A DNA stretch of 46,574 nucleotides from a virus: the IMG/VR virus record IMGVR_UViG_3300045988_007914; one strand, 5' to 3'. Of the stretch, positions 1 through 46,574 are shown one piece after another. Within the stretch, counting starts at the first letter, position 1. Each line of letters starts with the position of its first letter. The notes beneath the pieces were generated by a model. The model did not search any database, was not told where the DNA came from, and worked only from the letters and a program-made list of their open reading frames with translations. Made by a program: the position numbers and the translations under genes.

Positions 1-1464
1 TGGTGGAGCTGTGCGCTCAATATCCGAACTCGAGATAGTGAGCGTATTGTTCCCCGAAATGTTGAAAGTCAGTACGAGCTTACGTCCTTTGTCCCCATCA
101 TCGTACACATAAACCGAGTTGACAAGCGTGTCGATGATACGCCGCTGATACTCAACATCTTCAATATCACCCCTCTTGAACGATTCGAGCCAATACATGA
201 TTCGCTCCTTCGTCAAGAGGGGCTTTTTCATTTCCTCCCGGGCAATCTGTCCTTCGAGGTCTCTGCGTTCTTCTTCCAGCTCCTCAAGACGTTCCTTCGT
301 TGTTGGTGTGATAATGCCTTGCTCTATTGCAGACATGAGGTTCTTGATTCTCTTATTGGTCTCCTTCAATCGTTCCTGTAAACCTATGAGAATGGAGGTG
401 TCTTGAAGCTCCTTCTTAATCAGCTCCATAGCTCGAGTGGATATTTTTTCTATGTTTTCATCGGTGAGTACCTGTTGCACCGTGAACTCAACGACAGTCC
501 GCTCGAGCCATTCTTTTTTCTCGACCTTCTTCTCGCAGTTATGCTTCCTCTTACGATTCACGCACTTGTAGTAATGGTGAACCTTCCCGGTCTTTGAAGT
601 GCCGCTCTCACCCACCATAGGCTCGCCACAGTGACCGCAGAAGACCTTTGTAGTGAGTAGATAGTCCTCTATGGCTTTGGCTTTTGCCCGGGCTGTGTAG
701 TTGTGCCGGAAGGTTGCCTGTACCTTATCGAACAAGGTCTTGTCGATGATAGGAGGTACTGCGTCCTCCAAGACTACATCATCGTATCGGTACACTCCGA
801 TGTATTTATCATTTCGCAGAATCCGGGACAAGCTGTTCTTATTGAAAGCATTTCCTCGGGAGGTCTTAAAACCATGCTCATTTAACCAGTTCACAATCTG
901 CGTTTTTGATTTTCCCTCTGCATACATCGTGAAGATGGTTCTGACGGCTTTCGCTCCTACTGGGTCAATCTCATACTGACGGTCGTTTCCTATCTTATAA
1001 CCAAGCACCGGGCTTCCCATAGCGATACCGTGGAGAGCGTTCTCTTTCATACCTCGTTTGATACTCCGGGCAAGGTTCTCGCTGTAATACTCCGCATAGC
1101 CCTCGAGTACGGATTCAAGAATGATTCCCTCCGGGGTGTCCGGCATTGGCTGTTTGGCGTAGAAAATCTTCACACCGTTGCGTTTGAGCTTTGCTTTGTA
1201 AATGGCACTGTCGTACCTGTTCCGGGCGAAGCGGTCAAGGGTGTACATAATCACAGCGTCAAAATGCCCCTTCTCGCTGTCCTTGATAAGCCGCTGGAAG
1301 CTCGGTCTGTTGTCTGTCTTGCCGGAGATAGCCCGGTCAATATATTCGTCTACGACAATGAAGTCGTTCTTGAGGGCAAATTCGTGGCACTCACGAAGCT
1401 GTCCCTCGATTGATTCTTCTCGTTGGTTGTGGCTCGAGTAACGAGCATATATTACCGCTTTGAT
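1..1464 (-). CDS. int: Large serine recombinase (integrase), first 488 codons. The ORF leaves the window at base 1 and continues at 46519..46442 across the circular junction.
   Basis: Own minus-strand translation: IKAVIYARYSSHNQREESIEGQLRECHEFALKNDFIVVDEYIDRAISGKTDNRPSFQRLI (resolvase catalytic domain), then a recombinase domain, a CGHCG..HHYYKC zinc ribbon and a coiled coil. It is absent from the ORF track because it has no ATG/GTG/TTG start and no stop inside the window. The + ORFs 176..1441 are its antisense. Confidence 0.9.
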   Translation of the reverse strand, partial: MKAVIYARYSSHNQREESIEGQLRECHEFALKNDFIVVDEYIDRAISGKTDNRPSFQRLIKDSEKGHFDAVIMYTLDRFARNRYDSAIYKAKLKRNGVKIFYAKQPMPDTPEGIILESVLEGYAEYYSENLARSIKRGMKENALHGIAMGSPVLGYKIGNDRQYEIDPVGAKAVRTIFTMYAEGKSKTQIVNWLNEHGFKTSRGNAFNKNSLSRILRNDKYIGVYRYDDVVLEDAVPPIIDKTLFDKVQATFRHNYTARAKAKAIEDYLLTTKVFCGHCGEPMVGESGTSKTGKVHHYYKCVNRKRKHNCEKKVEKKEWLERTVVEFTVQQVLTDENIEKISTRAMELIKKELQDTSILIGLQERLKETNKRIKNLMSAIEQGIITPTTKERLEELEEERRDLEGQIAREEMKKPLLTKERIMYWLESFKRGDIEDVEYQRRIIDTLVNSVYVYDDGDKGRKLVLTFNISGNNTLTISSSDIERTAPP

Positions 1465-1518
1465 AGTCTCACCTCCAATATCTTCTTTCTATATATCAAA
1501 GCGAAGGGAATGACCTTA

Positions 1519-1878
1519 TCACACTGCCGCAGTTGTTCCCTTATCCCCCTCAAGCTCCTCACGGTTCTCAAATTCATAAGCCATAGACATGAACTCATGC
1601 TTCGCTCGCCGGGACAATCCTCGGTAGATACGAAGAATGTCCTCCTCGTCCTCGTTTGCTGGTTTGGTCTCGGGTAAGTCTTCCTCGTCTGCGAAGAAGT
1701 CCATGACGGAACACTTAAGCAATTTTGCCATTTCCAGCATTTCGGATTCCTTCGGTAATGACCCTTTGGTGTTGATGGCTGTTGCGAAAGAACTTGAACC
1801 CTTAACAGCTTTGACAACGGCGGTCAGATTCGTGCCTTTTTCAGCACAGATACGATTGATATTCTCTGCGAATGTCAT
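1519..1878 (-). CDS. cI-like XRE-family HTH repressor (119 aa)
   Basis: Track ORF 1519..1941 trimmed to the ATG at 1878, which is preceded by GAGGAGG. MTFAENINRICAEKGTNLTAVVKAV.. is a typical XRE helix-turn-helix. It lies upstream of int on the same strand and faces a Cro-like gene. Confidence 0.75.
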   Translation of the reverse strand: MTFAENINRICAEKGTNLTAVVKAVKGSSSFATAINTKGSLPKESEMLEMAKLLKCSVMDFFADEEDLPETKPANEDEEDILRIYRGLSRRAKHEFMSMAYEFENREELEGDKGTTAAV

Positions 1879-1927
1879 AGCGATTCCTCCTCTGCAAAAA
1901 TAAATTCGTAAAATCCGAATTTCCCTA

Positions 1928-1956
1928 TTGACAATTCGCATAATAAGAATTAGAAT
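1928..1956 (+). promoter_or_regulatory. Rightward promoter TTGACA-17-TAGAAT embedded in AATTCG/CGAATT half-sites
   Basis: TTGACA at 1928-1933, a 17-nt spacer, TAGAAT at 1951-1956. The palindrome AAATTCG-N7-CGAATTT lies at 1902-1922. Confidence 0.5.
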
Positions 1957-2055
1957 AAGAACATGAAGTTCGGGAAATGCGAATTGGCAATAAGAAAGCG
2001 ACCTCTCGAAAATGGCAGTTTTCGGGAAGTTATAGTTATTGATGGTCTTATAAGA

Positions 2056-2084
2056 ATAATAACAATAATTCGCCTATTTGTCAA
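2056..2084 (-). promoter_or_regulatory. Leftward promoter TTGACA-17-TATTAT that faces the rightward promoter
   Basis: The reverse complement of 2056-2084 reads TTGACAAATAGGCGAATTATTGTTATTAT. The spacer contains a GCGAATT half-site. Confidence 0.45.
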
Positions 2085-2133
2085 TGGCAATTCTGATTTC
2101 AAGAATTTATATCGTAAAGGAGGTAAGAGATTC

Positions 2134-2325
2134 GTGGACATTAAAGAGAGAATGGCAAACGTGGGAATGACACAGGTAGACATGATACTGGAATTGCAGA
2201 AGCGAGGTTATGCAGTTCAGCCGCCTATGATGTCAAGTATTCTCCGAGGGGTGTACACCTACCCGAAAGCAAAGCAGATTCTCGCTGTTTGCGAGGAAAT
2301 TCTCAAGGAACGTGAGAATGAATGA
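2134..2325 (+). CDS. Small Cro-like or excisionase-like DNA-binding protein (start uncertain: GTG 2134 or ATG 2152)
   Basis: 3' part of track ORF 1963..2325. AAGGAGG at 2117-2123. Its position opposite the repressor supports the call. Confidence 0.5.
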   Translation: MDIKERMANVGMTQVDMILELQKRGYAVQPPMMSSILRGVYTYPKAKQILAVCEEILKERENE

Positions 2326-2483
2326 ACCTGTCAGAAGTACAGGTAAATGACCTCGCAAGACCTTTAGTGGGTATCATCACAAAGTTTTACGCAGACCCTA
2401 AGAATGAGGAGGATTTTCAGAAATGGCTACGCAATGTAGAGGAACGAAAACAAAAAGAATCAACAGGCACAAGCTCGCTGTGA
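2322..2483 (+). CDS. Hypothetical small protein (53 aa, below the track cutoff)
   Basis: Own translation: MNLSEVQVNDLARPLVGIITKFYADPKNEEDFQKWLRNVEERKQKESTGTSSL. ATGA-type overlap with the upstream stop. It overlaps the 5' end of the next ORF. Confidence 0.3.
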   Translation: MNLSEVQVNDLARPLVGIITKFYADPKNEEDFQKWLRNVEERKQKESTGTSSL

Positions 2484-3088
2484 TTCAAGCATATATCATC
2501 ATCGGTACGTTGGTACTGATTGGCTTTATCGGTGGTCTTATCGTAGGACGAGCTACCGCTCCGAAGAAACAAGTTACCGTAACGGAGACGGTTGAAGTTC
2601 CTTCCTACGAAGCCGATTCCCTCCCGGTTGCAGAAGAAGTTACATATTTCGATGTACCACTTTCACACAGCTTACAGAGATACATCTACGAGGTGTGTGC
2701 GGACGAAAATGTTCCAGTGTCACTCGTTATCGCAATGATAGACCAAGAGAGCAAGTTCAACCCGGAAGTGGTTAGTAAGACCGGGGATTACGGTCTCATG
2801 CAGATTAACACCATCAATCACGAATGGCTGGCAGAGGAATACAGAACAGCAGATATGCTTGACCCATATCAGAATGTCTTCTGCGGAATCAAGGTCATTG
2901 GTTCGTACATTCAGAACTACAATGACTACGGTTTATCTCTGATGGCATACAACATGGGTGATTACGGTGCTAAGAAAGCATGGGAAAACGGTATCAAATC
3001 CACCTCATTCAGTGAGAGTGTTCTTGCTCTCATGCAAAAGTATGAACAGGAGGTGAATGTAAATGCCACAAATGCTGACGCTAAGTAA
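2423..3088 (+). CDS. Membrane-anchored lytic transglycosylase (SLT domain)
   Basis: N-terminal TM helix, then ..AMIDQESKFNP..YGLMQIN.. (catalytic Glu motif). GAGGAGG lies 9 nt upstream. An alternative coupled GTG start is at 2480. Confidence 0.8.
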   Translation: MATQCRGTKTKRINRHKLAVIQAYIIIGTLVLIGFIGGLIVGRATAPKKQVTVTETVEVPSYEADSLPVAEEVTYFDVPLSHSLQRYIYEVCADENVPVSLVIAMIDQESKFNPEVVSKTGDYGLMQINTINHEWLAEEYRTADMLDPYQNVFCGIKVIGSYIQNYNDYGLSLMAYNMGDYGAKKAWENGIKSTSFSESVLALMQKYEQEVNVNATNADAK

Positions 3089-3284
3089 CGGCAGACCCGA
3101 AACAATCCTATCCCCGAAGGATTTTGAGGATTTGATTGATAAGCACATGGGTATGGACTGTGCGAATTACTATCAGAATCAGATAGAACAGCTTTCAGAA
3201 CTCATTCGAGACCTTGACAGTTATGTGGACGATAAAGACGTTCACTCGACCGTCAAGGAGGTGCTGAAAGAACATGGCTACTAA
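3063..3284 (+). CDS. Hypothetical protein
   Basis: Track ORF, packed in the operon. Confidence 0.5.
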   Translation: MPQMLTLSNGRPETILSPKDFEDLIDKHMGMDCANYYQNQIEQLSELIRDLDSYVDDKDVHSTVKEVLKEHGY

Positions 3285-3672
3285 CCGAAAAATCGGTAAC
3301 AGTTTTGAGACCGAGTTCTGTGAGTTATTGTTCCAGCATGGATTTTGGTGTCACAACATGGCTCAAAACGCCGCCGGACAACCAGCAGACGTTATCGCTG
3401 TTAAAGGTAAAACGGCGTACCTCATTGACTGTAAGGTGTGTTCAAACAACCGATTCCCTCTCTCGAGAGTGGAAGAAAATCAGCATTTTGCTATGGAAAC
3501 ATGGAAAGCCTGTGGAAATGGCGAGGGCTGGTTCGCACTAAAGGTTGAGGACGAAATCATTATGATTCCTCACTTTTCAATGGTGGCTCTCTCCTATGAG
3601 AAGTCAGCTCTGAATCTGACGGACATTCGAGAGTATGGAACGCCACTGGAAAGGTGGTTGAAGAAATGCTGA
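3274..3672 (+). CDS. PD-(D/E)XK nuclease, Holliday-junction-resolvase-like
   Basis: GNSFETEF..ADVIAV..YLIDCK pattern (E..D..D/ExK). Confidence 0.6.
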   Translation: MATNRKIGNSFETEFCELLFQHGFWCHNMAQNAAGQPADVIAVKGKTAYLIDCKVCSNNRFPLSRVEENQHFAMETWKACGNGEGWFALKVEDEIIMIPHFSMVALSYEKSALNLTDIREYGTPLERWLKKC

Positions 3673-5069
3673 TTGAAGTCTCAAACACACTGACGGTCGA
3701 GAACCCTACCCCGGAAATGGTGCTGTGGTGCAAGAGAAATCTTACCATACCAAACCCGGAATATGCGAAGAAATCTCGCATGAACCTATGGCTCGGCAAC
3801 ACGCCGAAAGTCCTGTCGCTCTATGAGACCCGAGGAACAACGCTGGTACTTCCGTTTGGAACACTCCGGCTACTACCGAAGGACATATCCGATAAGGCAC
3901 TGTTCTTGAGCGAATTTGCCGCCCCTGTGAAGGTGAATTATAACGCTGATGTTCCACTCTATGACTACCAAGAAACCGCCGTACAAGCGATGGTAGCCGC
4001 CCAGTATGGGATATTACAGAGTGCCGCCGGAAGCGGTAAAACGCAGATGGGTATTGCCCTCGCCGCAAGGCTGGGACGGCGTACATTATGGCTCTGCCAC
4101 ACACTCGACCTTATTAAACAGAGTAAGGAACGAGCCAAGCTCTATATGAGTGAAGACCTCATGGGTACTATCACGGAAGGAAAAGTCAATCTCGGTGAGG
4201 GAATCACCTTCGCCACGATTCAGACGATGTGCAAGCTCGACCTCGCACAGTACCGGGACTACTGGGATTGCATTATCACAGACGAGGTACACCGGGTCAG
4301 CGGCAGTCCTACCGCCGTGACACAGTATCAAAAAGTGCTGAACAGTTTATCGGCACGACACAAGTACGGTTTGTCAGCAACGGTACACAGGTCAGACGGA
4401 ATGATTCGAGCTACCTACGCCCTTGTTGGTGAGGTCGCTTACAAAGTCCCGGACGAAGCTGTGGCTGACAAGATTATGAAGGTAGGTATCTACCCTGTGG
4501 GTACAGGGGTGCAGATAAGCCGGGAAGCCCTTAACACGGACGGAACGTTGAACTACACCAAGCTCATTACCTATCTTACCGAAAACGCCGCCCGGAATCA
4601 GCTCATTGCCGATTCCATCGAGCAGAGACCTTCTCTGATTCTGTCGGACAGGCTGAATCACCTTGAAACATTGATAAGTCTTCTCCCGGTTGATATGCAG
4701 AAGGACGCTGTGATGATAAGCGGCAAAATGACAACTAAAAAGGGCAAGGCTGAACGAGAACAGGCTCTTGAGGACATGAGGAGTGGCAAGAAGAAATACC
4801 TCTTTGCTACATACTCACTGGCGAAGGAAGGGCTGGACGTACCACGGTTGGAGCGTCTGTACCTCACCACCCCACAGAAGGACTACGCTGTGGTGACACA
4901 GAGTATCGGGCGTATCGCTCGTACCTTCGATGGAAAGTCAGACCCTATCGCCTACGATTTCGTGGACGATATAGCTTACCTCGTGAAGTCCTATAAGAAG
5001 CGATGTACGACCTATCGAAAGAACGGTTGCTACTTCGTAAAGGAAGGAGGGACAAGCCCATGCGATTGA
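3654..5069 (+). CDS. SF2 DEAD/DEAH-box DNA helicase
   Basis: Walker A AAGSGKT, motif II DEVH, helicase C-terminal domain. Confidence 0.85.
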   Translation: MVEEMLIEVSNTLTVENPTPEMVLWCKRNLTIPNPEYAKKSRMNLWLGNTPKVLSLYETRGTTLVLPFGTLRLLPKDISDKALFLSEFAAPVKVNYNADVPLYDYQETAVQAMVAAQYGILQSAAGSGKTQMGIALAARLGRRTLWLCHTLDLIKQSKERAKLYMSEDLMGTITEGKVNLGEGITFATIQTMCKLDLAQYRDYWDCIITDEVHRVSGSPTAVTQYQKVLNSLSARHKYGLSATVHRSDGMIRATYALVGEVAYKVPDEAVADKIMKVGIYPVGTGVQISREALNTDGTLNYTKLITYLTENAARNQLIADSIEQRPSLILSDRLNHLETLISLLPVDMQKDAVMISGKMTTKKGKAEREQALEDMRSGKKKYLFATYSLAKEGLDVPRLERLYLTTPQKDYAVVTQSIGRIARTFDGKSDPIAYDFVDDIAYLVKSYKKRCTTYRKNGCYFVKEGGTSPCD

Positions 5070-7567
5070 TTTCTTATGACTGTGAGGTCTTCGCCTATGA
5101 CTGGCTCGTAACCCTCAAGGATAAGGAAACAGGCGTTTACACCTGTATTTGGAACGACAACGAAGCTCTGAAAATGGCATTGTCCGATGATTGTATTTAT
5201 GTCGGTTTCAACTCGAAACACTACGACCAGTACATCATCAAAGCGATTGCCGCCGGGTTTGCCCCGGAGGAAATTAAAAAGGTCAACGATTTCATTATTG
5301 CCGGAGGGCAAGGCTGGCAGTGTCCGCTACTTGATGGTATCTACTTCCGTTTCAGCAACGTGGATATTCGAGACGATACGCAACAGGGTCTATCCCTTAA
5401 AGCTATCGAAGGACACCTCGGTATGTCGGTTAAAGAATCCAGTGTACCGTTTGACATTGACCGTCCTCTAACCCCGGAGGAAAAAGCCGAGACGGAGTTC
5501 TACTGTAAACATGACGTTGATACCGCCGAGAGACTGATTGACATTCGTAAAGACTACTTGAAGAACAAAATCAACCTCGGTCGGCTGGCTGGTCTTGATG
5601 AAGTCAAGGCAATGGGTATGACGAACGCCAAACTGACTGCGGCAATGCTGAAAGCAACCAAGAAGCCACACGATGATGAACGCAAGTATGTCTACCCGGA
5701 CAATCTGCGAAAAGAGTACATACCACCCGAGGTTTTCGCTTTCTTCGATAGAATGTATGACCTCTCCATTTCGGACAGTGAGCTTTTCAAAGGCAAGTTC
5801 AATCTGAACATCGGTGAGTGTCCTGTGACACTCGGGTATGGCGGTATTCATGGTGCAATCCCAAACTTCTTTTGGGAGGAAACCGAGGATAGAGGAATTT
5901 GGAATGAGGACGTAGGAAGCTACTACCCACACCTCTGTACCATCAATGGGTACACAAGCAGAAACATTCCGTCTCCGCAGATTTACGAGGACATTCTTGA
6001 CCGCCGAATGAAAGCGAAAGCCGCTGGCGATAAGCACACGGCGAACGCTCTGAAACTGGTTTGCAACACCACCTACGGTTGCTTGCTGAATCAGTACAAC
6101 GACCTCTACGACCCTCTCATGGGTAGGTCGGTCTGCATTTCCGGGCAGTTATATCTACTGGAACTTGCAGAGCATTGTTACCAAGAGATTGAAGGACTGC
6201 GAATTGTCCAGCTCAACACGGACGGTATCATGGTCGAGTGCGATAAGAAGGACTACGACACACTGACCGCTATCTGTGCTGAATGGCAGTCTCGTACAGG
6301 CTTTGACCTCGAGGAAGATACCGTTGTCAAGATAGCGCAGAAAGACGTAAACAACTACGTTGAGGTTCAGCCGGGCGGCAAAGCAAAAGCCAAAGGCGGC
6401 TATCTCGTGAAGGGTATCGCTCCGGCTGGTGCTTTCAATATCAATAACTCCTGTGTGATTGTGGCTACCGCTCTCAAGGAATTCTTTGTAAACGGAACGC
6501 CTGTCGAAGACACCATAAATAGTTGCGATGATATTTTCCAGTTTCAGATTATCGCCAAAGCCGGGGCGAAGTACCGAGAAGCCTATCATGTGGTGGACGG
6601 TGAAAAGCAGTCCGTTCAGAAGGTGAACCGAGTGTACGCCACAGCGGACGAGAGATACGGAAAAATCTTCAAGGTGAAAGCCGAGGACGATTCCGAAGCG
6701 AAAATAGATTCTCTCCCGGAACACTGTATCATCGACAACGATAATGAGCTTTCCATTGACGAGGTAGACAGAAGTTTCTACATCACAATGGCGAAAAAGC
6801 GAGTTGACGATTTCAAGGGTATCAAACCCGAAAAAACTAAAAAGCCAAGGAGGACAAAGAAAATGGCAACTACTACCAAGACCGCAAATGTATATCAGAA
6901 GCTCCTTACTGCAAGGGCAAAGTTCCTTGAAGCGAACGTGGAGAAGACAGGAAAGAATATGCACCTGTCCTTCAAATACTTCGAGCTTGAGGACATTGTA
7001 CCGACCGCTATCCGCATTTTCAATGAGGTTGGTCTTATCCCTGTGGTGAACTTCACCGCTGATGTTGCAGCCATGAACATCATCAACACCGACAACCCGG
7101 AGGAATCCGTACCGTTCGTTGCTCCGTTTAATCAGATTGCTCCTATCGTGAGCAACGCTGGCAAACAGGCTACAAACGAAATGCAAGCTCTCGGTTCTTC
7201 CATCACCTATATGCGCCGTTACCTGTATATGATTGCGCTGGACATTTGCGAGAGCGATTCCATTGACGCAAATCTCGGCAAGGGTGAGACTGCTTCCGCT
7301 CCGGCGGCAGAGAGAAAAGCTCCGGCTACTCCCGAACAGAGACAAGAAGTGAAACAGGAACTCACTGCTCCGGCTGACAACGCTTCTACTTTACAGATTA
7401 AGGGTCTGAAAGCAGTTCTCAAGAAGCTCAAGGACGCTGACCCGAGCAAGGAGGAACTGATTGCGAATATCGCAGTACAGACCAAGGGATTCACGGAGAT
7501 TTCCAAGTCCGATTGCGAAACGCTGATTCAGAAGATTACCGCAATGCTGGAAGGAGGGGCTAAGTAA
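5060..7567 (+). CDS. Family-B DNA polymerase continuing in frame into an ERF-type single-strand annealing domain
   Basis: Track ORF 5003..7567 trimmed to the ATG at 5060 (GGAGGG RBS). Exo motifs YDCEVF, FNSKHYD, YCKHDVD. Polymerase motifs DVGSYYPH, KLVCNTTYG, LNTDGI. There is no stop before the ERF part. Confidence 0.75.
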   Translation: MRLISYDCEVFAYDWLVTLKDKETGVYTCIWNDNEALKMALSDDCIYVGFNSKHYDQYIIKAIAAGFAPEEIKKVNDFIIAGGQGWQCPLLDGIYFRFSNVDIRDDTQQGLSLKAIEGHLGMSVKESSVPFDIDRPLTPEEKAETEFYCKHDVDTAERLIDIRKDYLKNKINLGRLAGLDEVKAMGMTNAKLTAAMLKATKKPHDDERKYVYPDNLRKEYIPPEVFAFFDRMYDLSISDSELFKGKFNLNIGECPVTLGYGGIHGAIPNFFWEETEDRGIWNEDVGSYYPHLCTINGYTSRNIPSPQIYEDILDRRMKAKAAGDKHTANALKLVCNTTYGCLLNQYNDLYDPLMGRSVCISGQLYLLELAEHCYQEIEGLRIVQLNTDGIMVECDKKDYDTLTAICAEWQSRTGFDLEEDTVVKIAQKDVNNYVEVQPGGKAKAKGGYLVKGIAPAGAFNINNSCVIVATALKEFFVNGTPVEDTINSCDDIFQFQIIAKAGAKYREAYHVVDGEKQSVQKVNRVYATADERYGKIFKVKAEDDSEAKIDSLPEHCIIDNDNELSIDEVDRSFYITMAKKRVDDFKGIKPEKTKKPRRTKKMATTTKTANVYQKLLTARAKFLEANVEKTGKNMHLSFKYFELEDIVPTAIRIFNEVGLIPVVNFTADVAAMNIINTDNPEESVPFVAPFNQIAPIVSNAGKQATNEMQALGSSITYMRRYLYMIALDICESDSIDANLGKGETASAPAAERKAPATPEQRQEVKQELTAPADNASTLQIKGLKAVLKKLKDADPSKEELIANIAVQTKGFTEISKSDCETLIQKITAMLEGGAK
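6863..7567 (+). CDS. erf: ERF-family annealase, possibly translated separately from an internal start
   Basis: AAGGAGG at 6847-6853, 9 nt before the in-frame ATG at 6863. ..SFKYFELEDIVPTAIRIFNEVGL..GSSITYMRRYLYMIALDI.. resembles P22 Erf. Confidence 0.55.
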   Translation: MATTTKTANVYQKLLTARAKFLEANVEKTGKNMHLSFKYFELEDIVPTAIRIFNEVGLIPVVNFTADVAAMNIINTDNPEESVPFVAPFNQIAPIVSNAGKQATNEMQALGSSITYMRRYLYMIALDICESDSIDANLGKGETASAPAAERKAPATPEQRQEVKQELTAPADNASTLQIKGLKAVLKKLKDADPSKEELIANIAVQTKGFTEISKSDCETLIQKITAMLEGGAK

Positions 7568-8601
7568 TGGCAGACATTAAGTGGCTCGAGGGCAATCGTA
7601 TTCAGATTGCCCCTCCAAAGAGAACCAAGAAAATCACTGGTACTCGCTTCGCTACTATCCTCGGTCTGAATCCGTGGAGTACCGCATTTGAAATGTGGTG
7701 TGCGATTACCAAGACCTATGAGAAGCCCTTCGAGGACACTATCTACACGGTCGCTGGTAAGACCATCGAACCGAAACAAGCTCGCTACATGGAGCAGTCC
7801 TACGGCATGGACATTGTTCGCCCTTCTGATGTGTGGGGGGAGGACTACTTCAATAAGACATGGGGAGATTTCTTCCCGGAGAGCAAGCACCTCGGCGGTA
7901 TGTGGGACTATCTGATGAAGGGTGAAGATGGTAAGACCATTGAAGCTGTTCTCGAAATGAAGACCACCAAACGTGCGGAGGACTGGCAGAACGATGTTCC
8001 CGAGTATTACGCATTACAGGCGGCATTATACGCTTACCTGTACGGTGTGGACGATGTGATTATGGTCGCTTCCTTCCTTGACGAGAAGGACTACAAAGAC
8101 CCGGCGGCGTATCAGCCGACCGCAAGCAACACCATTACTGTTGAGTTCAAGGTCTCCGAGCGTTACCCGGACTTCGCAGACAAGGTAGCCACTGTTGAGC
8201 AGTGGTGGGCTGATTATGTCGATACTGGTATCTCCCCGGAGTATGACGAGAAGAAGGACGCTGAAATCCTTGCGGCACTCCGCACCAACACCCTGTCTCC
8301 CGAGACTGACATTGAAGCTCTGATTGCAGAAGCCGAAGGTCTCAAGAAGGAGCTGGACGAGATTTCTGCTTCCACAGCAGACAAGGAGAAGCGTCTCAAG
8401 ACCATCAACGACATTATCAAGGAACACGCTATGGGGCAGTTCCGTGACGGTGACAAGAAGGTCGAGGTCAAGGGTTCTACCTATGTGTGGACTGTCTCTC
8501 GTTCCGAGACTACCAGCGTTGATAAGGACGCTCTGAAAGCTGACGGCTTGCTGGATAAGTACAGCAAGAAATCTGAAACCTACCGTATGACGGTTAAATA
8601 A
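7567..8601 (+). CDS. YqaJ/lambda-Exo-like recombination exonuclease with a C-terminal coiled-coil extension
   Basis: ..ITGTRFATILGLNPW.., LEMKTT. Confidence 0.8.
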   Translation: MADIKWLEGNRIQIAPPKRTKKITGTRFATILGLNPWSTAFEMWCAITKTYEKPFEDTIYTVAGKTIEPKQARYMEQSYGMDIVRPSDVWGEDYFNKTWGDFFPESKHLGGMWDYLMKGEDGKTIEAVLEMKTTKRAEDWQNDVPEYYALQAALYAYLYGVDDVIMVASFLDEKDYKDPAAYQPTASNTITVEFKVSERYPDFADKVATVEQWWADYVDTGISPEYDEKKDAEILAALRTNTLSPETDIEALIAEAEGLKKELDEISASTADKEKRLKTINDIIKEHAMGQFRDGDKKVEVKGSTYVWTVSRSETTSVDKDALKADGLLDKYSKKSETYRMTVK

Positions 8602-8614
8602 GGAGGACAAATTC

Positions 8615-8854
8615 ATGGCAAACAGTAAGGAATTGACCGAACAGGTCATGGAACTGCATAAGAAGCAGACCGAGGAAATGAAAGCTCTCGAGGAACAGCG
8701 TGAGGAAGCTCTCAAGGTTGAGAAGTACGATGAAGCCGCTGTCGAGCTTCACAATATGTATGACAGCTACATTAAGGCTGGTTTCACCGAGGAACAGGCA
8801 TGGAAATTGACGGAAATCGTCTTCACCAACAGTACGAAAAAAGGAATTTTTTAA
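8615..8854 (+). CDS. Hypothetical protein
   Basis: Track ORF with a GGAGG RBS. Confidence 0.5.
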   Translation: MANSKELTEQVMELHKKQTEEMKALEEQREEALKVEKYDEAAVELHNMYDSYIKAGFTEEQAWKLTEIVFTNSTKKGIF

Positions 8855-8867
8855 GGAGGACACTACA

Positions 8868-9377
8868 ATGGCAAGAATCCCTATGACGAGCGGTTTTGTA
8901 ATTATCCCGGAGGGAGAATACGTTTTCCGCATTTATGACGCAACCTATGACGAGGATTTCGGTCGTATCGAAATCATGCTGGTAAACGCACAGGGCGCAA
9001 CCCACACCGAGCGTTTCTCTATCAAGGATAAGAACGACGAGTACAACGAAAAGGCTCTGAACGCTTTCTCCTACTTCGCTAAGACGGCTATGAACGATTA
9101 CACGATGGAGGACATTGACCCGGAACAGCTTATCAATCACTACATTCGTGCAGAGGTTGTTCACACCAAAGTTCCGAGCAACAAAGACCCGAACAAGGAA
9201 GTCACTTTCGCAAACCTCGGGGACAAGTCTCCGGCAGATGGTTTCGACACCGAGCCTGTCGCTCGTGCGCTCACTCTCGGCAGTGGTAACAATGCCGCTC
9301 TGAAAGCCGCACCTAAGACACAGACTGCTTCCGCTCCGGCTAAGACTGGACTGGATATTGACGCACTGTTGGGTTAA
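8868..9377 (+). CDS. DUF669-like protein, possible ssDNA-binding partner of the recombination module
   Basis: N-terminal ..PEGEYVFRI.. pattern, disordered acidic tail ..LDIDALLG, position after erf and exo. Confidence 0.45.
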   Translation: MARIPMTSGFVIIPEGEYVFRIYDATYDEDFGRIEIMLVNAQGATHTERFSIKDKNDEYNEKALNAFSYFAKTAMNDYTMEDIDPEQLINHYIRAEVVHTKVPSNKDPNKEVTFANLGDKSPADGFDTEPVARALTLGSGNNAALKAAPKTQTASAPAKTGLDIDALLG

Positions 9378-9385
9378 GCAATCAG

Positions 9386-9417
9386 CCGGGAGGGGCAAGC
9401 TCCTCTCCCGGATTTTT
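9386..9417 (+). terminator. Rho-independent terminator
   Basis: CCGGGAGGG / CTCTCCCGG stem (one G-U pair), 8-nt loop, then ATTTTT. Confidence 0.5.
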
Positions 9418-9432
9418 AATAGGAGGTGTCGC

Positions 9433-9699
9433 ATGACAGATAATGTCAATCACCCGGCACATTATGAGACCGGGAAATTCGAGTGCATTGAGGTAATGCT
9501 CGAGACACAGGGCGTGGAAGCTGTTCTGAATTTTTGTCAGTGCAATGCTTTCAAGTACCTGTATCGTGCCAAGCGGAAGAATGGTCTCGAGGACATGAAG
9601 AAAGCCGTTTGGTATCTGAACAAATATATCGAATTGAAGGAGGGTCATAACTATGACGAAACGACAGTTGGTGAAATGGCTGGAAGCCAAACAGAGTGA
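9433..9699 (+). CDS. DUF3310-family protein
   Basis: MTDNVNHPAHY..ECIEV..NAFKYLYRAKRKNG signature. AGGAGG RBS. Confidence 0.65.
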   Translation: MTDNVNHPAHYETGKFECIEVMLETQGVEAVLNFCQCNAFKYLYRAKRKNGLEDMKKAVWYLNKYIELKEGHNYDETTVGEMAGSQTE

Positions 9700-10216
9700 C
9701 GCAAAGGCAGAGGTCGAAATCCAGTACGCAACGGCTGAAAAAGCCTATTTTGCACAGAGAGACGAAGCTCTGAAAATCAATGAAACTGTGGACGAGGTGT
9801 TCCGTTTGATTTCGGAAGCTGATACGGTGGCGAACCGCTGGAAAGAAGCTCTCGAGAAGGTTGAAGGGATTGATACTACCCGTGGTTGGTACACCTCTTT
9901 GACAACGAAGCTCTCTGATTTGTCTGATAAAGAGAACATTCGTATGTACATTATGAAGGATTTCACGGACGGCACTGACGCTCTCCGTCAGTTGAAAGCA
10001 AAGCGTTCCGAAACCATTCGTGAAATTGAGAAGAACTATACCAATGTGATTGCGAATGTGGAATCCATGAAGAACGCAAAGACGGCGGTTGAGTATCTTG
10101 AGAAGCTGGGGTTCGACCTGTCCGCTCTGATTGAAGCTGACAATCACCCTGTTACTACCGCGCTCACTGTGGAGGTAGATACCAAGTTTCTGTTTATCGG
10201 AGGTGAAAAGAAATGA
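9653..10216 (+). CDS. Hypothetical coiled-coil protein
   Basis: Track ORF with a GGAGGG RBS. Confidence 0.55.
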   Translation: MTKRQLVKWLEAKQSDAKAEVEIQYATAEKAYFAQRDEALKINETVDEVFRLISEADTVANRWKEALEKVEGIDTTRGWYTSLTTKLSDLSDKENIRMYIMKDFTDGTDALRQLKAKRSETIREIEKNYTNVIANVESMKNAKTAVEYLEKLGFDLSALIEADNHPVTTALTVEVDTKFLFIGGEKK

Positions 10217-10554
10217 CAATCAATGAGTATCAGACCGAAGCTCTCCGCACTGCGGCTGGCATGAACCACCCTAACAATGACGAGATTCTTCTTAATGGCG
10301 TTATGGGTCTTTGTGGTGAATCCGGCGAGTGTGTGGATATGGTTAAGAAGTACCGCTTCCAAGGTCACAAGCTGGACAAAGCTCACCTCGCAAAAGAGCT
10401 GGGCGATGTGGCGTGGTATCTCGCAGTTACCGCCCACGCTATCGGCTACGACCTCGAGACGGTGTTACAGATGAACGTAGACAAGCTCCGCAACCGCTAC
10501 CCGAACGGTTTTGAAGCAGAGCGTAGTCTTCATAGGCAGGAGGGTGACGTATGA
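10213..10554 (+). CDS. mazG: MazG-like nucleoside triphosphate pyrophosphohydrolase
   Basis: ..EALRT..GLCGESGE..ELGDVAWYL.. Confidence 0.8.
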   Translation: MTINEYQTEALRTAAGMNHPNNDEILLNGVMGLCGESGECVDMVKKYRFQGHKLDKAHLAKELGDVAWYLAVTAHAIGYDLETVLQMNVDKLRNRYPNGFEAERSLHRQEGDV

Positions 10555-11111
10555 CACTGGCAGAACGCATTGAAAAATTCAATAACCTCATGGGTGACAT
10601 TGTTCCCCCGGAGGTCAAAAAAGACCTGTTAGATAAGGGTTTCTTCACCGCTCCGGCAAGCACCAAGTATCACGGCAATTACGAGGGTGGTTTGTTCGAC
10701 CATAGCTACATGGTAGCTCGCTACCTCAAGAAGCTCACGGAGGAGTGCCGTCTTGACTGGCAGAACCCTCGCTCACCTCTGCTGGTTGGTATGTTCCACG
10801 ACCTCTGTAAGATGGACAACTACCAGCACCCGGTCATTGCTGAAACTCTCGGTGGTGAGGAAATCAGAGACGATTTCAAGTGGGAATACGCTACGGACAC
10901 TCTGCTCAAGGGTCACGGTGATAAGTCGGTTATGGTGCTGGCACAGTATTTCAAGCTCACCGAGGAAGAAATCATGTGTATTCGCTATCACATGGGAGCT
11001 TTCTGCGATAAGTCCGAATGGAACGATTATACACGAGCAGTGCATAAATATACAAATGTTCTGTGGACACACCAAGCCGATATGCTCGCTTCTCATGTAG
11101 AGGGGGTGTGA
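10551..11111 (+). CDS. HD-domain phosphohydrolase
   Basis: ..STKYHG..GGLFDHS..GMFHDLCK.. Confidence 0.75.
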   Translation: MTLAERIEKFNNLMGDIVPPEVKKDLLDKGFFTAPASTKYHGNYEGGLFDHSYMVARYLKKLTEECRLDWQNPRSPLLVGMFHDLCKMDNYQHPVIAETLGGEEIRDDFKWEYATDTLLKGHGDKSVMVLAQYFKLTEEEIMCIRYHMGAFCDKSEWNDYTRAVHKYTNVLWTHQADMLASHVEGV

Positions 11112-11114
11112 GGT

Positions 11115-11507
11115 ATGGTGGCAAGAATCCCGAATTTGGAGCTTCTGCTCTATAAGGCACAACAGGCTCTCGCCCATGACCCGGACTTCGTTCAGAAGAT
11201 TGCCGAGATTAAGGAGAATGATAGCCACAAGAAAGTCTACCTCGATTTCAGTGTTGAGTGTTTCTCACAGATTTGGGGTAGCACCTGTACCGGGTTCGAT
11301 GTGACCGAAGCTGGTGAGCCTGTTATGGCTGGTTCGGCTATGACCGAGGAATACACCACCATCGTACATGAGAAGACCACAGATACCTACTGTGTGTTCT
11401 TCGGAGACCGCCCTTGCTACAAGGTGGATAACCCGAGCAACGAGTTCTATGAGGACATGATGAAGCGTCAGATGGCAAGCCTGTCTCGAGCCAAGAACCG
11501 CTATTAA
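11115..11507 (+). CDS. Hypothetical protein
   Basis: Track ORF. Confidence 0.55.
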   Translation: MVARIPNLELLLYKAQQALAHDPDFVQKIAEIKENDSHKKVYLDFSVECFSQIWGSTCTGFDVTEAGEPVMAGSAMTEEYTTIVHEKTTDTYCVFFGDRPCYKVDNPSNEFYEDMMKRQMASLSRAKNRY

Positions 11508-11520
11508 GGAGGAATGAGCG

Positions 11521-12258
11521 ATGATTAAATTTGAGAAACCCGAGGTATGGGGCTGGGAACACGCTATCCGAGGAATGAGAAATCCCCTTAATAGCTGGGA
11601 ACGCTCCGACAGCTACCCGGCGGTTGACTGCGGCAAGTGTGGAATCATCGACCGAGAAGGAATCTGTCACCCGAAGGAGCATGACTGTACTCCGTATGAG
11701 TGCTATGCAATCGGTGACAATGATAAAGACCTTATGACCCGGCTCATTTGTAGCGGCGCACCTCACCGTAAGTTCCTCCGTCAGATTTTCGTATCGGTGG
11801 ATATTACCGCTCCTCTCTACTGGTGGAAGGAGTTCGATACATACAAGGTTGGCACGACAGCTAATAGCTGTTCCACCATGCACAAGATACAGGCAAAGGA
11901 GTTCACCTTCGAGGACTTCTCCTGTGAGCATTTGGACGAGCCGAGCAAGGCGATTCTCGGTGTTGTGATTAACGAGCTTAACAACAATCGTGGCTGGTAC
12001 AACGATTACAACAGGCTCGTAAGCGAGGGTGATTTCACCGATGTAGAGCGCAAGCAGTTTTGGTGGAATATGATTCAGCTTTTGCCCTCCTCTTTCAATC
12101 AGAAGCGAACGGTCACTATGACCTACGAAAACCTTCTGAATATGCTGGAATATCGCAGAGGTCACAAGCTGGACGAGTGGCGTATGTTCTGCGATTGGAT
12201 TCTCACCCTCCCTTATGGTTCGCTCTTGAAGGAAGGTGTGGGTAATGAACAGAGCTGA
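11521..12258 (+). CDS. ThyX-like (flavin-dependent thymidylate-synthase fold) protein with a substituted signature motif
   Basis: ITAPLYWWKEFDTYKVGTTANSCSTMH aligns by eye, residue for residue, to the ThyX signature ..aP....Q..RHR......S.RY, but RHR is TYK and SQRY is STMH. Confidence 0.4.
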   Translation: MIKFEKPEVWGWEHAIRGMRNPLNSWERSDSYPAVDCGKCGIIDREGICHPKEHDCTPYECYAIGDNDKDLMTRLICSGAPHRKFLRQIFVSVDITAPLYWWKEFDTYKVGTTANSCSTMHKIQAKEFTFEDFSCEHLDEPSKAILGVVINELNNNRGWYNDYNRLVSEGDFTDVERKQFWWNMIQLLPSSFNQKRTVTMTYENLLNMLEYRRGHKLDEWRMFCDWILTLPYGSLLKEGVGNEQS

Positions 12259-12661
12259 ACGGCGTAGGCAGAAGAAAGCCGGAATTAAGGTACAGAAAGA
12301 ACCCACTCTGAATCTGAAAGTCAGTGCTTTCGACCACATGGTCTCTCATGCGGAGAAGTCAGCCAAGGAAAGAGCGACAGCGGCGGCAATCCACGAAATC
12401 GACCGACAGATTCTTGAGCATGACGAAGCCTATTCTCTCGACATTGACGCAATGGTGCTGTGGACGCTTCATGTTTACCTCGGGTTCGGTAAGAAGCGTC
12501 TCGAGAGATTCTACCGGGATATGTTGAAGGAACACATTCACATGAGGGAGGTCTACGAAATGGACGATACCTACCCGGAACGCTACAAACTCAAGGAGCT
12601 TTGCAATGTCGATGTGGAAGCTCTGAATAATGAATTTAAGGAGGTTATACACAATGTATAA
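12245..12661 (+). CDS. Hypothetical protein
   Basis: Track ORF trimmed to the ATG at 12245, after AAGGAAGG. Confidence 0.55.
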   Translation: MNRAERRRQKKAGIKVQKEPTLNLKVSAFDHMVSHAEKSAKERATAAAIHEIDRQILEHDEAYSLDIDAMVLWTLHVYLGFGKKRLERFYRDMLKEHIHMREVYEMDDTYPERYKLKELCNVDVEALNNEFKEVIHNV

Positions 12662-12905
12662 GTTGAAGAACGTCAACGGCAGAGTGAACGCTCTGCTCCG
12701 CACCGGGAAGGACTTCGTAAAGAACAACCTCTCCGTGTTTGCGGCACAGCATATCATTGACACTGGTAAGCTGGTGGAATCTGACAACCCGGACTACCCT
12801 ATCTGCATTGACAATCAGTGGTATTTCGAGGATGTCGAGGTCAAAAAGACAGCGAAGAAAGCCCAGTTGAGTTCCATGTATGGGGAAATGAAGGAGGGCA
12901 AGTAA
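12654..12905 (+). CDS. Hypothetical protein
   Basis: Track ORF trimmed to the ATG at 12654, after AAGGAGG. Confidence 0.55.
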   Translation: MYKLKNVNGRVNALLRTGKDFVKNNLSVFAAQHIIDTGKLVESDNPDYPICIDNQWYFEDVEVKKTAKKAQLSSMYGEMKEGK

Positions 12906-13202
12906 ATGAGCCGAACTTTCTACTCCGAGTATGTGAATCATTGTCTGCGATTCTATGCTCGACATGACAGACCGAAGTTCCACTCGGAAGCAGACGAGCA
13001 TAACTGGGCGGCGTGTGACAGCGCACTCAAGTCGTTCTCCGATAATGACCGAGCAATGCTTCTGTATATCTATCGTGAGGGCGATACCGTCCCGGACAAT
13101 ATCTATCAGTTGGCGAAGTCCAAAGGTATCTCACAGGACAGCATTTGGAAGCTCGTAAATGAGCTGGAAAGAAAGGTGGCAAAGCGGCGTGGTTTACTAT
13201 GA
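12906..13202 (+). CDS. Small sigma-70-region-4-like HTH protein, candidate late-gene regulator
   Basis: ..RAMLLYIYREGDT..IYQLAKSKGISQDSIWKLVNELERKVA.. resembles a region-4 or ArpU/RinA-type HTH. Weak call. Confidence 0.4.
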   Translation: MSRTFYSEYVNHCLRFYARHDRPKFHSEADEHNWAACDSALKSFSDNDRAMLLYIYREGDTVPDNIYQLAKSKGISQDSIWKLVNELERKVAKRRGLL

Positions 13203-13983
13203 CAATATTCCCGAGGAATTAAAGAAACTCGACCAGTGGGTGTGTGCGAATGATGGAAGCAAAGTCCCCATGAAAGCATGGGAGAACGAAGCCGCTTCCT
13301 CCACCAACCCGGAAACATGGTCTGATTTCGAGACTGCTCTCGAATCGTACAACCAGCACTATTACGACTACTGTGGTTTCGTGTTTGCGGACAATGGGTA
13401 TGTCGGGATTGATATTGACGAGGGGTACGATGAAGACGGTCTTATGAGTGTCCTCGGGGCTGATATTGTCGGTAAGTGCCACAGCTATACGGAGAAATCC
13501 CGGAGTGGGCGTGGATTCCATATCCTACTCCGTGGAACTCTCCCCTTCAAGGGCAAGAACAATCTTGCTGGCGTGGAGATTTACAAGGCGGCTCGATACT
13601 TCATTATGACTGGGAACACCCTTCTCTACCGAGAAATCATCGAGAACCAAGAAGCGATTGATTATGTGGTGGAGAAATACTTCCCGGAAGCTCGAGAGAC
13701 CTCCGATAAGGTGGTTGTTGGGCGAGACAAGATATACGCCCCGGTATGGGAAGAACCTGTCGTAAATGGGCGTGTAAAGCTCCGTCCAGTATATCCAAGA
13801 ATCCCGGACGGAAGCCGCAATATCTGTCTCACCTCCCTCGCTGGTATGCTCCACAATCAAGGCTATTCCAAGTCACAGATTTACGAGGAGCTGTTGTACG
13901 CCAATACGGTTGCCTGTGACCCACCTCTTGATAGGAACGAACTGCGAACTATCTGCAACAGCGTCACGAGGTACAAGCGATGA
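13159..13983 (+). CDS. Bifunctional primase-polymerase (prim-pol) with a PriCT-like C-terminus
   Basis: ..GIDIDEG..SRSGRGFHIL..; start uncertain. Confidence 0.7.
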   Translation: MSWKERWQSGVVYYDNIPEELKKLDQWVCANDGSKVPMKAWENEAASSTNPETWSDFETALESYNQHYYDYCGFVFADNGYVGIDIDEGYDEDGLMSVLGADIVGKCHSYTEKSRSGRGFHILLRGTLPFKGKNNLAGVEIYKAARYFIMTGNTLLYREIIENQEAIDYVVEKYFPEARETSDKVVVGRDKIYAPVWEEPVVNGRVKLRPVYPRIPDGSRNICLTSLAGMLHNQGYSKSQIYEELLYANTVACDPPLDRNELRTICNSVTRYKR

Positions 13984-14180
13984 AGATTAAATGCTGTAAG
14001 GACTGCGTTGCTCCGAAGCGACACCCCGGCTGTCACGGTGTATGTCCCGAGTACCTATACGAAAAGGCACTGTGGGAGGAAGAAAAGAAAGTCATTCGTG
14101 AGGAACATAGGCGATTCAGTGAGCTATACGAGCAACGCTCCGAGGGAGTGCGAAAAGCACTTAAACATAGAAGACGATAA
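13980..14180 (+). CDS. Small Cys-rich protein
   Basis: MKIKCCKDCVAPKRHPGCHGVCPE.. Confidence 0.5.
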   Translation: MKIKCCKDCVAPKRHPGCHGVCPEYLYEKALWEEEKKVIREEHRRFSELYEQRSEGVRKALKHRRR

Positions 14181-14193
14181 CTTGCACAGAAAA

Positions 14194-14245
14194 GATAAAA
14201 ATTTATCTTTTAGGTATTGACATTCAATCTTGTATGTGTTATCTT
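14194..14245 (+). promoter_or_regulatory. Operator GATAAAAATTTATC plus an extended -10 promoter (TTGACA-17-TGT-TATCTT)
   Basis: Palindrome at 14194-14207, a 9-nt gap, TTGACA at 14217-14222, TATCTT at 14240-14245. The whole unit is homologous to 20600-20714. Confidence 0.55.
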
Positions 14246-14298
14246 ATAATCACAGCAAGGCAAAAACTTATCCAATAAAGATTAAGGAGGATTTTATC

Positions 14299-14886
14299 AT
14301 GGAAGTTATGAGAAACATGACTATTGACACTGAACTGTTTGAACTGGGAGACATTATCTCCTTCACACTCATCACCGGGGAGAAGGTTAAAGCGAAAGCC
14401 ATTCGTGAGACCCCGAACGGTATGCTTTTCATTACCGTTGACTGTCTCAAGGACGAGCAGAAAATGTTCGAGAATCCCGGCAGAGCCGAAAAGGTTGACT
14501 ACGAACATTCCGACCTTCGCAAGAAGCTGAACGGAGAAATCTTCGAGAGCTTCCCGGAGGAAATCAAGGGTCGCATGGTTGGTATGCGAGTAGGTCAGAC
14601 GAACTGCTTTGATATGCTCCGTATTCCTACCGAGCGTGAAATCTTCGGAGAGAACCCTTACGGTAAGGACGAGCCTGTATCTGTGAGACGCTTCTACGGC
14701 ATGGAGAACCGCCGTGAGCGTATCGCTTTCCAAGGCTCGGAGACAGGTACATGGGAATGGTACTGGTTGCAGAACAAGGTTGAGGATTCCGCTTCCCTTT
14801 TCGCCAGTGTCGACGGCGACGGTCGTGCGGCCTGCGGCGACGCTTCCGATTCTTTTGGCGTTCGCCCGGTCTTTCTCTTATCCTAA
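14299..14886 (+). CDS. DGR target protein 2 (195 aa, C-type-lectin/DUF6273-like fold, no signal peptide or structural N-domain seen)
   Basis: Track ORF trimmed to the ATG at 14299, after AAGGAGG. C-terminus ..WEWYWLQNKVEDSASLFASVDGDGRAACGDASDSFGVRPVFLLS carries VR2. Confidence 0.85.
   Translation: MEVMRNMTIDTELFELGDIISFTLITGEKVKAKAIRETPNGMLFITVDCLKDEQKMFENPGRAEKVDYEHSDLRKKLNGEIFESFPEEIKGRMVGMRVGQTNCFDMLRIPTEREIFGENPYGKDEPVSVRRFYGMENRRERIAFQGSETGTWEWYWLQNKVEDSASLFASVDGDGRAACGDASDSFGVRPVFLLS
14785..14869 (+). repeat. DGR variable repeat VR2
   Basis: 85 nt align without gaps to TR 42232-42316. All 18 mismatches fall on TR adenines. Confidence 0.9.
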
Positions 14887-14889
14887 AAT

Positions 14890-14910
14890 CTCGCCCCCTT
14901 GTGGGGCGAG
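14890..14910 (+). promoter_or_regulatory. GC hairpin 20 nt after VR2 (CTCGCCCC-CTTGT-GGGGCGAG)
   Basis: 8-bp stem and 5-nt loop. A near-identical copy lies at 41651-41671. Confidence 0.7.
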
Positions 14911-14936
14911 TTCAATAAAGAACGGAGGTGAATGTC

Positions 14937-15107
14937 GTGCAGACAAGATGTGAAGACTGTAAGAAAAGATGTGTCTGCCACGCTTGCCCTCTACATAATC
15001 AATGCCGCTACACTTTGAGGTGTAAATCCTCAAAGTGTTACTGCGGAAAATATAGGAGGTTATCAGAAAATGGAACAGAACAAAATCTGTCCTCTCCTCA
15101 CGACTAA
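14937..15107 (+). CDS. Possible Cys-rich small protein (56 aa, GTG start)
   Basis: GGAGGTG lies 6 nt upstream. Own translation: MQTRCEDCKKRCVCHACPLHNQCRYTLRCKSSKCYCGKY.. It is below the track cutoff. Confidence 0.3.
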   Translation: MQTRCEDCKKRCVCHACPLHNQCRYTLRCKSSKCYCGKYRRLSENGTEQNLSSPHD

Positions 15108-15237
15108 CACTGTCGTAGACGAGAATAACACCGTGAAAATTGGCACACAGCCTGTTTTCTGCGTAACCGAGCAGTGTTCGTGGTGGTTGGAGGACAAACA
15201 GAAATGTGCAATCGCAGTTATGGGAGGTAAGAAATAA
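15070..15237 (+). CDS. Small protein (55 aa), TAATG-coupled to the MazF-like gene
   Basis: AGGAGG RBS. MEQNKICPLLTTNTVVDENNTVKIGTQPVFCVTEQCSWWLEDKQKCAIAVMGGKK. Confidence 0.4.
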   Translation: MEQNKICPLLTTNTVVDENNTVKIGTQPVFCVTEQCSWWLEDKQKCAIAVMGGKK

Positions 15238-15695
15238 TGGCATATTACATGAATAAGAGCGTCCCGGCGAAGCGAGGAGATATTTTCTACATTTCCAACT
15301 CCAAGTGCTACGCCACAGACCCGAGTAATACAGAGGGAAGACCAGCAATCGTTGTCTCCTCTGATAAATTGAATGAACACGCAGATGTTGTCGAGGTAGT
15401 CTTTCTCACCACCAAGGAAAAGCGTCTCATGCCTACTCACGCAGAGGTGCTGTGCAAGATTCCTTCAACTGCTCTGTGTGAGACCATCTATACGGTCAAT
15501 AAGGACAGGCTGGGCGATTTCGTCCGTACCTGTACCGATAAGGAAATGGAGGGTGTCAATGCTGGAATCCTCTGCTCACTCGGTATCGCCGCTCCTGTGG
15601 TCGATGGTGAGCCTGTTGACAACTCTGTAACGGTCGAGAGGAATCTTTACAAGCACCTCTACGAAGACCTTCTCAATAAGGTAATGGCGAGGTGA
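15237..15695 (+). CDS. PemK/MazF-fold toxin-like protein with a ~40-aa C-terminal extension
   Basis: ..AKRGDIFYI..EGRPAIVVSSD..VVEVVFLTTK.. matches the MazF/PemK N-terminal pattern. Confidence 0.6.
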   Translation: MAYYMNKSVPAKRGDIFYISNSKCYATDPSNTEGRPAIVVSSDKLNEHADVVEVVFLTTKEKRLMPTHAEVLCKIPSTALCETIYTVNKDRLGDFVRTCTDKEMEGVNAGILCSLGIAAPVVDGEPVDNSVTVERNLYKHLYEDLLNKVMAR

Positions 15696-16108
15696 TGGAT
15701 ATGGGTAAAGGAGTTGATATGAGCTGGGAAGACATTCAGAATGAGTTCGACATTATGAACCGAATGTCGTGCCGCCCGGTTGGGTTGCAAAAAGTCCCCG
15801 GCAATCATATTTTCGATGAAGACCAGTCTGTGAAATGGAACAGAGAACAGGTCGAATTGAATAACAAGAAGTATCAGAGTGAAGTCGCTCGGCTCAACAC
15901 CGAGAAGAACAAGGCTCGAGATTCCGTCTACAATCTGATTATCGAAAAGATTCAGTATGAGGTGGGTCACAGGCTCTCTCGCAAGAAAGCGGAAGCCATT
16001 TGGAATCGTGCCTATGAGGACGGACACTCTTTCGGATTCTATGAAATCCGTTGCCGCCTGTCAGACCTTATTGATTTGGCGATTACTCTGCTGGGAGGTG
16101 ATAAGTAA
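15692..16108 (+). CDS. Hypothetical protein
   Basis: Track ORF. Confidence 0.55.
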   Translation: MMDMGKGVDMSWEDIQNEFDIMNRMSCRPVGLQKVPGNHIFDEDQSVKWNREQVELNNKKYQSEVARLNTEKNKARDSVYNLIIEKIQYEVGHRLSRKKAEAIWNRAYEDGHSFGFYEIRCRLSDLIDLAITLLGGDK

Positions 16109-17598
16109 TGCAAGAGCTTTTCGAGACACGCAACGGTCGTGTCATTATGGACGAGGACTTATCCTCAAAGATGTATCTGATTAAGCAGTATCACCCCGAG
16201 AAAGCAGACGAGACCAGCTCCGGGTTTGAGTGGTCTGAAATGGGTATGGCAAACCTGTTCGGCTTGCTCTACTCTCACGAAGCTCGCTACTGCCCGGAAC
16301 ACAAGAGCTGGTACACCTATCACGAGGGAGCATGGCGTAAGGACGAGGGAGCAATTCTCGTGTCCGAGAAGATTAAAGATTTCGTCCGTCTAATGATTCT
16401 CTACTGCGGAGAAATCGAGGACGATGATACCCGAAAGTCCTACACCGGGTTCGTAAATAAGATGGGTGACAGGCGTATGCGAGATAGAATCCTCAAGGAC
16501 GCAACAGGTGAGCTTCGTATCTCTGCTGTGCAGTTTGACGCAGACCCCTATCTCATTAACTGTCTCAATGGTACATACGACCTTCGAGACTTCTCCTTCC
16601 GGGAACATAGCTGGGACGATTTTCTCACCATGCAGACAGCATTTAGCCATACTATCTCCAAGACGGTTAAGTGTAAACGCTGGGAGAAGTTCATTAAAGA
16701 GGTCACACAGAATGACGAGGACAAAGCAGACTTCCTTCAAAGGGCTTTGGGCTACTCCATGCTGGGTATGAGCAATGAGGAGTGTATGTTCATTCTTCAT
16801 GGTAAGACCACTCGTAACGGTAAGTCTACTCTGCTCAACACCATCGAGACTATGCTCGGTGACTATGCCAAGGTTGCCCCGGTCGGTATGATTTGCCGTG
16901 GAGACCGTCAGAAGGACGCAGAAGCCGCCAGTCCTACCCTTGCCGGGTTGAAGGGCAAACGCTTCGTAACAATGTCCGAGAGCAACGAATACGGCAAGCT
17001 GGACGAGGAGAAAATCAAACAGCTTACAGGTGGTGAGGAAATCTCCGCTCGTGCGCTGTATCAGTCGGCAATCACATTCAAGCCGCAGTTTACGTTATGG
17101 CTTTCCTGTAACGACCTTCCGATGGTGACAGACAAGTCCCTGTTCGCTTCCGAGCGTATCAAGGTGGTAGAGTTCAACCGCCACTTCTCCCCGGAGGAAC
17201 AGGACACTCACCTCAAGGACGAGCTGTGTGAGCAGTCCAGCATGAGCGGCATTTTCATGTGGCTGGTGCGTGGGTATATCCACTACAAGGAGCGTGGACT
17301 TGCTATGAGCGGCAGTCTGAAATCGGTTGTCACCAAGTACGAGCGTGATAACGACCTCGTGTTGCAGTTCCTCGAGAACCGCTGTGAGCGTGTCCCGGAG
17401 GAAAGCTCACCGACCGTTATCAAGGCGAAAGACCTGTACAACGCTTTCAAGATTTGGGCGAAGTCCGAGGGTGCTTATATCCTGTCGGCTCGTAAGTTCA
17501 ATTCTGAAATGGAGCGTCACCCGGAGTGGTTCGACAGGAAATCGACCTCGAGTGGTTATGCAACCTATTGTGGTCTGAAATTGAAGGAGGTGCTGTAA
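16108..17598 (+). CDS. D5/P4-family primase-helicase (SF3 NTPase)
   Basis: ..DPYLINCLNGTYDL.., Walker A HGKTTRNGKST. Confidence 0.85.
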   Translation: MQELFETRNGRVIMDEDLSSKMYLIKQYHPEKADETSSGFEWSEMGMANLFGLLYSHEARYCPEHKSWYTYHEGAWRKDEGAILVSEKIKDFVRLMILYCGEIEDDDTRKSYTGFVNKMGDRRMRDRILKDATGELRISAVQFDADPYLINCLNGTYDLRDFSFREHSWDDFLTMQTAFSHTISKTVKCKRWEKFIKEVTQNDEDKADFLQRALGYSMLGMSNEECMFILHGKTTRNGKSTLLNTIETMLGDYAKVAPVGMICRGDRQKDAEAASPTLAGLKGKRFVTMSESNEYGKLDEEKIKQLTGGEEISARALYQSAITFKPQFTLWLSCNDLPMVTDKSLFASERIKVVEFNRHFSPEEQDTHLKDELCEQSSMSGIFMWLVRGYIHYKERGLAMSGSLKSVVTKYERDNDLVLQFLENRCERVPEESSPTVIKAKDLYNAFKIWAKSEGAYILSARKFNSEMERHPEWFDRKSTSSGYATYCGLKLKEVL

Positions 17599-18258
17599 AT
17601 GAGCGGACAAATCGCATTGCGTCCGTCATACTGGGCGAGCGTTTCCGGCGGCAAAGATAGTTTGTATATGCTGAATTACATACTGCATAACCTCGATAGA
17701 TACCCTCTCAACGGAGTTGTCCATTTTGAACTCGAAATCGACTATCCGTTTATTCACGATGTTATCGACTACATGGAATCCGAATGTAAGAGGTTCGGTA
17801 TTCAGTTCGTGAGAATCAAACCCCGGAAGTCATGGGGAGAACTGTATGATAAATACGGTTTCCCAACGAGAAAAGCAAGGTGGTGCAACGGTCACTATAA
17901 ACTGGACGCAAGTAGACAGTTATCCGAGTGGTTGAATGAAGTCGGTTTTTATGTAGTGCATTATATCGGGTATTGTGCTGACGAGGAACGCCGTTTCAAC
18001 AAACGGTTGAGTGCCAAAAAGTTAGAGATATACCCTCTTGCAGAAAACGGTATTAACGAAGATGTGATTTTAGAATGGGCGAAGACACAACCTATCTTCA
18101 ATCACTACTACGAGATTAACCAGCGTTGCGGTTGTATGTACTGCCCCATGTCCTCTTATCTGAACTTCGCATACCTGTATAAATACTATCCCGATAATTT
18201 CCAGTTTATGATTGGAAAAATGCGAGAAACCGAAAGATTGAGAGAGAGAGCTTGGTAG
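17599..18258 (+). CDS. PAPS-reductase/PP-loop family protein, apparently truncated at a (GA)n tract
   Basis: SVSGGKDS PP-loop, C-terminal CGCMYCP. The +1 frame stays open for 44 more codons after GAGAGAGAGAG at 18240-18250. Confidence 0.75.
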   Translation: MSGQIALRPSYWASVSGGKDSLYMLNYILHNLDRYPLNGVVHFELEIDYPFIHDVIDYMESECKRFGIQFVRIKPRKSWGELYDKYGFPTRKARWCNGHYKLDASRQLSEWLNEVGFYVVHYIGYCADEERRFNKRLSAKKLEIYPLAENGINEDVILEWAKTQPIFNHYYEINQRCGCMYCPMSSYLNFAYLYKYYPDNFQFMIGKMRETERLRERAW

Positions 18259-18363
18259 ACCGTTCTCTGTGATTTCTTCAAATCCTAAATACAACTCGTA
18301 TTATTTGGAGAATATCATCAAGACAAAATGGCTCAAAAAGCTCAATGAAATGGAGGAAGCACA

Positions 18364-18591
18364 ATGCAGTTAGCAGAAAAACAGGAGTTGGTACGGCTCT
18401 TGAACCTGTACCAAGCTGACCTTCTCATGGACAACGACAACAATATCCGGGAAGCCGCAAAGCACTCGGGTAAGAAATGGGAAGGTACTTACAAAACTGG
18501 TGTGAAAGCCCAGTATGAACACGCTCGTGTCATTGCCGCAAAGCTGTCGGTAGAAATCGGCAAGTCGGTAAAATCTTACTACGAGCTGTAA
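18364..18591 (+). CDS. Hypothetical protein
   Basis: Track ORF with a GGAGG RBS. Confidence 0.5.
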   Translation: MQLAEKQELVRLLNLYQADLLMDNDNNIREAAKHSGKKWEGTYKTGVKAQYEHARVIAAKLSVEIGKSVKSYYEL

Positions 18592-18605
18592 AGGAGGACA
18601 CTGTT

Positions 18606-18923
18606 ATGAATATGGTTTGCAAATGTGGTGGCAAGGAGTTCTTCACCGAGGAACACGGCAATCAGACCGGGCTTTACTGCTCCGCTTGTGGTAAGTGGCA
18701 GAAATGGCTCAAGAAGGACGAGATACGACTTTTCAATCACGGTGTCAAGGTGGAGAACGCTTCTCTGCTGGAACGTCTCAAGGCTCGTATCGAGGAGAGT
18801 GCAATCAAGGTATCTACCGTTAAAGCTCCGCACACCTACATGAAAGCTGTCGGCACGAGGGAGCTTGAAAAGATTCTCGAGGAGGAGTTGGGAAATGAAG
18901 ACACGAAACGACATACTTGCTGA
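18606..18923 (+). CDS. Hypothetical zinc-ribbon protein
   Basis: CKCGG..CSACG. Confidence 0.5.
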   Translation: MNMVCKCGGKEFFTEEHGNQTGLYCSACGKWQKWLKKDEIRLFNHGVKVENASLLERLKARIEESAIKVSTVKAPHTYMKAVGTRELEKILEEELGNEDTKRHTC

Positions 18924-19077
18924 ATACGTCCGCAGTCGTTACCCCGAGATTGAGAAGACCTTCGACTTTGCCGCCTACTCTGCTGGTGTGGCTCTTAAAG
19001 AGTTCGGCAGATGTATCAAGGAAGCGTTCGGAGGTACTGATAAGGAGGTAGACAATGTTTGCGATTCAGAACATTAA
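18895..19077 (+). CDS. Hypothetical protein
   Basis: Track ORF trimmed to the ATG at 18895. Confidence 0.45.
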   Translation: MKTRNDILAEYVRSRYPEIEKTFDFAAYSAGVALKEFGRCIKEAFGGTDKEVDNVCDSEH

Positions 19078-19291
19078 GACCGGGAAGTTTTTGTATGGCA
19101 CAGACTACCGATACCGTCCTCCTCACCAGCGTACCAGCAAGACGAAAATGCTCACTTACAGCTCTATCGCAGAAGCCGCACACGACTTTTGGGTTAAGAG
19201 GAACTGCGGCAAAGATTACAGAATCGTTGTGCTGAAATCGGTTGAGGTTAAGCGAGTGATTGACTACTACGAGAGCAAAAACTTCATTTAA
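19055..19291 (+). CDS. Hypothetical protein
   Basis: Track ORF. Confidence 0.5.
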   Translation: MFAIQNIKTGKFLYGTDYRYRPPHQRTSKTKMLTYSSIAEAAHDFWVKRNCGKDYRIVVLKSVEVKRVIDYYESKNFI

Positions 19292-19300
19292 CACAAAGCG

Positions 19301-19314
19301 GATAAGTATTTATC
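19301..19314. promoter_or_regulatory. Fourth copy of the GATAA-N4-TTATC palindrome (GATAAGTATTTATC), followed by a degenerate copy of the P14/P20 promoter
   Basis: 19335-19362 (TATCTGAAAAGGATTGAAAAACAATCTT) parallels 20618-20645, but no good -10 follows. Confidence 0.4.
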
Positions 19315-19392
19315 AAAAACGACATTTACCAAACTATCTGAAAAGGATTGAAAAACAATCTTTTTATAAGAACGAGTTGTTCTTATTATTAC

Positions 19393-19503
19393 AGTAGTTA
19401 AAGTAGCTGTTCTCAAGGTATTGCGTGTAACTTCCTCTATATAGAAAAATCCCTATATATAGAAGTTATACGCAAAAACCGATTTTCAACTACTTCTACT
19501 ACT
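19393..19503. repeat. Nested-palindromic repeat element, copy A (weaker dyad symmetry extends over 19381-19521)
   Basis: AGTAGTTAAAGTAG...CTACTTCTACTACT termini and inner arms GCGTGTAACTTCCTCTATATA / TATATAGAAGTTATACGC. Homologous to 23082-23190 and, inverted, to 46041-46149. Confidence 0.85.
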
Positions 19504-19533
19504 GCAATAAGAATAAGAAGAAAGGAGACTGAA

Positions 19534-20253
19534 ATGGATATAGATAAGCTGTTAGCAGACAGTTCCGGGGATTCCGAGGAGACTGTTGCGACTAAGGAGA
19601 CTGTTTCCAGCGAGGAGACTGCAATCAGTCCTCGTACCGGGAAACCGATTCAGAAGAAATATGCACCAAAGAAGAAAGGTAAGCCCCGAGGAGGTAATAA
19701 CTGGTTGAAGCCGGAAAACATCGCTCCGGGGCTTGAAGCTGGTGATAACACGAAGTTTCTCTCCGTCAATATGGCGTTGATGAATATGCCGGACATTGAC
19801 ATGGAGAATCCGTTGGAGGTGCAACAGCGACTTTCCGACTATTTTGCTTTGTATGCACAGTATGACATGAAACCTACGGTTGTGGGTATGGCTATTGCGC
19901 TGAATGGACACAACAGACAGTGGCTTTATGCGGTTACACATGACGTACCGGGAGGTGGTGCTGGATATAAGATTGCGTTGCCGCCGGAGGTAGCTGACGT
20001 AATAAAAAAGGCGTACTTTTTGCTCGAAAATTTGTGGGAAAACTATATGCAAAGTGGCAAGGTCAACCCGGTAGCTGGTATCTTCCTCGGCAAGAACAAC
20101 TATGGCTACCAAGACAAGACCGAGTACGTTCTCACACCGAACCAGCAGAACGACAACGACTATTCCGCTGATGAAATCAGAGAACGCTACATTGCAAGCG
20201 ACCAGCAGAAGCGACTTTCAGCAAGCAACTCTGACGAGGACACGAGCGACTAA
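19534..20253 (+). CDS. terS: Terminase small subunit
   Basis: ..KPTVVGMAIALN.. HTH-like part and ..AGIFLGKNNYGYQDK.. hallmark. First gene after the early region. Confidence 0.75.
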   Translation: MDIDKLLADSSGDSEETVATKETVSSEETAISPRTGKPIQKKYAPKKKGKPRGGNNWLKPENIAPGLEAGDNTKFLSVNMALMNMPDIDMENPLEVQQRLSDYFALYAQYDMKPTVVGMAIALNGHNRQWLYAVTHDVPGGGAGYKIALPPEVADVIKKAYFLLENLWENYMQSGKVNPVAGIFLGKNNYGYQDKTEYVLTPNQQNDNDYSADEIRERYIASDQQKRLSASNSDEDTSD

Positions 20254-20325
20254 GCGACTTTCGCCCACGCTCCGACTTTCCGACTATCAGCCGAGCGACT
20301 ATCGACTTTCGACTATCGACTATGA
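20247..20325 (+). repeat. Array of 8 CGACT(A/T)(A/T) motifs straddling the terS stop; the last four form a 7-bp tandem
   Basis: CGACTAA, CGACTTT, CGACTTT, CGACTAT, then CGACTAT CGACTTT CGACTAT CGACTAT at 20296-20323. Confidence 0.7.
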
Positions 20326-20329
20326 AATT

Positions 20330-20354
20330 GCTCCGGGATTTCCCGGGGCTTTTT
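20330..20354 (+). terminator. Rho-independent terminator
   Basis: GCTCCGGG-ATTT-CCCGGGGC followed by TTTTT. Confidence 0.65.
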
Positions 20355-20442
20355 CTATGCAAAAATTCACGGAAATTTTCAGAAAATCAGCCGGACACGG
20401 CACTTACCTCTTTAACACTTTAATACAATAAAGCAAAATGCA

Positions 20443-20480
20443 CCCCGGGCGGCGTGGGTGAATGTGTCCGGCGGCGTTCC
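20443..20480 (+). repeat. Left direct repeat bounding the foreign cassette
   Basis: CCCCGGGCGGCGTGGGTGAATGTGTCCGGCGGCGTTCC recurs at 22493-22538 with a 14-nt insertion and 2 differences. The 15-mer TGTGTCCGGCGGCGT recurs exactly at 22545-22559. Confidence 0.6.
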
Positions 20481-20536
20481 TTCCATATAATGCGAATTTT
20501 GCGCCCGGTTCAATTCGTAAATTTAGAATTTAGGTA

Positions 20537-20565
20537 TTGACAATTCGTATAATAAGAATTAGAAT
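20537..20565 (+). promoter_or_regulatory. Copy of the immunity-region rightward promoter (TTGACA-17-TAGAAT)
   Basis: 20510-20571 aligns with 1901-1962 at about 85 percent identity. A 34-nt core differs at 1 base. Confidence 0.55.
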
Positions 20566-20607
20566 AACAATAACAACACAAACAAGATAAACCGCCAACA
20601 CGAAAAA

Positions 20608-20659
20608 GATAAATTTTTATCTGAAAAGTATTGACAAACAATCTTGAAAGTGTTATTGT
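20608..20659 (+). promoter_or_regulatory. Operator GATAAATTTTTATC plus an extended -10 promoter (TTGACA-17-TGT-TATTGT)
   Basis: Palindrome at 20608-20621, a 9-nt gap, TTGACA at 20631-20636, TATTGT at 20654-20659. Confidence 0.55.
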
Positions 20660-20714
20660 ATAGTCAAGGCAAGACAAGAAACAACACAAATAAGATTATA
20701 TGGAGGTTTTCAAA

Positions 20715-21002
20715 ATGAAAAGATATGAATTAGCACCGAACGGAACACAAAAAAGTTTCTATGGGAAAGCCGTTGTCGAAATTGACAACGCCGGAAACGA
20801 AACGCTTTACAGCTATAACACCCCTATTATAAAGCGGCTTGCAAATGGTTCGCTTGTTAGGTTGTGGGGCGGTTGGAGTAACACCACCGGGAAACATATA
20901 AAAGCGTTTTGCGGTTTGAATAAAGCCGGGTTTATGGGGCTTGAACACGAAACAACGCCACAAGAAAAAGCGGCGGCGTATAACGGTACACTTTACAGAT
21001 AA
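20715..21002 (+). CDS. Hypothetical small protein (cassette gene 1)
   Basis: Track ORF trimmed to the ATG at 20715, after GGAGG. AT-rich, AAA/TTT-biased codon use unlike the rest of the genome. Confidence 0.6.
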   Translation: MKRYELAPNGTQKSFYGKAVVEIDNAGNETLYSYNTPIIKRLANGSLVRLWGGWSNTTGKHIKAFCGLNKAGFMGLEHETTPQEKAAAYNGTLYR

Positions 21003-21021
21003 TAGAACGGAGGGAAAGAAA

Positions 21022-21366
21022 ATGAAAGTTAAAACCACAAGAAAAGCTATTGTAAACGGTTCTTATAATGTTAAATGCGCCGGGTATTGCGATTTGTCCT
21101 ATTTGCTGAATAATCATTCCCCCATTGCGTACACTTGCGGCGTGTATGGTTGGAATTTTGATGTTTATGAGGTTTACGGCGTTACTATTTGTACAGGTTA
21201 TAGAAATATGCCGGGTGCAAGGCTTCAAAAAATTAGCGAATATGAGGAAAAAGCCCGGGCTATTTTGAGTTGGGAAGATAAACGCCCATTTGAAGAAAAG
21301 CAAATAGCCGTTGAAAACCTTTTGAAAGAATTTTGTAAATTGAACGGGGGCGTTATTTATGAATAA
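21022..21366 (+). CDS. Hypothetical small protein (cassette gene 2)
   Basis: Track ORF trimmed to the ATG at 21022, after ACGGAGGGA. Confidence 0.6.
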   Translation: MKVKTTRKAIVNGSYNVKCAGYCDLSYLLNNHSPIAYTCGVYGWNFDVYEVYGVTICTGYRNMPGARLQKISEYEEKARAILSWEDKRPFEEKQIAVENLLKEFCKLNGGVIYE

Positions 21367-21715
21367 ATACAGCTTTACGAACAACGGCAAAACGTGGGAA
21401 CGTATCACGAAAAAGCAAGCCCGGGCGGCTTATAACAACGGTTTAACCGTTCTGTTTTGCCCGGTGAATATGCGCCCCTTTACGCCGTGGCATTTAGAAA
21501 TTGACGTAAACAAGAATTTTGAAGGTTATAACGGCGTTACTTTTGAAAAAGCCGTGAACGCTTTTGAAATTTATAATTGCACCGACAACGAAACCGGGCG
21601 TTATACGGCGTTTTATATCCCGGTTGTAACGGTTGACAGGTTCACCGGGGAAACGCCCACGGCGTACACGTTGGAAACGATAAAACAATACGATTATAGC
21701 GTTATGGAGGGGTGA
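21359..21715 (+). CDS. Hypothetical small protein (cassette gene 3)
   Basis: Track ORF overlapping its neighbours. Confidence 0.6.
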   Translation: MNKYSFTNNGKTWERITKKQARAAYNNGLTVLFCPVNMRPFTPWHLEIDVNKNFEGYNGVTFEKAVNAFEIYNCTDNETGRYTAFYIPVVTVDRFTGETPTAYTLETIKQYDYSVMEG

Positions 21716-21718
21716 AAA

Positions 21719-21982
21719 ATGAAAAGATTTGAAAGTTTATGTAACGAATACAGGGAAAACAAAAGATTGATTGAAGAATTGCAAGCCATGAACGATTCTA
21801 TAAAATCGGATATTCTTGCAATCATGGGAAACGATGAAACACACGTTGAAGGGGCGGCAAAAGCGACAAATAAAACCGTTGTTTCAAGTCGTTTTGATTC
21901 AACCGGATTCAAAAAAGAATACCCGGATTTGTTCACGGAATACAGCCGGGAAACAAGTTATAAACGCTTTTGTGTTCTGTAA
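21719..21982 (+). CDS. Hypothetical small protein (cassette gene 4)
   Basis: Track ORF with a GGAGGGG RBS. Confidence 0.6.
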   Translation: MKRFESLCNEYRENKRLIEELQAMNDSIKSDILAIMGNDETHVEGAAKATNKTVVSSRFDSTGFKKEYPDLFTEYSRETSYKRFCVL

Positions 21983-21995
21983 AGGGGGTTTTATT

Positions 21996-22304
21996 ATGAT
22001 ACATTATAAATTTGTTTCGTGGGACGTTCCCGCATTTGAAACGATTTTAACCGGGCGTATTCCGGCGGCGTTGCTTGCCGCTGATAATGGGAATTTACAG
22101 CCGTTGAAGGATTTACACATTGCAACACAAACCCCGGTTTATAAATGTTCCGGCTGGTGTATTCCTTTTGCGGAATATATGCGCCGCTTTTGGGTGAAAA
22201 CAAAATATTACGGCATTATTAAAATGTACGCATTGAATAAAACAGATATTAGAAAAGAGTTGAAAAGTAATGTAATTGAAATTATGGAGGTTAAAAAGAA
22301 TTGA
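21996..22304 (+). CDS. Hypothetical small protein (cassette gene 5)
   Basis: Track ORF 21816..22304 trimmed to the ATG at 21996. Confidence 0.55.
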   Translation: MIHYKFVSWDVPAFETILTGRIPAALLAADNGNLQPLKDLHIATQTPVYKCSGWCIPFAEYMRRFWVKTKYYGIIKMYALNKTDIRKELKSNVIEIMEVKKN

Positions 22305-22369
22305 TAATATTGTGTATTTTAATTTTTCCGTTCGTTGTGTTAGCTGATTTACTGAAAATGAATAAATAA
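22301..22369 (+). CDS. Possible 22-aa hydrophobic peptide (TTG start), paralogue of 24372..24482
   Basis: Own translation: MIILCILIFPFVVLADLLKMNK. It shares ILIFPF.VL....KMN with the other peptide. Confidence 0.3.
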   Translation: MIILCILIFPFVVLADLLKMNK

Positions 22370-22374
22370 TTTTA

Positions 22375-22402
22375 CAGCCCCGGTTATATGCCGGGGCTTT
22401 TT
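22375..22402 (+). terminator. Rho-independent terminator closing the cassette
   Basis: CAGCCCCGG-TTATATG-CCGGGGCT followed by TTTTT. Confidence 0.7.
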
Positions 22403-22492
22403 CGTGCGTGTACCGCCGCCCGGTAAACGTAAAATATAATCAAGAATAGCCGCCCGGGTATGCGTGGCAAGCCTTGAACGCTTGTGAACGTG

Positions 22493-22718
22493 CCCCGGGC
22501 TTGTGTCGTTCGTGGGCGTGGGTGCATTGTGTCCGGCGTTCGTTGTGTCCGGCGGCGTGGGTTGTTCGGTCGTTCGTGTCGTTGTGTCCGGCTTGCGTTG
22601 TGGGGCGTTTGTGGGCGTTTTCCGGGGCTTTTGTGCGTGGGTGTATGTTTTGATGGGTTTACCGTTTCCCGGGCTTGTGGCGGCGTTCTATGCGGTGTAT
22701 GGGTATGCCCCCGGGGGG
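22493..22718 (+). other. Adenine-depleted GT-rich tract (7 A in 226 nt; none in 22527-22644) with internal repeats
   Basis: Counted by eye. TTGTGTCCGGC occurs 3 times, GCGTGGGT(G/T) 3 times, and CGTTCGT several times. Confidence 0.9.
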
Positions 22719-22788
22719 ATTGACAAGGGGCGAAACCGGGCGAGGGAGTACGCTGAATATTCTCAAAAAATAAAAAGACCCTATAAAA

Positions 22789-22840
22789 GATAATTTCTTA
22801 TCCTATCAGTGTTGACAATCTCCCTTTCTCGTGCTATACT
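22789..22840 (+). promoter_or_regulatory. Operator GATAATTTCTTATC plus an extended -10 promoter (TTGACA-17-TGC-TATACT)
   Basis: Palindrome at 22789-22802, a 9-nt gap, TTGACA at 22812-22817, TATACT at 22835-22840. Confidence 0.55.
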
Positions 22841-22872
22841 CGTATCACAAACAACAAACAGGAGGTCAAAAC

Positions 22873-23082
22873 ATGGTTAAGAATAACATTGAAGTTGATG
22901 TAAAGGTGAAGCTCCTCGAAGCTGGGAAGACACAACAGCAGTTGGGTGAAGAAATCGGCACTACTGGACAGTACATCAACCGAGTTCTCAAGAAGAATGG
23001 TGGAATCGTGAACGATACCTTCGTGAAAATGATGGACGCTCTCGGTTATAACATCGTTCTCACCTACGAAAAGAAGGATTGA
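22873..23082 (+). CDS. Small XRE-family HTH regulator (69 aa)
   Basis: ..GKTQQQLGEEIGTTGQYINRVLK.. HTH. AGGAGG RBS. Confidence 0.7.
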   Translation: MVKNNIEVDVKVKLLEAGKTQQQLGEEIGTTGQYINRVLKKNGGIVNDTFVKMMDALGYNIVLTYEKKD

Positions 23083-23190
23083 AGTAGTTAAAGTAGTTGA
23101 AAACAGCATTTTGCGTGTAACTTCCTCTTAGTACACGCATATATAGCAAAAGTTACCGCAATTTTTGATTTTCTACTACTTTTACTACTT
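23082..23190. repeat. Nested-palindromic repeat element, copy B
   Basis: AAGTAGTTAAAGTAGTTGAAAA...TTTTCTACTACTTTTACTACTT. It starts on the last base of the HTH stop codon and ends 17 nt before the recombinase GTG. Confidence 0.85.
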
Positions 23191-23207
23191 GAGGAGGTGA
23201 ATATCTC

Positions 23208-23963
23208 GTGAAAGCGATTGGTTATATCCGTGTATCTACGGAGGAACAGTCTGCGGACGATAAATACGGTATCGAGGTACAGAAACAGGCGATTTCAGAT
23301 TATGCCAACAGGAATGATTTTGAAATCGTGTGCTGGCTGACCGATACAATCAGCGGTGCGAAGGACAACCGCCCGGAACTGGACAAGATTCTCTACAATG
23401 CAGACCAGCTCCCGGCACATGAAGCCGTGATTGTGTTCAAGAATGACCGTGTTGCTCGTGACACAAAATTGTATTTCTACTACTTCTACACGCTCGAGAA
23501 GCGGAACGTGAAGCTGTTGTCTACCGAGGAGCATTTCTCGGAGGGTGATGATTTCGCCAACATCTACCGCTCTCTGCTGATGTTCGTTGCTGAACAGGAA
23601 CGAAAGAACATTGCTCTGCGTACCGGGCGTGGGCGGTCTCTCAAGGCACAGTGCGGTGGGTATTCCGGCGGCAACAAGCCGTATGGTTATTACTGCGTAG
23701 ACGGTATGCTCATGCAGAACCCGGAAGAACGACCTATCGTGGAGACGGTATTCCGAGAGCATGACGAGAATCACACCTCTTTGCTGGACATTTGCGAGAT
23801 TCTATACGATGGTGGGTATCGAACCCGAAAAGGCAAGAGATTTCAGCCGTCCACCATTCGAGGAATCCTATCTAACCGTCCCTTCTATGAGGGTAAGTAC
23901 AAATATGGAGACATGGGCTGGGTGCAGGGCGTACACTCCCCGATTCTCCCATTGGAGGTGTAG
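23208..23963 (+). CDS. Second serine recombinase, short form (251 aa): catalytic plus partial recombinase domain, no zinc ribbon or coiled coil
   Basis: MKAIGYIRVSTEEQ.. (Ser nucleophile), ..FKNDRVARD.., ..GGNKPYGYY... GTG start after GAGGAGG. Confidence 0.8.
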   Translation: MKAIGYIRVSTEEQSADDKYGIEVQKQAISDYANRNDFEIVCWLTDTISGAKDNRPELDKILYNADQLPAHEAVIVFKNDRVARDTKLYFYYFYTLEKRNVKLLSTEEHFSEGDDFANIYRSLLMFVAEQERKNIALRTGRGRSLKAQCGGYSGGNKPYGYYCVDGMLMQNPEERPIVETVFREHDENHTSLLDICEILYDGGYRTRKGKRFQPSTIRGILSNRPFYEGKYKYGDMGWVQGVHSPILPLEV

Positions 23964-23965
23964 AA

Positions 23966-24367
23966 ATGAAGAAAATGCTATCTATTATGCTTGCCGGAGT
24001 GCTTATGCTGGCGGTCTCCGGGTGTGAAGCTGAACCACAACACAAGGTCTCGTATGTCAGCGGAGAAAAGCTCACTGTTCTCGAGCAGTACGATTGTGTA
24101 GCTGTCTATACGCAGTACACCAACGACAGCTCCGAAACTGCTGTCCCGGCTGATGAAGTGTCGGTCAAAGCATTTCAGAACGGTGTCGAATTGTCACCGA
24201 TTGTCCCGACAAGTGACAGAACCAACGGCTATGTGCAGTGTGATTCCAATGTGCAGAGCGGCACGACCGCTGATGTGGTGTGGCTGTTCGAGCTTGACGA
24301 TGATTCTACCGTATCGGTGGAGCTGTCCGGCGGCGAGAAGGTCGAAATCCCATTGACAGAGGAATGA
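23966..24367 (+). CDS. Lipoprotein (DUF4352/DUF5067-like beta domain)
   Basis: Signal peptide with lipobox LMLAVSGC. GGAGG RBS. Confidence 0.75.
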   Translation: MKKMLSIMLAGVLMLAVSGCEAEPQHKVSYVSGEKLTVLEQYDCVAVYTQYTNDSSETAVPADEVSVKAFQNGVELSPIVPTSDRTNGYVQCDSNVQSGTTADVVWLFELDDDSTVSVELSGGEKVEIPLTEE

Positions 24368-24371
24368 GCCT

Positions 24372-24482
24372 ATGTGGGTGCTGGCAATATTGATATTTCC
24401 CTTTGCGGTACTCTATGAGATTGTGAAAATGAATGAGCAGTCTCACCACCGAGGGAAACGAAAACGAAGAAAAAGATTTTAG
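24372..24482 (+). CDS. Possible 36-aa membrane peptide with a basic tail
   Basis: Own translation: MWVLAILIFPFAVLYEIVKMNEQSHHRGKRKRRKRF. Confidence 0.35.
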   Translation: MWVLAILIFPFAVLYEIVKMNEQSHHRGKRKRRKRF

Positions 24483-24486
24483 TGAC

Positions 24487-24544
24487 GAGGGTGCGTTATC
24501 GCACAGAGATTTAATTCTCTGAACGGTGACGCACTCTCTTTTTG
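24487..24544 (+). terminator. Long-loop stem plus U-tract terminator ending the island
   Basis: GAGGGTGCGT / ACGCACTCTC outer stem, inner CAGAGA/TCTCTG stem, then TCTTTTT. Confidence 0.55.
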
Positions 24545-24557
24545 TTTGGAGGTATTT

Positions 24558-26192
24558 ATGAAAGAGTTACTTGAAAAAATTCTCGGGCAAATAAAAAAGA
24601 CACCCTCCGGGGTAAGAGCCTACGAGGATTTATACCATATCTGTCTCGAGACACAGAAGACAGACATTCCCCTATCCGTAGAGTATCTGAAAAAGCTGTC
24701 AGACATTATCGAGAATCGGATTCCGCAGTCTGAAACAGACAAGGAGCTTCGCTCCCTGTTTATGCTTCACAAAAAGGTTCTGCTTGCCGCCGCCCCATTC
24801 GATTTTGAAAGCTATCTGCTCTATGTCGAATGGGAACGTGAGCCGGACAAGAAGTTTTATGTCCCTCGCCGTGAGGTCATGCACCCTGTCGTACAGGCAA
24901 TGCAAGATTTGATTGACGATAGACTGGACTTGCTGACGATTTCCATGCCGCCCGGTACTGGCAAGTCCACTCTCGGTATCTTCTTCTTGTCGTGGGTCAT
25001 GGGTCGATTCCCGGATTCGCAGTCCCTTGCGTCTGCTCACTCGGGTATGCTGACACGCTCCTTCTATGACGGTGTATATCAGATTATCACCGACAGCGAG
25101 TACCTGTGGGCTGATGTGTTCCCGGGAGTAAAGATGGCGGCAACGAACTCCAAGGAAGAAACCATCGACCTTCACAAGAAGCACCGATTCTCTACTCTGA
25201 CCTGTCGAGCAATCAATGCTTCATTGACTGGTGCTACTCGATGTGACAAAATCCTCTACGCCGATGACTTGTGTTCCGGCATTGAGGAAGCTATGAGCAA
25301 GGAGCGATTGGATAAGCTGTGGAGTGCCTACACCAATGACCTTAAATCTCGAAAAAAGGAAGGTGCGAAGGAAATCCATATCGCTACCCGATGGTCTGTC
25401 CATGATGTTATCGGTCGATTGGAGAATCAGTACGGCGGTGATTCCCGAGCGAAGTTCATTGTTCTTCCGGCACTGGACGCAGACGGTGAAAGTAATTTCA
25501 ATTACACCTACGGTGTCGGATTCAGCCGCCACTATTTCGAGGACATGAGGAACAACCTTGATGAAGCGTCTTTCAAGGCTCTGTTTATGAATCAGCCTAT
25601 CGAGCGTGAGGGTCTGCTCTACGATGTGGACGAACTGCGCCGATATTTTGAGCTTCCGGCAGAAGACCCGGACGCTATTATCGGTATTTGTGATACCAAG
25701 GACAAGGGTTCTGACTACGCTTTCCTCCCGGCGGCGTATGTGTACGGTAATGACTACTACATTGACGATTGTGTCTGTGATAACAGCTTACCGAACATCG
25801 TTGACGCTCGATTGGTGGACATACTGCTCCGATGTAAAGTCAAAATGTGCCGTTTCGAGAGCAATTCCGCTGGTGGTCGTGTTGCCGAAAAGGTGCAGAA
25901 CGAGGTTAAGAAGCGTGGCGGTATCACTCGCATTACGACCAAGTTCACTACTGCCAATAAGGAGACAAAAATCATCGTCAACAGTGCATGGGTCAAGGAA
26001 CACTGCCTGTTCAAAGACGATAGCCTGTATAAACGTCAGAGTGATTACGGTCGCATGATGGATATGCTCGGCTCTTACACCGTGGCTGGTAAAAACAAGC
26101 ACGATGATGTTCCCGATGGTATGGCTATGCTGGCAGAGTTCGCACAAAGTCTGTCCGGCGCAAGGGTTGAGGTATTTCAGAGACCGTGGTAA
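24558..26192 (+). CDS. terL: Terminase large subunit
   Basis: Walker A MPPGTGKST, Walker B ILYADDL, C-terminal nuclease part. ATG at 24558 after GGAGG. Confidence 0.9.
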   Translation: MKELLEKILGQIKKTPSGVRAYEDLYHICLETQKTDIPLSVEYLKKLSDIIENRIPQSETDKELRSLFMLHKKVLLAAAPFDFESYLLYVEWEREPDKKFYVPRREVMHPVVQAMQDLIDDRLDLLTISMPPGTGKSTLGIFFLSWVMGRFPDSQSLASAHSGMLTRSFYDGVYQIITDSEYLWADVFPGVKMAATNSKEETIDLHKKHRFSTLTCRAINASLTGATRCDKILYADDLCSGIEEAMSKERLDKLWSAYTNDLKSRKKEGAKEIHIATRWSVHDVIGRLENQYGGDSRAKFIVLPALDADGESNFNYTYGVGFSRHYFEDMRNNLDEASFKALFMNQPIEREGLLYDVDELRRYFELPAEDPDAIIGICDTKDKGSDYAFLPAAYVYGNDYYIDDCVCDNSLPNIVDARLVDILLRCKVKMCRFESNSAGGRVAEKVQNEVKKRGGITRITTKFTTANKETKIIVNSAWVKEHCLFKDDSLYKRQSDYGRMMDMLGSYTVAGKNKHDDVPDGMAMLAEFAQSLSGARVEVFQRPW

Positions 26193-26207
26193 CACAGGTC
26201 GTATGAG

Positions 26208-26225
26208 TTATCCACACTTTCCACA
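26208..26225 (+). promoter_or_regulatory. Two abutting DnaA-box-like 9-mers
   Basis: TTATCCACA (9/9 to the consensus) followed directly by CTTTCCACA (8/9 to TTWTNCACA). Confidence 0.35.
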
Positions 26226-26254
26226 TAATTATCAACATATAGTGTGTTAGCGTA

Positions 26255-26283
26255 TTGACTTCTACTATATCTTGTGGTATTAT
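26255..26283 (+). promoter_or_regulatory. Strong extended -10 promoter TTGACT-17-(TGG)TATTAT
   Basis: Read directly from the sequence. Confidence 0.55.
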
Positions 26284-26307
26284 GATATGGTAAAAAGAAC
26301 GAGTTTG

Positions 26308-26366
26308 AATGGGTGCATGATTGCACGAGGTAATTTAGACCTCAAGCAGTCATGCACCCATTTTTT
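26308..26366 (+). terminator. 13-bp stem plus U-tract about 20 nt downstream of the predicted start site: a ~75-nt sRNA or an attenuator
   Basis: AATGGGTGCATGA / TCATGCACCCATT, a 29-nt loop with inner GAGGT/ACCTC, then TTTTT. Confidence 0.7.
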
Positions 26367-26389
26367 GTATGCAGAAAGGAGGAAGGAAC

Positions 26390-27847
26390 GTGGCACATCA
26401 AATTGACGAGAGCAAGCCGAAGTATCTAAGTCAGACACGATTTATGAGCGGTCGGCGCATTATCAAGACCAGCGTAACAGAAATCACGGACGAAAACGTG
26501 GTTGATGTTCTTCGTAAGGCTCTCGCTACTCACGAGTTGAACCGCAGTGAGATTGACTACCTGTGGAAGTATTACCGTGGAGACCAGCCAATCAGAAACC
26601 GTGTCAAAGACGTTCGCCCCGAAATCTGCAATAAGATTACCGAAAATCGTGCAAACGAAATTGTGTCCTTCAAGGTTGGGTATCTGTGTGGCGAACCGAT
26701 TCAGTACGTCAGCCGTAATGGTGGCGAGGAAATCGTAAAGCAGATTAACACCCTCAACGAGTATATGTTCGCAGAGGACAAAGCCGCTCACGACCAAGAG
26801 CTTGTCGAGTGGCAGATGATTTGTGGTACAGCGTTCCGTCTTGTCCTTCCCGATGAACCGGGTGAGGAAGACGAAGCTCCTTTTGAGCTTTACACTCTCG
26901 ACCCGAGAGACACCTTCGTTGTGTATTCAAACGAAATCGGTAACAAGCCGCTGATGGCGGTTAAGTACAGCAAGGACGATAACGAGATTTTCCACTACTC
27001 GATTTACACCGAGAATCGCTATTACCTCGTGGACGGAGACATTTTGGTGGAATCCAAACCTCATGCCCTCGACATGATTCCGATTATCGAGTACCCGGGA
27101 AACAATGCTCGTCTCGGTTCTTTTGAGATTGTGCTTCCTCTACTGGACGCAATCAACAATGTGGAAAGTAACCGTATGGACGGTATGGAGCAGTTGGTAC
27201 AGGCTTTTATTAAGTTCATTAACTGCGACATTACCAAGGAGGAATACGAGGAGTTCTTACAGCTCGGCGCAATCAAGGTGAAGTCCGTTGACGGACAAGC
27301 CGCCGATGTTGGTGTAGTTACCACAGAGCTGAATCAGACACAATCGCAGACCCTCAAGGACGATTACTACAACGCAATGCTCACCATCTGCGGTATGCCA
27401 AACCGTAACGGTGGTTCTTCCACGAGTGACACTGGTTCTGCCGTGTTGCTCCGTGATGGTTGGTCTGATGCAGAAGCTCGAGCAAAGGACAGCGAGAATG
27501 TCTTCAAGCGAGCAGAAAAGAAAATGCTCAAGCTGGTTCTTCGTATCTGTCGAGACCTCGGCGGTCTCACGCTCAAGTTGAGTGATATTGATATGAAGTT
27601 TACTCGCCGTAACTACGAAGCCATTCAGAGTAAATCTCAAGTCCTTATCTCCATGCTTCAAGAGCCTAAGATTCACCCACAGTTGGCGTTCCAGCATAGC
27701 GGAATGTTCTCTGACGCTGAATCTGCTTACAACATGAGCATGAAGTATTACGAGGAGCAACAGGAGAAAGCCGCTGAACTGGCTAAGAAGACCACTCCCG
27801 ATGATTCCGGGGACGATGATAATGACCCGGACAATAACGATATTTAA
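26390..27847 (+). CDS. Portal protein (SPP1 gp6-like)
   Basis: Size and position after terL. GTG at 26390, 7 nt after AAAGGAGG. Confidence 0.85.
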   Translation: MAHQIDESKPKYLSQTRFMSGRRIIKTSVTEITDENVVDVLRKALATHELNRSEIDYLWKYYRGDQPIRNRVKDVRPEICNKITENRANEIVSFKVGYLCGEPIQYVSRNGGEEIVKQINTLNEYMFAEDKAAHDQELVEWQMICGTAFRLVLPDEPGEEDEAPFELYTLDPRDTFVVYSNEIGNKPLMAVKYSKDDNEIFHYSIYTENRYYLVDGDILVESKPHALDMIPIIEYPGNNARLGSFEIVLPLLDAINNVESNRMDGMEQLVQAFIKFINCDITKEEYEEFLQLGAIKVKSVDGQAADVGVVTTELNQTQSQTLKDDYYNAMLTICGMPNRNGGSSTSDTGSAVLLRDGWSDAEARAKDSENVFKRAEKKMLKLVLRICRDLGGLTLKLSDIDMKFTRRNYEAIQSKSQVLISMLQEPKIHPQLAFQHSGMFSDAESAYNMSMKYYEEQQEKAAELAKKTTPDDSGDDDNDPDNNDI

Positions 27848-27871
27848 GCGGTAAGCCGCTGTGAATATAGG

Positions 27872-27945
27872 CAGAGAAGCCTTAAATCGCAATAGTCAGA
27901 GAAGACTTAAACCGCAAACATTGTCACAGAAGACATTAAAAGACA
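27872..27945 (+). repeat. Three tandem ~21-nt repeats spaced 25 and 28 nt apart, upstream of the scaffold gene
   Basis: CAGAGAAGCCTTAAATCGCAA / CAGAGAAGACTTAAACCGCAA / CACAGAAGACATTAAAAGACA. Confidence 0.7.
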
Positions 27946-27958
27946 GGAGGATTTCAAC

Positions 27959-28546
27959 ATGGCAAAGATTGACATTAGCAAGATTGACGGCTATGCCGAC
28001 ATGACCCCGGAACAGAAAATCGCCGCTCTTGAAGCGTTTGAGACCGAAGACCCCGATTACAGCGGATATGTAAAGAAGGATATTTTCGATAAGACAGCTT
28101 CCGAGCTTGCGGCTAAGAAGAAGGAGCTGAATGAAAAGCTCACCGAGGACGAGCAGAAAAAGCAGAAGGAACAGGAGGAACGTGAGGAGTTACAGTCCAA
28201 GTACGACAAACTGCTCCGTGAAAGCGAAGTTTCCAAGTTCAAGGCGAAGTTGCTCGGCATGGGTTACGAGGAGAAGCTGGCTGACGCTACCGCAGAAGCA
28301 ATGGCTGATGGTGATACCGAGAAGGTCTTCGCCAATCAGAAGAAACATCTTGAGAATGTCGAGAAGAAGGTTCGTGCGGAAGCCCTTAAAGATACACCGA
28401 AACCGACCCCGGACGGAGATTCCAAGACAATGACCCTTGAGAAGCTCCGCAAAATGTCTCCACAGGAGCGTTATGACTATTCTGTGAAGAATCCCGAGGA
28501 CTACAAAGCCCTCTACACCAATAACGATACAGGAGGTAATGAGTAA
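27959..28546 (+). CDS. Scaffolding protein
   Basis: Charged coiled-coil protein between portal and capsid. Confidence 0.7.
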   Translation: MAKIDISKIDGYADMTPEQKIAALEAFETEDPDYSGYVKKDIFDKTASELAAKKKELNEKLTEDEQKKQKEQEEREELQSKYDKLLRESEVSKFKAKLLGMGYEEKLADATAEAMADGDTEKVFANQKKHLENVEKKVRAEALKDTPKPTPDGDSKTMTLEKLRKMSPQERYDYSVKNPEDYKALYTNNDTGGNE

Positions 28547-29472
28547 TGGCTCATAAGATTTATGACAATTTCTATCTCTCCAACGAGGTAGAAGACCAGT
28601 TCAATTCCCACCTCGATTTACAGCAGTTCTGTACTGTTGATAACTCTCTCGTGGGTACTGCTGGTATGAAGCGCAAGATTAACGTCTACAAGGCTACCGC
28701 TGGTACGGAGAAGCTGAAAATGGGCGAAGGTAACACCAAGAGCATTGAGGTTTCTTTCACCCCGGAGGAGTACGAGATTCAGCTCGCACAGAACAAGTTC
28801 CAGTATTATGACGAACAGGAAATGACTGACCCTATGCTCGTTCCTGTCGGCACTCGTCACATGGGTACTGATATGTTCAATACCGTAAACGGCGATGTGT
28901 ATGGCGAGTTCAAGAAGGCTACCATGGTCGTTCCTACTGCGAAGATTGACTTCGCCGCATTTGTGGACGCTGTTGCCAATCTGAACATCGAAAGCACTGA
29001 CAATCAGCCGGAGAAGGTTGCTCCGCAGACTTTCGCTTTCGTACACCCGGGCGATACTGCCGAGCTTCGTAAGAACCTCGCAGAAGACCTCAAGTATGTG
29101 GAAGCGTTCGCTCGTGCTGGCTACATCGGTACTGTTGGCGGCGTGAACATCTACACCAAGAAGGACGCTACGAAGGGTACTATCGTGGTTGCTACTCGAC
29201 AGGCAGTTACCATCTTCAATAAGAAGGGTGTCGAGGTTGAGACTGACCGTAACGGCGATATTCGTCAGAACACGATTTGGTCTCGTAAGTATTACCTTGC
29301 GGCTCTGACTGACGCTACCAAGGCAGTCAAGATTTTCAAGGGTACTGCTACTGCCACTGCGGACACTACGGTTTCCGATGGCAAGGTTTACTACGCTAAG
29401 ACCGACAACGGCTACATCGTTGGTAAGCCTAAGACCAACCCGAAGACCGAAGGTTTCTACGAGATTGCCTAA
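28546..29472 (+). CDS. Major capsid protein
   Basis: 308 aa, directly after the scaffold gene. Confidence 0.8.
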   Translation: MAHKIYDNFYLSNEVEDQFNSHLDLQQFCTVDNSLVGTAGMKRKINVYKATAGTEKLKMGEGNTKSIEVSFTPEEYEIQLAQNKFQYYDEQEMTDPMLVPVGTRHMGTDMFNTVNGDVYGEFKKATMVVPTAKIDFAAFVDAVANLNIESTDNQPEKVAPQTFAFVHPGDTAELRKNLAEDLKYVEAFARAGYIGTVGGVNIYTKKDATKGTIVVATRQAVTIFNKKGVEVETDRNGDIRQNTIWSRKYYLAALTDATKAVKIFKGTATATADTTVSDGKVYYAKTDNGYIVGKPKTNPKTEGFYEIA

Positions 29473-29490
29473 GTAAAGGAGGTGGACAAC

Positions 29491-29808
29491 ATGACCGAGG
29501 AAGAAAAGCTGATTGCTCTCAAGGCGATGGTCGGTGGTTCGGACAGTGACGAAGTGCTGTCCACCTATCTCAAACTGGCTGGTCGTAAAATCATCAATCG
29601 AGCATATCCGTATGATTCCAGCGTAACGGAAGTTCCGGCACAATACGACACTCTCCAATGCGAGATTGCCGCTTATATGCTGAACAAGCGTGGTGCGGAG
29701 GGTCAGACCTCTCATTCCGAGAACGGTATCTCCCGAAGCTATGAAAATGCTGATATTCCGTCCTCCATGCTCAAGGTGGTTACTCCTCATGTGGGGGTGA
29801 TTAAATGA
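29491..29808 (+). CDS. Head-tail connector (gp6-like)
   Basis: Position. ATG at 29491 after GGAGG. Confidence 0.6.
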   Translation: MTEEEKLIALKAMVGGSDSDEVLSTYLKLAGRKIINRAYPYDSSVTEVPAQYDTLQCEIAAYMLNKRGAEGQTSHSENGISRSYENADIPSSMLKVVTPHVGVIK

Positions 29809-30212
29809 GAATGATGGAACGAAACAAGAGCAAATTCTTCTACGCTCTGTACAAAGAGAAAGTCCCTAAGACGGACGAATACGGAAATGTTACAGGGGAA
29901 TATGAAATCATTCGAGACAACCCGGTAGAGTTCTCCGCTAATATCTCTGCCGCCAAGGGTGAAACAAGCACCCGACAGTTCGGAGAAAGCGAAAGCTATG
30001 ACAAGGTAATTGTCATGGGGACAGACGCTCCCCCTATTGACGAGTACACAGTGCTATGGGTCGATAAAACGCCACAGGTTGATGAAACCGGTGCTTTGGT
30101 TACGAACGATGATGGTGAGGTCATTACTCCTCACGATTATATCGTCAAGAAGGTAGCCAAGAGCTTGAACAGCGTATCGGTTGCGATAAGCAAGGTGACT
30201 GTCAGTGGGTAG
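29805..30212 (+). CDS. Head-closure or neck protein
   Basis: Position only. Confidence 0.45.
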   Translation: MRMMERNKSKFFYALYKEKVPKTDEYGNVTGEYEIIRDNPVEFSANISAAKGETSTRQFGESESYDKVIVMGTDAPPIDEYTVLWVDKTPQVDETGALVTNDDGEVITPHDYIVKKVAKSLNSVSVAISKVTVSG

Positions 30213-30738
30213 GAAAGTTATCTCTTTCGGATTGTCAACGAGTGAAATCAACCGAGCTATGAAAGAGCTGGCTGATTACAAACAAGAAATCCTTAGAAAA
30301 ACAGAACTCCTCCGAGAGAAAGTAGCCGAGCGGCTGGCTGATGAAGCGAAAAGCGGATTCAGCGGTGCAATCGTTGACGAGCTTATTCTCAAAGGAGGGC
30401 AAACTTCTCCACGATACGCACAAGTCGATGTGTCGGTTGACAATCGAGGGTCGGTTACTGTCGTTGTCGCAAGTGGTGAAGACGCTGTGTGGGTTGAGTT
30501 TGGTGCTGGTGTCTATCATAATGGCTCTCCTGGTTCGTCCCCTCACCCTCACGGTGCGGAACTGGGAATGACAATCGGTGGATTCGGTAAGGGTAACGGC
30601 AAGAAAGAGGTTTGGGGATTCTACGAAAATGGCGAATTGAAGCTGTCTCGTGGTACTCCGGCTCGTATGCCGATGGCTCTTGCAATCACCACCGTTTGCA
30701 ATGATATTCAGTCTATCGCAAAGGAGGTGTTCGGGTGA
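30205..30738 (+). CDS. HK97 gp10-like neck/tail-attachment protein
   Basis: Position and the ..VWVEFGAGV.. motif. Confidence 0.5.
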   Translation: MGRKVISFGLSTSEINRAMKELADYKQEILRKTELLREKVAERLADEAKSGFSGAIVDELILKGGQTSPRYAQVDVSVDNRGSVTVVVASGEDAVWVEFGAGVYHNGSPGSSPHPHGAELGMTIGGFGKGNGKKEVWGFYENGELKLSRGTPARMPMALAITTVCNDIQSIAKEVFG

Positions 30739-31139
30739 TTGACATTGAGACAGAGGTATTCAGTATCGTGTCCGCAGAGGTGCGAAAGAAATATCCGAAA
30801 ATCTATATGACTGGCGAATATGTCAAGTCTCCACCTTCCTTCCCTTGTGTCTCTCTCATTGAGACAGACAATCAAGTTTATCGAAACACTCGAGATTCCG
30901 GGTGTATCGAAAACCACGCACAGGTGCTTTACGAGGTCAATGTCTACTCTAACAAAACGAGTGGTAAGAAGACTGAATGTAAAGCAATCATCGCTCTCAT
31001 TGATTCCAAGATGGAAGCACTCGGTTTCACACGAACCCTTATGAACCCTGTTCCTAACGAGGAAGACGCAACGGTTTACAGAATGGTGGCTCGATACAGG
31101 GCTATCGTCTCTAAAAACAATACTATTTATAGGAGGTAA
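30735..31139 (+). CDS. Tail completion/terminator protein
   Basis: Position only. Confidence 0.45.
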   Translation: MIDIETEVFSIVSAEVRKKYPKIYMTGEYVKSPPSFPCVSLIETDNQVYRNTRDSGCIENHAQVLYEVNVYSNKTSGKKTECKAIIALIDSKMEALGFTRTLMNPVPNEEDATVYRMVARYRAIVSKNNTIYRR

Positions 31140-31145
31140 ACAAGC

Positions 31146-31571
31146 ATGGCTATTAGCACTTACAAGATTTTTCTCATGCAGAAGAACACTTCCGCATGGG
31201 AGAAGCTGATTGACATTAAGGAGTTTCCCGACCTCGGCGGTGCGCCGGAAATGCTGGAAACTACTACTCTGTCTGACAAAATGCAGACCTACATTCCGGG
31301 TATTCAGTCCCTCGATTCTCTTGAGTTCACTGCGAACTACACTCTCGAGGAGTACAAGAAGCTGAAAGCACTGGAAGGTACGGAGAAGGAGTTCGCCGTT
31401 TGGTTCGGTGGTACGGAAGCTGGCGATACCGTCACTCCTACTGGTGACAGCGGTAAGTTCAAGTTCAAAGGCTCTCTGTCTGTTTATGCTAACGGCGGCG
31501 GCACGAATGAGGTTGTCGAAATGACTATCACTATCGCTCCGTCTACTGTTATCAGCATGGACGCAGAGTAA
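31146..31571 (+). CDS. Major tail protein
   Basis: Position before the chaperone pair and tape measure gene. Confidence 0.7.
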   Translation: MAISTYKIFLMQKNTSAWEKLIDIKEFPDLGGAPEMLETTTLSDKMQTYIPGIQSLDSLEFTANYTLEEYKKLKALEGTEKEFAVWFGGTEAGDTVTPTGDSGKFKFKGSLSVYANGGGTNEVVEMTITIAPSTVISMDAE

Positions 31572-31596
31572 GGAAAAATAAGGAGGATAAATCATC

Positions 31597-31926
31597 ATGG
31601 CAAAGCAGTTGAAATTCACTTTCAAGGATAAAGAATATGTCCTTGAGTTCACTCGCAGAACGGTTACGGAAATGGAGAAGAAGGGCTTCGTTGCGGCAGA
31701 GGTCGAGAACAAGCCTATGTCCACTCTCCCGGCACTGTTTGAAGGTGCGTTCCTCGCACATCATCGTTTCGAGAAGAAGGAAGTTATCAACGAAATCTTC
31801 TCCCACATGACGAACAAGGAGGAGCTTATCGGTAAGCTGGCAGAAATGTACAACGAGCCGATTATGGCACTGGTCGAAGAACCCGAGGAATCCGAGGGAA
31901 ACGTAAGCTGGACAGCGAGTTGGTAA
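31597..31926 (+). CDS. Tail assembly chaperone (G-like)
   Basis: Position. Contains a slippery heptamer near its 3' end. Confidence 0.7.
   Translation: MAKQLKFTFKDKEYVLEFTRRTVTEMEKKGFVAAEVENKPMSTLPALFEGAFLAHHRFEKKEVINEIFSHMTNKEELIGKLAEMYNEPIMALVEEPEESEGNVSWTASW
31896..31902 (+). promoter_or_regulatory. -1 programmed frameshift site G GGA AAC
   Basis: XXXYYYZ heptamer in the zero frame. The -1 frame is open from at least 31860 through 32375. Confidence 0.6.
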
Positions 31927-32375
31927 GTGATTCGCTGTTGACAGATGAATCCGCTAACAAGGGGAGCGAGCGTGAGAATCGCTCTGCTCCCCCTTCTTAT
32001 TCGGAGATTTTTCTCGCAAAGTTCCCCTATTACTTATCAATAGGCATGACGGAAGAACAATACTGGGATAGAGATTCCACTCTCGTGAAGTCCTACCGCA
32101 AAGCGGAGGAACTTCGCAAAGAGAGGGTCAATCAAGAAATGTGGTTACAGGGTATGTACATCTATGACGCTATTTCTCGTCTGTCTCCGATTCTTCGTGC
32201 TTTCGCCAAGAAGGGAACTAAAGCCCAACCTTATGTTGAAGAAGCATATCCCATCAATAAAAAGACGGTGGAGGAAGCAGAACTCAAGAAGGAAAAGGCT
32301 AAGTCTGAAAAGGGTCTGCGCTATATGCAAGCGTATATGGTACAGGCAAATAAGCAGTTACAAGAAAGGAAGTGA
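31920..32375 (+). CDS. -1 frame extension of the chaperone (T-like part of a G/GT pair)
   Basis: Track ORF in the -1 frame relative to 31597..31926, with no good RBS of its own. Confidence 0.6.
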   Translation: MVSDSLLTDESANKGSERENRSAPPSYSEIFLAKFPYYLSIGMTEEQYWDRDSTLVKSYRKAEELRKERVNQEMWLQGMYIYDAISRLSPILRAFAKKGTKAQPYVEEAYPINKKTVEEAELKKEKAKSEKGLRYMQAYMVQANKQLQERK

Positions 32376-35300
32376 GTTTTATGCCTACTACAATCGAACA
32401 ACTCGAATTGGAAGTTCAGTCGAGTTCCACCTCGGCTGTCGCTGGTATAGACGCTCTTTCCGCTTCTTTGTCCAAACTCAAAAATGCAGTTAGGGGCGGT
32501 GTCGGATTAACAAGCGTTGCAAATCAAGTACGCAATCTCGATACCGCCCTTAAAAGCATGGATAGTTCCGGGGCAGACAAGATTGACAAGCTCGCTTCCA
32601 GTTTGGAAAAGCTGAAAGGTCTCGGCAGTCTCAAGATTTCGTCTTCCATCGGAAATCAGCTTCAAAATATCGGTAGTGCCGCCGCTTCTCTCACTGGTGT
32701 AGATTTCAGTGCTATGGAGAAGCTGGGTACAGCACTCCAACCGCTGAACAATTTGAACGCTTCCGGGCTAAAGTCCACAATCAATGCGCTCAATAAGTTA
32801 CCGAAACTGGCAGACACCCTTGACAACATGGACATGACTAAGTTCACCAGTCAGATTCAGCAGTTGTCTACGGCTCTTGCTCCGCTGACAAATCAGCTCA
32901 ATGCTGTAACTACGGCGTTCAATCGTCTTCCTACGAACATTCAGAGGGCTATTACCGTCACGAACAGAATCTCGCAAGAGAACAATAAGGCGGCAAATAG
33001 TTACATGAATCTGTATGCCAAAATCAAAATGGCTATGGGTGTTGTGCGTACTGGTGCGAGAGTAATTGCTTCGTGGATAACACAGTCCAACCAGTACATT
33101 GAGGATTTGAACCTGTTTACCGCTTCTATGGGTAAATACGCAGAGGAAGCACAGAACTACGCAGAAGCAGTCAGCGAAGCTCTCGGTATCGACCCGGGCG
33201 AGTTCATGCGAAATCAAGGTGTGTTCAATACCATCATTAGCGGTTTCGGCGTGGCGAGCGATAAAGCGTACCTTATGTCCAAGAACCTCACACAGCTCGG
33301 CTACGACATTTCTTCGTTCTTCAACATTTCGTTTGAGGACGCAATGCAGAAGTTACAGTCCGGCATTGCTGGTGAGCTTGAACCGCTTCGTAGACTGGGT
33401 TACGACCTGTCTGTTGCAAGACTGCAAGAGGAAGCTCTTGCTCTCGGTATCGAGAAAAAGGTCTCTGCTATGACACAGGCTGAAAAGTCGCAGTTGCGTT
33501 ACTACGCAATTATGACACAGGTAACTACCGCTCAAGGTGATATGGCTCGTACTCTGAACGCTCCGGCTAACCAGCTTCGTGTTTTACAGGCACAGGTTAC
33601 GCAGTGTGCAAGAGCTTTGGGTAATATCTTTATCCCGGCTCTGAACGCAGTATTACCGTATGCAATCGCTTTGGCGAAGATTGTCCGTATGCTGGCAAAC
33701 TCTATCGCAAGTCTGTTCGGATTCAAACTCCCGGAGGTAGATTATTCCGGCATTTCTGCTGGTGCTTCTGCGGTTGGCGATTTGGCTGACAACGCCGGGG
33801 ACGCTTCCGATGGACTGGGTAAAGCCGGGAAAGCGGCTAAGAAGCTGAAAAATGCTCTGCTCGGTATTGACGAGCTGAACGTCCTATCTAAAGACGATAG
33901 TTCCAGCGGAAGCGGTAGTGGCTCGGGTGCTGGTATCGGTGGTGGGGATTTAGGCATTGACCTTCCTACCTACGATTTCCTCGGTGACGCAATCACTTCC
34001 AAGGTTGACGAAATCGTTCAGATGATTAAGGACGCTATGTGGGAAATCACTGCTGTTATCAGCGGATTCTTACTGGCAATCGGTACTATCCTTGTTGTCA
34101 CAGGTGCAAACGTTCCTCTCGGTCTCGGTCTCATGGCTGTTGGTGCTGTCGGTTTGGCGGCTTCGGTAATGGCGAACTGGAACGGAATGTCGGAACGGTT
34201 GGCGAAGGTTCTCACCCTCGTTACCGGGGTACTGGGCGGCTTCCTGTTAGCTATCGGTGCTTTCCTTGTATTTTCGGGTGTCAATGTACCGCTCGGTGCT
34301 GGTCTCATGGTGGCTGGTGCGGCGGCTCTCGGTACTGCGGCTGTAATTAACTGGAAGTTCCTCAACGGAGACCTGTCGAACGCTCTGTCCATTCTCACGG
34401 CAATCGTGAGCGGTGCGTTGCTGGCTATGGGTGCATTGTTCGCCTTTACTGGTGTTGATGTTCCTCTCGGTATCGCATTGATGGCGGCTGGTGCTGTCGG
34501 CATGGTTACAGCAATCGGTCTTAACTGGGATTCGATGTCCGACCCTCTCCGTAGGACAATCGGTATGCTCGAAACCATTGTTGGAGGTGCATTGCTGACA
34601 TTCGGTGCAATTCTCGCTCTGACTGGCGTAAACGTTCCTCTCGGTGTTGCGATGATTGCCGCTGGTGCGGTTTCTGTCGCTTCGGCAGTAGCTTTGAACT
34701 GGAACTCCTTAACAGGTGATGTTCAAGAATCCGTACTAAGCATTGTGGCTATCGTGAGCGGTGCTTTAATCGGTGTCGGTGCAATCCTCGCTCTGACAGG
34801 AGTTGCAACCGGGCTGGGTATTGCGATGATTGCCGCTGGTGCTGTCGGTCTTGCCGCAACGGTTGGTTTGAATTGGAATAGTATGCCGGACAGTATCAGA
34901 AAGGTTACTACGAAGATTCTTCTCATTGCTGGGGCGGCTTCCATTGCCATAGGTATGATTCTTGCTTTCACAGGAGTTGCAACTCCTCTCGGCGTAGGTC
35001 TTATCCTTGCTGGTGCGGCGGCTCTCGGTACGGCTGTGGCTCTTAACTGGGACACTTTGACAAACAAGCTAAAGGGCGTAACTACTAAAATACTTGCTAT
35101 CGCTGGGGCGGCGGCTCTTGCAATCGGTATTATCCTGTGCTTCACCGGGGTTGGTATTCCTCTCGGTGTTGGATTGATATTATCGGGTGCGGCGGCTCTC
35201 GGTACAGCAGTAGCTATTAACTGGGAAACCATCAAAGAAAAAATCAAGGGAGTTTTCACCAAGATTAAATCAATGGCTGGTTCTCTCGGCAAACTCGCTA

Positions 35301-37066
35301 TCGGTCTCATGTTGTGTCTGACAGGTGTTGGTATTCCTCTCGGTCTTGCTCTCATTGCCGATGGAGTTAAAGACTTCGCTACTGGAAAACCTGTTAGCTG
35401 GGATTCGATGGTGAGCGGAATTAAGGAAGCTCTCGGAAATATATCTGACGAGTGGAACAAATTCAAAAAGAAGGTTAAGAACAGCAAGCCTGTTCAATTC
35501 CTTGCCGAAGTAAAGAACAATGCTTCGGAATGGTGGGACAACGTAAAGGATTGGTGGTCTGACAAAACGAAAGACGGTCTCTCTCTTGAAACTGGCGTAA
35601 AGCTCGTGAAAGATGGCTGGTCTTCTGTGAAGAACTGGATTGGTAACATTCCGGCTGTGAAACAGGGTGTTGGGCTTCTGAAATCCGGCTGGTCTACCGT
35701 GAAAAACTGGATAGGCAACATTCCAACCGTAGACCAAGCTGTCGCACTCGCAAAGAACGGCTGGCAGACGGTCAAGGGCTGGATTGGCAATATCCCGGGA
35801 GTATCGCAAGCAGTAAGTCTTGCGAAATCCGGCTGGAACTCTGTAAGAGAGTGGGTTGGTAATATCCCGGTTGTCAGTCAAGGAATCTCGTTGCTGAAAT
35901 CCGGCTGGACAACGGTTAAAAACTGGGTCGGCAATATCCCTACTCTGTCCCAAGCAATCAATCTCATTAAGAGCGGTTGGCAGACAGTAAAGGGCTGGAT
36001 TGGTAACATTCCTACTCTGTCCCAAGCAATCAGCCTTATCAAGAGTGGTTGGACTACGGTTAAGAATTGGATTGGAAATATCCCGGTTCTTTCTCAAGGT
36101 ATCAGCTTACTCAAGTCGGGTTGGACTACGGTTAAAAACTGGATTGGTAACATTCCTACGCTTTCGCAAGGAATCTCGTTGCTGAAATCCGGCTGGTCTA
36201 CCGTAAAGAACTGGATTGGTAGTCTTCCTGTTATCGCTCAAGGTATTTCGCTTTTCAAGTCCGGGTGGACAACGATTCAGAACTGGATTGGTAGCCACAC
36301 CGTAGGTGTCGGTATCTCTCTATGGAAAAACGGTTGGCGTTCTATCTCGAGCTTCGTTGGTACTTCGGTATCTGTCGGTATCTCGCTTTTCAAATCCGGC
36401 TGGACTTCTATTAAGAAGTTCTTCGGACTGGCGAACGGCGGTATCGTTGGTGCAAACGGCGGCGTGAAGATGTTCGCTTCCGGCGGTATCATCACTCCGA
36501 ATATGTGGAAAGCAATGCCGAAATATGCTGGCGGCACGAACCGAGCGCATGGCTCTATGTTCGTTGCTGGTGAGAGCGGTGCAGAGTTGGTAGGTCATGT
36601 AAATGGCACTACCGAGGTGCTGAACCGATTCCAGCTTGCTTCTGTCATGCACAGCTCCATCGTAAGCGGTATGGCACAGTTCTCCGGGTACTGGCAGTCC
36701 ATGTCTCGAGACATTGTGACTTGTGCGAACGGTATTATCAATGCCGTTGTCGTAAGTACCGCCGGAATCAACGAAAACCTCGTGCTTGCTTCGGCAAGCG
36801 GTTATGACCCTTATAACTCGCTGGCACAGACGGTGTACGAAGATTCCAAGAAATCCTATGACGGTGCATATTCCGATGATTCGTGGTCTCGCAATATGCG
36901 TGAGTTCTACCACGAGTATGTCGAACCTACTCTCAAGGAAATCGCTACCGATACCAAGAGACAGGCAGACAAGAAGGAACAGACCATCGTAAAGGTCGGC
37001 AACCGTACAATCAATGACGCTGTTACCACGCAGAAGGAAGCGAACGGTTTCAGCTTCACCGAGTAA
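32372..37066 (+). CDS. Tape measure protein (1564 aa; start GTG 32372 or ATG 32381)
   Basis: Size, position and internal repeats. Confidence 0.9.
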   Translation: MSFMPTTIEQLELEVQSSSTSAVAGIDALSASLSKLKNAVRGGVGLTSVANQVRNLDTALKSMDSSGADKIDKLASSLEKLKGLGSLKISSSIGNQLQNIGSAAASLTGVDFSAMEKLGTALQPLNNLNASGLKSTINALNKLPKLADTLDNMDMTKFTSQIQQLSTALAPLTNQLNAVTTAFNRLPTNIQRAITVTNRISQENNKAANSYMNLYAKIKMAMGVVRTGARVIASWITQSNQYIEDLNLFTASMGKYAEEAQNYAEAVSEALGIDPGEFMRNQGVFNTIISGFGVASDKAYLMSKNLTQLGYDISSFFNISFEDAMQKLQSGIAGELEPLRRLGYDLSVARLQEEALALGIEKKVSAMTQAEKSQLRYYAIMTQVTTAQGDMARTLNAPANQLRVLQAQVTQCARALGNIFIPALNAVLPYAIALAKIVRMLANSIASLFGFKLPEVDYSGISAGASAVGDLADNAGDASDGLGKAGKAAKKLKNALLGIDELNVLSKDDSSSGSGSGSGAGIGGGDLGIDLPTYDFLGDAITSKVDEIVQMIKDAMWEITAVISGFLLAIGTILVVTGANVPLGLGLMAVGAVGLAASVMANWNGMSERLAKVLTLVTGVLGGFLLAIGAFLVFSGVNVPLGAGLMVAGAAALGTAAVINWKFLNGDLSNALSILTAIVSGALLAMGALFAFTGVDVPLGIALMAAGAVGMVTAIGLNWDSMSDPLRRTIGMLETIVGGALLTFGAILALTGVNVPLGVAMIAAGAVSVASAVALNWNSLTGDVQESVLSIVAIVSGALIGVGAILALTGVATGLGIAMIAAGAVGLAATVGLNWNSMPDSIRKVTTKILLIAGAASIAIGMILAFTGVATPLGVGLILAGAAALGTAVALNWDTLTNKLKGVTTKILAIAGAAALAIGIILCFTGVGIPLGVGLILSGAAALGTAVAINWETIKEKIKGVFTKIKSMAGSLGKLAIGLMLCLTGVGIPLGLALIADGVKDFATGKPVSWDSMVSGIKEALGNISDEWNKFKKKVKNSKPVQFLAEVKNNASEWWDNVKDWWSDKTKDGLSLETGVKLVKDGWSSVKNWIGNIPAVKQGVGLLKSGWSTVKNWIGNIPTVDQAVALAKNGWQTVKGWIGNIPGVSQAVSLAKSGWNSVREWVGNIPVVSQGISLLKSGWTTVKNWVGNIPTLSQAINLIKSGWQTVKGWIGNIPTLSQAISLIKSGWTTVKNWIGNIPVLSQGISLLKSGWTTVKNWIGNIPTLSQGISLLKSGWSTVKNWIGSLPVIAQGISLFKSGWTTIQNWIGSHTVGVGISLWKNGWRSISSFVGTSVSVGISLFKSGWTSIKKFFGLANGGIVGANGGVKMFASGGIITPNMWKAMPKYAGGTNRAHGSMFVAGESGAELVGHVNGTTEVLNRFQLASVMHSSIVSGMAQFSGYWQSMSRDIVTCANGIINAVVVSTAGINENLVLASASGYDPYNSLAQTVYEDSKKSYDGAYSDDSWSRNMREFYHEYVEPTLKEIATDTKRQADKKEQTIVKVGNRTINDAVTTQKEANGFSFTE
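34040..35412 (+). repeat. In-frame ~58-aa (174-nt) repeats, 7 full plus 1 partial; each looks like a two-helix hydrophobic hairpin ending in ..NW..
   Basis: The unit VTTKILAIAGAAALAIGIILCFTGVGIPLGVGLILSGAAALGTAVAINWETIKEKIKG recurs with variation. Confidence 0.8.
35573..36428 (+). repeat. In-frame 24-aa (72-nt) repeats, 12 copies
   Basis: GISLLKSGWTTVKNWIGNIPTLSQ consensus. 12 K(S/N/D)GW cores counted. Confidence 0.85.
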
Positions 37067-37081
37067 AGGAGGTGTGTAGCG

Positions 37082-37453
37082 ATGGCATATTTAGCGATAA
37101 ATGGTTATGAGCTACCACCTTGTAAACGAGGTGTGAGCGTGGTCGTAACCACCGTAGTTGACAGCGGACGAGACGCTAACGGTGCTGTTGTGGGTCAAAG
37201 AGTTGGACGAGACCAGTACAAGATAGATGGGCTTGAGTGGGCGTGGCTCACGGCGGCTCAATGGGAACGGATTCTCTCTATCTTGAGCAATTTCTTCGTC
37301 TATGTCGAATTTAATGACCCTGTAACAAACAAACGCAAAACCGTAAGAATGTACTGCGGAGACCGTACAGGAGAACCCTACTGGGTGACAGAAGACGGTA
37401 CTCCAACGCATTATCGGAATTGCAAGGTAAATCTTATCGACACTGGCGAGTAA
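37082..37453 (+). CDS. Small tail protein following the tape measure gene
   Basis: Position only. Confidence 0.5.
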   Translation: MAYLAINGYELPPCKRGVSVVVTTVVDSGRDANGAVVGQRVGRDQYKIDGLEWAWLTAAQWERILSILSNFFVYVEFNDPVTNKRKTVRMYCGDRTGEPYWVTEDGTPTHYRNCKVNLIDTGE

Positions 37454-37465
37454 AGGAGGGGTCTT

Positions 37466-39688
37466 ATGCAGAAAGTATCGAAAGCATACAAGGAAAGCAT
37501 GAAGTCCTCTCTCCGTGAGAGAGCATACATTATGATTTCTTTCGGACTTGTGAACCAAGAAGCACAGGCGAAAGCTACGGTCGATAATGGCAGTTATGCC
37601 TACTACTCGAACAAGGACAATATCTTCGGAGAGCATATTGACGATACGGTCTATGCCACTCTCGAGGAGGAGTTCACGAAAGTAGATGGCTCTATGTTCT
37701 TTCTCCCTCGGGCTACCGAGGGAGGGAGATACTATGATACCGGGATTGTCTCGGACAAGCTGGTTTCCGAAGCTCGATGTGAAGTGATTATCAGCTTGAA
37801 CACAATCGCAACGGATTTTAAGGGTCTCACGATTAACTTCGGTGAGAATTACCCGGTTGATTTCGATATTGTCGGAAGTACCGGGCAGACCATTGAGTTT
37901 AGAGGGAATACAAAATCAAAGTGGAGTACCGAGGAAGTATTGGAAAATACAACCTATATCAAGCTGGTGTTCTACAAGATGAAGAACTCTCAAAGCCGTT
38001 TGCGTATCTACTCTATCATGTTCGGTTACGGACTTGTGTATTACAACGATTCTGTTATGAGTTCTGCTCTTGACAGTTACGTTTCCCCTATCGGGGCTGA
38101 TGTTCCGCAGTTCGATTTTTCGGTAACGCTGAAAAACTACGACCACTACTTCAATGTGGATAACCCGAACTCGGCTATCAACTACCTCGAGACAGGACAG
38201 GAAATGGATATTATGTACGGTTATCAGACCCCGGGTTCTGACACTATCGAGTGGATTCAAGGAAACCACCTGTGGTGTTCTGAATGGGAAAGTGACGATA
38301 ACACGGCTACAATCCGTTGCCAAGACATTTTCCGTAATATGGACGGCGAGTATGTGAAGGGTCTGTATAGTGCCGCTGGTAAAAGCTACTACGCACTGGC
38401 AGAGGAGATTTTGAAGGACGCTGGGATTTCCGAGTATTATATCGACCCACGTTTGAAGAAGCTCTACTCTAACAACCCGATTCCGAGAGTGAAATACAAA
38501 GAAGCATTGCAGATTATCGCAAATGCCTGTCGATGTGTTCTCACCCAGTCTCGAGACGGCAAGGTTCAAATCAAGTCGAATTTCATGCCGAGTGCTTCCA
38601 TCGCAACCAATGGGGAGGAGACCTACTCCAATGCCGCAAACGTGCTGACGGACACACCGAAGGTTGAATACGCAACCCTCGCCGGGAATTACACCCCTAC
38701 CGATGGTACGATGTTCTTCCTTCCGAGAAACGGCAAGGCGGCTCTGACAACCGGGTATGTCTCTAAGGAAATCTCCGGGGCAAACGGAACATTCACAAAG
38801 AATCCTGTCGTTACTATTACGATGGAAGCGATTCGAGCTTATTACGGTTTGAAGCTGGTCTTCGGTACAGCTCTCCCGGCGGCGTTCACAATCAGAACGT
38901 ACAAGGGTGGCGAGCCTGTAAATGAATACCCGGTTGAGAGGGACGAAATCAGCACTACTTCGATTATTCTTCGAGATTTCGATGATTTCGATGTGATGAA
39001 GATTGAGTTCACCAAAACCGCAGAGCCGTACAACCGTATCGTGCTGAATTATTTCAGTTTGAGCGATGTTGTGGATTTCACCATGAATCGCCGGGACATG
39101 ACCTCCTCCCCGAAAGCTATCAAACAGGAGCTTATCAAAGAGGTTATCGTCCCATGTTACACCTACCAAGAGAATAATCGAGAAGAAAACCTTGTCTACG
39201 AGGACATAGATGTAGTCGCTGGTGAGGTCGAGACTTATTACATTCAAGACCCTTCCTATGGCTATAAGGTGAAGCTCGATGAAGTCGAAGGTAAAGCAAC
39301 CGTAGTGGCATGGAGTAACTACTTCGTTACCATCAAATTCAATGTCACTGGCTCGTTTAAGCTCGAGGTACAGGGTTATCGGTACAAAATCGTTGAGAAG
39401 TACGCTACGGTGTCTCTCAACGCTCGTGGTAAGACAGTCAAGTGGAAGAATCCTCTGATAAGTAATACCACGATGGCGAATGAGCTTGCCGCATGGCTGG
39501 CTGATTATTACACAGCCGGAATCGAGTACGAATACGATACTCGAGGAAATCCCGAGCTGGACGCTACCGACATTGTGTACCAAGAAAACGAGTTCCACGA
39601 TGGTATGAGGGTAAATATCTACCGTCACACTGTCAATTTCAAGCAAGCATTTTCGGGTCGAGTAACCGCCCGAAGGATTGGAGGTTAA
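37466..39688 (+). CDS. Large tail-tip/baseplate protein (740 aa) with an internal duplication
   Basis: YATLEEEFTKVDGSMFFLPR.. and YATLAGNYTPTDGTMFFLPR.. head two similar domains. Confidence 0.6.
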   Translation: MQKVSKAYKESMKSSLRERAYIMISFGLVNQEAQAKATVDNGSYAYYSNKDNIFGEHIDDTVYATLEEEFTKVDGSMFFLPRATEGGRYYDTGIVSDKLVSEARCEVIISLNTIATDFKGLTINFGENYPVDFDIVGSTGQTIEFRGNTKSKWSTEEVLENTTYIKLVFYKMKNSQSRLRIYSIMFGYGLVYYNDSVMSSALDSYVSPIGADVPQFDFSVTLKNYDHYFNVDNPNSAINYLETGQEMDIMYGYQTPGSDTIEWIQGNHLWCSEWESDDNTATIRCQDIFRNMDGEYVKGLYSAAGKSYYALAEEILKDAGISEYYIDPRLKKLYSNNPIPRVKYKEALQIIANACRCVLTQSRDGKVQIKSNFMPSASIATNGEETYSNAANVLTDTPKVEYATLAGNYTPTDGTMFFLPRNGKAALTTGYVSKEISGANGTFTKNPVVTITMEAIRAYYGLKLVFGTALPAAFTIRTYKGGEPVNEYPVERDEISTTSIILRDFDDFDVMKIEFTKTAEPYNRIVLNYFSLSDVVDFTMNRRDMTSSPKAIKQELIKEVIVPCYTYQENNREENLVYEDIDVVAGEVETYYIQDPSYGYKVKLDEVEGKATVVAWSNYFVTIKFNVTGSFKLEVQGYRYKIVEKYATVSLNARGKTVKWKNPLISNTTMANELAAWLADYYTAGIEYEYDTRGNPELDATDIVYQENEFHDGMRVNIYRHTVNFKQAFSGRVTARRIGG

Positions 39689-39689
39689 A

Positions 39690-40115
39690 ATGTCGTGGTC
39701 TACACCGAAAACCGATTGGAACGGTGAGACTGTCGATGGTGTTTACACCGGGGACAGATTCAACGCCGTAGACTTCAATCGAATTAAGAACAACCTCGAA
39801 TACCTCCGTGAGTTGGCTATCAAGATGTATGACGAGTTCGCTATTCAGTCTGTCGGAAGCGATAAGACCGTAAAGGACTACTTCTATGCTGATGAAATCA
39901 ATGCACTGGAAGCGAACCTCGTTACCATCAATACCAACAGTCTCAAGAGGTCTTACGGCACTGCTCCTACCTATGCCGCCAACGGTAATACGATGGATTT
40001 CAAAGAACTCAATCGTTTGGAGGGAGCAATCCTTGACCTTTACGACAGGCTCACCAATGAGAGTGAGGGAAGGAGGACATTCACATGGAATTTTGGTATG
40101 AAGGGAGGATTATAA
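39690..40115 (+). CDS. Tail-fibre-associated protein
   Basis: MSWSTPKTDWNGE..FNAVDFNRIKNNLEYL.. motif, common near Firmicutes phage fibres. Confidence 0.5.
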   Translation: MSWSTPKTDWNGETVDGVYTGDRFNAVDFNRIKNNLEYLRELAIKMYDEFAIQSVGSDKTVKDYFYADEINALEANLVTINTNSLKRSYGTAPTYAANGNTMDFKELNRLEGAILDLYDRLTNESEGRRTFTWNFGMKGGL

Positions 40116-40742
40116 ATGGCGTGGAAATTACTTCCTACTGATTATACGGACGCTGTTTGGAGTGGTCTGAAAAGATACACACAGGTCGATAACTCCGATG
40201 GTACGGTATCGTTCAACGATGTTACGACCTACACCAATAAGGAGAAATCCTTCTTCGGTGCAAAAGACGCTAACCGTATGAACGAAGCTCTGAACTACAT
40301 CATGTCTATGCTGGAAAACGGCACGAACTTGTATGAGGAGTTTCAGACCTACTTCACCACACAGAAGGAGCTTTTCAAAAGCTCGGGTGATAGTTCTTAT
40401 CAAGAGCTGACCCAGTATTTCGTCAACCTCAAGGCACAGGGCGATTCGTCTTTGGCACAAATCGAAAAGACCTATGAGGAACACATGACTGCCTACGAGG
40501 GCGAGCAGACTGCGGCATTTAACACATGGTTTGCTGGTATCAAAGGTAAGCTGAACGAGGATATTGCCGGAAGTCTGCAAAATCAGATTACCGAAGTAGA
40601 CGAACGTTTGGCGGCACTGGAACACATGACCTTGAAGAACCTTTTCACTGTACCTGTTGCGATTGACAACACTGGTACTACGCTTCTTGCTGACGATTTG
40701 GGTAATGCAATCGTGGCAGATTGGAAATATAAGGAGGAATAA
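40116..40742 (+). CDS. Tail-fibre-associated coiled-coil protein
   Basis: Position only. Confidence 0.5.
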   Translation: MAWKLLPTDYTDAVWSGLKRYTQVDNSDGTVSFNDVTTYTNKEKSFFGAKDANRMNEALNYIMSMLENGTNLYEEFQTYFTTQKELFKSSGDSSYQELTQYFVNLKAQGDSSLAQIEKTYEEHMTAYEGEQTAAFNTWFAGIKGKLNEDIAGSLQNQITEVDERLAALEHMTLKNLFTVPVAIDNTGTTLLADDLGNAIVADWKYKEE

Positions 40743-40744
40743 AA

Positions 40745-41647
40745 ATGAGTGCAATCAGTATTGAAACCAAGAAAGTGACGGAACTCACGGCGTTCACCAC
40801 ACCGACCGATTCGTGTCTGATTCCGATTCACGATGGCACAGGCTTGAAGAAAATCACCTTTGCCAATTTCAGAGCCAAGGCGGTTGAGGGTACGGAAGCG
40901 AAAATCGCTCCTCTGCTCTTTAGCAACGCCGGGGCGCACAATGCAATTTACCGTGGTAAGTCGCTGGGTAACACCGTGACTACCGCCCAGTATGCCGCTA
41001 TCAAGGCTGGTACATTCGATGATTTATACATCGGTGACTACTGGACTATCGGCGGTGTCAACTACCGTATTGCGGCGTTCGATTACTACCTCAACAGTGG
41101 TGATACGAACTGTACTACTCACCATGTAGTTATCGTGCCGGACACTTGCCTGTACAACGCACAAATGCACAACACCAGCTCCGGCAGTTGGGAAAGCGGT
41201 GCGGCAAATACTACGGCTGGCGGCTATGTCGGCTCGGATATGTACAAGAGCAATCTCGAACAGGCTAAGACCACTATCAAGAGTGCGTTCAGCGGTCATG
41301 TTCTGAAACACAGAATCTATCTTACGAACGCTGTTGCGAATGGTCGTGCTTCCGGCGGCGCATGGTGCGATTCCGAAGTTGACCTTATGTGCGAGCAGAT
41401 GGTCTACGGCAGTGGTATTTTCTCCCCTGTTTCTGACGGTAGCAATGTCCCGGCTAACTACCGTGTCGAGAAATCCCAGTTGCCGCTGTTCCAGCATGAG
41501 CCGAGCCGTATTTGCAATCGTGCGACATGGTGGTTAAGAGACGTTATTACCGCTTCCTTTTTCGCCTTTGTCGACTACTACGGTGATGCGGGCTACAACT
41601 TCGCTTCCTTTTCTATTGGCGTTCGCCCGGCTTTCTGTATATCTTAA
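40745..41647 (+). CDS. DGR target protein 1: receptor-binding tail fibre with a C-type-lectin-fold C-terminus
   Basis: C-terminus ..WWLRDVITASFFAFVDYYGDAGYNFASFSIGVRPAFCIS carries VR1. Confidence 0.9.
   Translation: MSAISIETKKVTELTAFTTPTDSCLIPIHDGTGLKKITFANFRAKAVEGTEAKIAPLLFSNAGAHNAIYRGKSLGNTVTTAQYAAIKAGTFDDLYIGDYWTIGGVNYRIAAFDYYLNSGDTNCTTHHVVIVPDTCLYNAQMHNTSSGSWESGAANTTAGGYVGSDMYKSNLEQAKTTIKSAFSGHVLKHRIYLTNAVANGRASGGAWCDSEVDLMCEQMVYGSGIFSPVSDGSNVPANYRVEKSQLPLFQHEPSRICNRATWWLRDVITASFFAFVDYYGDAGYNFASFSIGVRPAFCIS
41550..41635 (+). repeat. DGR variable repeat VR1
   Basis: 41550-41630 aligns without gaps to TR 42236-42316. All 15 mismatches fall on TR adenines. Confidence 0.9.
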
Positions 41648-41650
41648 ATC

Positions 41651-41671
41651 TGCGCCCCCTTGTGGGGCGCA
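41651..41671 (+). promoter_or_regulatory. GC hairpin 20 nt after VR1 (TGCGCCCC-CTTGT-GGGGCGCA)
   Basis: Same loop, spacing and flanking AATCT as the hairpin at 14890-14910. Confidence 0.7.
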
Positions 41672-41690
41672 CAAGGAGGTTTATTAACAA

Positions 41691-42233
41691 GTGTCTGTAT
41701 TGAAATCGAAACGAAAACCGTCACAGTTTGAGGTATTTCACCACCTCAACAAAATGCGTAAGGAGGTCACGGATTTACTGCTCCGTGATTTCGGGTACGA
41801 CCTCGACAAAGCCGTGAAGAAAGTCGAAACGACCTTCGGCGGCAGACCGTATGAGGAGTTATCACCCGATGAAAAAGTCCGATATGAAAAGCTCATGGAA
41901 AAGAACACTGCGTTTGCAGAATGGTTCATCGCAGACGAGCGAAAAGTGATTGTTGATTGTCTGCGTAATATCACCGAGGAGGTATATGTTGCAAACAGCA
42001 TTTACCCAACCTACCGGGAAGAACTGGTTGAGCGTAGAGTTCACCAAGACCGAGCAGTCGGACAGTGTTATAGGCTCACACAGGAATTGCAGTATGCTAT
42101 CGAGACCCTTCCTGTCGATGTGAACAAGTACCTTCGTTTCGCTGAAATGATACAGACCGAAATAAACCTTCTTAAAGGTTGGAGAAAGTCTGACAACAAG
42201 TTCAAGTCGGCTCTCCAAGAGGGTAATCTCTGA
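41691..42233 (+). CDS. avd: Avd-like accessory protein (180 aa, helical)
   Basis: Lies between VR1 and TR as in canonical DGRs. GTG start after AAGGAGG. Longer than typical Avd proteins. Confidence 0.6.
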   Translation: MSVLKSKRKPSQFEVFHHLNKMRKEVTDLLLRDFGYDLDKAVKKVETTFGGRPYEELSPDEKVRYEKLMEKNTAFAEWFIADERKVIVDCLRNITEEVYVANSIYPTYREELVERRVHQDRAVGQCYRLTQELQYAIETLPVDVNKYLRFAEMIQTEINLLKGWRKSDNKFKSALQEGNL

Positions 42234-42321
42234 TTCCGCTTCCAATTTCGCCAATGTCAACAACAACGGTAATGCGAACTACAACAACGCTTCCAATTCT
42301 AATGGCGTTCGCCCGGATTTC
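42232..42321 (+). repeat. DGR template repeat (TR)
   Basis: 23 adenines in the 81-nt core, arranged as 11 AAY codons plus TAC in the target frame. GC-rich 3' end GGCGTTCGCCCGG is shared with both VRs. Confidence 0.9.
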
Positions 42322-42386
42322 GATTCTGTGATTGAGTAGCCTATCGAGCGTTTCACAGACAGAGAAAGGAGAGATTATCCTTCCGT

Positions 42387-43598
42387 ATGGTAAATACTAA
42401 ATGCGACACCTCCTATTACGATAGCCGAGGTTATCAGCGCAAGATATTTGATGGAAATGTTCTTTACGAAAGTAAAGCTAAAGCAATAAAAGGTAGTGAT
42501 TGGAAACCACAGGTACAGAGGTTTAACATGACCTATCTGTTGGAGTTATCGAAAATGCAACGAGACCTTGAGAACATGGAGTATGAGTTCTTACCAACTA
42601 CAAACTTCACCTTGCATGAACGAGGAAAGCTCCGGCGTATTACAGGCGAACAGGTTCAAGACAGAATCGTGAAACACGCTCTCTGTGACGAAGTTTTGAA
42701 TCCTCTGATTGAACCACACCTCATTTATGACAATGGAGCAAGCGTTGCCGGAAAAGGTATCGCTTTCACTCGTAAGAGGTTACTCACCCACCTTCGGAAA
42801 TATTATGCACAGCATGGTAGCAACGAAGGGTACATTCTTCTGATAGACTTCTCGAAATACTACGACAATATCAGACATGATGTGTTGTTGAAGTTGTTTG
42901 AGCAGTATGTCGATGATGAACACGCCCTATGGCTTCTGCGGAAGACCGTAGAACGCTCAAGGATTGATGTATCGTACATGAGTGATGAAGAATACGAACA
43001 TTGTCTCGACAAGTTGTTTGATTCTCTCCTCTATCAGTATATGAACCCGAAGCTGTTCACAGGCGAAAAGTTCATGGGAAAGCACCTCAATATCGGAGAC
43101 CAAGTGGCACAGACCGCCGGAATCTCTTACCGAATACGAATTGATAACTATGTCAAAATCGTTCGAGGTGTAAAATTCTACGCTGGCTACATGGACGATA
43201 GTTATGCTATCCACGAGAGCAAAGAGTTCTTACAGGAGCTTCTTGAGGACATTATCGAGATAGCGAACGAACTCGGAATCACGGTCAATACCCGGAAGAC
43301 GAGAATCTGTAAGCTCTCCGAGCATTGGCGATTTCTTCAAGTTCAATACTCTCTAACGGACACCGGGAGGGTGATTCAGAAAATCAATCCCAAACGGCTT
43401 ACCGCAATGAGACGGAAAATGAAGAAACTCGCTCCGAAGCTAACAGAAAAGGAGTTTACGGACTTCTATAAGAGTTGGTTTAAGAATCATTACAAAATAA
43501 TGAGTAAGAAACAACGAAGTAACATGGACACCCTATTCAATCAATTAAAGGAGGTAACGAAATGTACACTATCACCCTTGCCAATGGCAAAAAGCTGA
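42387..43598 (+). CDS. DGR reverse transcriptase
   Basis: ..LLIDFSKYYDNI.., NIGDQVAQ (compare the DGR-type xGxxxSQ motif), AGYMDDSY. Confidence 0.9.
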   Translation: MVNTKCDTSYYDSRGYQRKIFDGNVLYESKAKAIKGSDWKPQVQRFNMTYLLELSKMQRDLENMEYEFLPTTNFTLHERGKLRRITGEQVQDRIVKHALCDEVLNPLIEPHLIYDNGASVAGKGIAFTRKRLLTHLRKYYAQHGSNEGYILLIDFSKYYDNIRHDVLLKLFEQYVDDEHALWLLRKTVERSRIDVSYMSDEEYEHCLDKLFDSLLYQYMNPKLFTGEKFMGKHLNIGDQVAQTAGISYRIRIDNYVKIVRGVKFYAGYMDDSYAIHESKEFLQELLEDIIEIANELGITVNTRKTRICKLSEHWRFLQVQYSLTDTGRVIQKINPKRLTAMRRKMKKLAPKLTEKEFTDFYKSWFKNHYKIMSKKQRSNMDTLFNQLKEVTKCTLSPLPMAKS

Positions 43599-43891
43599 CC
43601 GGGCTGGATATGAACGGCACGAACTATGTCAGCAAAGAAAAGGTGGACGAGACTATTTTCAAGGATAATCTCTCTACTATGAAGGTCTCCGATGGGGAGA
43701 CAGAGACTACCTACACTGATATGGTCTTCATTCAGCAGATGGAATGGGCTGACGGCACTTTCTATCTTGCGTTCCGTGAGAAGACCAAGGAGGAGAAGCT
43801 GGTAGCCGCTCTCAACGCAACCTCCGACAGTGTTACCGATGTACAGGTGGCACTTGCGGAAGTATATGAAATGGTTTTAGGAGGTAACTAA
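43562..43891 (+). CDS. Hypothetical protein
   Basis: Track ORF with a GGAGG RBS. Confidence 0.5.
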   Translation: MYTITLANGKKLTGLDMNGTNYVSKEKVDETIFKDNLSTMKVSDGETETTYTDMVFIQQMEWADGTFYLAFREKTKEEKLVAALNATSDSVTDVQVALAEVYEMVLGGN

Positions 43892-43893
43892 CT

Positions 43894-43995
43894 ATGGCTA
43901 AGATTTACGTTGCACTGATTCGCAAGGGTCTCAAGACCATTAACGATGTACCCGAACAGCTCCGAGAGGAAGTCAAGAAGCTGTTGGAGGAATAA
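43894..43995 (+). CDS. Small conserved protein (33 aa), paralogue 1
   Basis: Own translation: MAKIYVALIRKGLKTINDVPEQLREEVKKLLEE. Confidence 0.45.
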   Translation: MAKIYVALIRKGLKTINDVPEQLREEVKKLLEE

Positions 43996-44045
43996 TCATG
44001 CTGTGGCGCATTATGCTATGGCTCAACAGGAAGGAGGTGAAAAAC

Positions 44046-44174
44046 ATGGCTGTTATCTATGTGGCACTCATTATCAAGGGTAAGCGTACTTACGCAAGCG
44101 TTCCGGCTGTTCTCAAAGAACAGGTAAAGGAAATGCTCATTGACCTTGAGCTGGAAGACCTTATCACGGAATAA
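44046..44174 (+). CDS. Small conserved protein (42 aa), paralogue 2
   Basis: Own translation: MAVIYVALIIKGKRTYASVPAVLKEQVKEMLIDLELEDLITE. AGGAAGGAGG RBS. Confidence 0.45.
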   Translation: MAVIYVALIIKGKRTYASVPAVLKEQVKEMLIDLELEDLITE

Positions 44175-44237
44175 GGAGGCATGAGGGAGGGTCGCTCCCG
44201 GCTCTCCCTCACATTCTAAAAGAGGAGGACAAGAAAT

Positions 44238-44564
44238 GTGAACATTGAGTTCAATCAGATTCTTACCTTCGTCTCCGTTGTTGCCGCCGTGTACTTTGCT
44301 TTCAAGAGCAATAGTCGAGCCAATAATGACGAGGTGAGCAAGAAAGCACAGGTTGACGCTATTCTGTCTCAAAAGCTGGATTCTATCAGTGATGATACGA
44401 AAGAAATCCGCAAGGAAATCACAGACGTTAAGGTCAAGGTCAACGACCTGTCCGAGCGTGTCGTGATGGTTGAGCAGTCTACGAAATCCGCACACCACCG
44501 ACTTGACCGATACGAGGAAGAAGAAATCTACCACTGTAAGCCAAGAAAACGATGGTGGGTATGA
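44238..44564 (+). CDS. N-terminally membrane-anchored coiled-coil protein, possible lysis accessory
   Basis: TM segment ILTFVSVVAAVYFAF, then a coiled coil. GTG start after GAGGAGG. Confidence 0.45.
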   Translation: MNIEFNQILTFVSVVAAVYFAFKSNSRANNDEVSKKAQVDAILSQKLDSISDDTKEIRKEITDVKVKVNDLSERVVMVEQSTKSAHHRLDRYEEEEIYHCKPRKRWWV

Positions 44565-44579
44565 AAGGGGTGATACCCG

Positions 44580-46037
44580 ATGAACCATTCAGATTTTGTC
44601 AAAACCGTTGCGGCGTATATCAAGAAGTACGCCCCGGTGTACGGAATCGAGGTCGTGTCACCTATCATCGCTCAAGCGGTGTTGGAAAGTGGCTACGGCA
44701 CTTCCGAGCTGGCTGTGAACGCCCATAACTACTTTGGTCTGAAATACCGTGAAGGTCGTTGCAAGACCTGTATCGGTATCTATCACATGGTAGGAAGTGA
44801 GCAGAACGCAGACGGCAGTTACACCAGTTCTGCTATGCAGTGGTGTAAGTTCAAGGATATGGAAAACGGAGTTATCGGCTACTTCGATTTCATCAACATT
44901 CCGAACTATAAAAATCTCAAAGGCGTTACCGACCCTCGGAAATACCTTGAGAATATCAAAGCCGATGGCTATGCTACGTCTCACAAGTATGTGGACAACC
45001 TCATGCGTGTTATTGAGACATGGCATTTAACCGATTATGACAAGAAGGAGGAAACAAAAATGAGCAACAGTCCTTTGGTGGTCTACACCAAGCTCTCCCC
45101 GAACCATTCCGGGCAGAGAACCCATTCTATTGACCGTATCACGCCGCATTGTGTAGTAGGTCAGCTCTCCGCAGAGAGTATCTGTGGTTGTTTTATCAGC
45201 ACCTCTCGACAGGCGAGTTGCAACTACGGTATCGGCACTGACGGTCGTATCTCCATGAGCGTTGAGGAGAAAAACCGTTCGTGGTGTTCTTCCAGTCGTG
45301 AGAACGACCAGCGAGCAGTTACTATCGAGTGTGCGTCTGACAAGACCGCTCCGTATACGTTCAATGACGCTGTATATGCGTCTCTCGTGAACCTGTGCGT
45401 TGATATTTGTCAGCGTAACGGCAAGAGCAAGCTCTTGTGGCTGGGCGATAAGAATAAAACCCTTGCCTATGCGCCGAAGTCCGATGAAATGGTACTGACG
45501 GTACATAGATGGTTCGCCAATAAGTCTTGCCCGGGAGACTGGCTGTACAACCGTCTCGGCAACCTTGCCGCAGAGGTCACTAAGCGTCTCACAGGCGGCT
45601 CTACCGACACTGGTAAGGTAGATGTACCCTCTGACGGTAAAACGCTGTACAGGGTGCAGACAGGGGCGTTCTCGAAGCGTTCCAACGCTGACGCATGGGC
45701 GGCAAAACTGAAAGCCGCTGGCTTCGATACCTACATCGTACAGATGGGTAATCTGTACAAGGTACAGGTCGGTGCTTACAGTCAGAAGTCCAATGCTGAG
45801 AACATGATGGCGAAGCTGAAAGCCGCTGGCTATGACGCTTTTATCACTACCAAGTCCGACACTGCGGCTGGTACTGCGAAGAAATCTGCGGCTGAAATCG
45901 CCAAGGAAATCTACAATGGTACTTGCTCTGACGCTCGCTGGTCTTCGTGGGGCAACGGTGCAGACCGTGTAAATCGTCTGAAACAGGCTGGTTATGACCC
46001 GAGCGAAGTACAGTCCGAGGTCAATAAGCTGTTTTAA
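44580..46037 (+). CDS. Multidomain endolysin: glucosaminidase, Amidase_2, two SPOR repeats, CW_7-like repeat
   Basis: ..AQAVLESGYGTS.., ..ITPHCVVG..AVTIEC.., two copies of YRVQTGAFS/YKVQVGAYS, and ..WGNGADRVNRLKQAGYDPSEVQSEVNKL. Confidence 0.9.
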   Translation: MNHSDFVKTVAAYIKKYAPVYGIEVVSPIIAQAVLESGYGTSELAVNAHNYFGLKYREGRCKTCIGIYHMVGSEQNADGSYTSSAMQWCKFKDMENGVIGYFDFINIPNYKNLKGVTDPRKYLENIKADGYATSHKYVDNLMRVIETWHLTDYDKKEETKMSNSPLVVYTKLSPNHSGQRTHSIDRITPHCVVGQLSAESICGCFISTSRQASCNYGIGTDGRISMSVEEKNRSWCSSSRENDQRAVTIECASDKTAPYTFNDAVYASLVNLCVDICQRNGKSKLLWLGDKNKTLAYAPKSDEMVLTVHRWFANKSCPGDWLYNRLGNLAAEVTKRLTGGSTDTGKVDVPSDGKTLYRVQTGAFSKRSNADAWAAKLKAAGFDTYIVQMGNLYKVQVGAYSQKSNAENMMAKLKAAGYDAFITTKSDTAAGTAKKSAAEIAKEIYNGTCSDARWSSWGNGADRVNRLKQAGYDPSEVQSEVNKLF

Positions 46038-46040
46038 CCC

Positions 46041-46149
46041 AAGTAGTAAAAGTAGTTGAAAATCGGTTTTTGCGTAAACTTTTGCTATATATGCGTGTAT
46101 ATAGAGGAAGTTATACGAAAAAAGCCAAGAACAGCTACTTTAACTACTT
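46041..46149. repeat. Nested-palindromic repeat element, copy C (inverted relative to A and B)
   Basis: Its reverse complement shares AGTAGTTAAAGTAGCTGTTCT and ACGCAAAAACCGATTTTCAACTACTT with copy A, and CACGCATATATAGCAAAAGTT with copy B. Confidence 0.85.
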
Positions 46150-46178
46150 CAAACATCAATTTTAAGGAGGAAATCAAC

Positions 46179-46445
46179 ATGATTAACTGGAAAGTGCGTA
46201 TCAAAAACAAGAGCTTTTGGATTGCTCTGATTCCAGCGGTGCTTCTGCTGGTACAGGTGATTGCCGCTGTCTTCGGTTACACCCTCGATTTGGGTGAGCT
46301 GGGGGACAGGCTGTTGGCTGTTGTCAATGCTCTGTTCGCAGTCCTCACGATTCTCGGTATCGTGACTGACCCGACCACTGCTGGCATTGGAGATTCCAAA
46401 CAGGCTCTTACTTACGAGACACCTAAAAAAGAGGACGCAGTTTAA
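46179..46445 (+). CDS. Holin (two TM helices)
   Basis: MINWKVRIKNKSFWIALIPAVLLLVQVIAAVF..LLAVVNALFAVLTILGIV... AAGGAGG RBS. Confidence 0.75.
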   Translation: MINWKVRIKNKSFWIALIPAVLLLVQVIAAVFGYTLDLGELGDRLLAVVNALFAVLTILGIVTDPTTAGIGDSKQALTYETPKKEDAV

Positions 46446-46456
46446 CCTACGTCCTC
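46431..46456 (-). terminator. Hairpin GAGGACG-N12-CGTCCTC with a U-tract on the minus strand. Both the holin and int stop codons sit in its loop.
   Basis: AAAAAA at 46425-46430 reads TTTTTT after the stem on the - strand. Confidence 0.5.
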
Positions 46457-46574
46457 TACTATGAAAACAAATCCGACACAGTGCTTCACGAAAAAGAATG
46501 AGTTCGGATTTGCACTATTTGGTGGAGCTGTGCGCTCAATATCCGAACTCGAGATAGTGAGCGTATTGTTCCCC
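46442..46574 (-). CDS. int: C-terminal end of the large serine recombinase (46520-46574 duplicates 1-55)
   Basis: Frame checked codon by codon across the junction: ..SSSDIERTAPP|NSANPNSFFFVKHCVGFVFIVEDVG, stop codon at 46444-46442. Confidence 0.8.
   Translation of the reverse strand, partial: GNNTLTISSSDIERTAPPNSANPNSFFFVKHCVGFVFIVEDVG
46520..46574. repeat. Exact 55-nt copy of bases 1-55 (terminal overlap of a circular assembly)
   Basis: TGGTGGAGCTGTGCGCTCAATATCCGAACTCGAGATAGTGAGCGTATTGTTCCCC is present at both ends. Confidence 0.95.

Follow-up and report, generated by a model that had tools for sequence, protein, structure and literature searches.

The genome analysed here raises the question why a phage should direct a mutagenic machine at a small gene lying among its replication genes, and what the product of such a gene might do. 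To our knowledge, DGRs are the only natural machines for targeted protein hypermutation in microbes, and in phages they are understood almost wholly as switches of tail-fibre tropism. The window, by which we mean the whole stretch of DNA that was analysed (46,574 nucleotides; IMG/VR record IMGVR_UViG_3300045988_007914), is a siphovirus-type genome of about 46.5 kb, and its source is a gut phage in which one mutagenic retroelement hypermutates two genes. One of these genes, target 1, stands next to the DGR cassette at the tail end of the genome, and the other, target 2, is found 27 kb away. An earlier reading made from the letters alone (the sequence-only reading) had described target 2 as a remote DGR target which is separately regulated, apparently cytoplasmic and intended for a different job from that of a tail fibre, such as a hypervariable binder or a lysogen-expressed moron.

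The late end of the genome carries a canonical DGR cassette, with, in this order, target 1 with its variable region VR1, an avd-like gene, the TR, the reverse transcriptase (RT) gene, and then the endolysin and holin genes. Target gene 1 (40745-41647, + strand; 300 aa) closes the tail module and contains VR1 at 41550-41630, exactly where it had been placed before. Its residues 1-46 match phrog_27494, a virion structural protein family, and its C-terminus scored 23.4 bits against DUF6273, just under the Pfam cut-off of 23.5. The avd-like accessory gene (41691-42233, + strand; 180 aa) had a weak match to phrog_3206, "Avd protein of DGR" (E = 3.3e-5), and no match in the Pfam search. The RT gene (42387-43598, + strand; 403 aa) was identified by RVT_1 (8.9e-13) and phrog_1423 (1.2e-54), and its product carries the motifs YMDD and IGDQVAQ, the latter of which we take to be a variant of the DGR-type motif.

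When read in frame, the TR (42232-42316, + strand) forms a string of AAY codons, which contain most of its 24 adenines. When the TR was aligned with VR2 (14785-14869, + strand), the TR-templated variable region of target 2, the alignment ran without a gap over 85 nt, and 67 of the 85 positions were identical. All 18 mismatches fell on TR adenines, so that 18 of the 24 adenines were changed, and on careful alignment none of the 61 non-A positions differed. The probability that 18 mismatches placed randomly over the 85 positions would all land on the 24 adenines is about 1e-13. One extra A-to-T change was found a single base past the alignment (42317/14870), where the homology between TR and VR2 stops. 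Both strands of the window were also scanned for the kept non-A positions of the TR, and the scan returned the TR, VR1 and VR2 only; the first four TR bases are unmatched in VR1. Our re-alignment agrees with the sequence-only reading in the gapless match and in the restriction of the 18 mismatches to adenines, and the adenine-only pattern, in a window that holds two VRs only, indicated that the second, non-adjacent DGR target is genuine.

We then considered the signals that could guide mutagenesis to this distant site. The GC-rich GGCGTTCGCCCGG ends VR1, VR2 and TR alike, and 3' of it the flanks of VR1 and VR2 resemble each other and are unlike the flank of the TR. Accordingly arranged is the IMH-like 3' end of VR2 (14857-14889, + strand), in which GGCGTTCGCCCGG is the same as in the TR, and the 20-nt spacer that follows is the same as in VR1 but not as in the TR. 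Exactly 20 nt past GGCGTTCGCCCGG, both VRs have an 8-bp GC stem with a 5-nt loop, which bears out the earlier remark that one GC hairpin follows VR1 and VR2. The VR2 hairpin (14890-14910, + strand; CTCGCCCC/GGGGCGAG around the 5-nt loop) had a folding energy of -11.5 kcal/mol with z = -4.2 and is without a T-run, and the VR1 hairpin (41651-41671) had -12.5 kcal/mol, while folding of the TR flank against shuffles gave no such hairpin (z = 0.17). The position of the hairpin is kept across related loci, where the stems differ in sequence yet still pair, as in CTCGCCCC/GGGGCGAG and CACACCCC/GGGGTGTG; the stem is CCCGGGGCC/GGCCCCGG in Acutalibacter phage Fontainebleau and CCCGCCGC/GCGGCGG in Roseburia phage Shimadzu. 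A role of the post-VR hairpin as transcription terminator was rejected, since it has no T-run and is present after both VRs.

In Bordetella phage BPP-1, the IMH and a downstream hairpin/cruciform direct the DGR cDNA to the VR. By analogy, the GC-rich end, the spacer and the hairpin of VR2 may be regarded as IMH-like recognition elements. Following the established DGR mechanism, an RT/Avd complex would copy the TR RNA into cDNA with the adenines misread, and the mutated cDNA would replace VR2 in trans, 27 kb off, guided there by the GC-rich end and by the spacer and hairpin that VR2 has in common with VR1 and that are absent in the TR. On the sequence evidence, we conclude that the phage's only DGR has a functional second target in the gene at 14299-14886.

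To follow the gene in natural populations, we compared 117 homologues (79-95% identical). Column entropy was at least 2.7 bits only at 11 AAY-templated residues (167, 170, 172, 173, 174, 176, 178, 180, 181, 184 and 186), the TAC-templated residue 179 had 1.8 bits, and all other columns had at most 2.0 bits. Of the 12 templated positions, 5-12 differed from the window in sampled members of the 90%-identity cluster of target 2, as did only 1-5 positions elsewhere. Among 27 full-length alleles, pN/pS was 0.13 for the scaffold and 7.1 for the VR, which showed that the scaffold of target 2 is under purifying selection. Relative to a simple uniform A-to-N model, from which the true error spectrum of the RT may differ, Tyr, Asp and Gly were enriched 1.7- to 3.2-fold at the variable positions and Pro occurred at 0.02 times the expectation, and this composition suggests that selection acts on the protein. 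In 14 of 14 IMG/VR contigs that have homologues of both target 2 and the RT, the local TR was sought within the 300 nt that precede the RT, and VR2 departed from it at 7-18 adenines and 0-3 further sites. These results demonstrated that VR2 is diversified in nature, within the lineage; the A-site-restricted variation foreseen by the sequence-only reading was observed at the level of homologues (the 117 proteins and all 14 contigs). Clustered at 90% identity, target 2 comprised 13,623 distinct sequences and target 1 comprised 3,833, and this greater number of recorded variants than on the tail side points to a second selective pressure.

A few homologues (L029 and L067) lack the hairpin, which might be taken as a sign that target 2 is a chance relic, namely a degenerate copy of the target-1 C-terminus that is neither mutagenised nor functional any more. 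However, the adenine pattern with its P of about 1e-13, the intact hairpin, the massive A-site-restricted diversity in the population and the purifying selection on the scaffold all argue against such decay, and this extremely improbable explanation is excluded. As a separate observation, several contigs stop inside the VR or at most about 25 nt from it, which fits assembly breaks at hypervariable sites.

Target gene 2 (14299-14886, + strand) encodes a standalone DUF6273 protein of 195 aa, which matched Pfam PF19789 over residues 46-194 with 37.8 bits (cut-off 23.5) and phrog_21980, a family of unknown function, with 1e-18. Its ATG lies 8 nt past the Shine-Dalgarno sequence AAGGAGG (14284-14290), and a longer ORF beginning with TTG at 14230 was rejected as the start, as it would begin inside the promoter. 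Homologues numbered 1658 in one search and formed 2,858 clusters at E <= 1e-10; the VR scaffold is common to the members, and the motifs WEWYWLQN and GVRPxF are found family-wide. In a phage collection, megablast of positions 12000-18000 gave no match and tblastn with the target 2 protein found two phages only, and NCBIfam returned nothing for either target, Avd or the neighbour genes. Similarity between target 1 and target 2 is confined to the VR end. Target 2 matched none of the PHROG structural families, whereas target 1 matches one, consistent with the earlier statement that no virion-attachment domain is seen. Absence of a transmembrane helix was likewise confirmed by hydropathy, in which the highest 19-residue Kyte-Doolittle mean was 1.03 and thus below transmembrane level; the pI is 4.9.

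The AF2 model of the protein, built with 136 sequences, had a pLDDT of 71, with about 90 in the N-terminal half and below 50 over residues 128-184; an earlier model from 40 sequences had a pLDDT of 64, and its Foldseek comparison with the PDB was uninformative. The predicted layout consists of a small beta-barrel at residues 17-46, a helical region and the C-terminal VR. Foldseek against BFVD, run with a model that is poor over the VR half, retrieved DUF6273 proteins (best E = 6e-5), and the best PDB hit, 9qa6, whose N-terminal domain is DUF6273, was not significant (E = 0.43). Neither Foldseek, with the same limitation over the VR half, nor HMM comparison matched the protein to Mtd, TvpA or FGE, and the family HMM profile had no hit among PDB sequences up to E = 10. 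The sequence-only reading had called the C-terminus C-type-lectin-like. Such a fold would follow from DUF6273 membership, the CLec assignment of DUF6273 being taken from the literature (PMC10743442; 10.1101/2024.10.15.618418), and the structural comparison, made on a model poor in the VR half, did not retrieve Mtd, TvpA or FGE. A paper on an IgA peptidase gives no function for the DUF6273 domain of that enzyme.

We next examined where the gene is placed. Replication and recombination genes extend over about 3.3-18.3 kb of the window and include a Holliday-junction resolvase, a helicase, a DNA polymerase fused to Erf, a RecE-like exonuclease, an HD hydrolase, a prim-pol, a D5 helicase and a PAPS-reductase-like gene. 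They are followed by the terminase at 24.5 kb, the portal, the major capsid protein, the tape-measure gene at 32.4-37.1 kb, tail genes to 40.7 kb, the DGR and lysis. Target 2 is located between the prim-pol (13159-13983) and the D5-type helicase (16108-17598), 27 kb from the DGR cassette, and its assignment to the replication (early) module, well away from the tail genes, was therefore upheld. The two flanking functions are a single fused gene in phrog_1829. In the window, target 2 belongs to a small variable islet together with two Cys-rich mini-ORFs, a MazF-like gene and a phrog_10980 gene, and the gene content of this islet differs among close relatives. Linkage to MazF was rejected as a rule: it was found in the window's clade, L042 and L048, and was absent from L038, L039, L045 and most others.

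Homologues of target 2 were found in comparable surroundings in other phages. They lie between a DEAD helicase and a DNA polymerase in L059, L064, L068, L071, L074 and L079, and in the same slot, with a DNA methylase in between, in P0233. DNA polymerase A immediately precedes them, and a VapE-like helicase follows, in Fontainebleau and P0276, and in L029 as judged from the upstream sequence only. The Shimadzu homologue lies between a methyltransferase and Erf, that of L075 follows a large methyltransferase and precedes a replication initiator, and that of L049 stands directly before a D5 helicase; in L048 the region also has a primase and RecT, in L067 the homologue precedes a ParB-like gene, and in L006 it is upstream of a DnaD-like gene. 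No capsid or tail neighbours were seen in about ten independent phage contexts. In several lineages the gene is promoterless and either comes after a replication gene or overlaps it. In lineages that have the window's replication genes at 50-63% identity, target 2 occupies another slot of the same module, so the gene has moved while staying in the replication module. Judged by these gene contexts, the replication-module position of the small target is a rule across lineages and not an accident, and many abundant gut phages have kept such a second target in their replication module.

Among known systems, Cornuault et al. described a VR2 in orf43 of Roseburia phage Shimadzu (10.1101/575076; ISME J 2020) and demonstrated its mutagenesis by experiment, about 2% of the virion reads having 10-15 DGR-type mismatches at both VRs (10.1101/575076). 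Like target 2, orf43 encodes a small protein of DUF6273 type, homologous to the target 2 product (28% identity, E = 1e-11), contains the second VR of a single DGR, is far from the RT in the early module, and has a GC hairpin after the VR. Unlike the window phage, Shimadzu is a myovirus, and its orf43 overlaps the preceding gene and lacks an own promoter. In Acutalibacter phage Fontainebleau (ON453893; host Acutalibacter muris), WAK78934.1 is 36% identical to target 2 and lies between DNA polymerase I and a helicase. The late end of this phage is organised as in the window, with target 1, an avd-like gene, TR, RT and lysis genes; its VR2 is about 25 kb from the TR, and the mismatches in the core of both VRs are adenine-only. 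Its gene differs from target 2 in starting 13 nt after the polymerase gene without a promoter, and the record calls the product a hypothetical protein. We found no paper describing the two VRs of Fontainebleau.

Mtd of Bordetella phage BPP-1, the founding DGR target, has a C-terminal VR in its ligand-binding domain and is served by an AAY-rich TR. Target 2 resembles Mtd in the C-terminal position of the VR, in the IMH with a downstream hairpin and in the AAY-rich TR, and there is no sequence or Foldseek match between the two proteins. Unlike target 2, Mtd adjoins its cassette, has 381 aa, is trimeric and attaches to the tail fibre through an N-terminal beta-prism (PMC10743442). Baykov et al. 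reported DUF6273-only second targets (tgt2) in the tentaclin phages nd4 and nd12 (PMC10743442). These are like target 2 in consisting of DUF6273 only, in having a C-terminal VR and in sharing one TR with a larger DUF6273 target, but they lie within the DGR cassette, outside the replication module.

"Large and small" DUF6273 targets were described by Gulyaeva et al. in the Faecalibacterium phages Lelie and CP11 (PMC11792537), and the iLund4u preprint found a distal core-gene target in 98.8% of Toutatisvirus genomes and proposed receptor binding for it (10.1101/2024.10.15.618418). As in the window, Lelie, CP11 and Toutatis have a large and small DUF6273 pair on one TR with the small one distal, and in the early region of Toutatis, gp24 is flanked by methyltransferase genes on one side and a replication initiator gene on the other, with intervening hypothetical genes. 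Their small target differs from target 2 in belonging to another DUF6273 subfamily, with BLASTP similarity at the VR end only (E = 0.038), and these phages differ from the window phage in being myoviruses with the large target downstream of the RT. The paper on Faecalibacterium phage FP01 contains no virion proteomics. Among phage-associated DGRs, Wu et al. found many that serve two targets within 50 kb, of which one is adjacent and the other is not (PMC5758913). A study of cultured gut prophages reports that distal second VRs adjoin counter-defence genes (Nature 2025, PMC12629997); of its 13 DGR-carrying prophage species, 12 were Bacteroidota phages, and four species have a second VR.

The novelty of a distal second target, which the sequence-only reading had implied, could not be maintained, because the same arrangement has been published (10.1101/575076; PMC11792537; 10.1101/2024.10.15.618418; PMC5758913), and the interpretation of distal VRs by their counter-defence neighbours is likewise already in print (PMC12629997). 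As far as we found, the cited papers do not contain the constant replication-module position across lineages, the movement of the gene within the module or the two-VR DGR of Fontainebleau. The window adds a clean example, and with the comparisons made here it shows that the early-module position is a rule across lineages and that the gene moves inside the module.

As to expression, a sigma-70-type promoter-like site, TTGACA-17-TGtTATCTT (14217-14245, + strand), with an extended -10 and a 10/12 consensus match, was found upstream of target 2, and the operator-like palindrome GATAAAAATTTATC (14194-14207, no strand assigned) ends 9 nt before its -35 hexamer. The promoter-like sequence and the GATAA-N4-TTATC site had thus been correctly recognised. 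The window contains four exact GATAA-N4-TTATC sites and seven within one mismatch, and shuffles gave a mean of 1.28 sites within one mismatch, with 0 of 100 reaching seven. The palindromes at 14194, 20608 and 22789 have the same 9-nt gap to a TTGACA-17-TGn-TAxxxT promoter. The modules at 20608 and 22789 are each preceded by a good terminator (20330 and 22376, respectively), and the latter module heads an HTH_3 gene and a unit running into the terminase gene. From this recurrence, target 2 would seem to be part of a small regulon. A role of the GATAA palindrome as the operator of a lysogeny switch is unlikely, the divergent strong promoters at 1928-2084 being without such a site.

Among 37 related loci of the window-like clade, the promoter was present in 31 and the palindrome in 30; the promoter was absent in L027, L028, L029, L068, L001 and L002. 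In L027, L028 and L029, whose proteins are 87-93% identical, and in all distant lineages, the gene is promoterless and lies directly behind a coding gene. No terminator was found between target 2 and 20330, where the next one on the + strand is located (GC-rich stem, 7/8 pairs), so that the operon headed by the promoter would span about 6 kb and take in the D5 helicase. Read-through from upstream into target 2 is unblocked. Hence the description of target 2 as separately regulated is overstated, as there is no terminator before 20330, the promoter module occurs three times and relatives are promoterless.

The near-consensus promoter with its upstream palindrome might also be read as a prophage-state promoter, from which a lysogen would express target 2 as a moron (lysogenic conversion), with the hypervariable protein aiding the host or excluding other phages. 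Close relatives are indeed integrated in bacterial contigs of Faecalibacterium and Dorea, PHROGs classes the MazF-like neighbour as "moron/host takeover", and a Mushuvirus preprint reports prophage-expressed, DGR-diversified lectin proteins. Against this, the gene is not followed by a terminator and hence is not an autonomous cassette, sister lineages have it promoterless right behind a replication gene, the protein has no predicted membrane-spanning segment, and two further units of lytic appearance begin with the same promoter module. We consider this explanation improbable. With no promoter-gene-terminator cassette, and with a hairpin that lacks a T-run, target 2 does not qualify as a classical moron by its sequence features, and that suggestion of the earlier reading was not sustained.

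We finally asked what the diversified protein may do. The product would be a small, soluble, standalone DUF6273 ligand-binding protein, in which about 12 surface positions would be randomised and the scaffold kept under purifying selection. It would be encoded by the first gene of a transcription unit in the replication module, together with the MazF-like gene and the D5 helicase, and its homologues appear to hold a like position in many unrelated Clostridia phages. The proposal that target 2 is apparently cytoplasmic and has a different job is plausible in this light. We tentatively favour, with a little less than even confidence, a hypervariable protein that is free rather than part of the virion and binds a variable ligand of the host or of a competitor; it would be made together with replication and counter-defence genes and would not be a tail-fibre subunit. 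We lean to a non-virion binder because the gene keeps so constant a place in the genome and is frequently coupled directly to replication genes: the approximately ten contexts are all of replication, recombination or methylase genes and none is structural, and distal second VRs adjoin counter-defence genes in PMC12629997. However, position is only circumstantial for timing and function, and neither a ligand nor any defence or counter-defence homology of target 2 was found.

Several features would also suit a virion-associated accessory adhesin or receptor-binding protein that is encoded outside the structural module and docks on the tail or capsid by its N-terminal mini-domain. In such a case the DGR would give the virion a second, independently varied binding specificity. 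The phage DGR targets known to us with a characterised function, namely Mtd of BPP-1 and further proteins of the tail or capsid surface, belong to the virion surface. The VR domain of target 2 is of the same scaffold type as in the tail-side target 1 and is templated by the same TR, the N-terminal beta-barrel (17-46), which is modelled with confidence, could serve for docking, and the palindrome-promoter module also stands before the unit leading into the terminase gene, so that co-expression of target 2 with late genes is possible. These points count against a non-virion binder, and so do the published proposals, since the authors on the small DUF6273 targets of nd4/nd12, which lie in DGR cassettes, and of Toutatisvirus suggested receptor binding. 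The variable positions, rich in Tyr, Asp and Gly, are moreover binding-site-like. On the other side, none of the approximately ten independent contexts is structural, a direct coupling of the gene to replication genes is common, a match to PHROG structural families is seen for target 1 but not for target 2, and the target 2 protein has no trimerisation or fibre-like region. An accessory adhesin is a serious possibility, to which we give clearly less than even credence.

Returning to the non-virion binder, it is conceivable, although rather unlikely, that the small standalone DUF6273 proteins from replication modules of Clostridia phages are a family of intracellular or lysis-released antibody-like binders, which one DGR would continuously re-randomise alongside the receptor-binding protein of the virion in pursuit of a variable host factor or a competitor. 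The host factors meant here would be, for example, a defence protein or an envelope precursor. If this were true, such proteins would add to the phage-host arms race an arm that is diversified and non-structural. Since Fontainebleau and Shimadzu, phages with named hosts, carry homologues, the function is experimentally approachable there.

In phrog_1829, prim-pol and the D5-type helicase form a single fused gene, and in the window the two genes (together spanning 13159-17598) are separated by a variable accessory islet. Target 2 (14299-14886, plus strand), the islet gene for the 195-aa DUF6273 protein with VR2 at its C-terminus, was found in all loci compared, which were themselves collected by means of target 2, and the presence of the MazF-like and phrog_10980 genes of the islet varies between close relatives. 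Two small Cys-rich ORFs of the CxxC type (13980-14180 and 14928-15107) lie on either side of target 2, neither with a family match, and a Cys-rich reading frame is likewise located upstream of the target 2 homologue in locus L042. A MazF/PemK-like toxin gene (15237-15695) follows 351 nt downstream of target 2, with no recognisable antitoxin partner, and locus L048 has a MazF-like gene, 36% identical, immediately upstream of its target 2 homologue.

A promoter module, consisting of the palindrome GATAA-N4-TTATC, 9 nt, TTGACA, 17 nt and an extended -10, was found in three copies in the window (14194-14245, 20608-20659 and 22789-22840), and a lone palindrome without the rest of the module is present at 19301-19314. 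The second and third copies are each located downstream of a strong terminator (20330-20349 and 22376-22398, respectively), with the third leading into an HTH_3 gene (22831-23082). As judged from these sequence features, the three copies suggest a three-promoter regulon under a putative dimeric regulator.

Acutalibacter phage Fontainebleau (ON453893, locus L087; host given as Acutalibacter muris) has, like the window, a DGR with two targets in the same layout (9330-9899, 34380-34486 and 35095-35201), and both targets are recorded as "hypothetical proteins". In Faecalibacterium phage FP_Toutatis (NC_047915, locus L168), a 50-aa CDS annotated as "DUF6273 domain-containing protein" (49048-49200) sits between avd and the RT gene, which is where the template repeat of Toutatis-type phages has been placed (10.1101/2024.10.15.618418); this CDS is probably the TR mistaken for a gene.

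The GC-rich hairpin that follows both VRs in the window was absent in two target 2 homologues (L029 and L067), which may be "frozen" targets of phages without an active DGR. Five IMG/VR contigs (L019, L024, L033, L036 and L046) terminate within the VR2 homologue or at most ~25 nt from it, as expected for metagenome assembly breakage at a hypervariable site.

Elsewhere in the window, a DNA polymerase (residues 20-613) and an Erf-like annealing protein (residues 607-850) share one 854-aa ORF (5003-7567), which is kept in L020 at 98.8%. Unlike this fusion, Erf in the P0233 locus (L169) is a stand-alone 245-aa gene, preceded by a 95-aa gene and a 657-aa gene, the latter without a Pfam match. An SLT-like transglycosylase gene is also present in the early region (2423-3088), and its product carries a membrane anchor at the N-terminus. 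The gene for a DUF5067 protein (23966-24367), which bears the lipoprotein signal LAVSGC, is flanked by the terminase gene and a gene for a serine recombinase of 251 aa.

Follow-up and report, generated by a model that had tools for sequence, protein, structure and literature searches.

The 46,574-nt window analysed here, the complete circular genome of a temperate phage, carries three copies of an element of 107 to 111 bp, which genuinely belong to a family widespread among the phages of gut Clostridia. We consider it probable that they are loading sites for the initiator helicase of the phage, one of them a primary origin and the others auxiliary copies. This reading is preferred because the sequence of the short repeats (iterons) at the ends of the element co-varies with the wing of the helicase. 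They are most likely neither sites of recombination, nor hairpins acting as RNA, nor mobile elements. The initial annotation, which offered four options (sites for the adjacent serine recombinase, a binding array for a late-gene regulator, RNA hairpins, a MITE-like element), did not consider an origin of replication or a site of helicase loading: the binding array comes closest, and none of the four is the best supported.

The three copies and their family

All three copies were found at the places claimed for them, with coordinates agreeing to within 1 nt (Table 1). Their general layout is that of two inverted arms of ~50 bp around a TATA-rich centre, each arm being made of two AAGTAGT repeats, then an AT-rich spacer, then the block TTTTTGCGTATAACTT, which leads into the centre. 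In copy A, the left arm reads AGTAGTTAAAGTAG, CTGTTCTCAAGG (a "T-type" spacer) and TATTGCGTGTAACTTCCTC, after which comes the TATA-rich centre, and the right arm reads GAAGTTATACGCAAAAA, CCGATTTTCAA (an "A-type" spacer) and CTACTTCTACTACT. The family consensus of the iterons is AAGTAGTnn, of which each end has two units spaced with a 9-bp period; the sets at the two ends are inverted. Phased A/T tracts are found in the arms. The first description of the AGTAG pentamer pairs, of the inner arms and of the TATA-rich centre holds, and the four mosaic identities quoted between copies all proved correct when re-read. Copy B has the same polarity as copy A in the window, and copy C is inverted with respect to both; the three align best when C is reverse-complemented (I1, 113 nt at 81%; I2/I3, about 50 nt at 84-86%).

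Table 1. Coordinates of the three copies, their iteron pairs and the neighbouring and replication genes in the window.
Feature	Position	Strand	Remarks
Primase	13159..13983	+	Same replication module as the helicase; matches PriCT_1 and the N-terminal part of phage primase families
Helicase	16108..17598	+	P4-family/D5-like SF3 with a winged helix at the C-terminus; proposed to read the iterons and to be loaded at the element
Operator GATAAGTATTTATC	19301..19314	+	One of four exact GATAA-N4-TTATC sites; a weak promoter-like sequence follows
Copy A	19393..19503	.	111 bp; directly 5' of terS
Iteron pair of copy A (example)	19393..19408	+	AGTAGTTAA-AGTAGCT; mirror pair 19490-19503
Small terminase-like gene (terS)	19534..20253	+	Directly 3' of copy A; followed by a strong terminator, 20330-20349
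Copy B	23083..23189	.	107 bp; flanked by a small HTH gene and the serine recombinase gene
Iteron pairs of copy B	23083-23098 / 23176-23189		Equivalent to those of copy A
Serine recombinase	23208..23963	+	251 aa; directly 3' of copy B
Copy C	46042..46148	.	107 bp; between the endolysin and holin genes
Iteron pairs of copy C	46042-46057 / 46135-46148		Equivalent to those of copy A
Holin gene	46179..46445	+	Directly 3' of copy C

When AGTAGTNAAAGTAG was searched in the window with up to 2 mismatches, 6 matches were obtained, which are exactly the six arms, for a chance expectation of 0.86; 6 matches were reached in none of 100 shuffles. A search of the window with the family profile returned these three sites only. 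With DNA parameters, each copy folds far better than its shuffled versions on either strand (z of -5.4 to -9.1). The interior between the two iteron sets, 79-83 bp long, has a GC content of 33%, against 47.6% for the genome, and is among the least stable 0.02-2.3% of windows, promoter regions being equally unstable. The element ends 30 nt before the ATG of terS (19534), 18 nt before the GTG at 23208 and 30 nt before the ATG of the holin gene (46179). Neither a sigma-70-like pattern (-35/-10 hexamers) nor a terminator-like one (GC hairpin with a T-run) was found inside the copies or just after them, in keeping with the initial annotation. Concerning the genes that follow, the holin call is solid, and that of the recombinase is supported by a serine-recombinase catalytic domain with its catalytic Ser retained and by part of a Recombinase domain. 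The terS call is firmer in the relatives, which are called GP3_package, than for the window gene itself, which is only a weak GP3_package match.

The family comprises at least 148 sites in 120 IMG/VR contigs, and is also present in prophages of Dorea, Criibacterium and other Clostridia, including those of the cultured strains Dorea ammoniilytica Sanger_02 (NZ_JAOQJV010000002.1, prophage at about 136-166 kb) and Criibacterium bergeronii CCRI-22567. Each phage genome has 1-3 copies, and in a set of 185,579 species genomes the element was confined to prophages of the window's phage lineage. An orthologous copy A precedes 31 of the 32 terS homologues, and a counterpart of copy C all 23 holin homologues. 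Copy B is variable and dispensable: an unrelated sequence of ~50 nt takes its place in one relative (L167), two tandem copies are found in another (L175), and it is missing wherever the HTH/recombinase module is missing. A distant prophage has one copy 3' of its tape-measure gene, and related elements of 118 nt were found at both the terS and the holin sites. The earlier view of a conserved, protein-related element that did not arise by chance was right. As to whole-element polarity, terS sites are only of the (T,A) or (A,A) class and holin sites only of the (A,T) or (A,A) class; polarity is antiparallel between terS and holin copies and variable at B (few independent genomes).

Outside this lineage, neither megablast nor blastn matched the region or copy C to any of the cultured phages and plasmids, and the cultured relative Clostridium phage Maintenon has neither the element nor this helicase, its replication module being different. 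Pattern matches in Bathyarchaeota and Nitrospinia MAGs were discarded as unrelated, one being a coding repeat and the other an iteron-rich plasmid-like region. Literature searches returned no description of this element.

The iterons co-vary with the wing of the phage helicase

The helicase matches the Pfam families D5_N, DUF5906 and Pox_D5, and scores 218 bits against TIGR01613, the P4-family primase C-terminal model (cutoff 108.7). Its top PDB profile match, a weak one (E 0.017), is to residues 630-751 of SaPI5 PriRep5 (7OLA), and spans the ori-binding C-terminal domain of that protein. For the C-terminus, an AF2 model compared by Foldseek gave a winged helix of the RFX and Orc1/Cdc6 type. 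The element lies downstream of the helicase gene at all 54 loci with enough downstream sequence, and a sister clade (59% identity in TerL, 40% in TerS) has neither the helicase nor the element. No other iteron cluster was found in the replication region. The gap between the helicase gene and copy A ranges from 534 to 5416 nt in the window's own lineage, copies B and C being far away. Cumulative GC skew, which rises monotonically since every gene points the same way, carries no signal of an origin.

Wings and iterons were surveyed at up to 80 loci per query among ~250+ helicase homologues of IMG/VR. Helicases with the wing K-S-[T/I]-S-[S/C/N]-G go with AAGTAG iterons (~155 loci among the matches listed), and relatives with a different wing, [K/R]-[A/R]-[I/Q/V]-[K/R]-D-G or AEGT, carry AAGTGAG repeats, the AAGTGA type being found on both arms at 8 of 8 loci among the matches listed. 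An odd wing, QSMSKG, goes with odd iterons at one locus (L294); at another (L307), where the wing is KGVTNG, the AGTAG core is kept in a different setting (AGTAGAG), and our script placed it in the TAG class. Association between wing motif and iteron type is complete over about 165 loci among the matches listed, with few independent switches. In the AF2 model, the varying residues map to the beta-hairpin wing, the wing residues of the window's helicase being S133-T-S-S136 as numbered in the 150-aa C-terminal fragment. The result is an apparent recognition code, in which a four-residue change of the wing goes with a TAG-to-TGA change of the iterons. In all AAGTGA lineages among the matches listed, the element starts 7-30 nt past the helicase stop codon, and two of these loci (L311 and L319) have a second copy of the same iteron type 4.2 kb away. 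Of the DNA-binding proteins, the helicase alone both co-occurs universally with the element and follows the iterons in its sequence. The association may nevertheless go back to very few independent switches in lineages sharing ancestry.

We propose that each element would be a two-fold symmetric array of protein-binding sites on duplex DNA, whose iterons would be read by the C-terminal winged helix of the phage's own SF3 helicase, working with the primase. By analogy with the self-loading helicases of SaPIs, one helicase hexamer could be loaded per iteron pair, after which the centre would be melted and replication started. The primary origin would be copy A, which follows the helicase gene, and B and C, with the same iterons, may serve as auxiliary or secondary loading sites, comparable to ori and crr of P4. 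What the analysis shows is the anatomy, the absence of selection on base pairing, the strict co-occurrence with the helicase and the co-variation of iterons and wing; binding, melting, origin firing and the respective roles of B and C are inferred. Several points count against this reading, besides the weak PDB match, the possibly very few switches, the uninformative GC skew and the second conserved block TTTTTGCGTATAACTT. Copy A, which in the window and most relatives is 0.5-5.4 kb from the helicase gene, always stands directly before terS, as copy C does before the holin gene. An origin has no obvious need to be placed there, nor to be present in three copies; and a change of iterons on both arms would preserve a hairpin too.

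Arm pairing and the alternative explanations

Is the element selected as a hairpin, or as a sequence? Both arms match one shared consensus. Identity between the left arm and the reverse complement of the right arm was no higher within elements than between elements (0.918 within against 0.925 between, 0.484 against 0.578, 0.815 against 0.789, and 0.616 against 0.566), and folding of chimeric arms agreed with this comparison. No compensatory covariation was detected between arms, and RNAalifold, run on 47 non-redundant copies, returned the outer stem only, with no covariation. G·U pairs were not in excess on the sense strand (210 against 243), and the two strands did not differ in stability. 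The spacer arms are systematically non-complementary, partner spacers being less complementary than random partners. Rfam gave nothing at gathering score and only spurious matches to miRNA precursors at E up to 10, and a tRNA scan found nothing real. The shared arm consensus, the lack of compensation and the lack of G·U bias point to an element read as sequence on duplex DNA, and not selected as a hairpin.

These results bear directly on the possibility of an mRNA hairpin, in which a stem of ~50 bp before the ribosome-binding site would be cut by RNase III, act as a 5' or 3' stabiliser or gate translation. Such a role would suit the position of the element, since at 136 of the 148 sites an SD and start codon follow 13-113 nt further on, in a single direction, and would be independent of element orientation. 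The hairpin is very stable, at about -36 kcal/mol as RNA (z of -5 to -9 with DNA parameters), and a promoter-like sequence with a GATAA operator upstream would place copy A within a 5' UTR. After the terS copies comes a conserved polypurine leader, which recalls SP82, where an RNase III site is followed by a polypurine stabiliser. Several similar hairpin-forming copies in transcribed gaps before ribosome-binding sites are also what is seen with the RNase III hairpins of T7 and SP82. Unlike those hairpins, however, the element shows no G·U bias, no compensation of arm mismatches and an unpaired spacer; its primary sequence is kept across deep divergence, its iterons follow a DNA-binding domain, no Rfam family corresponds to it and copy B is dispensable. 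We find RNA processing or translational control, one of the options first listed, unlikely as the function of the element. As all copies lie in transcribed intergenic gaps, their RNA would form a hairpin too, which we treat as a by-product.

Helicase loading could also be combined with late functions. Instead of being redundant origins, the copies would then be loading sites deliberately placed at the entry to terS, to the accessory/structural block and to the holin gene, forming a replication-coupled late switch in which initiator binding or fork passage would gate late expression, packaging or the timing of lysis; the terS and holin copies, of opposite polarity, would bracket the 26.7-kb late region. 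To this version too we give little credit.

That the copies form an operator or insulator array, through which a transcription regulator of the phage would gate the late units (terS; recombinase-terL-structural genes; holin), seems quite unlikely to us. Such an array might act by blocking read-through from promoters expressed in the prophage, or by looping the late region. Arms read as duplex-DNA sequence would fit, and the copies do head three units, with a conserved placement before terS and holin; terS is followed by its strong terminator, and the moron island has sigma-70 promoters of its own, one of which (22812) reads towards B. Yet the copies contain neither a sigma-70 promoter nor a terminator, and those at terS and holin have opposite polarities with respect to the gene that follows, polarity at B being variable. 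The small regulators g18364, g18606 and g19055 gave no informative family and are not universal (g18606 and g19055 are present in under 60%), and the HTH gene is missing in lineages that keep copy A. Moreover, the window has an operator and promoter system separate from the element, made of GATAA-N4-TTATC operators, one of them 80 nt upstream of A, and sigma-70 promoters. The late-gene regulator array of the initial annotation comes closest as an array of binding sites; a regulator as its reader would be less likely, as this separate system exists and no regulator co-occurs universally, the helicase being the sole universal DNA-binding protein that follows the iterons.

A pac-type packaging site for the small terminase, with B and C as pseudo-pac sites, is very unlikely. 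Copy A is conserved directly before terS, the A/T tracts of the arms are phased, and the repeat arrangement resembles that of P1 pac, where clusters of hexamers flank a central region; hexamers repeated on either side of a region of cleavage or bending would also recall lambda cosB. Against this stand the three sites per genome, one of them before the holin gene, and the fact that TerS identity does not follow iteron type (59% with an AAGTGA phage, 55% with an AAGTAG phage), the N-terminal half of TerS being its least conserved part. In addition, the sister clade has homologous TerS and TerL without the element, and at L307 the AGTAG element lies away from the terS-like gene.

We hold it highly improbable that the copies are sites for the adjacent serine recombinase (res-, hix- or att-like), acting in inversion of A or B with C, in deletion between A and B, or in cyclisation. 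A ~110-bp site with inverted repeats adjoining a serine recombinase gene does recall Tn3/gamma-delta res, Hin/Gin hix/gix and the Mpi invertible promoters; its size is res-like, the copies are mosaic, and a serine recombinase, of one of three non-orthologous types, adjoins the B-position copy in most lineages. The centre of B, over ~16-20 bp only, occurs in both orientations in near-identical genomes (manual reading). We attribute these flipped centres to template switching in quasi-palindromes, a known mutational mechanism. Inversion of an internal segment between copies with identical flanks was not found in automatic screens, and an inverton test did not find the whole inter-repeat segment in both orientations at one locus. 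Unlike true recombinase sites, the element showed no rearrangement: no inversion or deletion junction was detected, all 148 sites and 10 independent holin contexts being collinear, and the polarity class of terS sites is never that of holin sites. Junctions of deletion variants (L002, for example) lie away from the elements, and mosaic breakpoints between relatives fall at the ends of the helicase gene and at other gene borders; the idea of the elements as linkers for module exchange was rejected, as these breakpoints are not on elements. The consensus is the same with the 251-aa recombinase and with two resolvase/invertase types of ~190 aa, and lineages free of recombinase keep copy A, with the 118-nt related elements at terS and holin. 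The 251-aa recombinase is probably a neighbour of copy B and not the reader of the element.

Least probable of all is a MITE-like selfish element made of two transposon ends and without phage function, the last of the options first listed: although the size is typical of bacterial MITEs, the conserved inverted ends of an intergenic, imperfect palindrome of ~100-130 bp recall Correia, RUP and ERIC, the arms share a consensus without pairing selection as terminal inverted repeats would, and position B is variable, with tandem copies and the single copy after a distant prophage's tape-measure gene, the flanks have no target-site duplication (at the "empty" site of L167 the element has been replaced and not cleanly excised), a scan of part of the window ORFs revealed no transposase, copy number is very low and confined to one phage lineage, the positions before terS and holin are stable and the iterons follow a helicase domain.

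Comparison with known replication systems

Helicase loading, the reading we prefer, has its nearest parallels in SaPIs and in phage P4. In SaPI origins, an AT-rich region is flanked on either side by at least two penta- or hexanucleotide repeats, the two sets pointing in opposite directions; these origins are bound by the winged helix of Rep and lie just 3' of the helicase gene (PMC9371898). The element is similar in that inverted iteron sets flank an AT-rich region, that an SF3-like helicase with a C-terminal winged helix and a primase are present, and that in several lineages it follows closely on the 3' end of the helicase gene, with the packaging genes just beyond it. It differs from SaPIs, which have one site, by its three dispersed copies per genome, by 0.5-5.4 kb of accessory genes between helicase and element in most lineages, by having only two iterons per side, and by a second conserved block, TTTTTGCGTATAACTT, in each arm, unlike described SaPI origins. 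The helicase is only distantly related to SaPI PriRep5.

In the P4 alpha protein, a primase is followed by an SF3 helicase and a C-terminal winged helix (PMC2777425). The helicase of the window belongs to the same P4 primase family and its module has the same domain layout, whereas primase and helicase form one polypeptide in P4 and are encoded here by two genes with a cassette between them. Two separate sites that contain iterons, ori and crr, are needed in cis by P4 and lie several kb apart, an arrangement paralleled here by A plus B/C. The P4 iterons are octamers, however, and its sites are not two-fold symmetric units of 107 bp.

Hardly any phages of gut Clostridia have been cultured. The element family provides a concrete and testable candidate pair of origin and initiator, and the cultured hosts of its prophages make experiments possible. 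It can serve as a marker for annotating replication modules in viromes, and could provide replicons and origin modules of switchable specificity for genetic tools in Clostridia. Finally, the conserved placement before terS and the holin gene may reflect a link between replication and late functions in these phages.

Phage genome and anatomy of the element

The first 55 bases of the window are identical to the last 55, and we therefore took the window as a circular assembly of the phage genome (46,519 bp, 47.6% GC), whose features are listed in the table. The integrase gene spans the arbitrary window start, and the ORF list for this reason omits it. In prophages no more than its final ~28 codons still adjoin the holin gene, which places attP inside the 3′ end of int; the identical holin protein has a wide variety of host genes as neighbours (smpB, transporters, a ParA/ParB element).

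Features of the phage genome, with positions in the window
Feature	Position	Remarks
Large serine integrase (515 aa)	~1464 over position 1 to ~46450	minus strand
Repressor-like gene		
Early/replication block		rightward; helicase, PolA-like polymerase, RecE/Erf-like genes, P4-type primase, D5-like helicase
Second promoter pair	1903-1961; 20512-20570
PolA-like/Erf-like ORF	5003-7567	apparent single ORF, 854 aa
P4-type primase	13159-13983	rightward block
Shared promoter modules (~100 bp)	14185-14284; 20599-20698
Operator/promoter of 2.1-kb cassette	14194-14245
GATAA-N4-TTATC palindromes	14194-14207; 19301-19314; 20608-20621; 22789-22802	exact
Early-region ORF	14299-14886	3′ end, remote target 2 of retroelement
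MazF-like gene	15237-15695	2.1-kb cassette
D5-like helicase	16108-17598	rightward block
Element copy A	19393-19503
Small-terminase-like gene (terS)	19534
4-kb island		after small-terminase-like gene; own sigma-70 promoters and terminators
Element copy B	23083-23189
Serine recombinase (251 aa)	23208-23963
TerL	24546	after 251-aa recombinase
Structural genes, diversity-generating retroelement, endolysin		between TerL and holin gene
Tape-measure ORF	32372-37066
In-frame repeat arrays	34096-36426	eight 174-bp and at least eight 72-bp units, in tape-measure gene
Tail-fibre-like ORF	40745-41647	3′ end, target 1 of retroelement
Retroelement variable repeats	41550-41669; 14789-14908
Retroelement template repeat	42236-42355
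Retroelement reverse transcriptase	42387-43598
Element copy C	46042-46148	inverted
Holin gene	46179

In the predicted 854-aa product, a PolA-like DNA polymerase (residues ~20-613) is followed by an Erf-like single-strand annealing domain (~607-850); this may be a true fusion, or may reflect a missed stop or frameshift. A 2.1-kb cassette, carrying an operator/promoter, an ORF targeted by the retroelement and a MazF-like gene, splits the primase from the helicase. The template differs from both variable repeats mostly at its adenines, and a GC-rich hairpin follows each variable repeat.

The three copies described in the initial annotation are present, A and B aligning best with C when C is reverse-complemented, and the arm sequences and all four “mosaic” identities reported there were correct on checking. 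With at most 2 mismatches, the terminal motif AGTAGTNAAAGTAG has exactly six matches in the window, which are the six arms (chance expectation 0.86); a family profile found no fourth copy in the window. The element is made of two inverted ~50-bp arms sharing one consensus, AAGTAGTnA-AAGTAGT-(12-bp AT-rich spacer)-TTTTTGCGTATAACTT-(pyrimidine-rich)-TATATA, joined by a centre of variable length; the outer repeats are hereafter called iterons, and TTTTTGCGTATAACTT, the second conserved block of each arm, Block 2. Spacers are of an A-type or a T-type, T/T pairing within one element being never seen. The interior (33% GC) belongs to the least stable 1-2% of the genome, where promoter regions are just as unstable. 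As first described, the copies end shortly before start codons (gaps of 30, 18 and 30 nt for A, B and C), and no sigma-70 promoter or terminator pattern was detected inside them.

Distribution of the element family

An exact search of IMG/VR with both element termini returned at least 120 contig stretches, in which a profile search found at least 148 sites (82-95 distinct sequences, 105-120 bp): the 110-bp unit, whose conservation and copy number had been left to a database check, forms a large family. Among the matches listed, a Shine-Dalgarno sequence and start codon lie 13-113 nt downstream, in a single direction, at 136 of 148 sites. The genes downstream of these sites are terS-like (63), the 251-aa recombinase (27), holin (23) and assorted accessory genes; conversely, a copy precedes 31 of the 32 terS homologues and all 23 holin homologues in the same list. 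Genomes have up to three copies, those before terS and the holin gene being stable in position. In a one-genome-per-species set, the same termini pattern gave 23 stretches, ~20 of them Clostridia prophages; prophages of the cultured Dorea ammoniilytica and Criibacterium bergeronii carry the element. Pattern matches in a Bathyarchaeota and a Nitrospinia MAG were rejected, their sequences being unrelated, and no match was found in cultured phages, plasmids or Rfam. The family is widespread in gut Clostridia phages.

In a distant Oscillospiraceae MAG prophage (L138, 6406-6512), a well-conserved AAGTAG-type element directly follows a tape-measure gene 35-47% identical to that of the window and adjoins minus-strand accessory genes, so that the element also occupies another position. 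In contig L307 an AGTAG-type element lies 3.6 kb downstream from the helicase gene, and a second kind of palindrome (893-984) separates an HTH gene from a terS-like gene; the latter palindrome has inner arms TATAACTTCTCTTAGTA / TACTAAGAGAAATTATA homologous to the element and two direct copies of GTTGTAC-N4-GTGCAAC as outer repeats. Unrelated viral contigs (L314 868-974, L317 1086-1184, L321 453-565) show three GTGAG facing three CTCAC around an AT-rich centre, and on a Nitrospinia MAG contig (L135, 3915-4110) arrays of AAGTAGTAA repeats, oriented both ways, lie close to a ParA gene. Such cases suggest that inverted sites with short iterons and an AT-rich centre are frequent and too seldom annotated.

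The helicase as candidate reader

The helicase (496 aa) has D5_N, DUF5906 and Pox_D5 domains, and its score exceeds the curated TIGR01613 cutoff (“phage/plasmid primase, P4 family, C-terminal”). The best PDB match to a profile of its last 150 residues, with an E of only 0.017, was PriRep5 of SaPI5 (7OLA, residues 630-751), a segment that includes the domain required for ori binding. AlphaFold2 modelled the C-terminus as a winged helix (mean pLDDT 76.7, exceeding 85 across the final 80 residues). In structure the model comes closest to the RFX DNA-binding domain and to origin-bound Orc1/Cdc6, the same two relatives through which the origin-binding domain was identified in P4 alpha-type proteins (PMC2777425). 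For initiators of this class, SaPI origins are described as having penta- or hexanucleotide iterons directly after rep, at least two per side in opposite directions, and an AT-rich middle (PMC9371898); the element fits this iteron arrangement and the AT-rich middle.

Of the helicase loci, 54 have 4.5 kb or more of sequence downstream; all of these carry an element, 534-5416 nt downstream and always directly before terS. A sister clade (TerL 59%, TerS ~40% identical) has neither helicase nor element within 10 kb upstream of TerL, and Maintenon, a cultured relative with a DnaB-type replication module, is without the element. No other iteron cluster was found in the replication region.

The strongest evidence for the helicase link, drawn from sequence comparison, is co-variation. 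In contigs with more divergent helicases the inner arms are conserved and AAGTGA(G) iterons replace AAGTAG(T) on both arms. In the model the varying residues map onto the beta-hairpin wing (its first strand and its tip): K-S-[T/I]-S-[S/C/N]-G goes with AAGTAG iterons (~155 loci), and [K/R]-[A/R]-[I/Q/V]-[K/R]-D-G, or AEGT, with AAGTGA iterons (8 of 8 loci, from inter-related lineages with few independent switches). Contig L294 has both an odd wing (QSMSKG) and odd iterons; L307, with wing KGVTNG, keeps the AGTAG core in another setting (AGTAGAG) and falls by script in the TAG class. In all AAGTGA lineages the element begins 7-30 nt after the helicase stop codon, directly before terS, and the second copies of two contigs (L311, L319) have the iteron type of the first.

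Alternative readings and overall interpretation

An RNA processing, stability or translational-control hairpin leads the rivals, though we hold it unlikely. Every copy folds far better than its shuffled versions, whichever strand is taken (z −5.4 to −9.1), all three are probably transcribed within mRNAs, so that the RNA hairpin will form, and a symmetric iteron change would keep the hairpin too. G·U pairs are nevertheless not in excess on the transcribed strand (210 vs 243 on the opposite one), and stabilities are equal (−36.2 vs −35.7 kcal/mol). Left arms resemble the reverse complement of their own right arm no more than that of other elements, the spacers even less so (0.484 vs 0.578), and chimeric arm pairs fold as well as native ones or better. 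These three tests argue against base pairing as the reason why the palindrome persists. Block 2 variants usually lack a compensating change in the partner arm, and T/T spacer pairs are absent. Each arm is thus conserved as sequence, and perfect long palindromy seems avoided. The evolutionary pattern looks like that of duplex-DNA protein sites, and suggests that the RNA hairpin is not the selected function.

A binding array was also among the four options first raised, for a late-gene regulator; as a regulator or insulator array we rank it below the helicase reading, and slightly less credible than the hairpin. Four GATAA-N4-TTATC palindromes, one ~80 nt upstream of copy A, each sit shortly before a sigma-70-type promoter-like sequence. 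Together they look like a co-regulated promoter set, and form a promoter/operator system separate from the elements. Two pairs of promoter sequences are shared within the genome. A pac site is improbable; TerS identity does not track iteron type (59% in an AAGTGA phage, 55% in an AAGTAG phage).

Recombination sites for the adjacent serine recombinase, another early proposal, are more doubtful still. The locus beside the small HTH gene and copy B holds three non-orthologous serine recombinases in different relatives (L016 2943-3359, L024 2296-2724, L096 3220-3627, others), and the element consensus is unchanged; the types are the 251-aa protein (catalytic plus partial Recombinase domain) and two resolvase/invertases of ~190 aa, the catalytic serine being retained. 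The inversions or deletions anticipated at the copies were not seen in contigs: all 148 listed sites are collinear with the window, as are the 10 independent metagenomic settings in which the identical holin protein occurs. The high-identity blocks shared by relatives tend to break off at either end of the helicase gene or at another gene border, not at elements, and the junctions of L002 and other deletion variants lie away from them.

These variants lack replication and/or structural genes: L002 (IMGVR_UViG_3300007802_000118) retains terS, recombinase, three element copies and holin gene, L121 (Roseburia MAG) int, lysis genes and copy C, L136 (Oscillospiraceae MAG) HTH gene, copy B, recombinase and lysis genes. 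No obvious microhomology was found at the L002 junctions. The variants may represent defective prophages, satellite-like derivatives or artefacts of assembly.

Copy B is dispensable: lineages without the HTH/recombinase module also lack it, and one contig (L175) has two tandem copies there. Its central ~16-20 bp occur in both orientations among near-identical genomes, independently of the C variant. Template switching in quasi-palindromes can flip a central segment, and we attribute the flipped centres to it. A MITE is the least plausible reading, as in one relative (L167) unrelated DNA replaces copy B with conserved flanks and no duplication.

Altogether, we favour the element as the predicted binding/loading site of the phage's own P4/SaPI-type initiator helicase, of replication-origin type; A would most likely act as primary origin, with B and C as auxiliary or secondary sites. 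As a kind of system, iteron/AT-rich origins served by self-loading SF3 helicases are already known. Literature searches found no description of this family, which is, so far as they show, undescribed; it differs from the described origins of SF3 helicases by its dispersed multi-copy layout, its extended arms and its fixed sites before terS and the holin gene.

Follow-up and report, generated by a model that had tools for sequence, protein, structure and literature searches.

A hypervariable, compositionally deviant accessory-gene slot between the packaging genes of a temperate Dorea/Lachnospiraceae siphophage

The window (the whole stretch of DNA analysed, 46,574 nucleotides; IMG/VR record IMGVR_UViG_3300045988_007914) is a complete temperate siphophage of ~46.5 kb, and its region from 20.25 to 22.87 kb is a hypervariable accessory-gene slot in which five small genes, g1 to g5, are one of many cargo combinations. 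Our main reading, to which we give a probability of roughly 0.6, is that the slot carries exchangeable cargo with early-expressed counter-defence or host-takeover products. The phage family is very common as prophage of gut Dorea/Lachnospiraceae; a Dorea ammoniilytica genome carries a terL gene 99% identical to that of the phage, and the index of an assembly collection lists the exact g2 protein in 4845 blocks. An Rfam search of the whole stretch found no family.

We compared the window with 79 related phage loci, 54 of which hold both terS and terL. The distance from terS to terL was 3.2-6.1 kb in 54/54 of these loci, with terS identity down to 42%, and the slot occupies the same position across this wider phage family. 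On the left, the slot is flanked by the terS-like gene; on the right, it is flanked by a conserved block encoding an HTH protein, a small serine recombinase, a lipoprotein, and TerL. Among close relatives, the flanks are 95-100% identical and the cargo differs, with at least 8 cargo combinations. Homology to 13 relatives stops at 20451-20453, and breakpoints recur at 20453, 20707-20721, 21357, 21704, 21998, 22284-22294, and inside 22553-22708; most of them (20707-20721, 21357, 21704, 21998, and 22284-22294) fall at the boundaries of individual genes. Around differing cargo, the P2 module, the micro-ORF, the terminator, the GT-rich tract, and the HTH promoter are conserved (Table 1). The constant frame begins with a terminator at the entry and one or two promoters, followed by a terminal 22-aa micro-ORF, an exit terminator, a GT-rich spacer, and the HTH gene. 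We rejected the idea that the variable region is bounded by recombination at the 110-nt palindromic elements, as it ends near 22700 and not at 23083.

Table 1. Features of the slot and associated sites (positions in the window).
Feature	Position	Strand	Description
GATAA-N4-TTATC site, exact	14194-14207	+	9 nt upstream of TTGACA promoter, before DUF6273/PemK-like/primase block
Fourth exact GATAA-N4-TTATC site	19301-19314	+	upstream of palindromic element and terS-like gene
terS-like gene	19534-20253		closed by intrinsic terminator at left edge of slot
Predicted intrinsic terminator, left edge of slot	20330-20354	+	stem GCTCCGGGATTTCCCGGGGC (20330-20349), then TTTTT
GT-rich mini-tract, left repeat copy	20443-20480	+	15-mer at 20463-20477
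Predicted promoter P1	20512-20565	+	duplicate of immunity-switch rightward promoter
Predicted promoter P2	20608-20659	+	palindrome GATAAATTTTTATC (20608-20621), 9 nt, TTGACA-17-TATTGT (20631-20659), TG before -10
g1	20715-21002	+	95 aa, DUF8033 (PF26096) family
g2	21022-21366	+	114 aa
g3	21359-21715	+	118 aa; conserved core residues 1-88
g4	21719-21982	+	87 aa; free-standing homologue of RecE-like exonuclease C-terminal tail
g5	21996-22304	+	102 aa; no Pfam, PHROG or NCBIfam match
Micro-ORF	22301-22369	+	TTG start; encodes LIILCILIFPFVVLADLLKMNK, hydrophobic 22-aa peptide
Predicted intrinsic terminator of cassette transcript	22376-22403	+	9-bp stem (22376-22398), 7 GC pairs, then TTTTT
GT-rich non-coding tract	22404-22760	+	GC 0.59, CCGG-rich, short degenerate repeats
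Predicted HTH-gene promoter	22789-22840	+	GATAATTTCTTATC (22789-22802), 9 nt, TTGACA-17-TATACT
XRE-type HTH protein	22873-23082	+	69 aa, Pfam HTH_3 at 6e-5; backbone gene

The original prediction, made from the sequence alone, described a cassette with its own promoters and terminator; our analysis supports this description and places the cassette among packaging genes. Shine-Dalgarno sequences are present on all six ORFs (g1 to g5 and the micro-ORF), and the one terminator stands at the end, where it had been predicted. The promoter ahead of the cassette, P1 (TTGACA-17-TAGAAT at 20537-20565, score 11/12; -35 at 20537-20542, -10 at 20560-20565), had been recognized as a copy of the immunity-region promoter (1928-1956); the two differ at 1 of 29 positions, and both operators (AATTCG-N8-GAATT) are present at 20512-20530 and 20542-20560. 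Outside P1, this operator motif occurs only in the immunity region (1903, 1933, 1967, and 2089). Type-B relatives lack P1, and early-promoter control is therefore not universal to the slot. The second promoter, P2, also has the structure predicted for it, with a GATAA-N4-TTATC palindrome 9 nt upstream of the -35 hexamer; the P2 module is kept at the slot entrance whichever cargo follows, is duplicated in type-B relatives, and could be active in the lysogen. The small HTH gene downstream does carry the same operator, which here too precedes a TTGACA promoter by 9 nt. Based on the co-occurrence of gene and motif, the HTH protein is probably the binder of the GATAA-N4-TTATC sites, and because its putative site recurs at 14194 and 19301, it probably regulates across the phage and is not an Aca dedicated to the cassette. 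No convincing promoter hexamers were found after the 19301 site.

GC and k-mer profiling agreed with the predicted compositional break and support the view of the cassette as foreign accessory cargo: the genes at 20715-22304 are the strongest compositional outlier of the 46.5-kb phage. Their GC content is 0.404, as compared with 0.476 for the whole stretch (51st lowest among 4499 same-size windows), and in symmetrised dinucleotide distance to the genome they reach 0.296, where the mean is 0.068 (sd 0.047) and the genome-wide maximum is 0.312, at 20901. Within the cassette, relative abundances are 0.50 for AG/CT, 0.68 for GA/TC, and 1.61 for CG. Codon preference flips between cassette and genome in the way that had been described for AAA and TTT as opposed to CTC: AAA is used at 0.86 vs 0.36, GAA at 0.88 vs 0.45, TTT at 0.83 vs 0.24, and CTC at 0 vs 0.30. 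The frequent CCGG-type strings are likewise real, as CCGG occurs 18 times in the cassette genes (2.5 expected, ~7-fold over-representation), in all three frames, and 36 times across 20254-22760 (~5 expected).

This CCGG-rich, AG/CT-poor composition is common to unrelated cargo families. We found it in none of the backbones of the 79 loci, nor in the sampled host-side flanks; the latter, retrieved via the holin, are themselves heterogeneous (GC 0.37-0.65) and provide no clean host reference. A search for the source lineage was likewise negative, as no loci on viral contigs were obtained from two divergent g3 relatives. The composition is not intrinsic to the protein families, as the g1 homologue in Clostridium phage Amboise has the composition of Amboise. 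Restriction-site avoidance confined to the first-entering segment was also rejected as stated; the slot is not special in this respect, the whole genome being without GATC and CTAG and almost without CGCG and GGCC. The only account of the common composition that our main reading provides is a common donor pool, and this counts against that reading. If the composition does mark such a pool, the movement of genes between gut phages could be followed with it. A more speculative reading, which we regard as quite unlikely, is that the slot is a platform dedicated to gene exchange, with a cargo pool that has a DNA "dialect" of its own (CCGG ~5-fold enriched, AG/CT ~2-fold depleted, CpG-rich, strand-symmetric), missing from every backbone examined. 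If true, it would imply either a so far unrecognized class of donor replicon that feeds many Lachnospiraceae phages or locus-specific selection, for example through CCGG-dependent recognition or methylation, or on pac-proximal DNA that enters the cell first; the slot would then be a phage counterpart of the integron, and its cargo a concentrated, untapped library of new counter-defence proteins.

The cassette had been described as five overlapping ORFs of 95-118 aa. Five ORFs are present, but their products are 87-118 aa long and only g2 and g3 overlap each other; a sixth coding feature, the micro-ORF, had been missed. The g1 protein matches phrog_4264 (1.9e-12), and precomputed Pfam matches on the identical protein and on all 120 relatives listed place it in the DUF8033 family; a separate Pfam profile search with g1 returned no match, and we found no mention of DUF8033 in the literature searched. 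Relatives of g1 occur in three other phages: in Bacillus phage P59, within its annotated terminal repeat; in a Staphylococcus Herelleviridae phage, 2 kb from the genome end; and in Clostridium phage Amboise, in the early operon beside the switch. For g2, we identified 1764 homologues, none of which is informatively named among the 120 listed. AF2 models of g1 (pLDDT 82) and g2 (pLDDT 85, pTM 0.73) found nothing below E 0.19 in a fold search against the PDB, and the g2 model matched only uncharacterised phage proteins in BFVD. The relatives of g3 form 836 representative clusters at E≤1e-3, of which the 150 listed span 46-187 aa; a Pfam search of 39 diverse members of this family gave no match. 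A sequence search against the PDB found nothing for g1 and g4.

The commonest slot occupant is g4 (26/54 slots), and g5 is the rarest of the five (13/54 slots). The g4 protein aligns with the C-terminal tails of RecE-like exonucleases, among them the one that the phage itself encodes (7567-8601); this exonuclease matches phrog_434 at positions 63-357, whereas g4 matches positions 273-359 of 372 (E 3.4e-13), which covers the tail and leaves out the nuclease core. Judging from these alignments, g4 is a homologue of the exonuclease tail and not an exonuclease. The micro-ORF belongs to the constant frame rather than to the cargo, as it is kept behind differing upstream genes; across 30 DNA versions, the variable sites per codon position number 15/4/19, and the start codon is ATG in some.

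Searches of Pfam, PHROG, and NCBIfam with g1 to g5 gave no functional assignment, and in keeping with the original prediction, these profile searches identified no housekeeping phage function in any of the five proteins. When 60 alternative slot proteins were included and PADLOC was added, the only functions found were RadC, FtsK-like, DUF4352, HTH, and a weak methyltransferase match; none of the PADLOC defence models matched a slot protein, save for cross-matches of the FtsK-like ATPase to SspH/HerA models. Alternative occupants include a RadC-like JAB protein, a methyltransferase-like protein (the weak match), and small, very acidic proteins (F12, net charge -26; F21, -36; F51, -28). Near and distant searches with the cassette DNA covered 50,697 records of phages and 72,556 of plasmids and returned almost nothing, the only matches being g1 at 72% to Clostridium phage Amboise and one HTH match. 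TBLASTN analysis of g1 and g2 against the 72,556 plasmids identified no homologue, and the suggested lead to the leading regions of conjugative elements was not supported.

According to our main reading, related phages would exchange single cargo genes by recombining at the gene boundaries and inside the GT-rich borders, and the cargo in this genome would form one autonomous transcription unit. P1 appears to be a duplicate of a repressor-controlled early promoter, from which we infer that the cassette stays off in the lysogen and is transcribed from the very start of the lytic cycle. P2 would lie within a four-site phage regulon, probably answering to the neighbouring HTH protein. The products may be early counter-defence or host-takeover proteins, and each probably binds a host protein, because enzymatic signatures are absent from all of them; g4 may imitate the tail of the RecE-like exonuclease that the phage encodes, or compete with it. 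The regulatory logic and the neighbours suggest such a role, as had been proposed. The early or terminal location of g1 relatives in other phages, the correspondence of g4 to the exonuclease tail, and alternative occupants such as the very acidic, RadC-like, and methyltransferase-like proteins also speak for it. It is the context that points to this role; that none of the cargo proteins could be matched to one of known function counts against it.

The cargo could instead consist of prophage-expressed morons, driven by P2 in the lysogen and benefiting the host through superinfection exclusion, defence, or lysogenic conversion. We consider this explanation unlikely. At the sequence level, the cassette has the classical moron layout, an autonomous unit with its own promoters and terminator and a composition unlike the rest of the phage, set between conserved genes; in addition, relatives without P1 depend on P2-type promoters alone, and the frame ends with a small membrane peptide. 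A variable lipoprotein gene (DUF5067) in the next gene block, 1.7 kb downstream, is typical of lysogen-expressed exclusion genes; it counts against our main reading, and some probability therefore stays with lysogen-expressed cargo. However, P1 in this genome bears both operators of the switch, so that it is predicted to be repressed in the lysogen; the PADLOC defence models were unmatched apart from the ATPase cross-matches; and virulent Herelleviridae, which do not form lysogens, carry relatives of g1 in early or terminal regions. The analogy drawn in the original prediction, an Aca-controlled anti-CRISPR operon in which g1 to g5 are Acr-type inhibitors and the HTH protein encoded at 22873 is their dedicated repressor, appears very unlikely to us. 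One palindrome does precede both the cassette promoter and the HTH promoter, and small uncharacterised genes form a variable island embedded in the packaging/head region, where the acr locus of Pseudomonas Mu-like phages also sits. In the strict sense, however, the analogy was not supported: the HTH gene is neither within the cassette operon nor dedicated to it, being set apart by the terminator, the ~360-nt GT-rich tract, and a separate promoter; its product shows 100% identity between relatives whose cargo is quite different, and two more loci have its putative site. The P2 palindrome is upstream of the -35 hexamer (centred near -52 and ending 9 nt before it) and does not overlie the promoter. 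In Pfam, PHROG, and NCBIfam, g1 to g5 gave no match to an Acr or other anti-defence family, and the g1 and g2 models matched no fold in the PDB.

It is highly improbable that the unit is a discrete mobile cassette inserted by site-specific recombination, in which the 251-aa serine recombinase would be the enzyme and the direct repeats would be att scars or duplications of the target. The repeats themselves are real, including the 14-nt insertion that had been described: the 15-mer TGTGTCCGGCGGCGT occurs exactly at 20463-20477 and 22544-22558 (one base from the position first given for the second copy; expected count 0.03), and the longer repeat of ~38 nt aligns with a 14-nt gap and two 1-nt gaps. 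The repeats lie on both sides of the unit, the recurrent breakpoint at 20453 falls inside the left copy, and the serine recombinase gene is 650 nt downstream. Yet the repeats do not co-vary with the presence of the cargo, as both copies flank different genes in five loci (L016, L019, L022, L030, and L043), and g1 to g5 are present without the left copy in three others (L002, L003, and L006). They track the frame of the slot and not the cargo, and are therefore not the insertion scars they had been taken for; breakpoints fall mostly at gene boundaries, and the recombinase is a conserved backbone gene. Both copies belong to degenerate GT-rich tracts (the right copies within the longer tract, at 22493-22558), and the same short motifs are found in all relatives. 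All close relatives have the longer tract, of which there are several sequence variants; we found no conserved ORF within 22404-22760, and a structured RNA was rejected (RNA-fold z = -0.2).

The slot presents dozens of small protein families without assigned function or solved fold at a position where counter-defence or takeover genes would be expected. To our knowledge, few anti-defence proteins are known for Lachnospiraceae defence systems, and the slot is a well-defined, prevalence-ranked candidate source for screens against these systems. The constant frame (duplicated switch promoter, regulon promoter, micro-ORF, and terminator) could be a search handle for equivalent slots.

Known phage cargo hotspots include the defence hotspots of P2 and P4. 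Hypervariable "diversity hotspots" with accessory cargo were described in phages in the iLund4u survey (bioRxiv 10.1101/2024.10.15.618418). Like these, the slot has conserved flanking genes, cargo that differs among close relatives, and an arrangement of cargo as transcription units mostly without assigned function. Unlike these, the slot has a frame that itself provides promoters, a terminator, and a micro-ORF at the end; most of its cargo consists of single genes of small size (~70-240 aa) rather than multi-gene defence systems; and unrelated cargo families have one odd DNA composition. The morons of lambdoid/HK97-type phages, described by Hendrix and colleagues, share with the cassette the autonomous promoter-gene-terminator unit, the deviant composition, and the location between genes that belong together; whereas the classical ones are expressed from the prophage, the cassette has a copy of a repressor-controlled lytic promoter, and early lytic expression is predicted. 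In the acr-aca loci of Pseudomonas Mu-like phages such as JBD30, the palindromic site of the HTH protein is associated with a strong promoter. The slot resembles JBD30 in its variable set of small genes in the packaging/head region, its strong independent promoter, and its HTH-associated palindrome; it differs in that the HTH gene is outside the operon and invariant, with putative sites at four loci, and in that the palindrome is upstream of the -35 hexamer and homology to Acr proteins was not found. The virulent SPO1-like and Kayvirus-like Herelleviridae carry host-takeover modules in their terminal repeats, which are likewise arrays of small early genes without assigned function and include the g1 (DUF8033) family; these modules lie at genome termini, whereas the array described here occupies a ~2.6-kb internal slot of a temperate phage. 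As in the integron, where promoter-less cargo genes are exchanged behind a fixed promoter, a fixed platform gives the promoter and promoter-less cargo genes are exchangeable; unlike in the integron, the slot has no attC-like site after each gene and no tyrosine integrase, and exchange apparently proceeds by recombination at gene boundaries.

The window is the complete genome of a temperate siphophage. Many gut metagenomes contain contigs of this length (~46.5 kb) that encode identical proteins, and terL has 99% identity to a gene of a Dorea ammoniilytica prophage. We scanned for relatives of the terS-like gene and mapped the proteins and DNA of the window onto the resulting 79 viral loci; in all 54 loci holding both genes, the terS-terL interval spans 3.2-6.1 kb. 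The left part of this interval, here called the slot (20.25-22.87 kb), is hypervariable even among phages that share 95-100% identity in its flanks. Besides g1-g5, the five small genes of the window, the slot holds g1-g4 with another gene, F31-g3-g4-g5, F12-F14-g4-g5, or F16 (methyltransferase-like) with F21 or F44 and then divergent g3/g4 (F-numbers denote alternative families), and in more distant phages the arrays are inverted. Among the 54 loci, g4 occurs in 26, g1 in 23, g3 in 22, g2 in 20, and g5 in 13. Homology repeatedly breaks off where one gene meets the next (20707-20721, 21357, 21704, 21998, and 22284-22294); further recurrent breakpoints are 20453 and several sites in 22553-22708. 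In two viral contigs, L008 (13560-13950) and L055 (13380-13650), a truncated terL or portal gene is fused to the 3' end of an endolysin gene, with a palindromic element and a holin gene; these junctions are probably assembly chimerism at a repeated element, and both contigs call for caution.

Features of the phage genome in window order (frame, element constant around the changing cargo; GATAA palindrome, exact GATAA-N4-TTATC)
Feature	Position	Remarks
Large serine integrase	1 to about 1466	Minus strand; split across window ends
CI-like repressor	1519-1878	Minus strand
Early region		After repressor; helicase, DNA polymerase, Erf-like annealase, RecE-like exonuclease
Polymerase/annealase ORF	5003-7567	Single 854-aa ORF; DNA polymerase (residues 20-613), Erf-like single-strand annealing domain (607-850)
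RecE-like exonuclease	7567-8601	Directly 3' of 854-aa ORF
GATAA palindrome	14194	DUF6273/PemK-like/primase block
Second DUF6273 gene	14299-14886	P2-type promoter
PemK/MazF-like toxin gene	15237-15695	Pfam E 2.2e-15; in operon starting at 14194 promoter
Primases		Between early region and terS-like gene
Variable locus	17599-18258	After D5-type primase; PAPS-reductase-like
GATAA palindrome	19301	Upstream of terS-like gene
Palindromic element	19393-19503	Just upstream of terS-like gene
terS-like gene	19534-20253	Directly before slot
CGACT(A/T)TC repeats	20240-20325	About seven copies, directly after terS-like stop codon
Terminator after terS		Frame
15-mer, left copy	20463-20477
P1 promoter	20537-20565
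P2 module	20608-20659	Frame; GATAA palindrome; slot entrance whatever cargo follows; duplicated in type-B relatives
g1	20715-21002
g2	21022-21366
g3	21359-21715
g4	21719-21982
g5	21996-22304
Micro-ORF	22301-22369	Frame; hydrophobic, 22 aa
Exit terminator, then GT-rich tract		Frame
15-mer, right copy	22544-22558
HTH promoter	22789	Frame; GATAA palindrome
HTH gene	22873-23082	Frame
Palindromic element	23083-23193	Just upstream of small recombinase gene
Serine recombinase	23208-23963	251 aa
DUF5067 lipoprotein gene	23966-24367	Variable locus before terL
terL	24546-26192	Followed by portal, head, and tail genes
Diversity-generating retroelement	40745-43598	Beyond head/tail genes
Variable repeat	41550-41635	3' end of DUF6273 tail-region gene
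Template repeat	42236-42321
Reverse transcriptase	42387-43598
Endolysin, holin		Beyond head/tail genes

The compositional break of the original prediction held under quantitative analysis (GC 0.404 in g1-g5 versus 0.476), as did the switch in codon preference; the dinucleotide distance of g1-g5 to the genome is 0.296 (same-size windows: mean 0.068, sd 0.047), and the genome-wide peak lies inside the cassette. CCGG occurs 18 times in g1-g5, spread over all three reading frames (2.5 expected), and 36 times across 20254-22760 (about 5 expected). Among trinucleotides, ACT/AGT, CTC/GAG, and AGG/CCT are scarce, whereas CCG/CGG are enriched 2.5-2.9-fold; this bias is strand-symmetric and is therefore a DNA-level signature rather than an amino-acid effect. 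The signature extends to unrelated families of cargo in relatives (CCGG observed/expected 3-9; relative abundance of AG/CT 0.45-0.8). It was not seen in the backbone to either side of the slot in any lineage studied, in the HTH and recombinase genes, or in such host-side flanks as were available for sampling. Restriction-site avoidance across the window is extreme: GATC and CTAG are absent (179 expected each) and CGCG and GGCC occur once each (149 expected each), slot included, with GCGC at 33 (149 expected) and ACGT at 59 (179 expected). Avoidance of GCGC, ACGT, and AATT is confined to the backbone and does not extend to the cargo. This pattern is consistent with rapid turnover of cargo from a common outside pool; a search for such a donor pool found none.

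Pfam, PHROG, and NCBIfam assigned no function to g1-g5. The g1 product is DUF8033, with 6601 homologues returned. In annotated phages these lie within the Bacillus phage P59 terminal repeat, in a Staphylococcus Herelleviridae genome 2 kb short of its end, and, as an early gene, next to the switch of Clostridium phage Amboise; the Amboise homologue lacks the cargo signature and has Amboise's own composition. SPO1-type terminal repeats carry host-takeover genes. The g4 protein corresponds to just the final ~90 positions of the RecE-like exonuclease family and, aligned to the tail of the enzyme encoded by this phage, shows five invariant residues, a relationship that BLASTP alone did not detect. 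Structure models of g1 and g2 are confident (pLDDT 82 and 85) and matched no solved structure (best E-values 0.34 and 0.19); in BFVD, g2 matched uncharacterised phage proteins only. Among 150 listed of 836 representative g3 relatives, lengths range from 46 to 187 aa, with no long multi-domain fusions. Alternative occupants include a RadC-like JAB protein, a methyltransferase-like protein, and three small, extremely acidic proteins (net charges -26, -36, and -28), whose charge pattern resembles, as a resemblance only, that of DNA-mimic anti-restriction proteins. Defence-system models matched no slot protein except through ATPase cross-hits.

Elsewhere in the genome, the ~110-nt palindromic element is near-perfect in both copies (RNA-fold z-scores -9.7 and -5.7) and matches no Rfam family; relatives hold 54 distinct copies, also ahead of holin and lipoprotein genes. 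Its arms, AGTAGTTAAAGTAG... and TTGCGTGTAACTT..., are invariant without covariation, so processing of RNA and binding of a protein to the DNA are equally plausible roles for the element. The CGACT(A/T)TC array (Tandem Repeats Finder: period 7, 4 copies at 20296-20323) is a candidate terminase-binding (pac) site. The small recombinase, additional to the full-length integrase, has Resolvase and Recombinase domains only, without zinc ribbon and coiled coil; its length is conserved across thousands of database entries and among relatives 60-83% identical to it. In relatives, the locus after the D5-type primase carries RtcB, radical-SAM-like, or other genes, and the DUF5067 gene is exchanged for other lipoprotein or secreted-protein genes. 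No obvious antitoxin is annotated for the PemK/MazF-like toxin, and all 16 mismatches between the retroelement repeats fall at template adenines.

P1 is, as predicted, a copy of the immunity-region promoter: 1 of 29 positions differs, and both flanking operators were copied too. The operator motif AATTCG-N8-GAATT occurs four times in the switch region, twice at P1, and nowhere else (12 strand-counts versus 1.45 expected). Of the two P1 operators, one sits immediately 5' of the -35, and the other overlaps the spacer and the first part of the -10; judged from sequence, P1 should be under control of the lysis-lysogeny switch and is therefore predicted to stay off in the lysogen and to come on together with the earliest lytic transcripts. 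The analysis likewise located P2, the terminator, the repeats, and the HTH gene with a P2-type palindrome. Four exact GATAA palindromes are present, where 1.3 would be expected with as many as one mismatch allowed, and three of them (14194, 20608, and 22789) are each followed, after 9 nt, by a good TTGACA promoter. The palindrome weakens in more distant relatives as the HTH protein diverges.

The slot cassette is best read as an island of counter-defence or host-takeover genes, expressed early and located in a recombinational hotspot. We consider the anatomy very likely correct; the counter-defence or takeover role is tentative, with a probability of roughly 0.45. Its main rival holds that the cargo consists of morons expressed in the lysogen, which would suit the existence of relatives without P1 (type-B), the adjoining variable lipoprotein gene, and the membrane micro-ORF in the frame; against it, the P1 operators predict silence in the lysogen. 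A strict Acr/Aca operon, to which the layout had been likened, is disfavoured: the HTH protein is 100% identical whatever the cargo, and palindromes stand at four loci, so it looks like an autoregulated, phage-wide regulator, not a cassette-specific Aca. It could act as repressor or activator from a putative site centred near -52.

Insertion of g1-g5 by site-specific recombination is also disfavoured. Direct repeats do flank the cassette, and the 15-mer recurs exactly, one position from where it had been placed; however, the pair also surrounds other cargo (L016, L019, L022, L030, and L043) and the left copy is missing from three loci that carry g1-g5 (L002, L003, and L006), so the repeats follow the frame and are not insertion scars. 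Both copies lie inside degenerate GT-rich tracts made of identical short motifs, and the repeats may be places where recombination happens. The five predicted ORFs are present, although g4 (87 aa) is below the proposed 95-aa minimum and a sixth coding feature, the micro-ORF, had been overlooked; its 30 DNA versions vary 15/4/19 at codon positions 1/2/3, with an ATG start in some.

Phage hotspots that are hypervariable and carry unknown cargo have already been recognised as a category (bioRxiv 10.1101/2024.10.15.618418), of which the slot is a previously undescribed, well-delimited, and very prevalent case. It is unusual among hotspots in having a duplicate of the switch promoter within its frame and a DNA signature common to the whole cargo.

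What the first reader, a model, noticed from the sequence alone, without database searches (positions are those of the whole stretch)
22493..22718. 226-nt adenine-depleted GT-rich tract with iterated motifs
I count only 7 A in 22493-22718 and none in the 118 nt from 22527 to 22644. The tract is roughly 45 percent G and 35 percent T. It contains three TTGTGTCCGGC units, three GCGTGGGT(G/T) units (a fourth lies at 20453-20461) and several CGTTCGT units. All three + frames are open only because stop codons need A, so the two track ORFs here are not evidence of coding. Hypotheses: (a) a cluster of Chi-like recombination-hotspot or anti-exonuclease sequences. Known Chi sites are GT-rich (E. coli GCTGGTGG, L. 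lactis GCGCGTG), and the tract lies about 2.3 kb to the right of the candidate pac region. That is where the right end of a headful-packaged, few-percent terminally redundant chromosome would fall, and the orientation would be correct for an enzyme entering from that end. (b) An iteron or protein-binding array. (c) A G/U-rich structured or G-quadruplex-forming RNA or DNA. (d) Much less likely, a fossil of adenine-erasing DGR activity.
Basis: partly seen in the sequence, partly recalled or inferred. Interest (0 to 1): 0.65.

Follow-up and report, generated by a model that had tools for sequence, protein, structure and literature searches.

The report
Adenine-free GT-rich spacer in prophage
A real, non-coding stretch of about 230 bases that almost lacks adenine sits between the two DNA-packaging genes of a gut-bacterial prophage; related phages keep its composition but not its sequence, and it most likely serves as a recombination junction for swapping accessory genes, though its function is not proven.

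Summary
Window 22493-22718 has 7 A in 226 nt, including a 118-nt A-free run (chance about 1e-17).

What it is not:
- Not coding: relatives differ by 1-, 2- and 11-nt indels, and there is no 3-nt periodicity.
- Not a structured RNA: no Rfam hit, and fold z-scores are positive.
- Not a G-quadruplex array: no canonical motif, and G4Hunter scores fall below shuffles.
- Not a variable region of the phage's DGR, although a complete DGR with two VRs is present.

What it is:
- A spacer in the accessory-gene region between terS and terL of a Dorea-type prophage.
- About 32 related viral contigs carry an equivalent tract of 90-390 nt, always A-poor on the terL-sense strand.
- There are at least 8 mutually unalignable sequence "dialects" with the same composition. 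A few relatives have an ordinary spacer instead.
- Homology breakpoints cluster inside it, and one relative (L018) is a demonstrable recombinant that crossed over within it.

Best reading (confidence about 0.3): a low-complexity GT-rich recombination junction or adaptor. The Chi-cluster idea is not excluded, but its motifs are rare in 48 kb of host flank. Other rivals remain: a protein-binding array, an antisense Rho barrier, a slippage by-product, and DGR adenine erasure.

The parts
22489..22718 (+). Core adenine-depleted GT-rich tract (7 A in 230 nt; 118-nt A-free run at 22527-22644)
   Evidence: Homologous tracts occur in about 32 related loci and in the Dorea prophage L086.
22449..22488 (+). 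Left shoulder of the tract. It begins with the conserved GCCGCCCGGG box that starts the tract in most dialects.
20440..20480 (+). Mini-tract. It is a 41-nt copy of the same dialect (GCACCCCGGGCGGCGTGGGTGAATGTGTCCGGCGGCGTTCC) at the left edge of the accessory cassette. Homology with at least 6 relatives breaks at 20453.
22301..22369 (+). Conserved 22-codon hydrophobic small ORF (L/M-IILCILIFPFVVLADLLKMNK) that ends the cassette just upstream of the tract
   Evidence: It is conserved at the amino-acid level in divergent dialect phages, and lies on the opposite strand in L031 and L047.
22376..22398 (+). Intrinsic-terminator-like hairpin plus T run between the small ORF and the tract
22437..22448 (.). 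Operator-like palindrome TAATCWWGATTA. It is an A-containing island that is conserved next to or inside the tracts of several dialects.
   Evidence: window, L023, L025, L028, L059, L029
22707..22718 (.). C5-(GGN)-G5 GC palindrome/hairpin that closes the tract in nearly all dialects
22742..22776 (.). Conserved right-hand module: hairpin GAGGGAGTACGCTGAATATTCTC followed by an A run. It occurs in 12 sequence clusters, sometimes without a long A-poor tract.
22789..22840 (+). GATAA-N4-TTATC operator-like repeat and sigma-70-like promoter (TTGACA-17-TATACT) of the downstream HTH gene
22873..23082 (+). HTH_3 (Xre-type) regulator gene immediately downstream
20375..20391 (.). Left arm of a 17-bp inverted repeat (16/17 complementary to 22343-22359) flanking the 1.95-kb cassette
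   Evidence: I7. The cassette is inverted in L031 and L047.
22343..22359 (.). Right arm of that inverted repeat, inside the 3' end of the small ORF
   Evidence: I7
19534..20253 (+). terS-like gene (weak GP3_package match), followed by a (CGACTWT)n array at 20250-20325 and a terminator at 20330-20349
24546..26192 (+). Terminase large subunit gene. It was used as the anchor to find relatives and it defines the polarity of the tract.

Best explanation
The tract is a non-coding, compositionally constrained, low-complexity GT-rich spacer. It forms the boundary between the conserved late/packaging backbone and a hyper-mosaic accessory-gene cassette lying between terS and terL. I propose that it acts as a recombination junction, or "adaptor".

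Proposed mechanism:
- All members of this phage group carry, at the same two backbone positions, a practically three-letter (in effect G/T-dominated) sequence built from the same short words: YGTGGG, GGCGGCGTT, GGCGTT, GCTGKTG.
- Any two co-resident phages therefore share many 8-25-nt microhomologies there.
- Because the region is non-coding, the register and length of an exchange do not matter.
- GT-rich single strands are also the substrates on which RecA-family recombinases form their most stable filaments, and the complementary C/A strand is almost structure-free.
- Exchanges inside the tracts would swap or reshuffle the cassette. Exchange between the two tracts of one genome would keep them in the same dialect.

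Shown: the tract is real; it is conserved in composition and polarity but not in sequence; it is non-coding; it evolves about 2 times faster than its flanks; it concentrates homology breakpoints, including one clear intra-tract crossover.

Inferred: that recombination is promoted by the sequence itself rather than merely tolerated there, and that this is why adenine is kept out.
For: 1. Conservation of composition without sequence. 32 IMG/VR loci and the prophage in a Dorea ammoniilytica genome (L086) carry A-poor tracts of 90-394 nt between terS and terL, always on the terL-sense strand. They form at least 8 dialects with G .38-.42, T .30-.35, C .20-.26, A .03-.06.
2. Shared short words across dialects: CTGTGGG is 16-fold over expectation, and GGCGGCG occurs in 7 of 10 dialects.
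3. Two tracts in one genome share a dialect (window 20440-20480 versus 22516-22563; L031; L045).
4. Breakpoints. Six distinct homology-breakpoint clusters lie in the 270-nt tract, out of 52 in 15 kb (about 1 expected), plus a recurrent break at 20453 in the mini-tract.
5. L018 equals type B on the left and type A on the right, with the crossover in the shared TGTGGGGCGTTCTGTGGGCGTT. L177 joins an unrelated cassette to the last 70 nt of the tract.
6. The tract is more variable than its flanks (0.33 versus 0.14 variant alleles per column; 90.0% versus 94.5% pairwise identity; more indels). A-creating changes are relatively under-represented.
7. Low single-strand structure. For ssDNA the MFE is -23.3 kcal/mol (+) and -14.8 kcal/mol (-) over 230 nt of 63% GC. 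The minus strand is less stable than all 200 shuffles. As RNA, only about 2% of genome windows fold more weakly than the minus strand.
8. Literature. RecA and Rad51 prefer GT-rich/TGG-repeat DNA (PMC3763553 and its refs 17 and 18). Oriented Chi clusters near phage ends are a precedent for recombination-promoting sequence clusters (PMC12315714).
Against: - Breakpoint clustering may only reflect that junctions are tolerated in a non-coding boundary. The surrounding 2.8-kb cassette region is itself rich in breakpoints (about 9 per kb, versus about 22 per kb in the tract).
- The in vivo importance of GT-rich "pairing islands" was disputed (refs 22 and 23 cited in PMC3763553).
- Being less structured than shuffles holds for type A and L023 but not for types B, C and L059.
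- Microhomology does not require complete exclusion of adenine, so the most extreme feature is only loosely explained.
- Some relatives keep the same flanks with an ordinary-composition spacer (L027, 23-25% A), so the tract is dispensable.
- No experiment links the tract to recombination frequency.
Confidence: 0.3

Rival explanations
1. Chi-like cluster. The repeated GT-rich words would be recognised by the host AddAB/RecBCD-type nuclease entering from a DNA end to the right (a headful end or a packaging cut). This would stop degradation and load RecA.
For: - Polarity is fixed relative to the packaging genes in all relatives.
- The position is just downstream of terS and its repeat array.
- The motifs are GT-rich like known Chi sites. 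The L045 tract even contains two exact GCTGGTGG octamers.
- GGCGGCG is skewed 6:0 in host flanks and 14:4 in the phage outside the tract.
- Terminally clustered, oriented Chi sites are a precedent in phages LLS and MD8 (PMC12315714).
Against: - The hallmark motifs of the window tract are essentially absent from 48 kb of GC~43% host flank, where a Chi at usual density would give about 10 copies.
- The phage has its own ERF + YqaJ module, whereas Chi-rich phages typically lack one.
- Dialects differ among phages with nearly identical backbones.
- Polarity can be explained by descent alone.
- The packaging mode and physical ends are unknown.
Confidence: 0.15
2. Non-adaptive by-product. The tract would be a degenerate minisatellite produced by slippage or unequal exchange of A-free 8-12-nt units next to GC hairpins. 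Turnover would keep it homogeneous, with no function of its own.
For: - Cryptic simplicity: TRF detects only short arrays of period 8, 10 and 19, and autocorrelation is weak at lags 2, 10 and 12.
- Length varies from 0 to 394 nt among relatives.
- It evolves fast, with many indels.
- It is dispensable in L027.
Against: - At least eight unalignable dialects all stay at 3-6% A, although G>A changes occur freely (17 of 79 variant alleles).
- No clean tandem structure is present.
- Other intergenic regions of the same phage are A-rich.
Confidence: 0.18
3. Array of binding sites (iterons) for a phage or host DNA-binding protein, for example TerS, the adjacent HTH regulator, the serine recombinase or a primase.
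For: - Exact motif repeats TTGTGTCCGGC x3 and GCGTGGGTG x3 occur, and both are present again together in the mini-tract.
- Dialects are concordant within a genome.
- Periodicity of about 10-12 nt is weak but present.
- Conserved operator-like palindromes and hairpins flank the tract.
Against: - Dialect does not co-vary with TerS (71-98% identity within type A, 76-93% within type B), HTH (100% in both) or the recombinase.
- Motifs are degenerate.
- The tract is absent in relatives that keep those proteins (L027, L036-L041).
- Binding sites would not require excluding adenine throughout.
Confidence: 0.12
4. Polar transcription element. Leftward (antisense) transcripts of the tract would be C-rich, U-free, untranslatable and unstructured, making an ideal Rho-loading site. 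Rightward transcripts would be G/U-rich and Rho-resistant. The tract would therefore block antisense transcription but not sense transcription across the cassette boundary.
For: - The minus-strand RNA is 42% C and 20% G.
- Its MFE of -39 kcal/mol is among the weakest 2% of genome windows despite 63% GC, and its z-score is +1.84.
- It has no start or stop codon.
- It has the strongest G>C skew in the phage at the 150-230-nt scale.
- It lies between a terminator and a promoter.
- In L031 and L047 it lies downstream of the inverted, leftward-transcribed cassette.
Against: - Rho sites need C>G but have no need to exclude U.
- At the 80-nt scale the skew is hardly exceptional (0.30 versus 0.275 elsewhere).
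- The 41-nt mini-tract is too short to load Rho.
- In the window arrangement no obvious leftward transcript enters it; there is only a 9/12 promoter match.
Confidence: 0.12
5. DGR-linked adenine erasure. The tract would have been, or would still be, copied through the phage's adenine-mutagenic reverse transcriptase (as a self-templated or burnt-out template/target). Adenines would then be lost and replaced mainly by G and T.
For: - The phage has a complete DGR: RT 42387-43598, TR 42236-42321, VR1 41550-41635 and a remote VR2 at about 14789-14874.
- By my hand count from the sequences, its VRs are themselves 5-9% A, and TR adenines are replaced mostly by T or G and rarely by C. Such replacement would turn average DNA into roughly G37 T37 C25, close to the tract.
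- The tract has the same strand polarity as the VRs and ends in a GC hairpin.
- All tract-bearing contigs long enough to judge also carry the RT.
Against: - The tract has no similarity to the TR (score 18 versus a null mean of 20).
- No TR-like partner exists in the window.
- There is no IMH. The hairpin has a 5-bp stem and a 0-3-nt loop, against the defining 7-10-bp stem and 4-nt loop.
- Variation among close relatives is ordinary and transition-dominated, not A-specific.
- Co-occurrence with the RT is confounded by phylogeny.
- DGR cDNA synthesis is known to need the cognate TR-spacer RNA.
Confidence: 0.06

Closest known systems
Terminally clustered, oriented Chi sites in Rec-less lambdoid phages (LLS, MD8) and P1 (PMC12315714)
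   Same: GT-rich short motifs repeated in one orientation in a phage genome, concentrated near the packaging region or genome end, and linked to recombination.
   Different: [quoted passage not shown]
- Here the feature is a compact non-coding A-free block with degenerate, lineage-specific words.
- This phage has ERF + YqaJ.
- The words are rare in sampled host DNA.
GT-rich 'preferred/universal pairing sequences' of RecA/Rad51 (Tracy & Kowalczykowski 1996, 1997, as cited in PMC3763553)
   Same: The composition is G- and T-rich and A-poor, with TGG/GTG words; this is the substrate on which RecA filaments are most stable.
   Different: Those were defined in vitro on oligonucleotides, and their natural 'islands' were later attributed to codon usage. 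The tract is a discrete natural non-coding element, and its C content is not depleted.
Module-boundary ('linker') sequences of mosaic temperate phages (from my own knowledge: Susskind & Botstein's modular theory and the boundary sequences reported in lambdoid phages; not checked in the paper library)
   Same: Short conserved non-coding sequences at the edges of exchangeable gene modules where recombinant joints fall.
   Different: Known boundary sequences are conserved in sequence and have ordinary composition. Here composition and short words are conserved, not sequence, and adenine is excluded.
DGR variable region with downstream hairpin (PMC3240598)
   Same: An A-depleted stretch on the coding-sense strand followed by a GC hairpin, in a phage that has a working-looking DGR.
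   Different: There is no template repeat homology and no IMH, the hairpin has the wrong geometry, the tract is non-coding, and it is 2-4 times longer than the VRs.
Rho utilisation (rut) sites
   Same: The complementary strand would give a C-rich, G-poor, unstructured, untranslated RNA of more than 80 nt.
   Different: rut sites are not U-free, and no antisense transcript or Rho dependence has been shown.

Membership tests
Protein-coding gene | Reading frame preserved among relatives, with 3-nt periodicity | tested here: not met
   Indels of 1, 2 and 11 nt occur among 8-14 type-A copies. The lag-3 autocorrelation z-score is 0.65. No RBS is present.
Structured non-coding RNA (Rfam families) | Match to a covariance model, or folding energy below shuffles | tested here: not met
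   There is no hit at the gathering threshold and none within the tract at E<=10. RNA fold z-scores are +0.84 (+) and +1.84 (-).
G-quadruplex-forming element | Four G3+ runs with short loops, or G4Hunter score above the composition expectation | tested here: not met
   No dialect contains G3+N1-7 repeated 4 times. G4Hunter maxima are 1.1-1.6, below shuffles in 10 of the 11 tracts tested (L042 is the exception). The number of G runs matches the composition expectation.
Chi-site cluster | The motif is over-represented and strand-skewed in the host chromosome | tested here: inconclusive
   In 48 kb of GC~43% host flank, GCGTGGG, CTGTGGG, TGTGGGG, GCGTGGGT and GGCGGCGT occur 0-1 times, and GGCGGCG occurs 6:0. 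The sample is small and the hosts are heterogeneous (GC 37-65%).
Chi-site cluster | Single orientation relative to the DNA end where the nuclease enters | tested here: inconclusive
   Orientation is invariant relative to terL in all relatives, but the physical ends and packaging type are unknown.
Chi-site cluster | Recognition by host AddAB/RecBCD, with protection from degradation | not testable with these tools
   This needs biochemistry or genetics.
DGR variable region | Homology to the template repeat, with differences only at TR adenines | tested here: not met
   The A-wildcard Smith-Waterman score against the TR is 18, against a null mean of 20.2; VR2 scores 133 as a positive control. No TR-like partner is found anywhere in the window.
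DGR variable region | IMH at the 3' end, plus a hairpin with a 7-10-bp GC stem and a 4-nt loop 4-34 bp downstream (PMC3240598) | tested here: not met
   The tract shares only GGCGTTC with the TR/VR 3' end. Its hairpin is C5-(0-3 nt)-G5.
Iteron / protein-binding array | Repeated, spaced copies of one site, co-varying with a cognate binding protein | tested here: inconclusive
   Exact 9-11-nt repeats are present but periodicity is weak. Dialect does not co-vary with TerS, HTH or the recombinase.
Tandem repeat / minisatellite | Head-to-tail copies of a unit | tested here: not met
   TRF finds only three short arrays (2-3 copies, 68-92% match) covering part of the tract.
Rho utilisation site (on the minus-strand transcript) | An unstructured, untranslated RNA of at least 80 nt with C>G | tested here: met
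   The minus-strand RNA has C 42% and G 20%, an MFE in the weakest 2% of windows, and no start codons. This is a compositional test only; transcription and Rho dependence were not tested.
Mosaic module-boundary sequence | Recombinant joints between related phages fall in it | tested here: met
   Six breakpoint clusters lie in 270 nt, against about 1 expected. L018 is a crossover recombinant and L177 has a junction inside the tract.

The most novel reading that the evidence does not exclude
The tract is a non-coding by-product or substrate of the phage's own diversity-generating retroelement. In this reading it has been repeatedly copied through the adenine-mutagenic reverse transcriptase, as a self-templated or burnt-out template, so that adenines were erased and replaced by G/T. 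That would be the first DGR footprint outside a protein-coding variable region.
Probability: 0.06. Interest if true: 0.85.

Novelty: new variant of a known kind. Interest (0 to 1): 0.52.

Why it matters
Temperate phages of gut Firmicutes are highly mosaic, yet the sequences at which modules are exchanged are poorly defined. Here the exchange point is marked by composition (no adenine on one strand) rather than by a conserved sequence. It sits at both edges of an accessory-gene cassette whose small genes have their own promoters.

If the tract really promotes exchange, it would be a simple, recognisable signature for finding cassette hot spots in uncultured phages. It would also be a natural test case for the long-debated in vivo role of GT-rich pairing sequences.

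If it instead proves to be a Chi cluster, it would reveal the unknown Chi of Lachnospiraceae. If it is a DGR footprint, it would extend what these retroelements do. A lysogen exists in culture (Dorea ammoniilytica Sanger_02), so all of these readings are directly testable.

Tried and rejected
- Coding: rejected on indels and the absence of 3-nt periodicity.
- Known RNA family or stable RNA structure: rejected.
- G-quadruplex array: rejected.
- VR of the resident DGR, or a hidden TR partner: rejected. Derivation from the ordinary spacer of L027 by A substitution found only short motif matches.
- General strand-mutation bias: rejected. Other intergenic DNA of the phage is A-rich, and the only other low-A zones are the transmembrane repeats of the tape-measure gene and the DGR VRs.
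- Similarity to deposited phages or plasmids: none.
- Selection for unstructured ssDNA beyond composition: true for type A and L023 only, so not general.
- Inferring the host Chi: failed. L088 turned out to be DNA of a Pygmaiobacter-like MAG carrying only a terL fragment. The host flanks obtained through the holin look-up are short and come from hosts of 37-65% GC.
- Packaging type from TerL/TerS: no PDB relatives, and only weak T7-like/psiM2 and SPP1-portal signals.
- Literature searches found no description of adenine-free spacers in phages.

Full report
OBSERVATION. The tract is real and extreme.
- Window 22493-22718 contains 7 A, 46 C, 95 G and 78 T. Positions 22527-22644 form a 118-nt run without A, and the next longest A-free run in the window is 38 nt.
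- With 28% A in the window, the probabilities are 1.5e-17 for the run and 5e-23 for <=7 A in 226 nt.
- TTGTGTCCGGC occurs 3 times, and GCGTGGGT(G/T) occurs 3 times plus once at 20452-20460. Both exceed shuffles. CGTTCGT (3 copies) is not enriched genome-wide.
- The mini-copy at 20440-20480 carries both main motifs side by side.
- The other low-A zones of the window are ordinary. One is the transmembrane repeats of the tape-measure gene (34.1-35.0 kb). The other is a DGR variable region (14787-14879).

CONTEXT. All genes run on the + strand.
- The order around the tract is as follows:
  - terS-like gene, 19534-20253.
  - A (CGACTWT)n array and a terminator.
  - The mini-tract.
  - A 2-kb cassette of small genes with their own sigma-70-like promoters.
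  - A conserved 22-codon hydrophobic ORF, 22301-22369.
  - A terminator, 22376-22398.
  - An operator-like palindrome and a GCCGCCCGGG box.
  - The tract.
  - A C5/G5 hairpin.
  - A conserved hairpin plus A run, 22742-22776.
  - An operator and promoter.
  - An HTH gene, 22873-23082.
  - A truncated serine recombinase, a DUF5067 lipoprotein, and terL at 24546-26192.
- The phage also encodes an ERF domain (in 5003-7567), a YqaJ exonuclease, a PriCT primase, a D5-type helicase and a complete DGR.
- It is a prophage. A 99%-identical terL and a type-A tract occur in a Dorea ammoniilytica genome (L086).
- Metagenome contigs show host genes starting 300-800 bp after the holin.

COMPARATIVE ANATOMY.
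- Of 82 IMG/VR loci recovered with TerL, 32 carry an A-poor tract of 90-394 nt between terS and terL. It is always A-poor on the terL-sense strand.
- The tracts fall into at least eight dialects that cannot be aligned with each other. All share the same composition (G .38-.42, T .30-.35, C .20-.26, A .03-.06) and the same short words: CTGTGGG, GGCGGCGTT, GGCGTT, GCTGGTG.
- Where a genome has two tracts they use the same dialect (window, L031, L045).
- In L031 and L047 the cassette is inverted, yet the tract keeps its polarity and lies directly after terS. In the window a 17-bp inverted repeat (20375-20391 / 22343-22359) flanks the cassette.
- The tract is facultative. L027 has the same flanking modules with a spacer of 23-25% A. 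L177 keeps only the last 70 nt. Relatives with 84% or 65% TerL identity have none.
- Nothing similar exists in GenBank phages or PLSDB plasmids.

WHAT IT IS NOT.
- Not coding. Close relatives differ by indels of 1, 2 and 11 nt, and there is no 3-nt periodicity.
- Not a known or stably folded RNA.
- Not a G4 array. No canonical motif occurs in any dialect, and G4Hunter maxima are below shuffles in 10 of the 11 tracts tested.
- Not a clean tandem repeat.
- Not a DGR variable region. There is no similarity to the TR, no TR-like partner, no IMH, and the hairpin geometry is wrong.

WHAT THE DATA SUGGEST.
- Among 14 distinct type-A copies the tract evolves about twice as fast as its flanks: 0.33 versus 0.14 variant alleles per column, and 90.0% versus 94.5% pairwise identity. 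A-creating substitutions are relatively under-represented. Composition, not sequence, is what is maintained.
- Homology breakpoints between the window and its relatives cluster in the tract: 6 distinct clusters in 270 nt out of 52 in 15 kb. Another recurrent break lies at 20453 in the mini-tract.
- L018 is a clear recombinant. It is type B on the left and type A on the right, with the crossover in a shared 22-nt GT-rich word.
- As single strands both strands fold weakly. The C/A strand of type A is weaker than all 200 shuffles, although this excess is not general.
- RecA-family proteins form their most stable filaments on GT-rich/TGG DNA (PMC3763553).
- I therefore favour, at about 0.3, a low-complexity GT-rich recombination junction or adaptor that lets divergent phages exchange the terS-terL cassette.

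RIVALS.
- Chi cluster (0.15). Polarity, position and motif flavour fit, and there is precedent (PMC12315714). Against it, the hallmark motifs are almost absent from 48 kb of host flank, the phage has its own Rec module, and the DNA ends are unknown.
- Slippage by-product (0.18). This explains the length variation and dispensability, but not the persistent A exclusion in eight dialects.
- Protein-binding array (0.12). Exact repeats exist, but there is no co-variation with TerS, HTH or the recombinase.
- Polar Rho/antisense barrier (0.12). The antisense RNA is compositionally an ideal rut site, but U exclusion is unexplained and no antisense transcript is known.
- DGR adenine erasure (0.06). This is attractive because the phage has a DGR whose VRs are 5-9% A, with A replaced mostly by T or G (my hand count from the sequences), and because the RT co-occurs in every contig that can be assessed. 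No sequence evidence links the tract to the retroelement.

VERDICT. This is a genuine, statistically extreme, conserved-by-composition non-coding element of a gut prophage family. It is most probably a recombination junction. I class it as a new variant of known recombination-associated GT-rich sequences. The function is unproven, and a cultured lysogen is available for decisive tests.

Noticed in passing
window 42387-43598 (RT), 42236-42321 (TR), 41550-41635 (VR1), about 14789-14874 (VR2): A complete diversity-generating retroelement with two targets. VR1 lies at the 3' end of the DUF6273 gene 40745-41647. A remote VR2 lies 27 kb away at the 3' end of a second DUF6273 gene, 14230-14886. All TR/VR mismatches are at TR adenines. 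Each VR is followed about 16 nt later by a GCGCCCC-CTTGT-GGGGCGC hairpin.
   Followed up: partly
window 22301-22369: A conserved 22-codon hydrophobic small ORF (LIILCILIFPFVVLADLLKMNK) ends the accessory cassette. It is conserved at the amino-acid level in divergent relatives and is on the opposite strand in L031 and L047. It could be a small membrane peptide or a type I toxin-like gene.
   Followed up: partly
window 20375-20391 and 22343-22359; L031 about 2500-5350: A 17-bp inverted repeat (16/17) flanks the 1.95-kb cassette, and the cassette is inverted in L031, L047, L058 and L065. A truncated serine recombinase/invertase-like gene (23208-23963, 251 aa) lies 0.9 kb away. Both orientations were not seen among close relatives.
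   Followed up: partly
window 19385-19505 and 23082-23190: A palindromic element of about 110 bp (AAGTAGTTAAAGTAG...CTACTTTTACTACTT around GCGTGTAACTTCCTCT) occurs twice in direct orientation, upstream of terS and upstream of the recombinase-terL operon. It may be a late regulatory element.
   Followed up: no
window 20250-20325: An array of 7-nt CGACTWT repeats lies immediately after the terS stop codon and is longer in L031 and L047.
   Followed up: no
window 5003-7567 and 7567-8601: An 854-aa ORF combines a weak family-B DNA polymerase match with a C-terminal ERF single-strand-annealing domain. It is followed by a YqaJ exonuclease, so the phage has its own recombination module.
   Followed up: no
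L195-L204 (positions about 10300-20267): The identical 88-aa holin marks the right prophage end in contigs whose host flanks differ in gene content and in GC (37-65%), several of them next to smpB. This suggests several insertion sites or hosts, or chimeric assemblies. No integrase gene was found in the window.
   Followed up: partly
window 22742-22776 and equivalents in 12 sequence clusters: The hairpin GAGGGAGTRNGCYGAATAYTCYC followed by AAAAAAKAAAAAG is strongly conserved, with compensatory G-U/G-C changes, even where the A-poor tract is missing (L027). Its function is unknown.
   Followed up: partly
window 34111-35044: A second low-A zone is simply the repeated transmembrane segments of the tape-measure protein (ORF 32372-37066).
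   Followed up: yes
L088: A Pygmaiobacter-like MAG contig carries only a 231-residue fragment of this terL (98% identity) among ordinary host genes (dnaX, recR). This is either a prophage remnant or a binning/assembly artefact.
   Followed up: partly

Follow-up and report, generated by a model that had tools for sequence, protein, structure and literature searches.

Whether the end of the tail module in this viral genome holds a complete diversity-generating retroelement (DGR), or a reverse transcriptase (RT) gene lying beside an unrelated duplication, is the question raised by positions 40,745 to 43,598 of the window, by which we mean the whole 46,574-nucleotide stretch of DNA that was analysed. 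An earlier note had described a complete cassette at this site, made up of a target gene with a variable repeat (VR1), a hairpin, an Avd-like gene, a template repeat (TR) and an RT; the analysis bore out this description and added a second variable repeat (VR2). We conclude, with a probability of roughly 0.95, that the cassette and its two targets form a complete DGR of the adenine-specific mutagenic retrohoming type, carried by a gut Firmicutes phage of 46.5 kb. The cassette is arranged in the order target, avd, TR and RT, and all genes, repeats and RNA elements given below lie on the + strand (the two hairpins are given without strand). The best isolate match was a Dorea prophage; a cultured Dorea isolate carries the element as a prophage, and the system should therefore be experimentally tractable.

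The repeats were compared by three-way alignment. The TR (42236–42316; core of 81 nt with 23 adenines) aligned without gaps over 81 nt with VR1 (41550–41630), which corresponds to residues 269–296 at the 3′ end of the first target gene, 686 nt away. As the earlier note had claimed, all 15 of the mismatches among the 81 positions fell on TR adenines (11 A>T and 4 A>G), an outcome with a chance probability of 6e-11. Read in the target frame, the TR gives S A S N F A N V N N N G N A N Y N N A S N S N G V R P D, and its adenine codons are 11 AAY codons and one TAC codon, again in agreement with that note. The same template matched VR2 (14789–14869), which sits at the 3′ end of another gene, 27 kb distant from the RT; each of the 18 mismatches between VR2 and the TR is at a TR adenine (P about 7e-14). 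Both VRs end 5–6 codons ahead of the stop codon, and each terminates in the GC-rich element GGCGTTCGCCCGG, which is identical in VR1 (41618–41630), TR (42304–42316) and VR2 (14857–14869) and directly after which the VRs and the TR diverge; by analogy with BPP-1 (PMC3240598), this element is IMH-like, a counterpart of IMH/IMH*. The TR had been placed on the last codons of the avd-like gene, which holds approximately, since the core starts 3 nt past the TGA stop codon (42231–42233). The homology between TR and VR2 begins at 42232, within this stop codon, and the segment that is reverse-transcribed is probably 42232–42317.

The variation among related genomes follows the same pattern. In 18 near-identical genomes every VR1 was different (18 distinct VR1 versus 2 distinct TR sequences), the pairwise difference per site being 0.187 in VR1 as a whole (0.644 at its A positions versus 0.0057 elsewhere), about 0.02 in the flanks and 0.0014 in the TR. 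The TR was unchanged in 21 of 23 close relatives, each with a different VR1, and the 62 related loci having both repeats showed 882 mismatches at adenines versus 11 at other positions. VR2 was similarly diverse (37 distinct sequences among 41 related loci). Possible exchanges of flanks between VR1 and VR2 were observed in the related loci L022/L139 and L115. At the protein level, the first target has more than 8000 database homologues with variation concentrated at the 12 TR-adenine codons; in 117 of these homologues, entropy reached 2.3–3.1 bits only at the 11 AAY codons and was 0.63 bits at the TAC codon. The comparison with related phage genomes that the earlier note had proposed thus revealed VR divergence confined to adenines and a conserved TR, and this contrast among close genomes indicates that mutagenic homing is ongoing. 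Hypervariability is common in receptor-binding tips, and point mutation with diversifying selection, or recombination between alleles (for which the possible flank exchanges would speak), might generate VR diversity without reverse transcription. The variation is, however, limited to the A positions of a separate, invariant template 686 nt away, at the ratio of 882 to 11 given above; neither selection nor recombination can single out template adenines, and we regard this explanation as close to untenable.

The identity of the RT is consistent with mutagenic retrohoming. The gene at 42387–43598 encodes a protein of 403 aa with a Pfam RVT_1 match (8.9e-13), and the motifs attributed to it beforehand, YMDD and an IGDQVAQ in place of the DGR-typical xGxxxSQ, are both present. 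It belongs to PHROG 1423 (1.2e-54), the same family as the Bordetella bRT (1.9e-125), and its best PDB match was bRT (8ub7); these matches place it on the DGR side. At 90% identity the RT falls in a cluster of 6988 member sequences. Were the RT instead of group II intron, retron, Abi or DRT origin, and so part of a different retroelement or of a defence system, the TR and VRs would represent an unrelated duplication. Weak partial matches to group II intron RT/maturase (62.8 bits versus a cut-off of 300), Drt3a and UG-type RTs point in that direction, but the group II intron (TIGR04416), retron and Drt3a/DRT matches were all far under their family cut-offs, PADLOC returned only generic partial RT matches, and the top PHROG and PDB matches were DGR RTs. 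An Rfam search found no intron or retron RNA. Moreover, such an origin would leave to chance an adenine-only pattern with a probability of about 1e-10 to 1e-13 that recurs in dozens of relatives, so that we give it practically no credence.

Two features of the RT set its clade apart. An insertion of about 35–45 aa between motifs 3 and 4 is clade-specific, and motif 4 departs from the DGR signature [ILV]GxxxSQ in that a literal SQ is absent; YxDD is present as YMDD. Alignment of RTs showed that IGDQVAQ is found clade-wide, with Ala replacing the Ser of the Fontainebleau, Shimadzu and BPP-1 enzymes. The Ile and Gln of motif 4, residues that in bRT contact template and dNTP, are retained.

The Ala in motif 4 and a frameshift-like stop ahead of the TR could be regarded as signs of decay, in which case the cassette would be nonfunctional in this genome and its VR/TR differences inherited from an active ancestor. 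The avd-like ORF does stop at 42231–42233, while in many relatives it reads in frame across the entire TR, and the RT has AQ instead of SQ. Against this, all ORFs are intact, and the variant with a stop after 180 aa is the common form, with database clusters of up to 2273 sequences of that length. The AQ is conserved down to 50% RT identity in loci where adenines are the only positions at which the VRs depart from the TR of the same locus, and the 18 genomes that share the cassette, with RTs 98–100% identical, each carry a different VR1. Decay of the cassette is accordingly improbable; DGR activity is evident for the lineage, rather than for this copy.

The accessory gene (41691–42233) encodes a helical protein of 180 aa at the site where Avd is normally found, and its assignment was approached by profile and structure comparison. 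Residues 87–176 matched PHROG 3206, ‘Avd protein of DGR' (3.3e-5), which also contains the BPP-1 Avd (8.8e-29); hhalign related the protein to the Avd of Roseburia phage Shimadzu with 96.5% probability (E 8e-10), and one homologue in nr that is 79% identical bears the name Avd-like. An AlphaFold2 model (pLDDT 80) is all-helical, with helices at residues 10–31, 38–48, 59–102, 109–139 and 144–177. Searches of Pfam (including bAvd, PF22296) and NCBIfam gave no match to the protein, nor did a sequence search of the PDB or hhalign against BPP-1 Avd, even by a profile of 55 sequences. Foldseek with the model returned nothing at E≤1e-3, the top probability (0.92) being to 2rld of the S23 ribosomal protein family. 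Avd protomers are four-helix bundles that assemble into a pentameric barrel and bind the RT. The helical nature of the product, as proposed from the sequence, is supported by the model, and its link to Avd by PHROG 3206 and the Shimadzu Avd. On these sequence comparisons, the protein is probably a remote Avd homologue.

The first target gene (40745–41647; 300 aa) closes the tail module, and its 3′ end holds VR1. The earlier designation of a tail-fibre locus fits the surroundings, as the gene follows one resembling tail-collar fibre genes and precedes the lysis genes; the protein itself is less clear, with weak hits in PHROG among virion structural and tail fibre proteins and a Pfam DUF6273 match on residues 241–299 of 23.4 bits, 0.1 under the cut-off of 23.5. 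The AlphaFold2 target model was of low confidence (pLDDT 30). The second target gene (14296–14886; about 196 aa, with an ATG at 14296 in a mechanical ORF that opens at 14230) carries VR2 at its 3′ end and encodes a single DUF6273 domain, scoring 37.3 bits, above the Pfam cut-off, and matching PHROG 21980 (3.4e-19). DUF6273 has been described as a domain of C-lectin fold (PMC10743442) that DGRs target, the VR being C-terminal (PMC10743442, PMC11792537). Neither target contains Ig-like (tentaclin or Hoc-like) domains. The second gene lies outside the cassette, in a variable island inside the replication module that adjoins a MazF-like gene, and its site between two primase genes is kept in relatives. 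It has its own promoter-like site, and its protein lacks an evident signal peptide.

Beyond the coding sequences, the cassette contains several nucleic-acid elements. The hairpin claimed for this site is present as a GC-rich hairpin/cruciform at 41651–41671, past the stop codon of the first target and 20 nt downstream of VR1, with an 8-bp stem (TGCGCCCC/GGGGCGCA) and a CTTGT loop (DNA fold −10.9 kcal/mol, z = −4.0). The same element follows VR2, also by 20 nt, at 14890–14910 (CTCGCCCC/GGGGCGAG, loop CTTGT; −10.5 kcal/mol, z = −4.8). The stem sequence varies in relatives through compensatory changes. Hairpins of the BPP-1 type have loops with a 4-nt GRNA consensus (PMC3240598) rather than 5-nt CTTGT, and by analogy with them a role in homing may be assigned to the present hairpins.

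Around the TR, a 13-bp RNA duplex is predicted between 42219–42231, the 3′ end of the avd-like ORF directly upstream of the TR, and 42370–42382 (AGAGATTATCCTT), which overlaps a GGAG-rich stretch before the RT start codon. This duplex, which brackets the TR, was paired in 96.9% of cells in 27 distinct sequences, with compensatory changes at 8 of its 13 pairs (26 cells versus 6.5 ± 2.7 in shuffled and ≤7 in slid controls; 0 of 500 shuffles as high). It is a candidate equivalent of the avd:Sp ‘cPRT Stop' duplex of BPP-1 (bioRxiv 10.1101/2023.10.23.563531). After the TR, a spacer stem-loop at 42325–42359 consists of a lower stem (42325–42331/42353–42359), an upper stem (42339–41/42346–49) and a UAUC loop; all 7 pairs of the lower stem and one of the 3 in the upper stem showed covariation, and the spacer structure as a whole showed 85 doubly changed cells versus 24 ± 8 in shuffled and ≤14 in slid controls, making it a candidate Avd-binding stem-loop. 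BPP-1 is reported to have such a stem-loop and TR-bracketing duplex, and both have been predicted for 207 further DGRs (10.1101/2023.10.23.563531). Covariation supports three elements that match the Bordetella model, namely the VR hairpin, the post-TR stem-loop and the 13-bp duplex. In addition, UUUC directly past the TR (42318–42321) is predicted to pair with GAAA at 42364–42367 (RNAalifold helix 1); these pairs are invariant in 35–36 of 36 sequences and hence give no covariation signal. They form a candidate template:primer duplex in which A42367 may be the priming nucleotide; it lies 2 nt ahead of the long duplex's 3′ arm and corresponds in position to A56 of the BPP-1 Sp.

Taken together, these elements suggest how diversification could proceed. 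An RNA of about 42219–42386, comprising the avd-like 3′ end, the TR and a 70-nt spacer, would fold into three elements: the 13-bp duplex closing a loop that contains the TR, the stem-loop right after the TR, and the short UUUC:GAAA duplex, which would set A42367 beside the TR 3′ end. By analogy with BPP-1, priming is expected to occur in cis at A42367, and a complex of the RT and the Avd-like protein would copy from about 42317 down to a termination point at 42232, misincorporating opposite the 23 template adenines during cDNA synthesis. The cDNA would then replace the homologous 81 nt in VR1 and VR2, the recipients being marked by the GC-rich GGCGTTCGCCCGG and, 20 nt beyond, by the GC-rich hairpin. 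Each event could rewrite 11 AAY codons (15 amino acids each and no stops) and one TAC codon (Y/S/C/F) on the DUF6273 (C-type-lectin-like) domain, allowing up to about 3.5e13 protein variants per target and presumably changing ligand or receptor specificity, if the targets bind receptors as those of BPP-1 do.

A further reading concerns what is diversified and by which kind of machinery. Because the second target is a small single-domain protein with no evident signal peptide, and its gene has its own promoter-like site and lies in a variable island beside a MazF-like gene, between the two halves of the primase, it may be something other than a virion receptor-binding protein: a DGR-diversified intracellular or host-expressed protein, such as a variable sensor or an exclusion factor linked to the neighbouring toxin. 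As a lesser variant, the RT with its clade-wide Ala in motif 4 and its insertion, the enlarged Avd and a non-GRNA, orientation-flipping hairpin loop might together constitute a mechanistically distinct DGR sub-type. We consider the two proposals jointly to be doubtful; if the former were true, the function that a phage DGR diversifies here would be non-structural.

The DGR described here is readily compared with known systems. It resembles the prototype, BPP-1 (mtd-avd-TR-brt), in the order of target, accessory gene, TR and RT near tail and lysis genes, in adenine-only differences between TR and VR, in a VR at the target 3′ end, in a GC-rich element ending both repeats and a GC-rich hairpin after the VR (PMC3240598), in an RNA duplex of about 13 bp that joins sequences upstream and downstream of the TR, with a post-TR stem-loop (10.1101/2023.10.23.563531), and in the PHROG and best PDB match of its RT. 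It differs in that the RTs are about 24–25% identical, with the extra 35–45 aa and IGDQVAQ here versus IGSLTSQ in BPP-1; the accessory protein has 180 aa versus 128 aa and lacks a direct sequence match; the TR is 81 nt versus 134 nt and the spacer 70 nt versus about 144 nt; in the hairpin, CTTGT (5 nt) takes the place of a GRNA loop; a DUF6273 protein replaces Mtd as the target; and a second target shares the TR. The closest deposited phage RTs are those of Acutalibacter phage Fontainebleau and Roseburia phage Shimadzu (43% and 34% identity), cultured gut Firmicutes phages with the same gene order, position at the tail-module end and DUF6273-type targets. Fontainebleau shares the RT insertion and has a 184-aa accessory protein that is 34% identical and annotated merely as hypothetical, while the annotated Avd of Shimadzu is the one matched by hhalign; on the other hand, neither phage has nucleotide-level similarity to the window, both have Ser in motif 4 (IGNQVSQ and LGSETSQ, respectively), and Shimadzu has an RT without the insertion and a 136-aa Avd.

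The use of one TR for two DUF6273/C-lectin targets of different architectures, one of them small and single-domain, is also found in gut phages nd4/nd12 and Faecalibacterium prophages with tentaclin and small DUF6273 targets (PMC10743442, PMC11792537), and the RTs of nd4 and nd12 are detectable relatives (26–30% identity). In contrast to those systems, the targets here have no Ig-like domains, both VRs are C-terminal, and the second target lies 27 kb off in the replication-module island instead of in the cassette. Among the DGR-carrying GuFi gut Firmicutes phage clusters, a vOTU of 46 kb is described whose DGR is active and in which two genes have 10–11 nonsynonymous changes in the last 100 bp (bioRxiv 10.64898/2026.01.26.701711), by the preprint's description the same picture as in the window; the hosts reported by Hi-C are Gemmiger (bioRxiv 10.64898/2026.01.26.701711), whereas the best isolate match here is a Dorea prophage. 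With DUF6273/C-lectin targets, two-target cassettes and DGR-rich gut Firmicutes phages already published, knowledge of DGRs is unchanged in these respects, and the system adds a well-documented case to a known type. It is nonetheless a very clean natural one, abundant in public data and serving two targets from one 81-nt template, in which the comparative data supply exact coordinates for the candidate priming and termination sites and the RNA architecture proposed from Bordetella cryo-EM is shown to be preserved through compensatory changes in a distant lineage of Firmicutes phages.

The template repeat (TR, 42236-42316) was realigned with the variable repeat at the 3' end of the first target gene (VR1, 41550-41630), revealing a gapless match over 81 nt with 15 mismatches, all of which fall on TR adenines (11 A>T and 4 A>G changes). 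The TR contains 23 adenines, and the chance of 15 of 15 mismatches being placed on 23 of 81 positions is 6 × 10−11. Taken in the reading frame of target ORF 40745-41647, the TR reads SASNFANVNNNGNANYNNASNSNGVRPD, which places all 23 adenines in 11 AAY codons and one TAC codon; the coordinates, mismatch and adenine counts and codon arrangement proposed for this repeat pair in the earlier note were all reproduced by the realignment. Furthermore, a whole-window repeat search identified a third copy, VR2 (14789-14869), at the 3' end of the ORF at 14230-14886; this copy differs from the TR at 18 positions, and every one of them is a TR adenine (18/18). The three copies share the 3' terminus GGCGTTCGCCCGG, right after which both VRs depart from the TR.

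To place these repeats among their relatives, an RT-based scan of IMG/VR was conducted, yielding 80 loci. The TR was the same as that of the window in 21 of the 23 closest loci (91–100% RT identity; 83% for one locus, L023), and VR1 differed from that of the window in every close locus that includes it. Comparison of 62 loci, each with its own TR, gave 882 mismatches at adenines versus 11 elsewhere. Among 18 genomes alignable in register, the mean pairwise difference per site was 0.187 for VR1 as a whole, 0.644 at its TR-adenine positions and 0.0057 at its other positions, relative to 0.0014 for the TR, 0.000 for the spacer and 0.012–0.022 for the flanking genes. For the second target, a scan with the VR2 3'-flank pattern recovered 44 loci, 41 of which carried a complete VR2 in 37 distinct sequences, with the variation at adenine positions. 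At the protein level, more than 8,000 target homologues were found in the database; the VR peptide was unique in each of the 117 closest 300-aa homologues, where entropies of 2.3–3.1 bits were reached solely at the 11 AAY codons (TAC codon, 0.63 bits). Judged from these sequences, both targets show the pattern that continuing mutagenic retrohoming leaves in a population. No match to the cassette was obtained by megablast against 50,697 phage records, and hence no close relative is deposited among them. Two joins between the target regions were also seen: a VR2-type 3' tail is attached to a VR1-type target gene in L022/L139 (related loci on contig 3300045988_008704), and in L115 (contig 3300045988_002943), a VR1-type target gene adjoins MazF-like and primase genes that belong to the surroundings of VR2. 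These represent either recombination between the VR1 and VR2 regions or assembly chimeras across the shared repeat.

The RT (42387-43598) matches Pfam RVT_1 (8.9 × 10−13) and PHROG 1423 (1.2 × 10−54), a family that also contains the Bordetella bRT (1.9 × 10−125). Its best match among solved structures is bRT (8ub7), with group II intron RTs ranking behind, and models of group II, retron and DRT enzymes gave partial matches far under their cut-offs. When the RT is aligned to its counterparts in BPP-1, Roseburia phage Shimadzu and Acutalibacter phage Fontainebleau, YMDD is present, and an insertion of ∼35–45 aa separates motifs 3 and 4, a feature that among the three only the Fontainebleau RT shares. 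Motif 4 reads IGDQVAQ, where the three other RTs have SQ. Because 119 of 120 database homologues have this alanine, as do loci with RT identities as low as 50%, its conservation marks it as a clade trait compatible with adenine mutagenesis and not as a defect.

The 180-aa protein encoded between the first target and the TR (41691-42233) had no Pfam or NCBIfam match, and neither Pfam searches with 55 family members nor a PDB sequence search with the 55-sequence profile returned anything relevant. It does match PHROG 3206, annotated as 'Avd protein of DGR' (3.3 × 10−5), which also takes in the Avd proteins of BPP-1 (8.8 × 10−29) and Shimadzu (2.5 × 10−7). The profile of the accessory family, which comprises 737 representative clusters, aligned with Shimadzu Avd at 96.5% probability; hhalign of the 30- or 55-sequence profile against BPP-1 Avd gave no match. 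The AlphaFold2 model (pLDDT 80) is all-helical with five helices, and a Foldseek search with it against the PDB gave nothing at E≤10−3, mostly helical-bundle noise, the top probability (0.92) being for 2rld, a member of the S23 ribosomal protein family. We regard the protein as a putative remote, enlarged Avd homologue. The earlier note had the TR beginning on the last codons of this ORF; in the window, the ORF ends with the TGA at 42231-42233 and the TR lies at or just after the stop, as in some other relatives. In many relatives (database homologues P0132, P0161, P0171, P0237 and others), the ORF lacks a stop ahead of the TR. These read-through ORFs take in the TR, translated in the frame of the target (...SDSASNFANVNNNGNANYNNASNSNGVRPDFDSVIE), and end at the position of the TAG at 42338-42340, giving proteins of 211–216 aa.

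Pfam DUF6273, described in published work as a DGR target domain of C-lectin fold whose C-terminal end carries the VR (PMC10743442, PMC11792537), was matched by target 2 at 37.3 bits and by target 1 at 23.4 bits against a cut-off of 23.5. The AlphaFold2 model of the 300-aa target failed (pLDDT 30) on an alignment that was too shallow (94–97% identical sequences plus target 2), so the basis for assigning a C-lectin fold is Pfam together with published work. Exactly 20 nt past each VR lies a GC-rich hairpin with an 8-bp stem and a CTTGT loop (41651-41671 and 14890-14910), with DNA folding z-scores of −4.0 after VR1 and −4.8 after VR2. The VR1 hairpin was considered as an intrinsic terminator and rejected, as its GC-stem register has no following T-run. 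Relatives carry compensatory changes in the stem (for example, GCGCCCC/GGGGCGC, GCGACCC/GGGTCGC and CCCCACCCC/GGGGTGGGG), which fits the finding in BPP-1 that stem structure, but not stem sequence, matters (PMC3240598). The 5-nt CTTGT loop differs from the GRNA consensus reported for BPP-1 (PMC3240598). Some relatives carry the hairpin in exactly reverse-complemented form, CCCC-ACAAG-GGGG instead of the usual CCCC-CTTGT-GGGG, with otherwise near-identical flanks (locus L067 compared with L069 after VR1; loci L131 and L116 after VR2). This is a small loop inversion occurring in separate lineages and at both targets, and is notable because the BPP-1 loop has been reported to act in a sequence-dependent manner (PMC3240598).

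For the RNA around the TR, the case for structure comes from covariation and not from energy, since the minimum free energy of the single sequence at 42200-42400 indicated a stability no higher than that of shuffles (z=0.32); an Rfam search of the cassette and the whole window returned nothing. A consensus structure built from 36 distinct spacer sequences contains a stem-loop (42325-42359) with compensatory changes in 7 of 7 lower-stem pairs and in one upper-stem pair. Across the spacer structure as a whole, paired cells make up 96.9% and 85 cells are doubly changed; shuffles gave 24±8 doubly changed cells and slid controls no more than 14. A long-range helix of 13 bp between the end of the avd-like ORF (42219-42231) and the sequence just before the RT start (42370-42382) was first suggested by single-sequence folding and then borne out by inspection of the relatives: 8 of its pairs covary, and its 26 doubly changed cells (shuffles, 6.5±2.7) were not approached by any shuffle or slid register. 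RNAalifold proposed instead a local hairpin sequestering GGAG (42368-42371/42381-42384), which was dropped in favour of the long-range duplex because its changes are one-sided only, against the 8 covarying pairs of the duplex. Between the stem-loop and the long-range duplex, a candidate primer duplex could form by pairing of UUUC (42318-42321), which is invariant, with GAAA (42364-42367).

This layout matches that of the Bordetella DGR RNA, which has a stem-loop just after the TR, a template:primer duplex with the priming adenosine 2 nt before the avd:spacer duplex, and halting of cDNA synthesis by the latter; duplexes averaging 13 bp have been predicted for 207 other DGRs (bioRxiv 10.1101/2023.10.23.563531). 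By analogy, A42367 would serve as the primer and the copied segment would run from 42317 down to 42232. The homology between the TR and the VRs extends over exactly 42232-42317, position 42317 included, where the TR has A, VR1 has C and VR2 has T. The non-coding AGAGAAAGGAG upstream of the RT gene (42361-42371) is near-invariant in all relatives to ∼60% RT identity, with A or G at its positions 1 and 3. The RNA elements (candidate primer strand and start of the duplex arm) account for its conservation better than translation does, as its GGAG is 15 nt away from the RT start codon, a longer distance than is typical of ribosome-binding sites.

The two ends of the window (1-55 and 46520-46574) carry an exact direct repeat of 55 nt, which indicates a complete phage genome of ∼46.5 kb that is circularly closed or terminally redundant. 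A tail-collar-fibre-like gene is the upstream neighbour of target 1, and small ORFs and an endolysin gene lie 3' of the cassette. A Dorea ammoniilytica isolate encodes a 99%-identical RT on one of its contigs (272 kb), and the phage is therefore probably temperate on Lachnospiraceae; hosts from metagenome-assembled genomes (Akkermansia, Bacteroides and Spirochaetales) were disregarded as binning noise, the matches being scattered across phyla. Target 2 is located in a variable island (13980-16108) with the prim-pol N-terminal gene on one side (13159-13983) and the primase/helicase C-terminal gene on the other (16108-17598); the island also holds a 66-aa ORF, a MazF-like gene (15237-15695) and a 138-aa ORF. 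In relatives, the position of target 2 is kept and the remaining island genes are gained or lost. The promoter-like site of target 2 (TTGACA-17-TATCTT, 14217-14245) belongs to a repeat family (1903-1961, 14185-14284, 20512-20570, 20599-20698, 22787-22816 and 33842-33871) with a palindromic box, AAGATAAAnnTTTATCTT, immediately upstream of TTGACA. These repeats resemble operator-promoter units under a single regulator, and one of the repeats putatively drives target 2. Elsewhere, a ∼120-nt element occurs in three copies (19388-19507, 23078-23193 and 46041-46152), each made up of two repeat families (D11/D19 and D10) that are seemingly imperfect inverted arms of each other; the arms are degenerate, as an inverted-repeat search with 9-nt seeds found nothing. 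The tape-measure-like ORF (32372-37066, 1,564 aa) has two tandem periodicities within 34096-36426, namely a 174-nt unit present eight times (34096-35403) and a 72-nt unit present eight to nine times (35594-36426).

Taken together, the DGR is real, and the earlier note was right to interpret 40745-43598 as one: the defining features that can be tested in sequence were found, apart from the C-lectin-like fold of the targets, which is a putative one (DUF6273 at 37.3 bits, and at 23.4 versus 23.5; model pLDDT 30). Its value is as an abundant, tractable example that provides covariation backing for a conserved DGR RNA architecture. The cassette deviates in the Ala for Ser of motif 4, the RT insertion, the enlarged divergent Avd-like protein, the short TR and spacer, the non-GRNA hairpin loop and the distant second target, all of which are variation inside the known DGR range. 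In prophages, targets that are not adjacent are a common finding (PMC5758913), gut phages with DUF6273 cassettes serving two targets have already been published (PMC10743442, PMC11792537), and two hypervariable gene ends have been described in a gut Firmicutes vOTU of 46 kb (10.64898/2026.01.26.701711).
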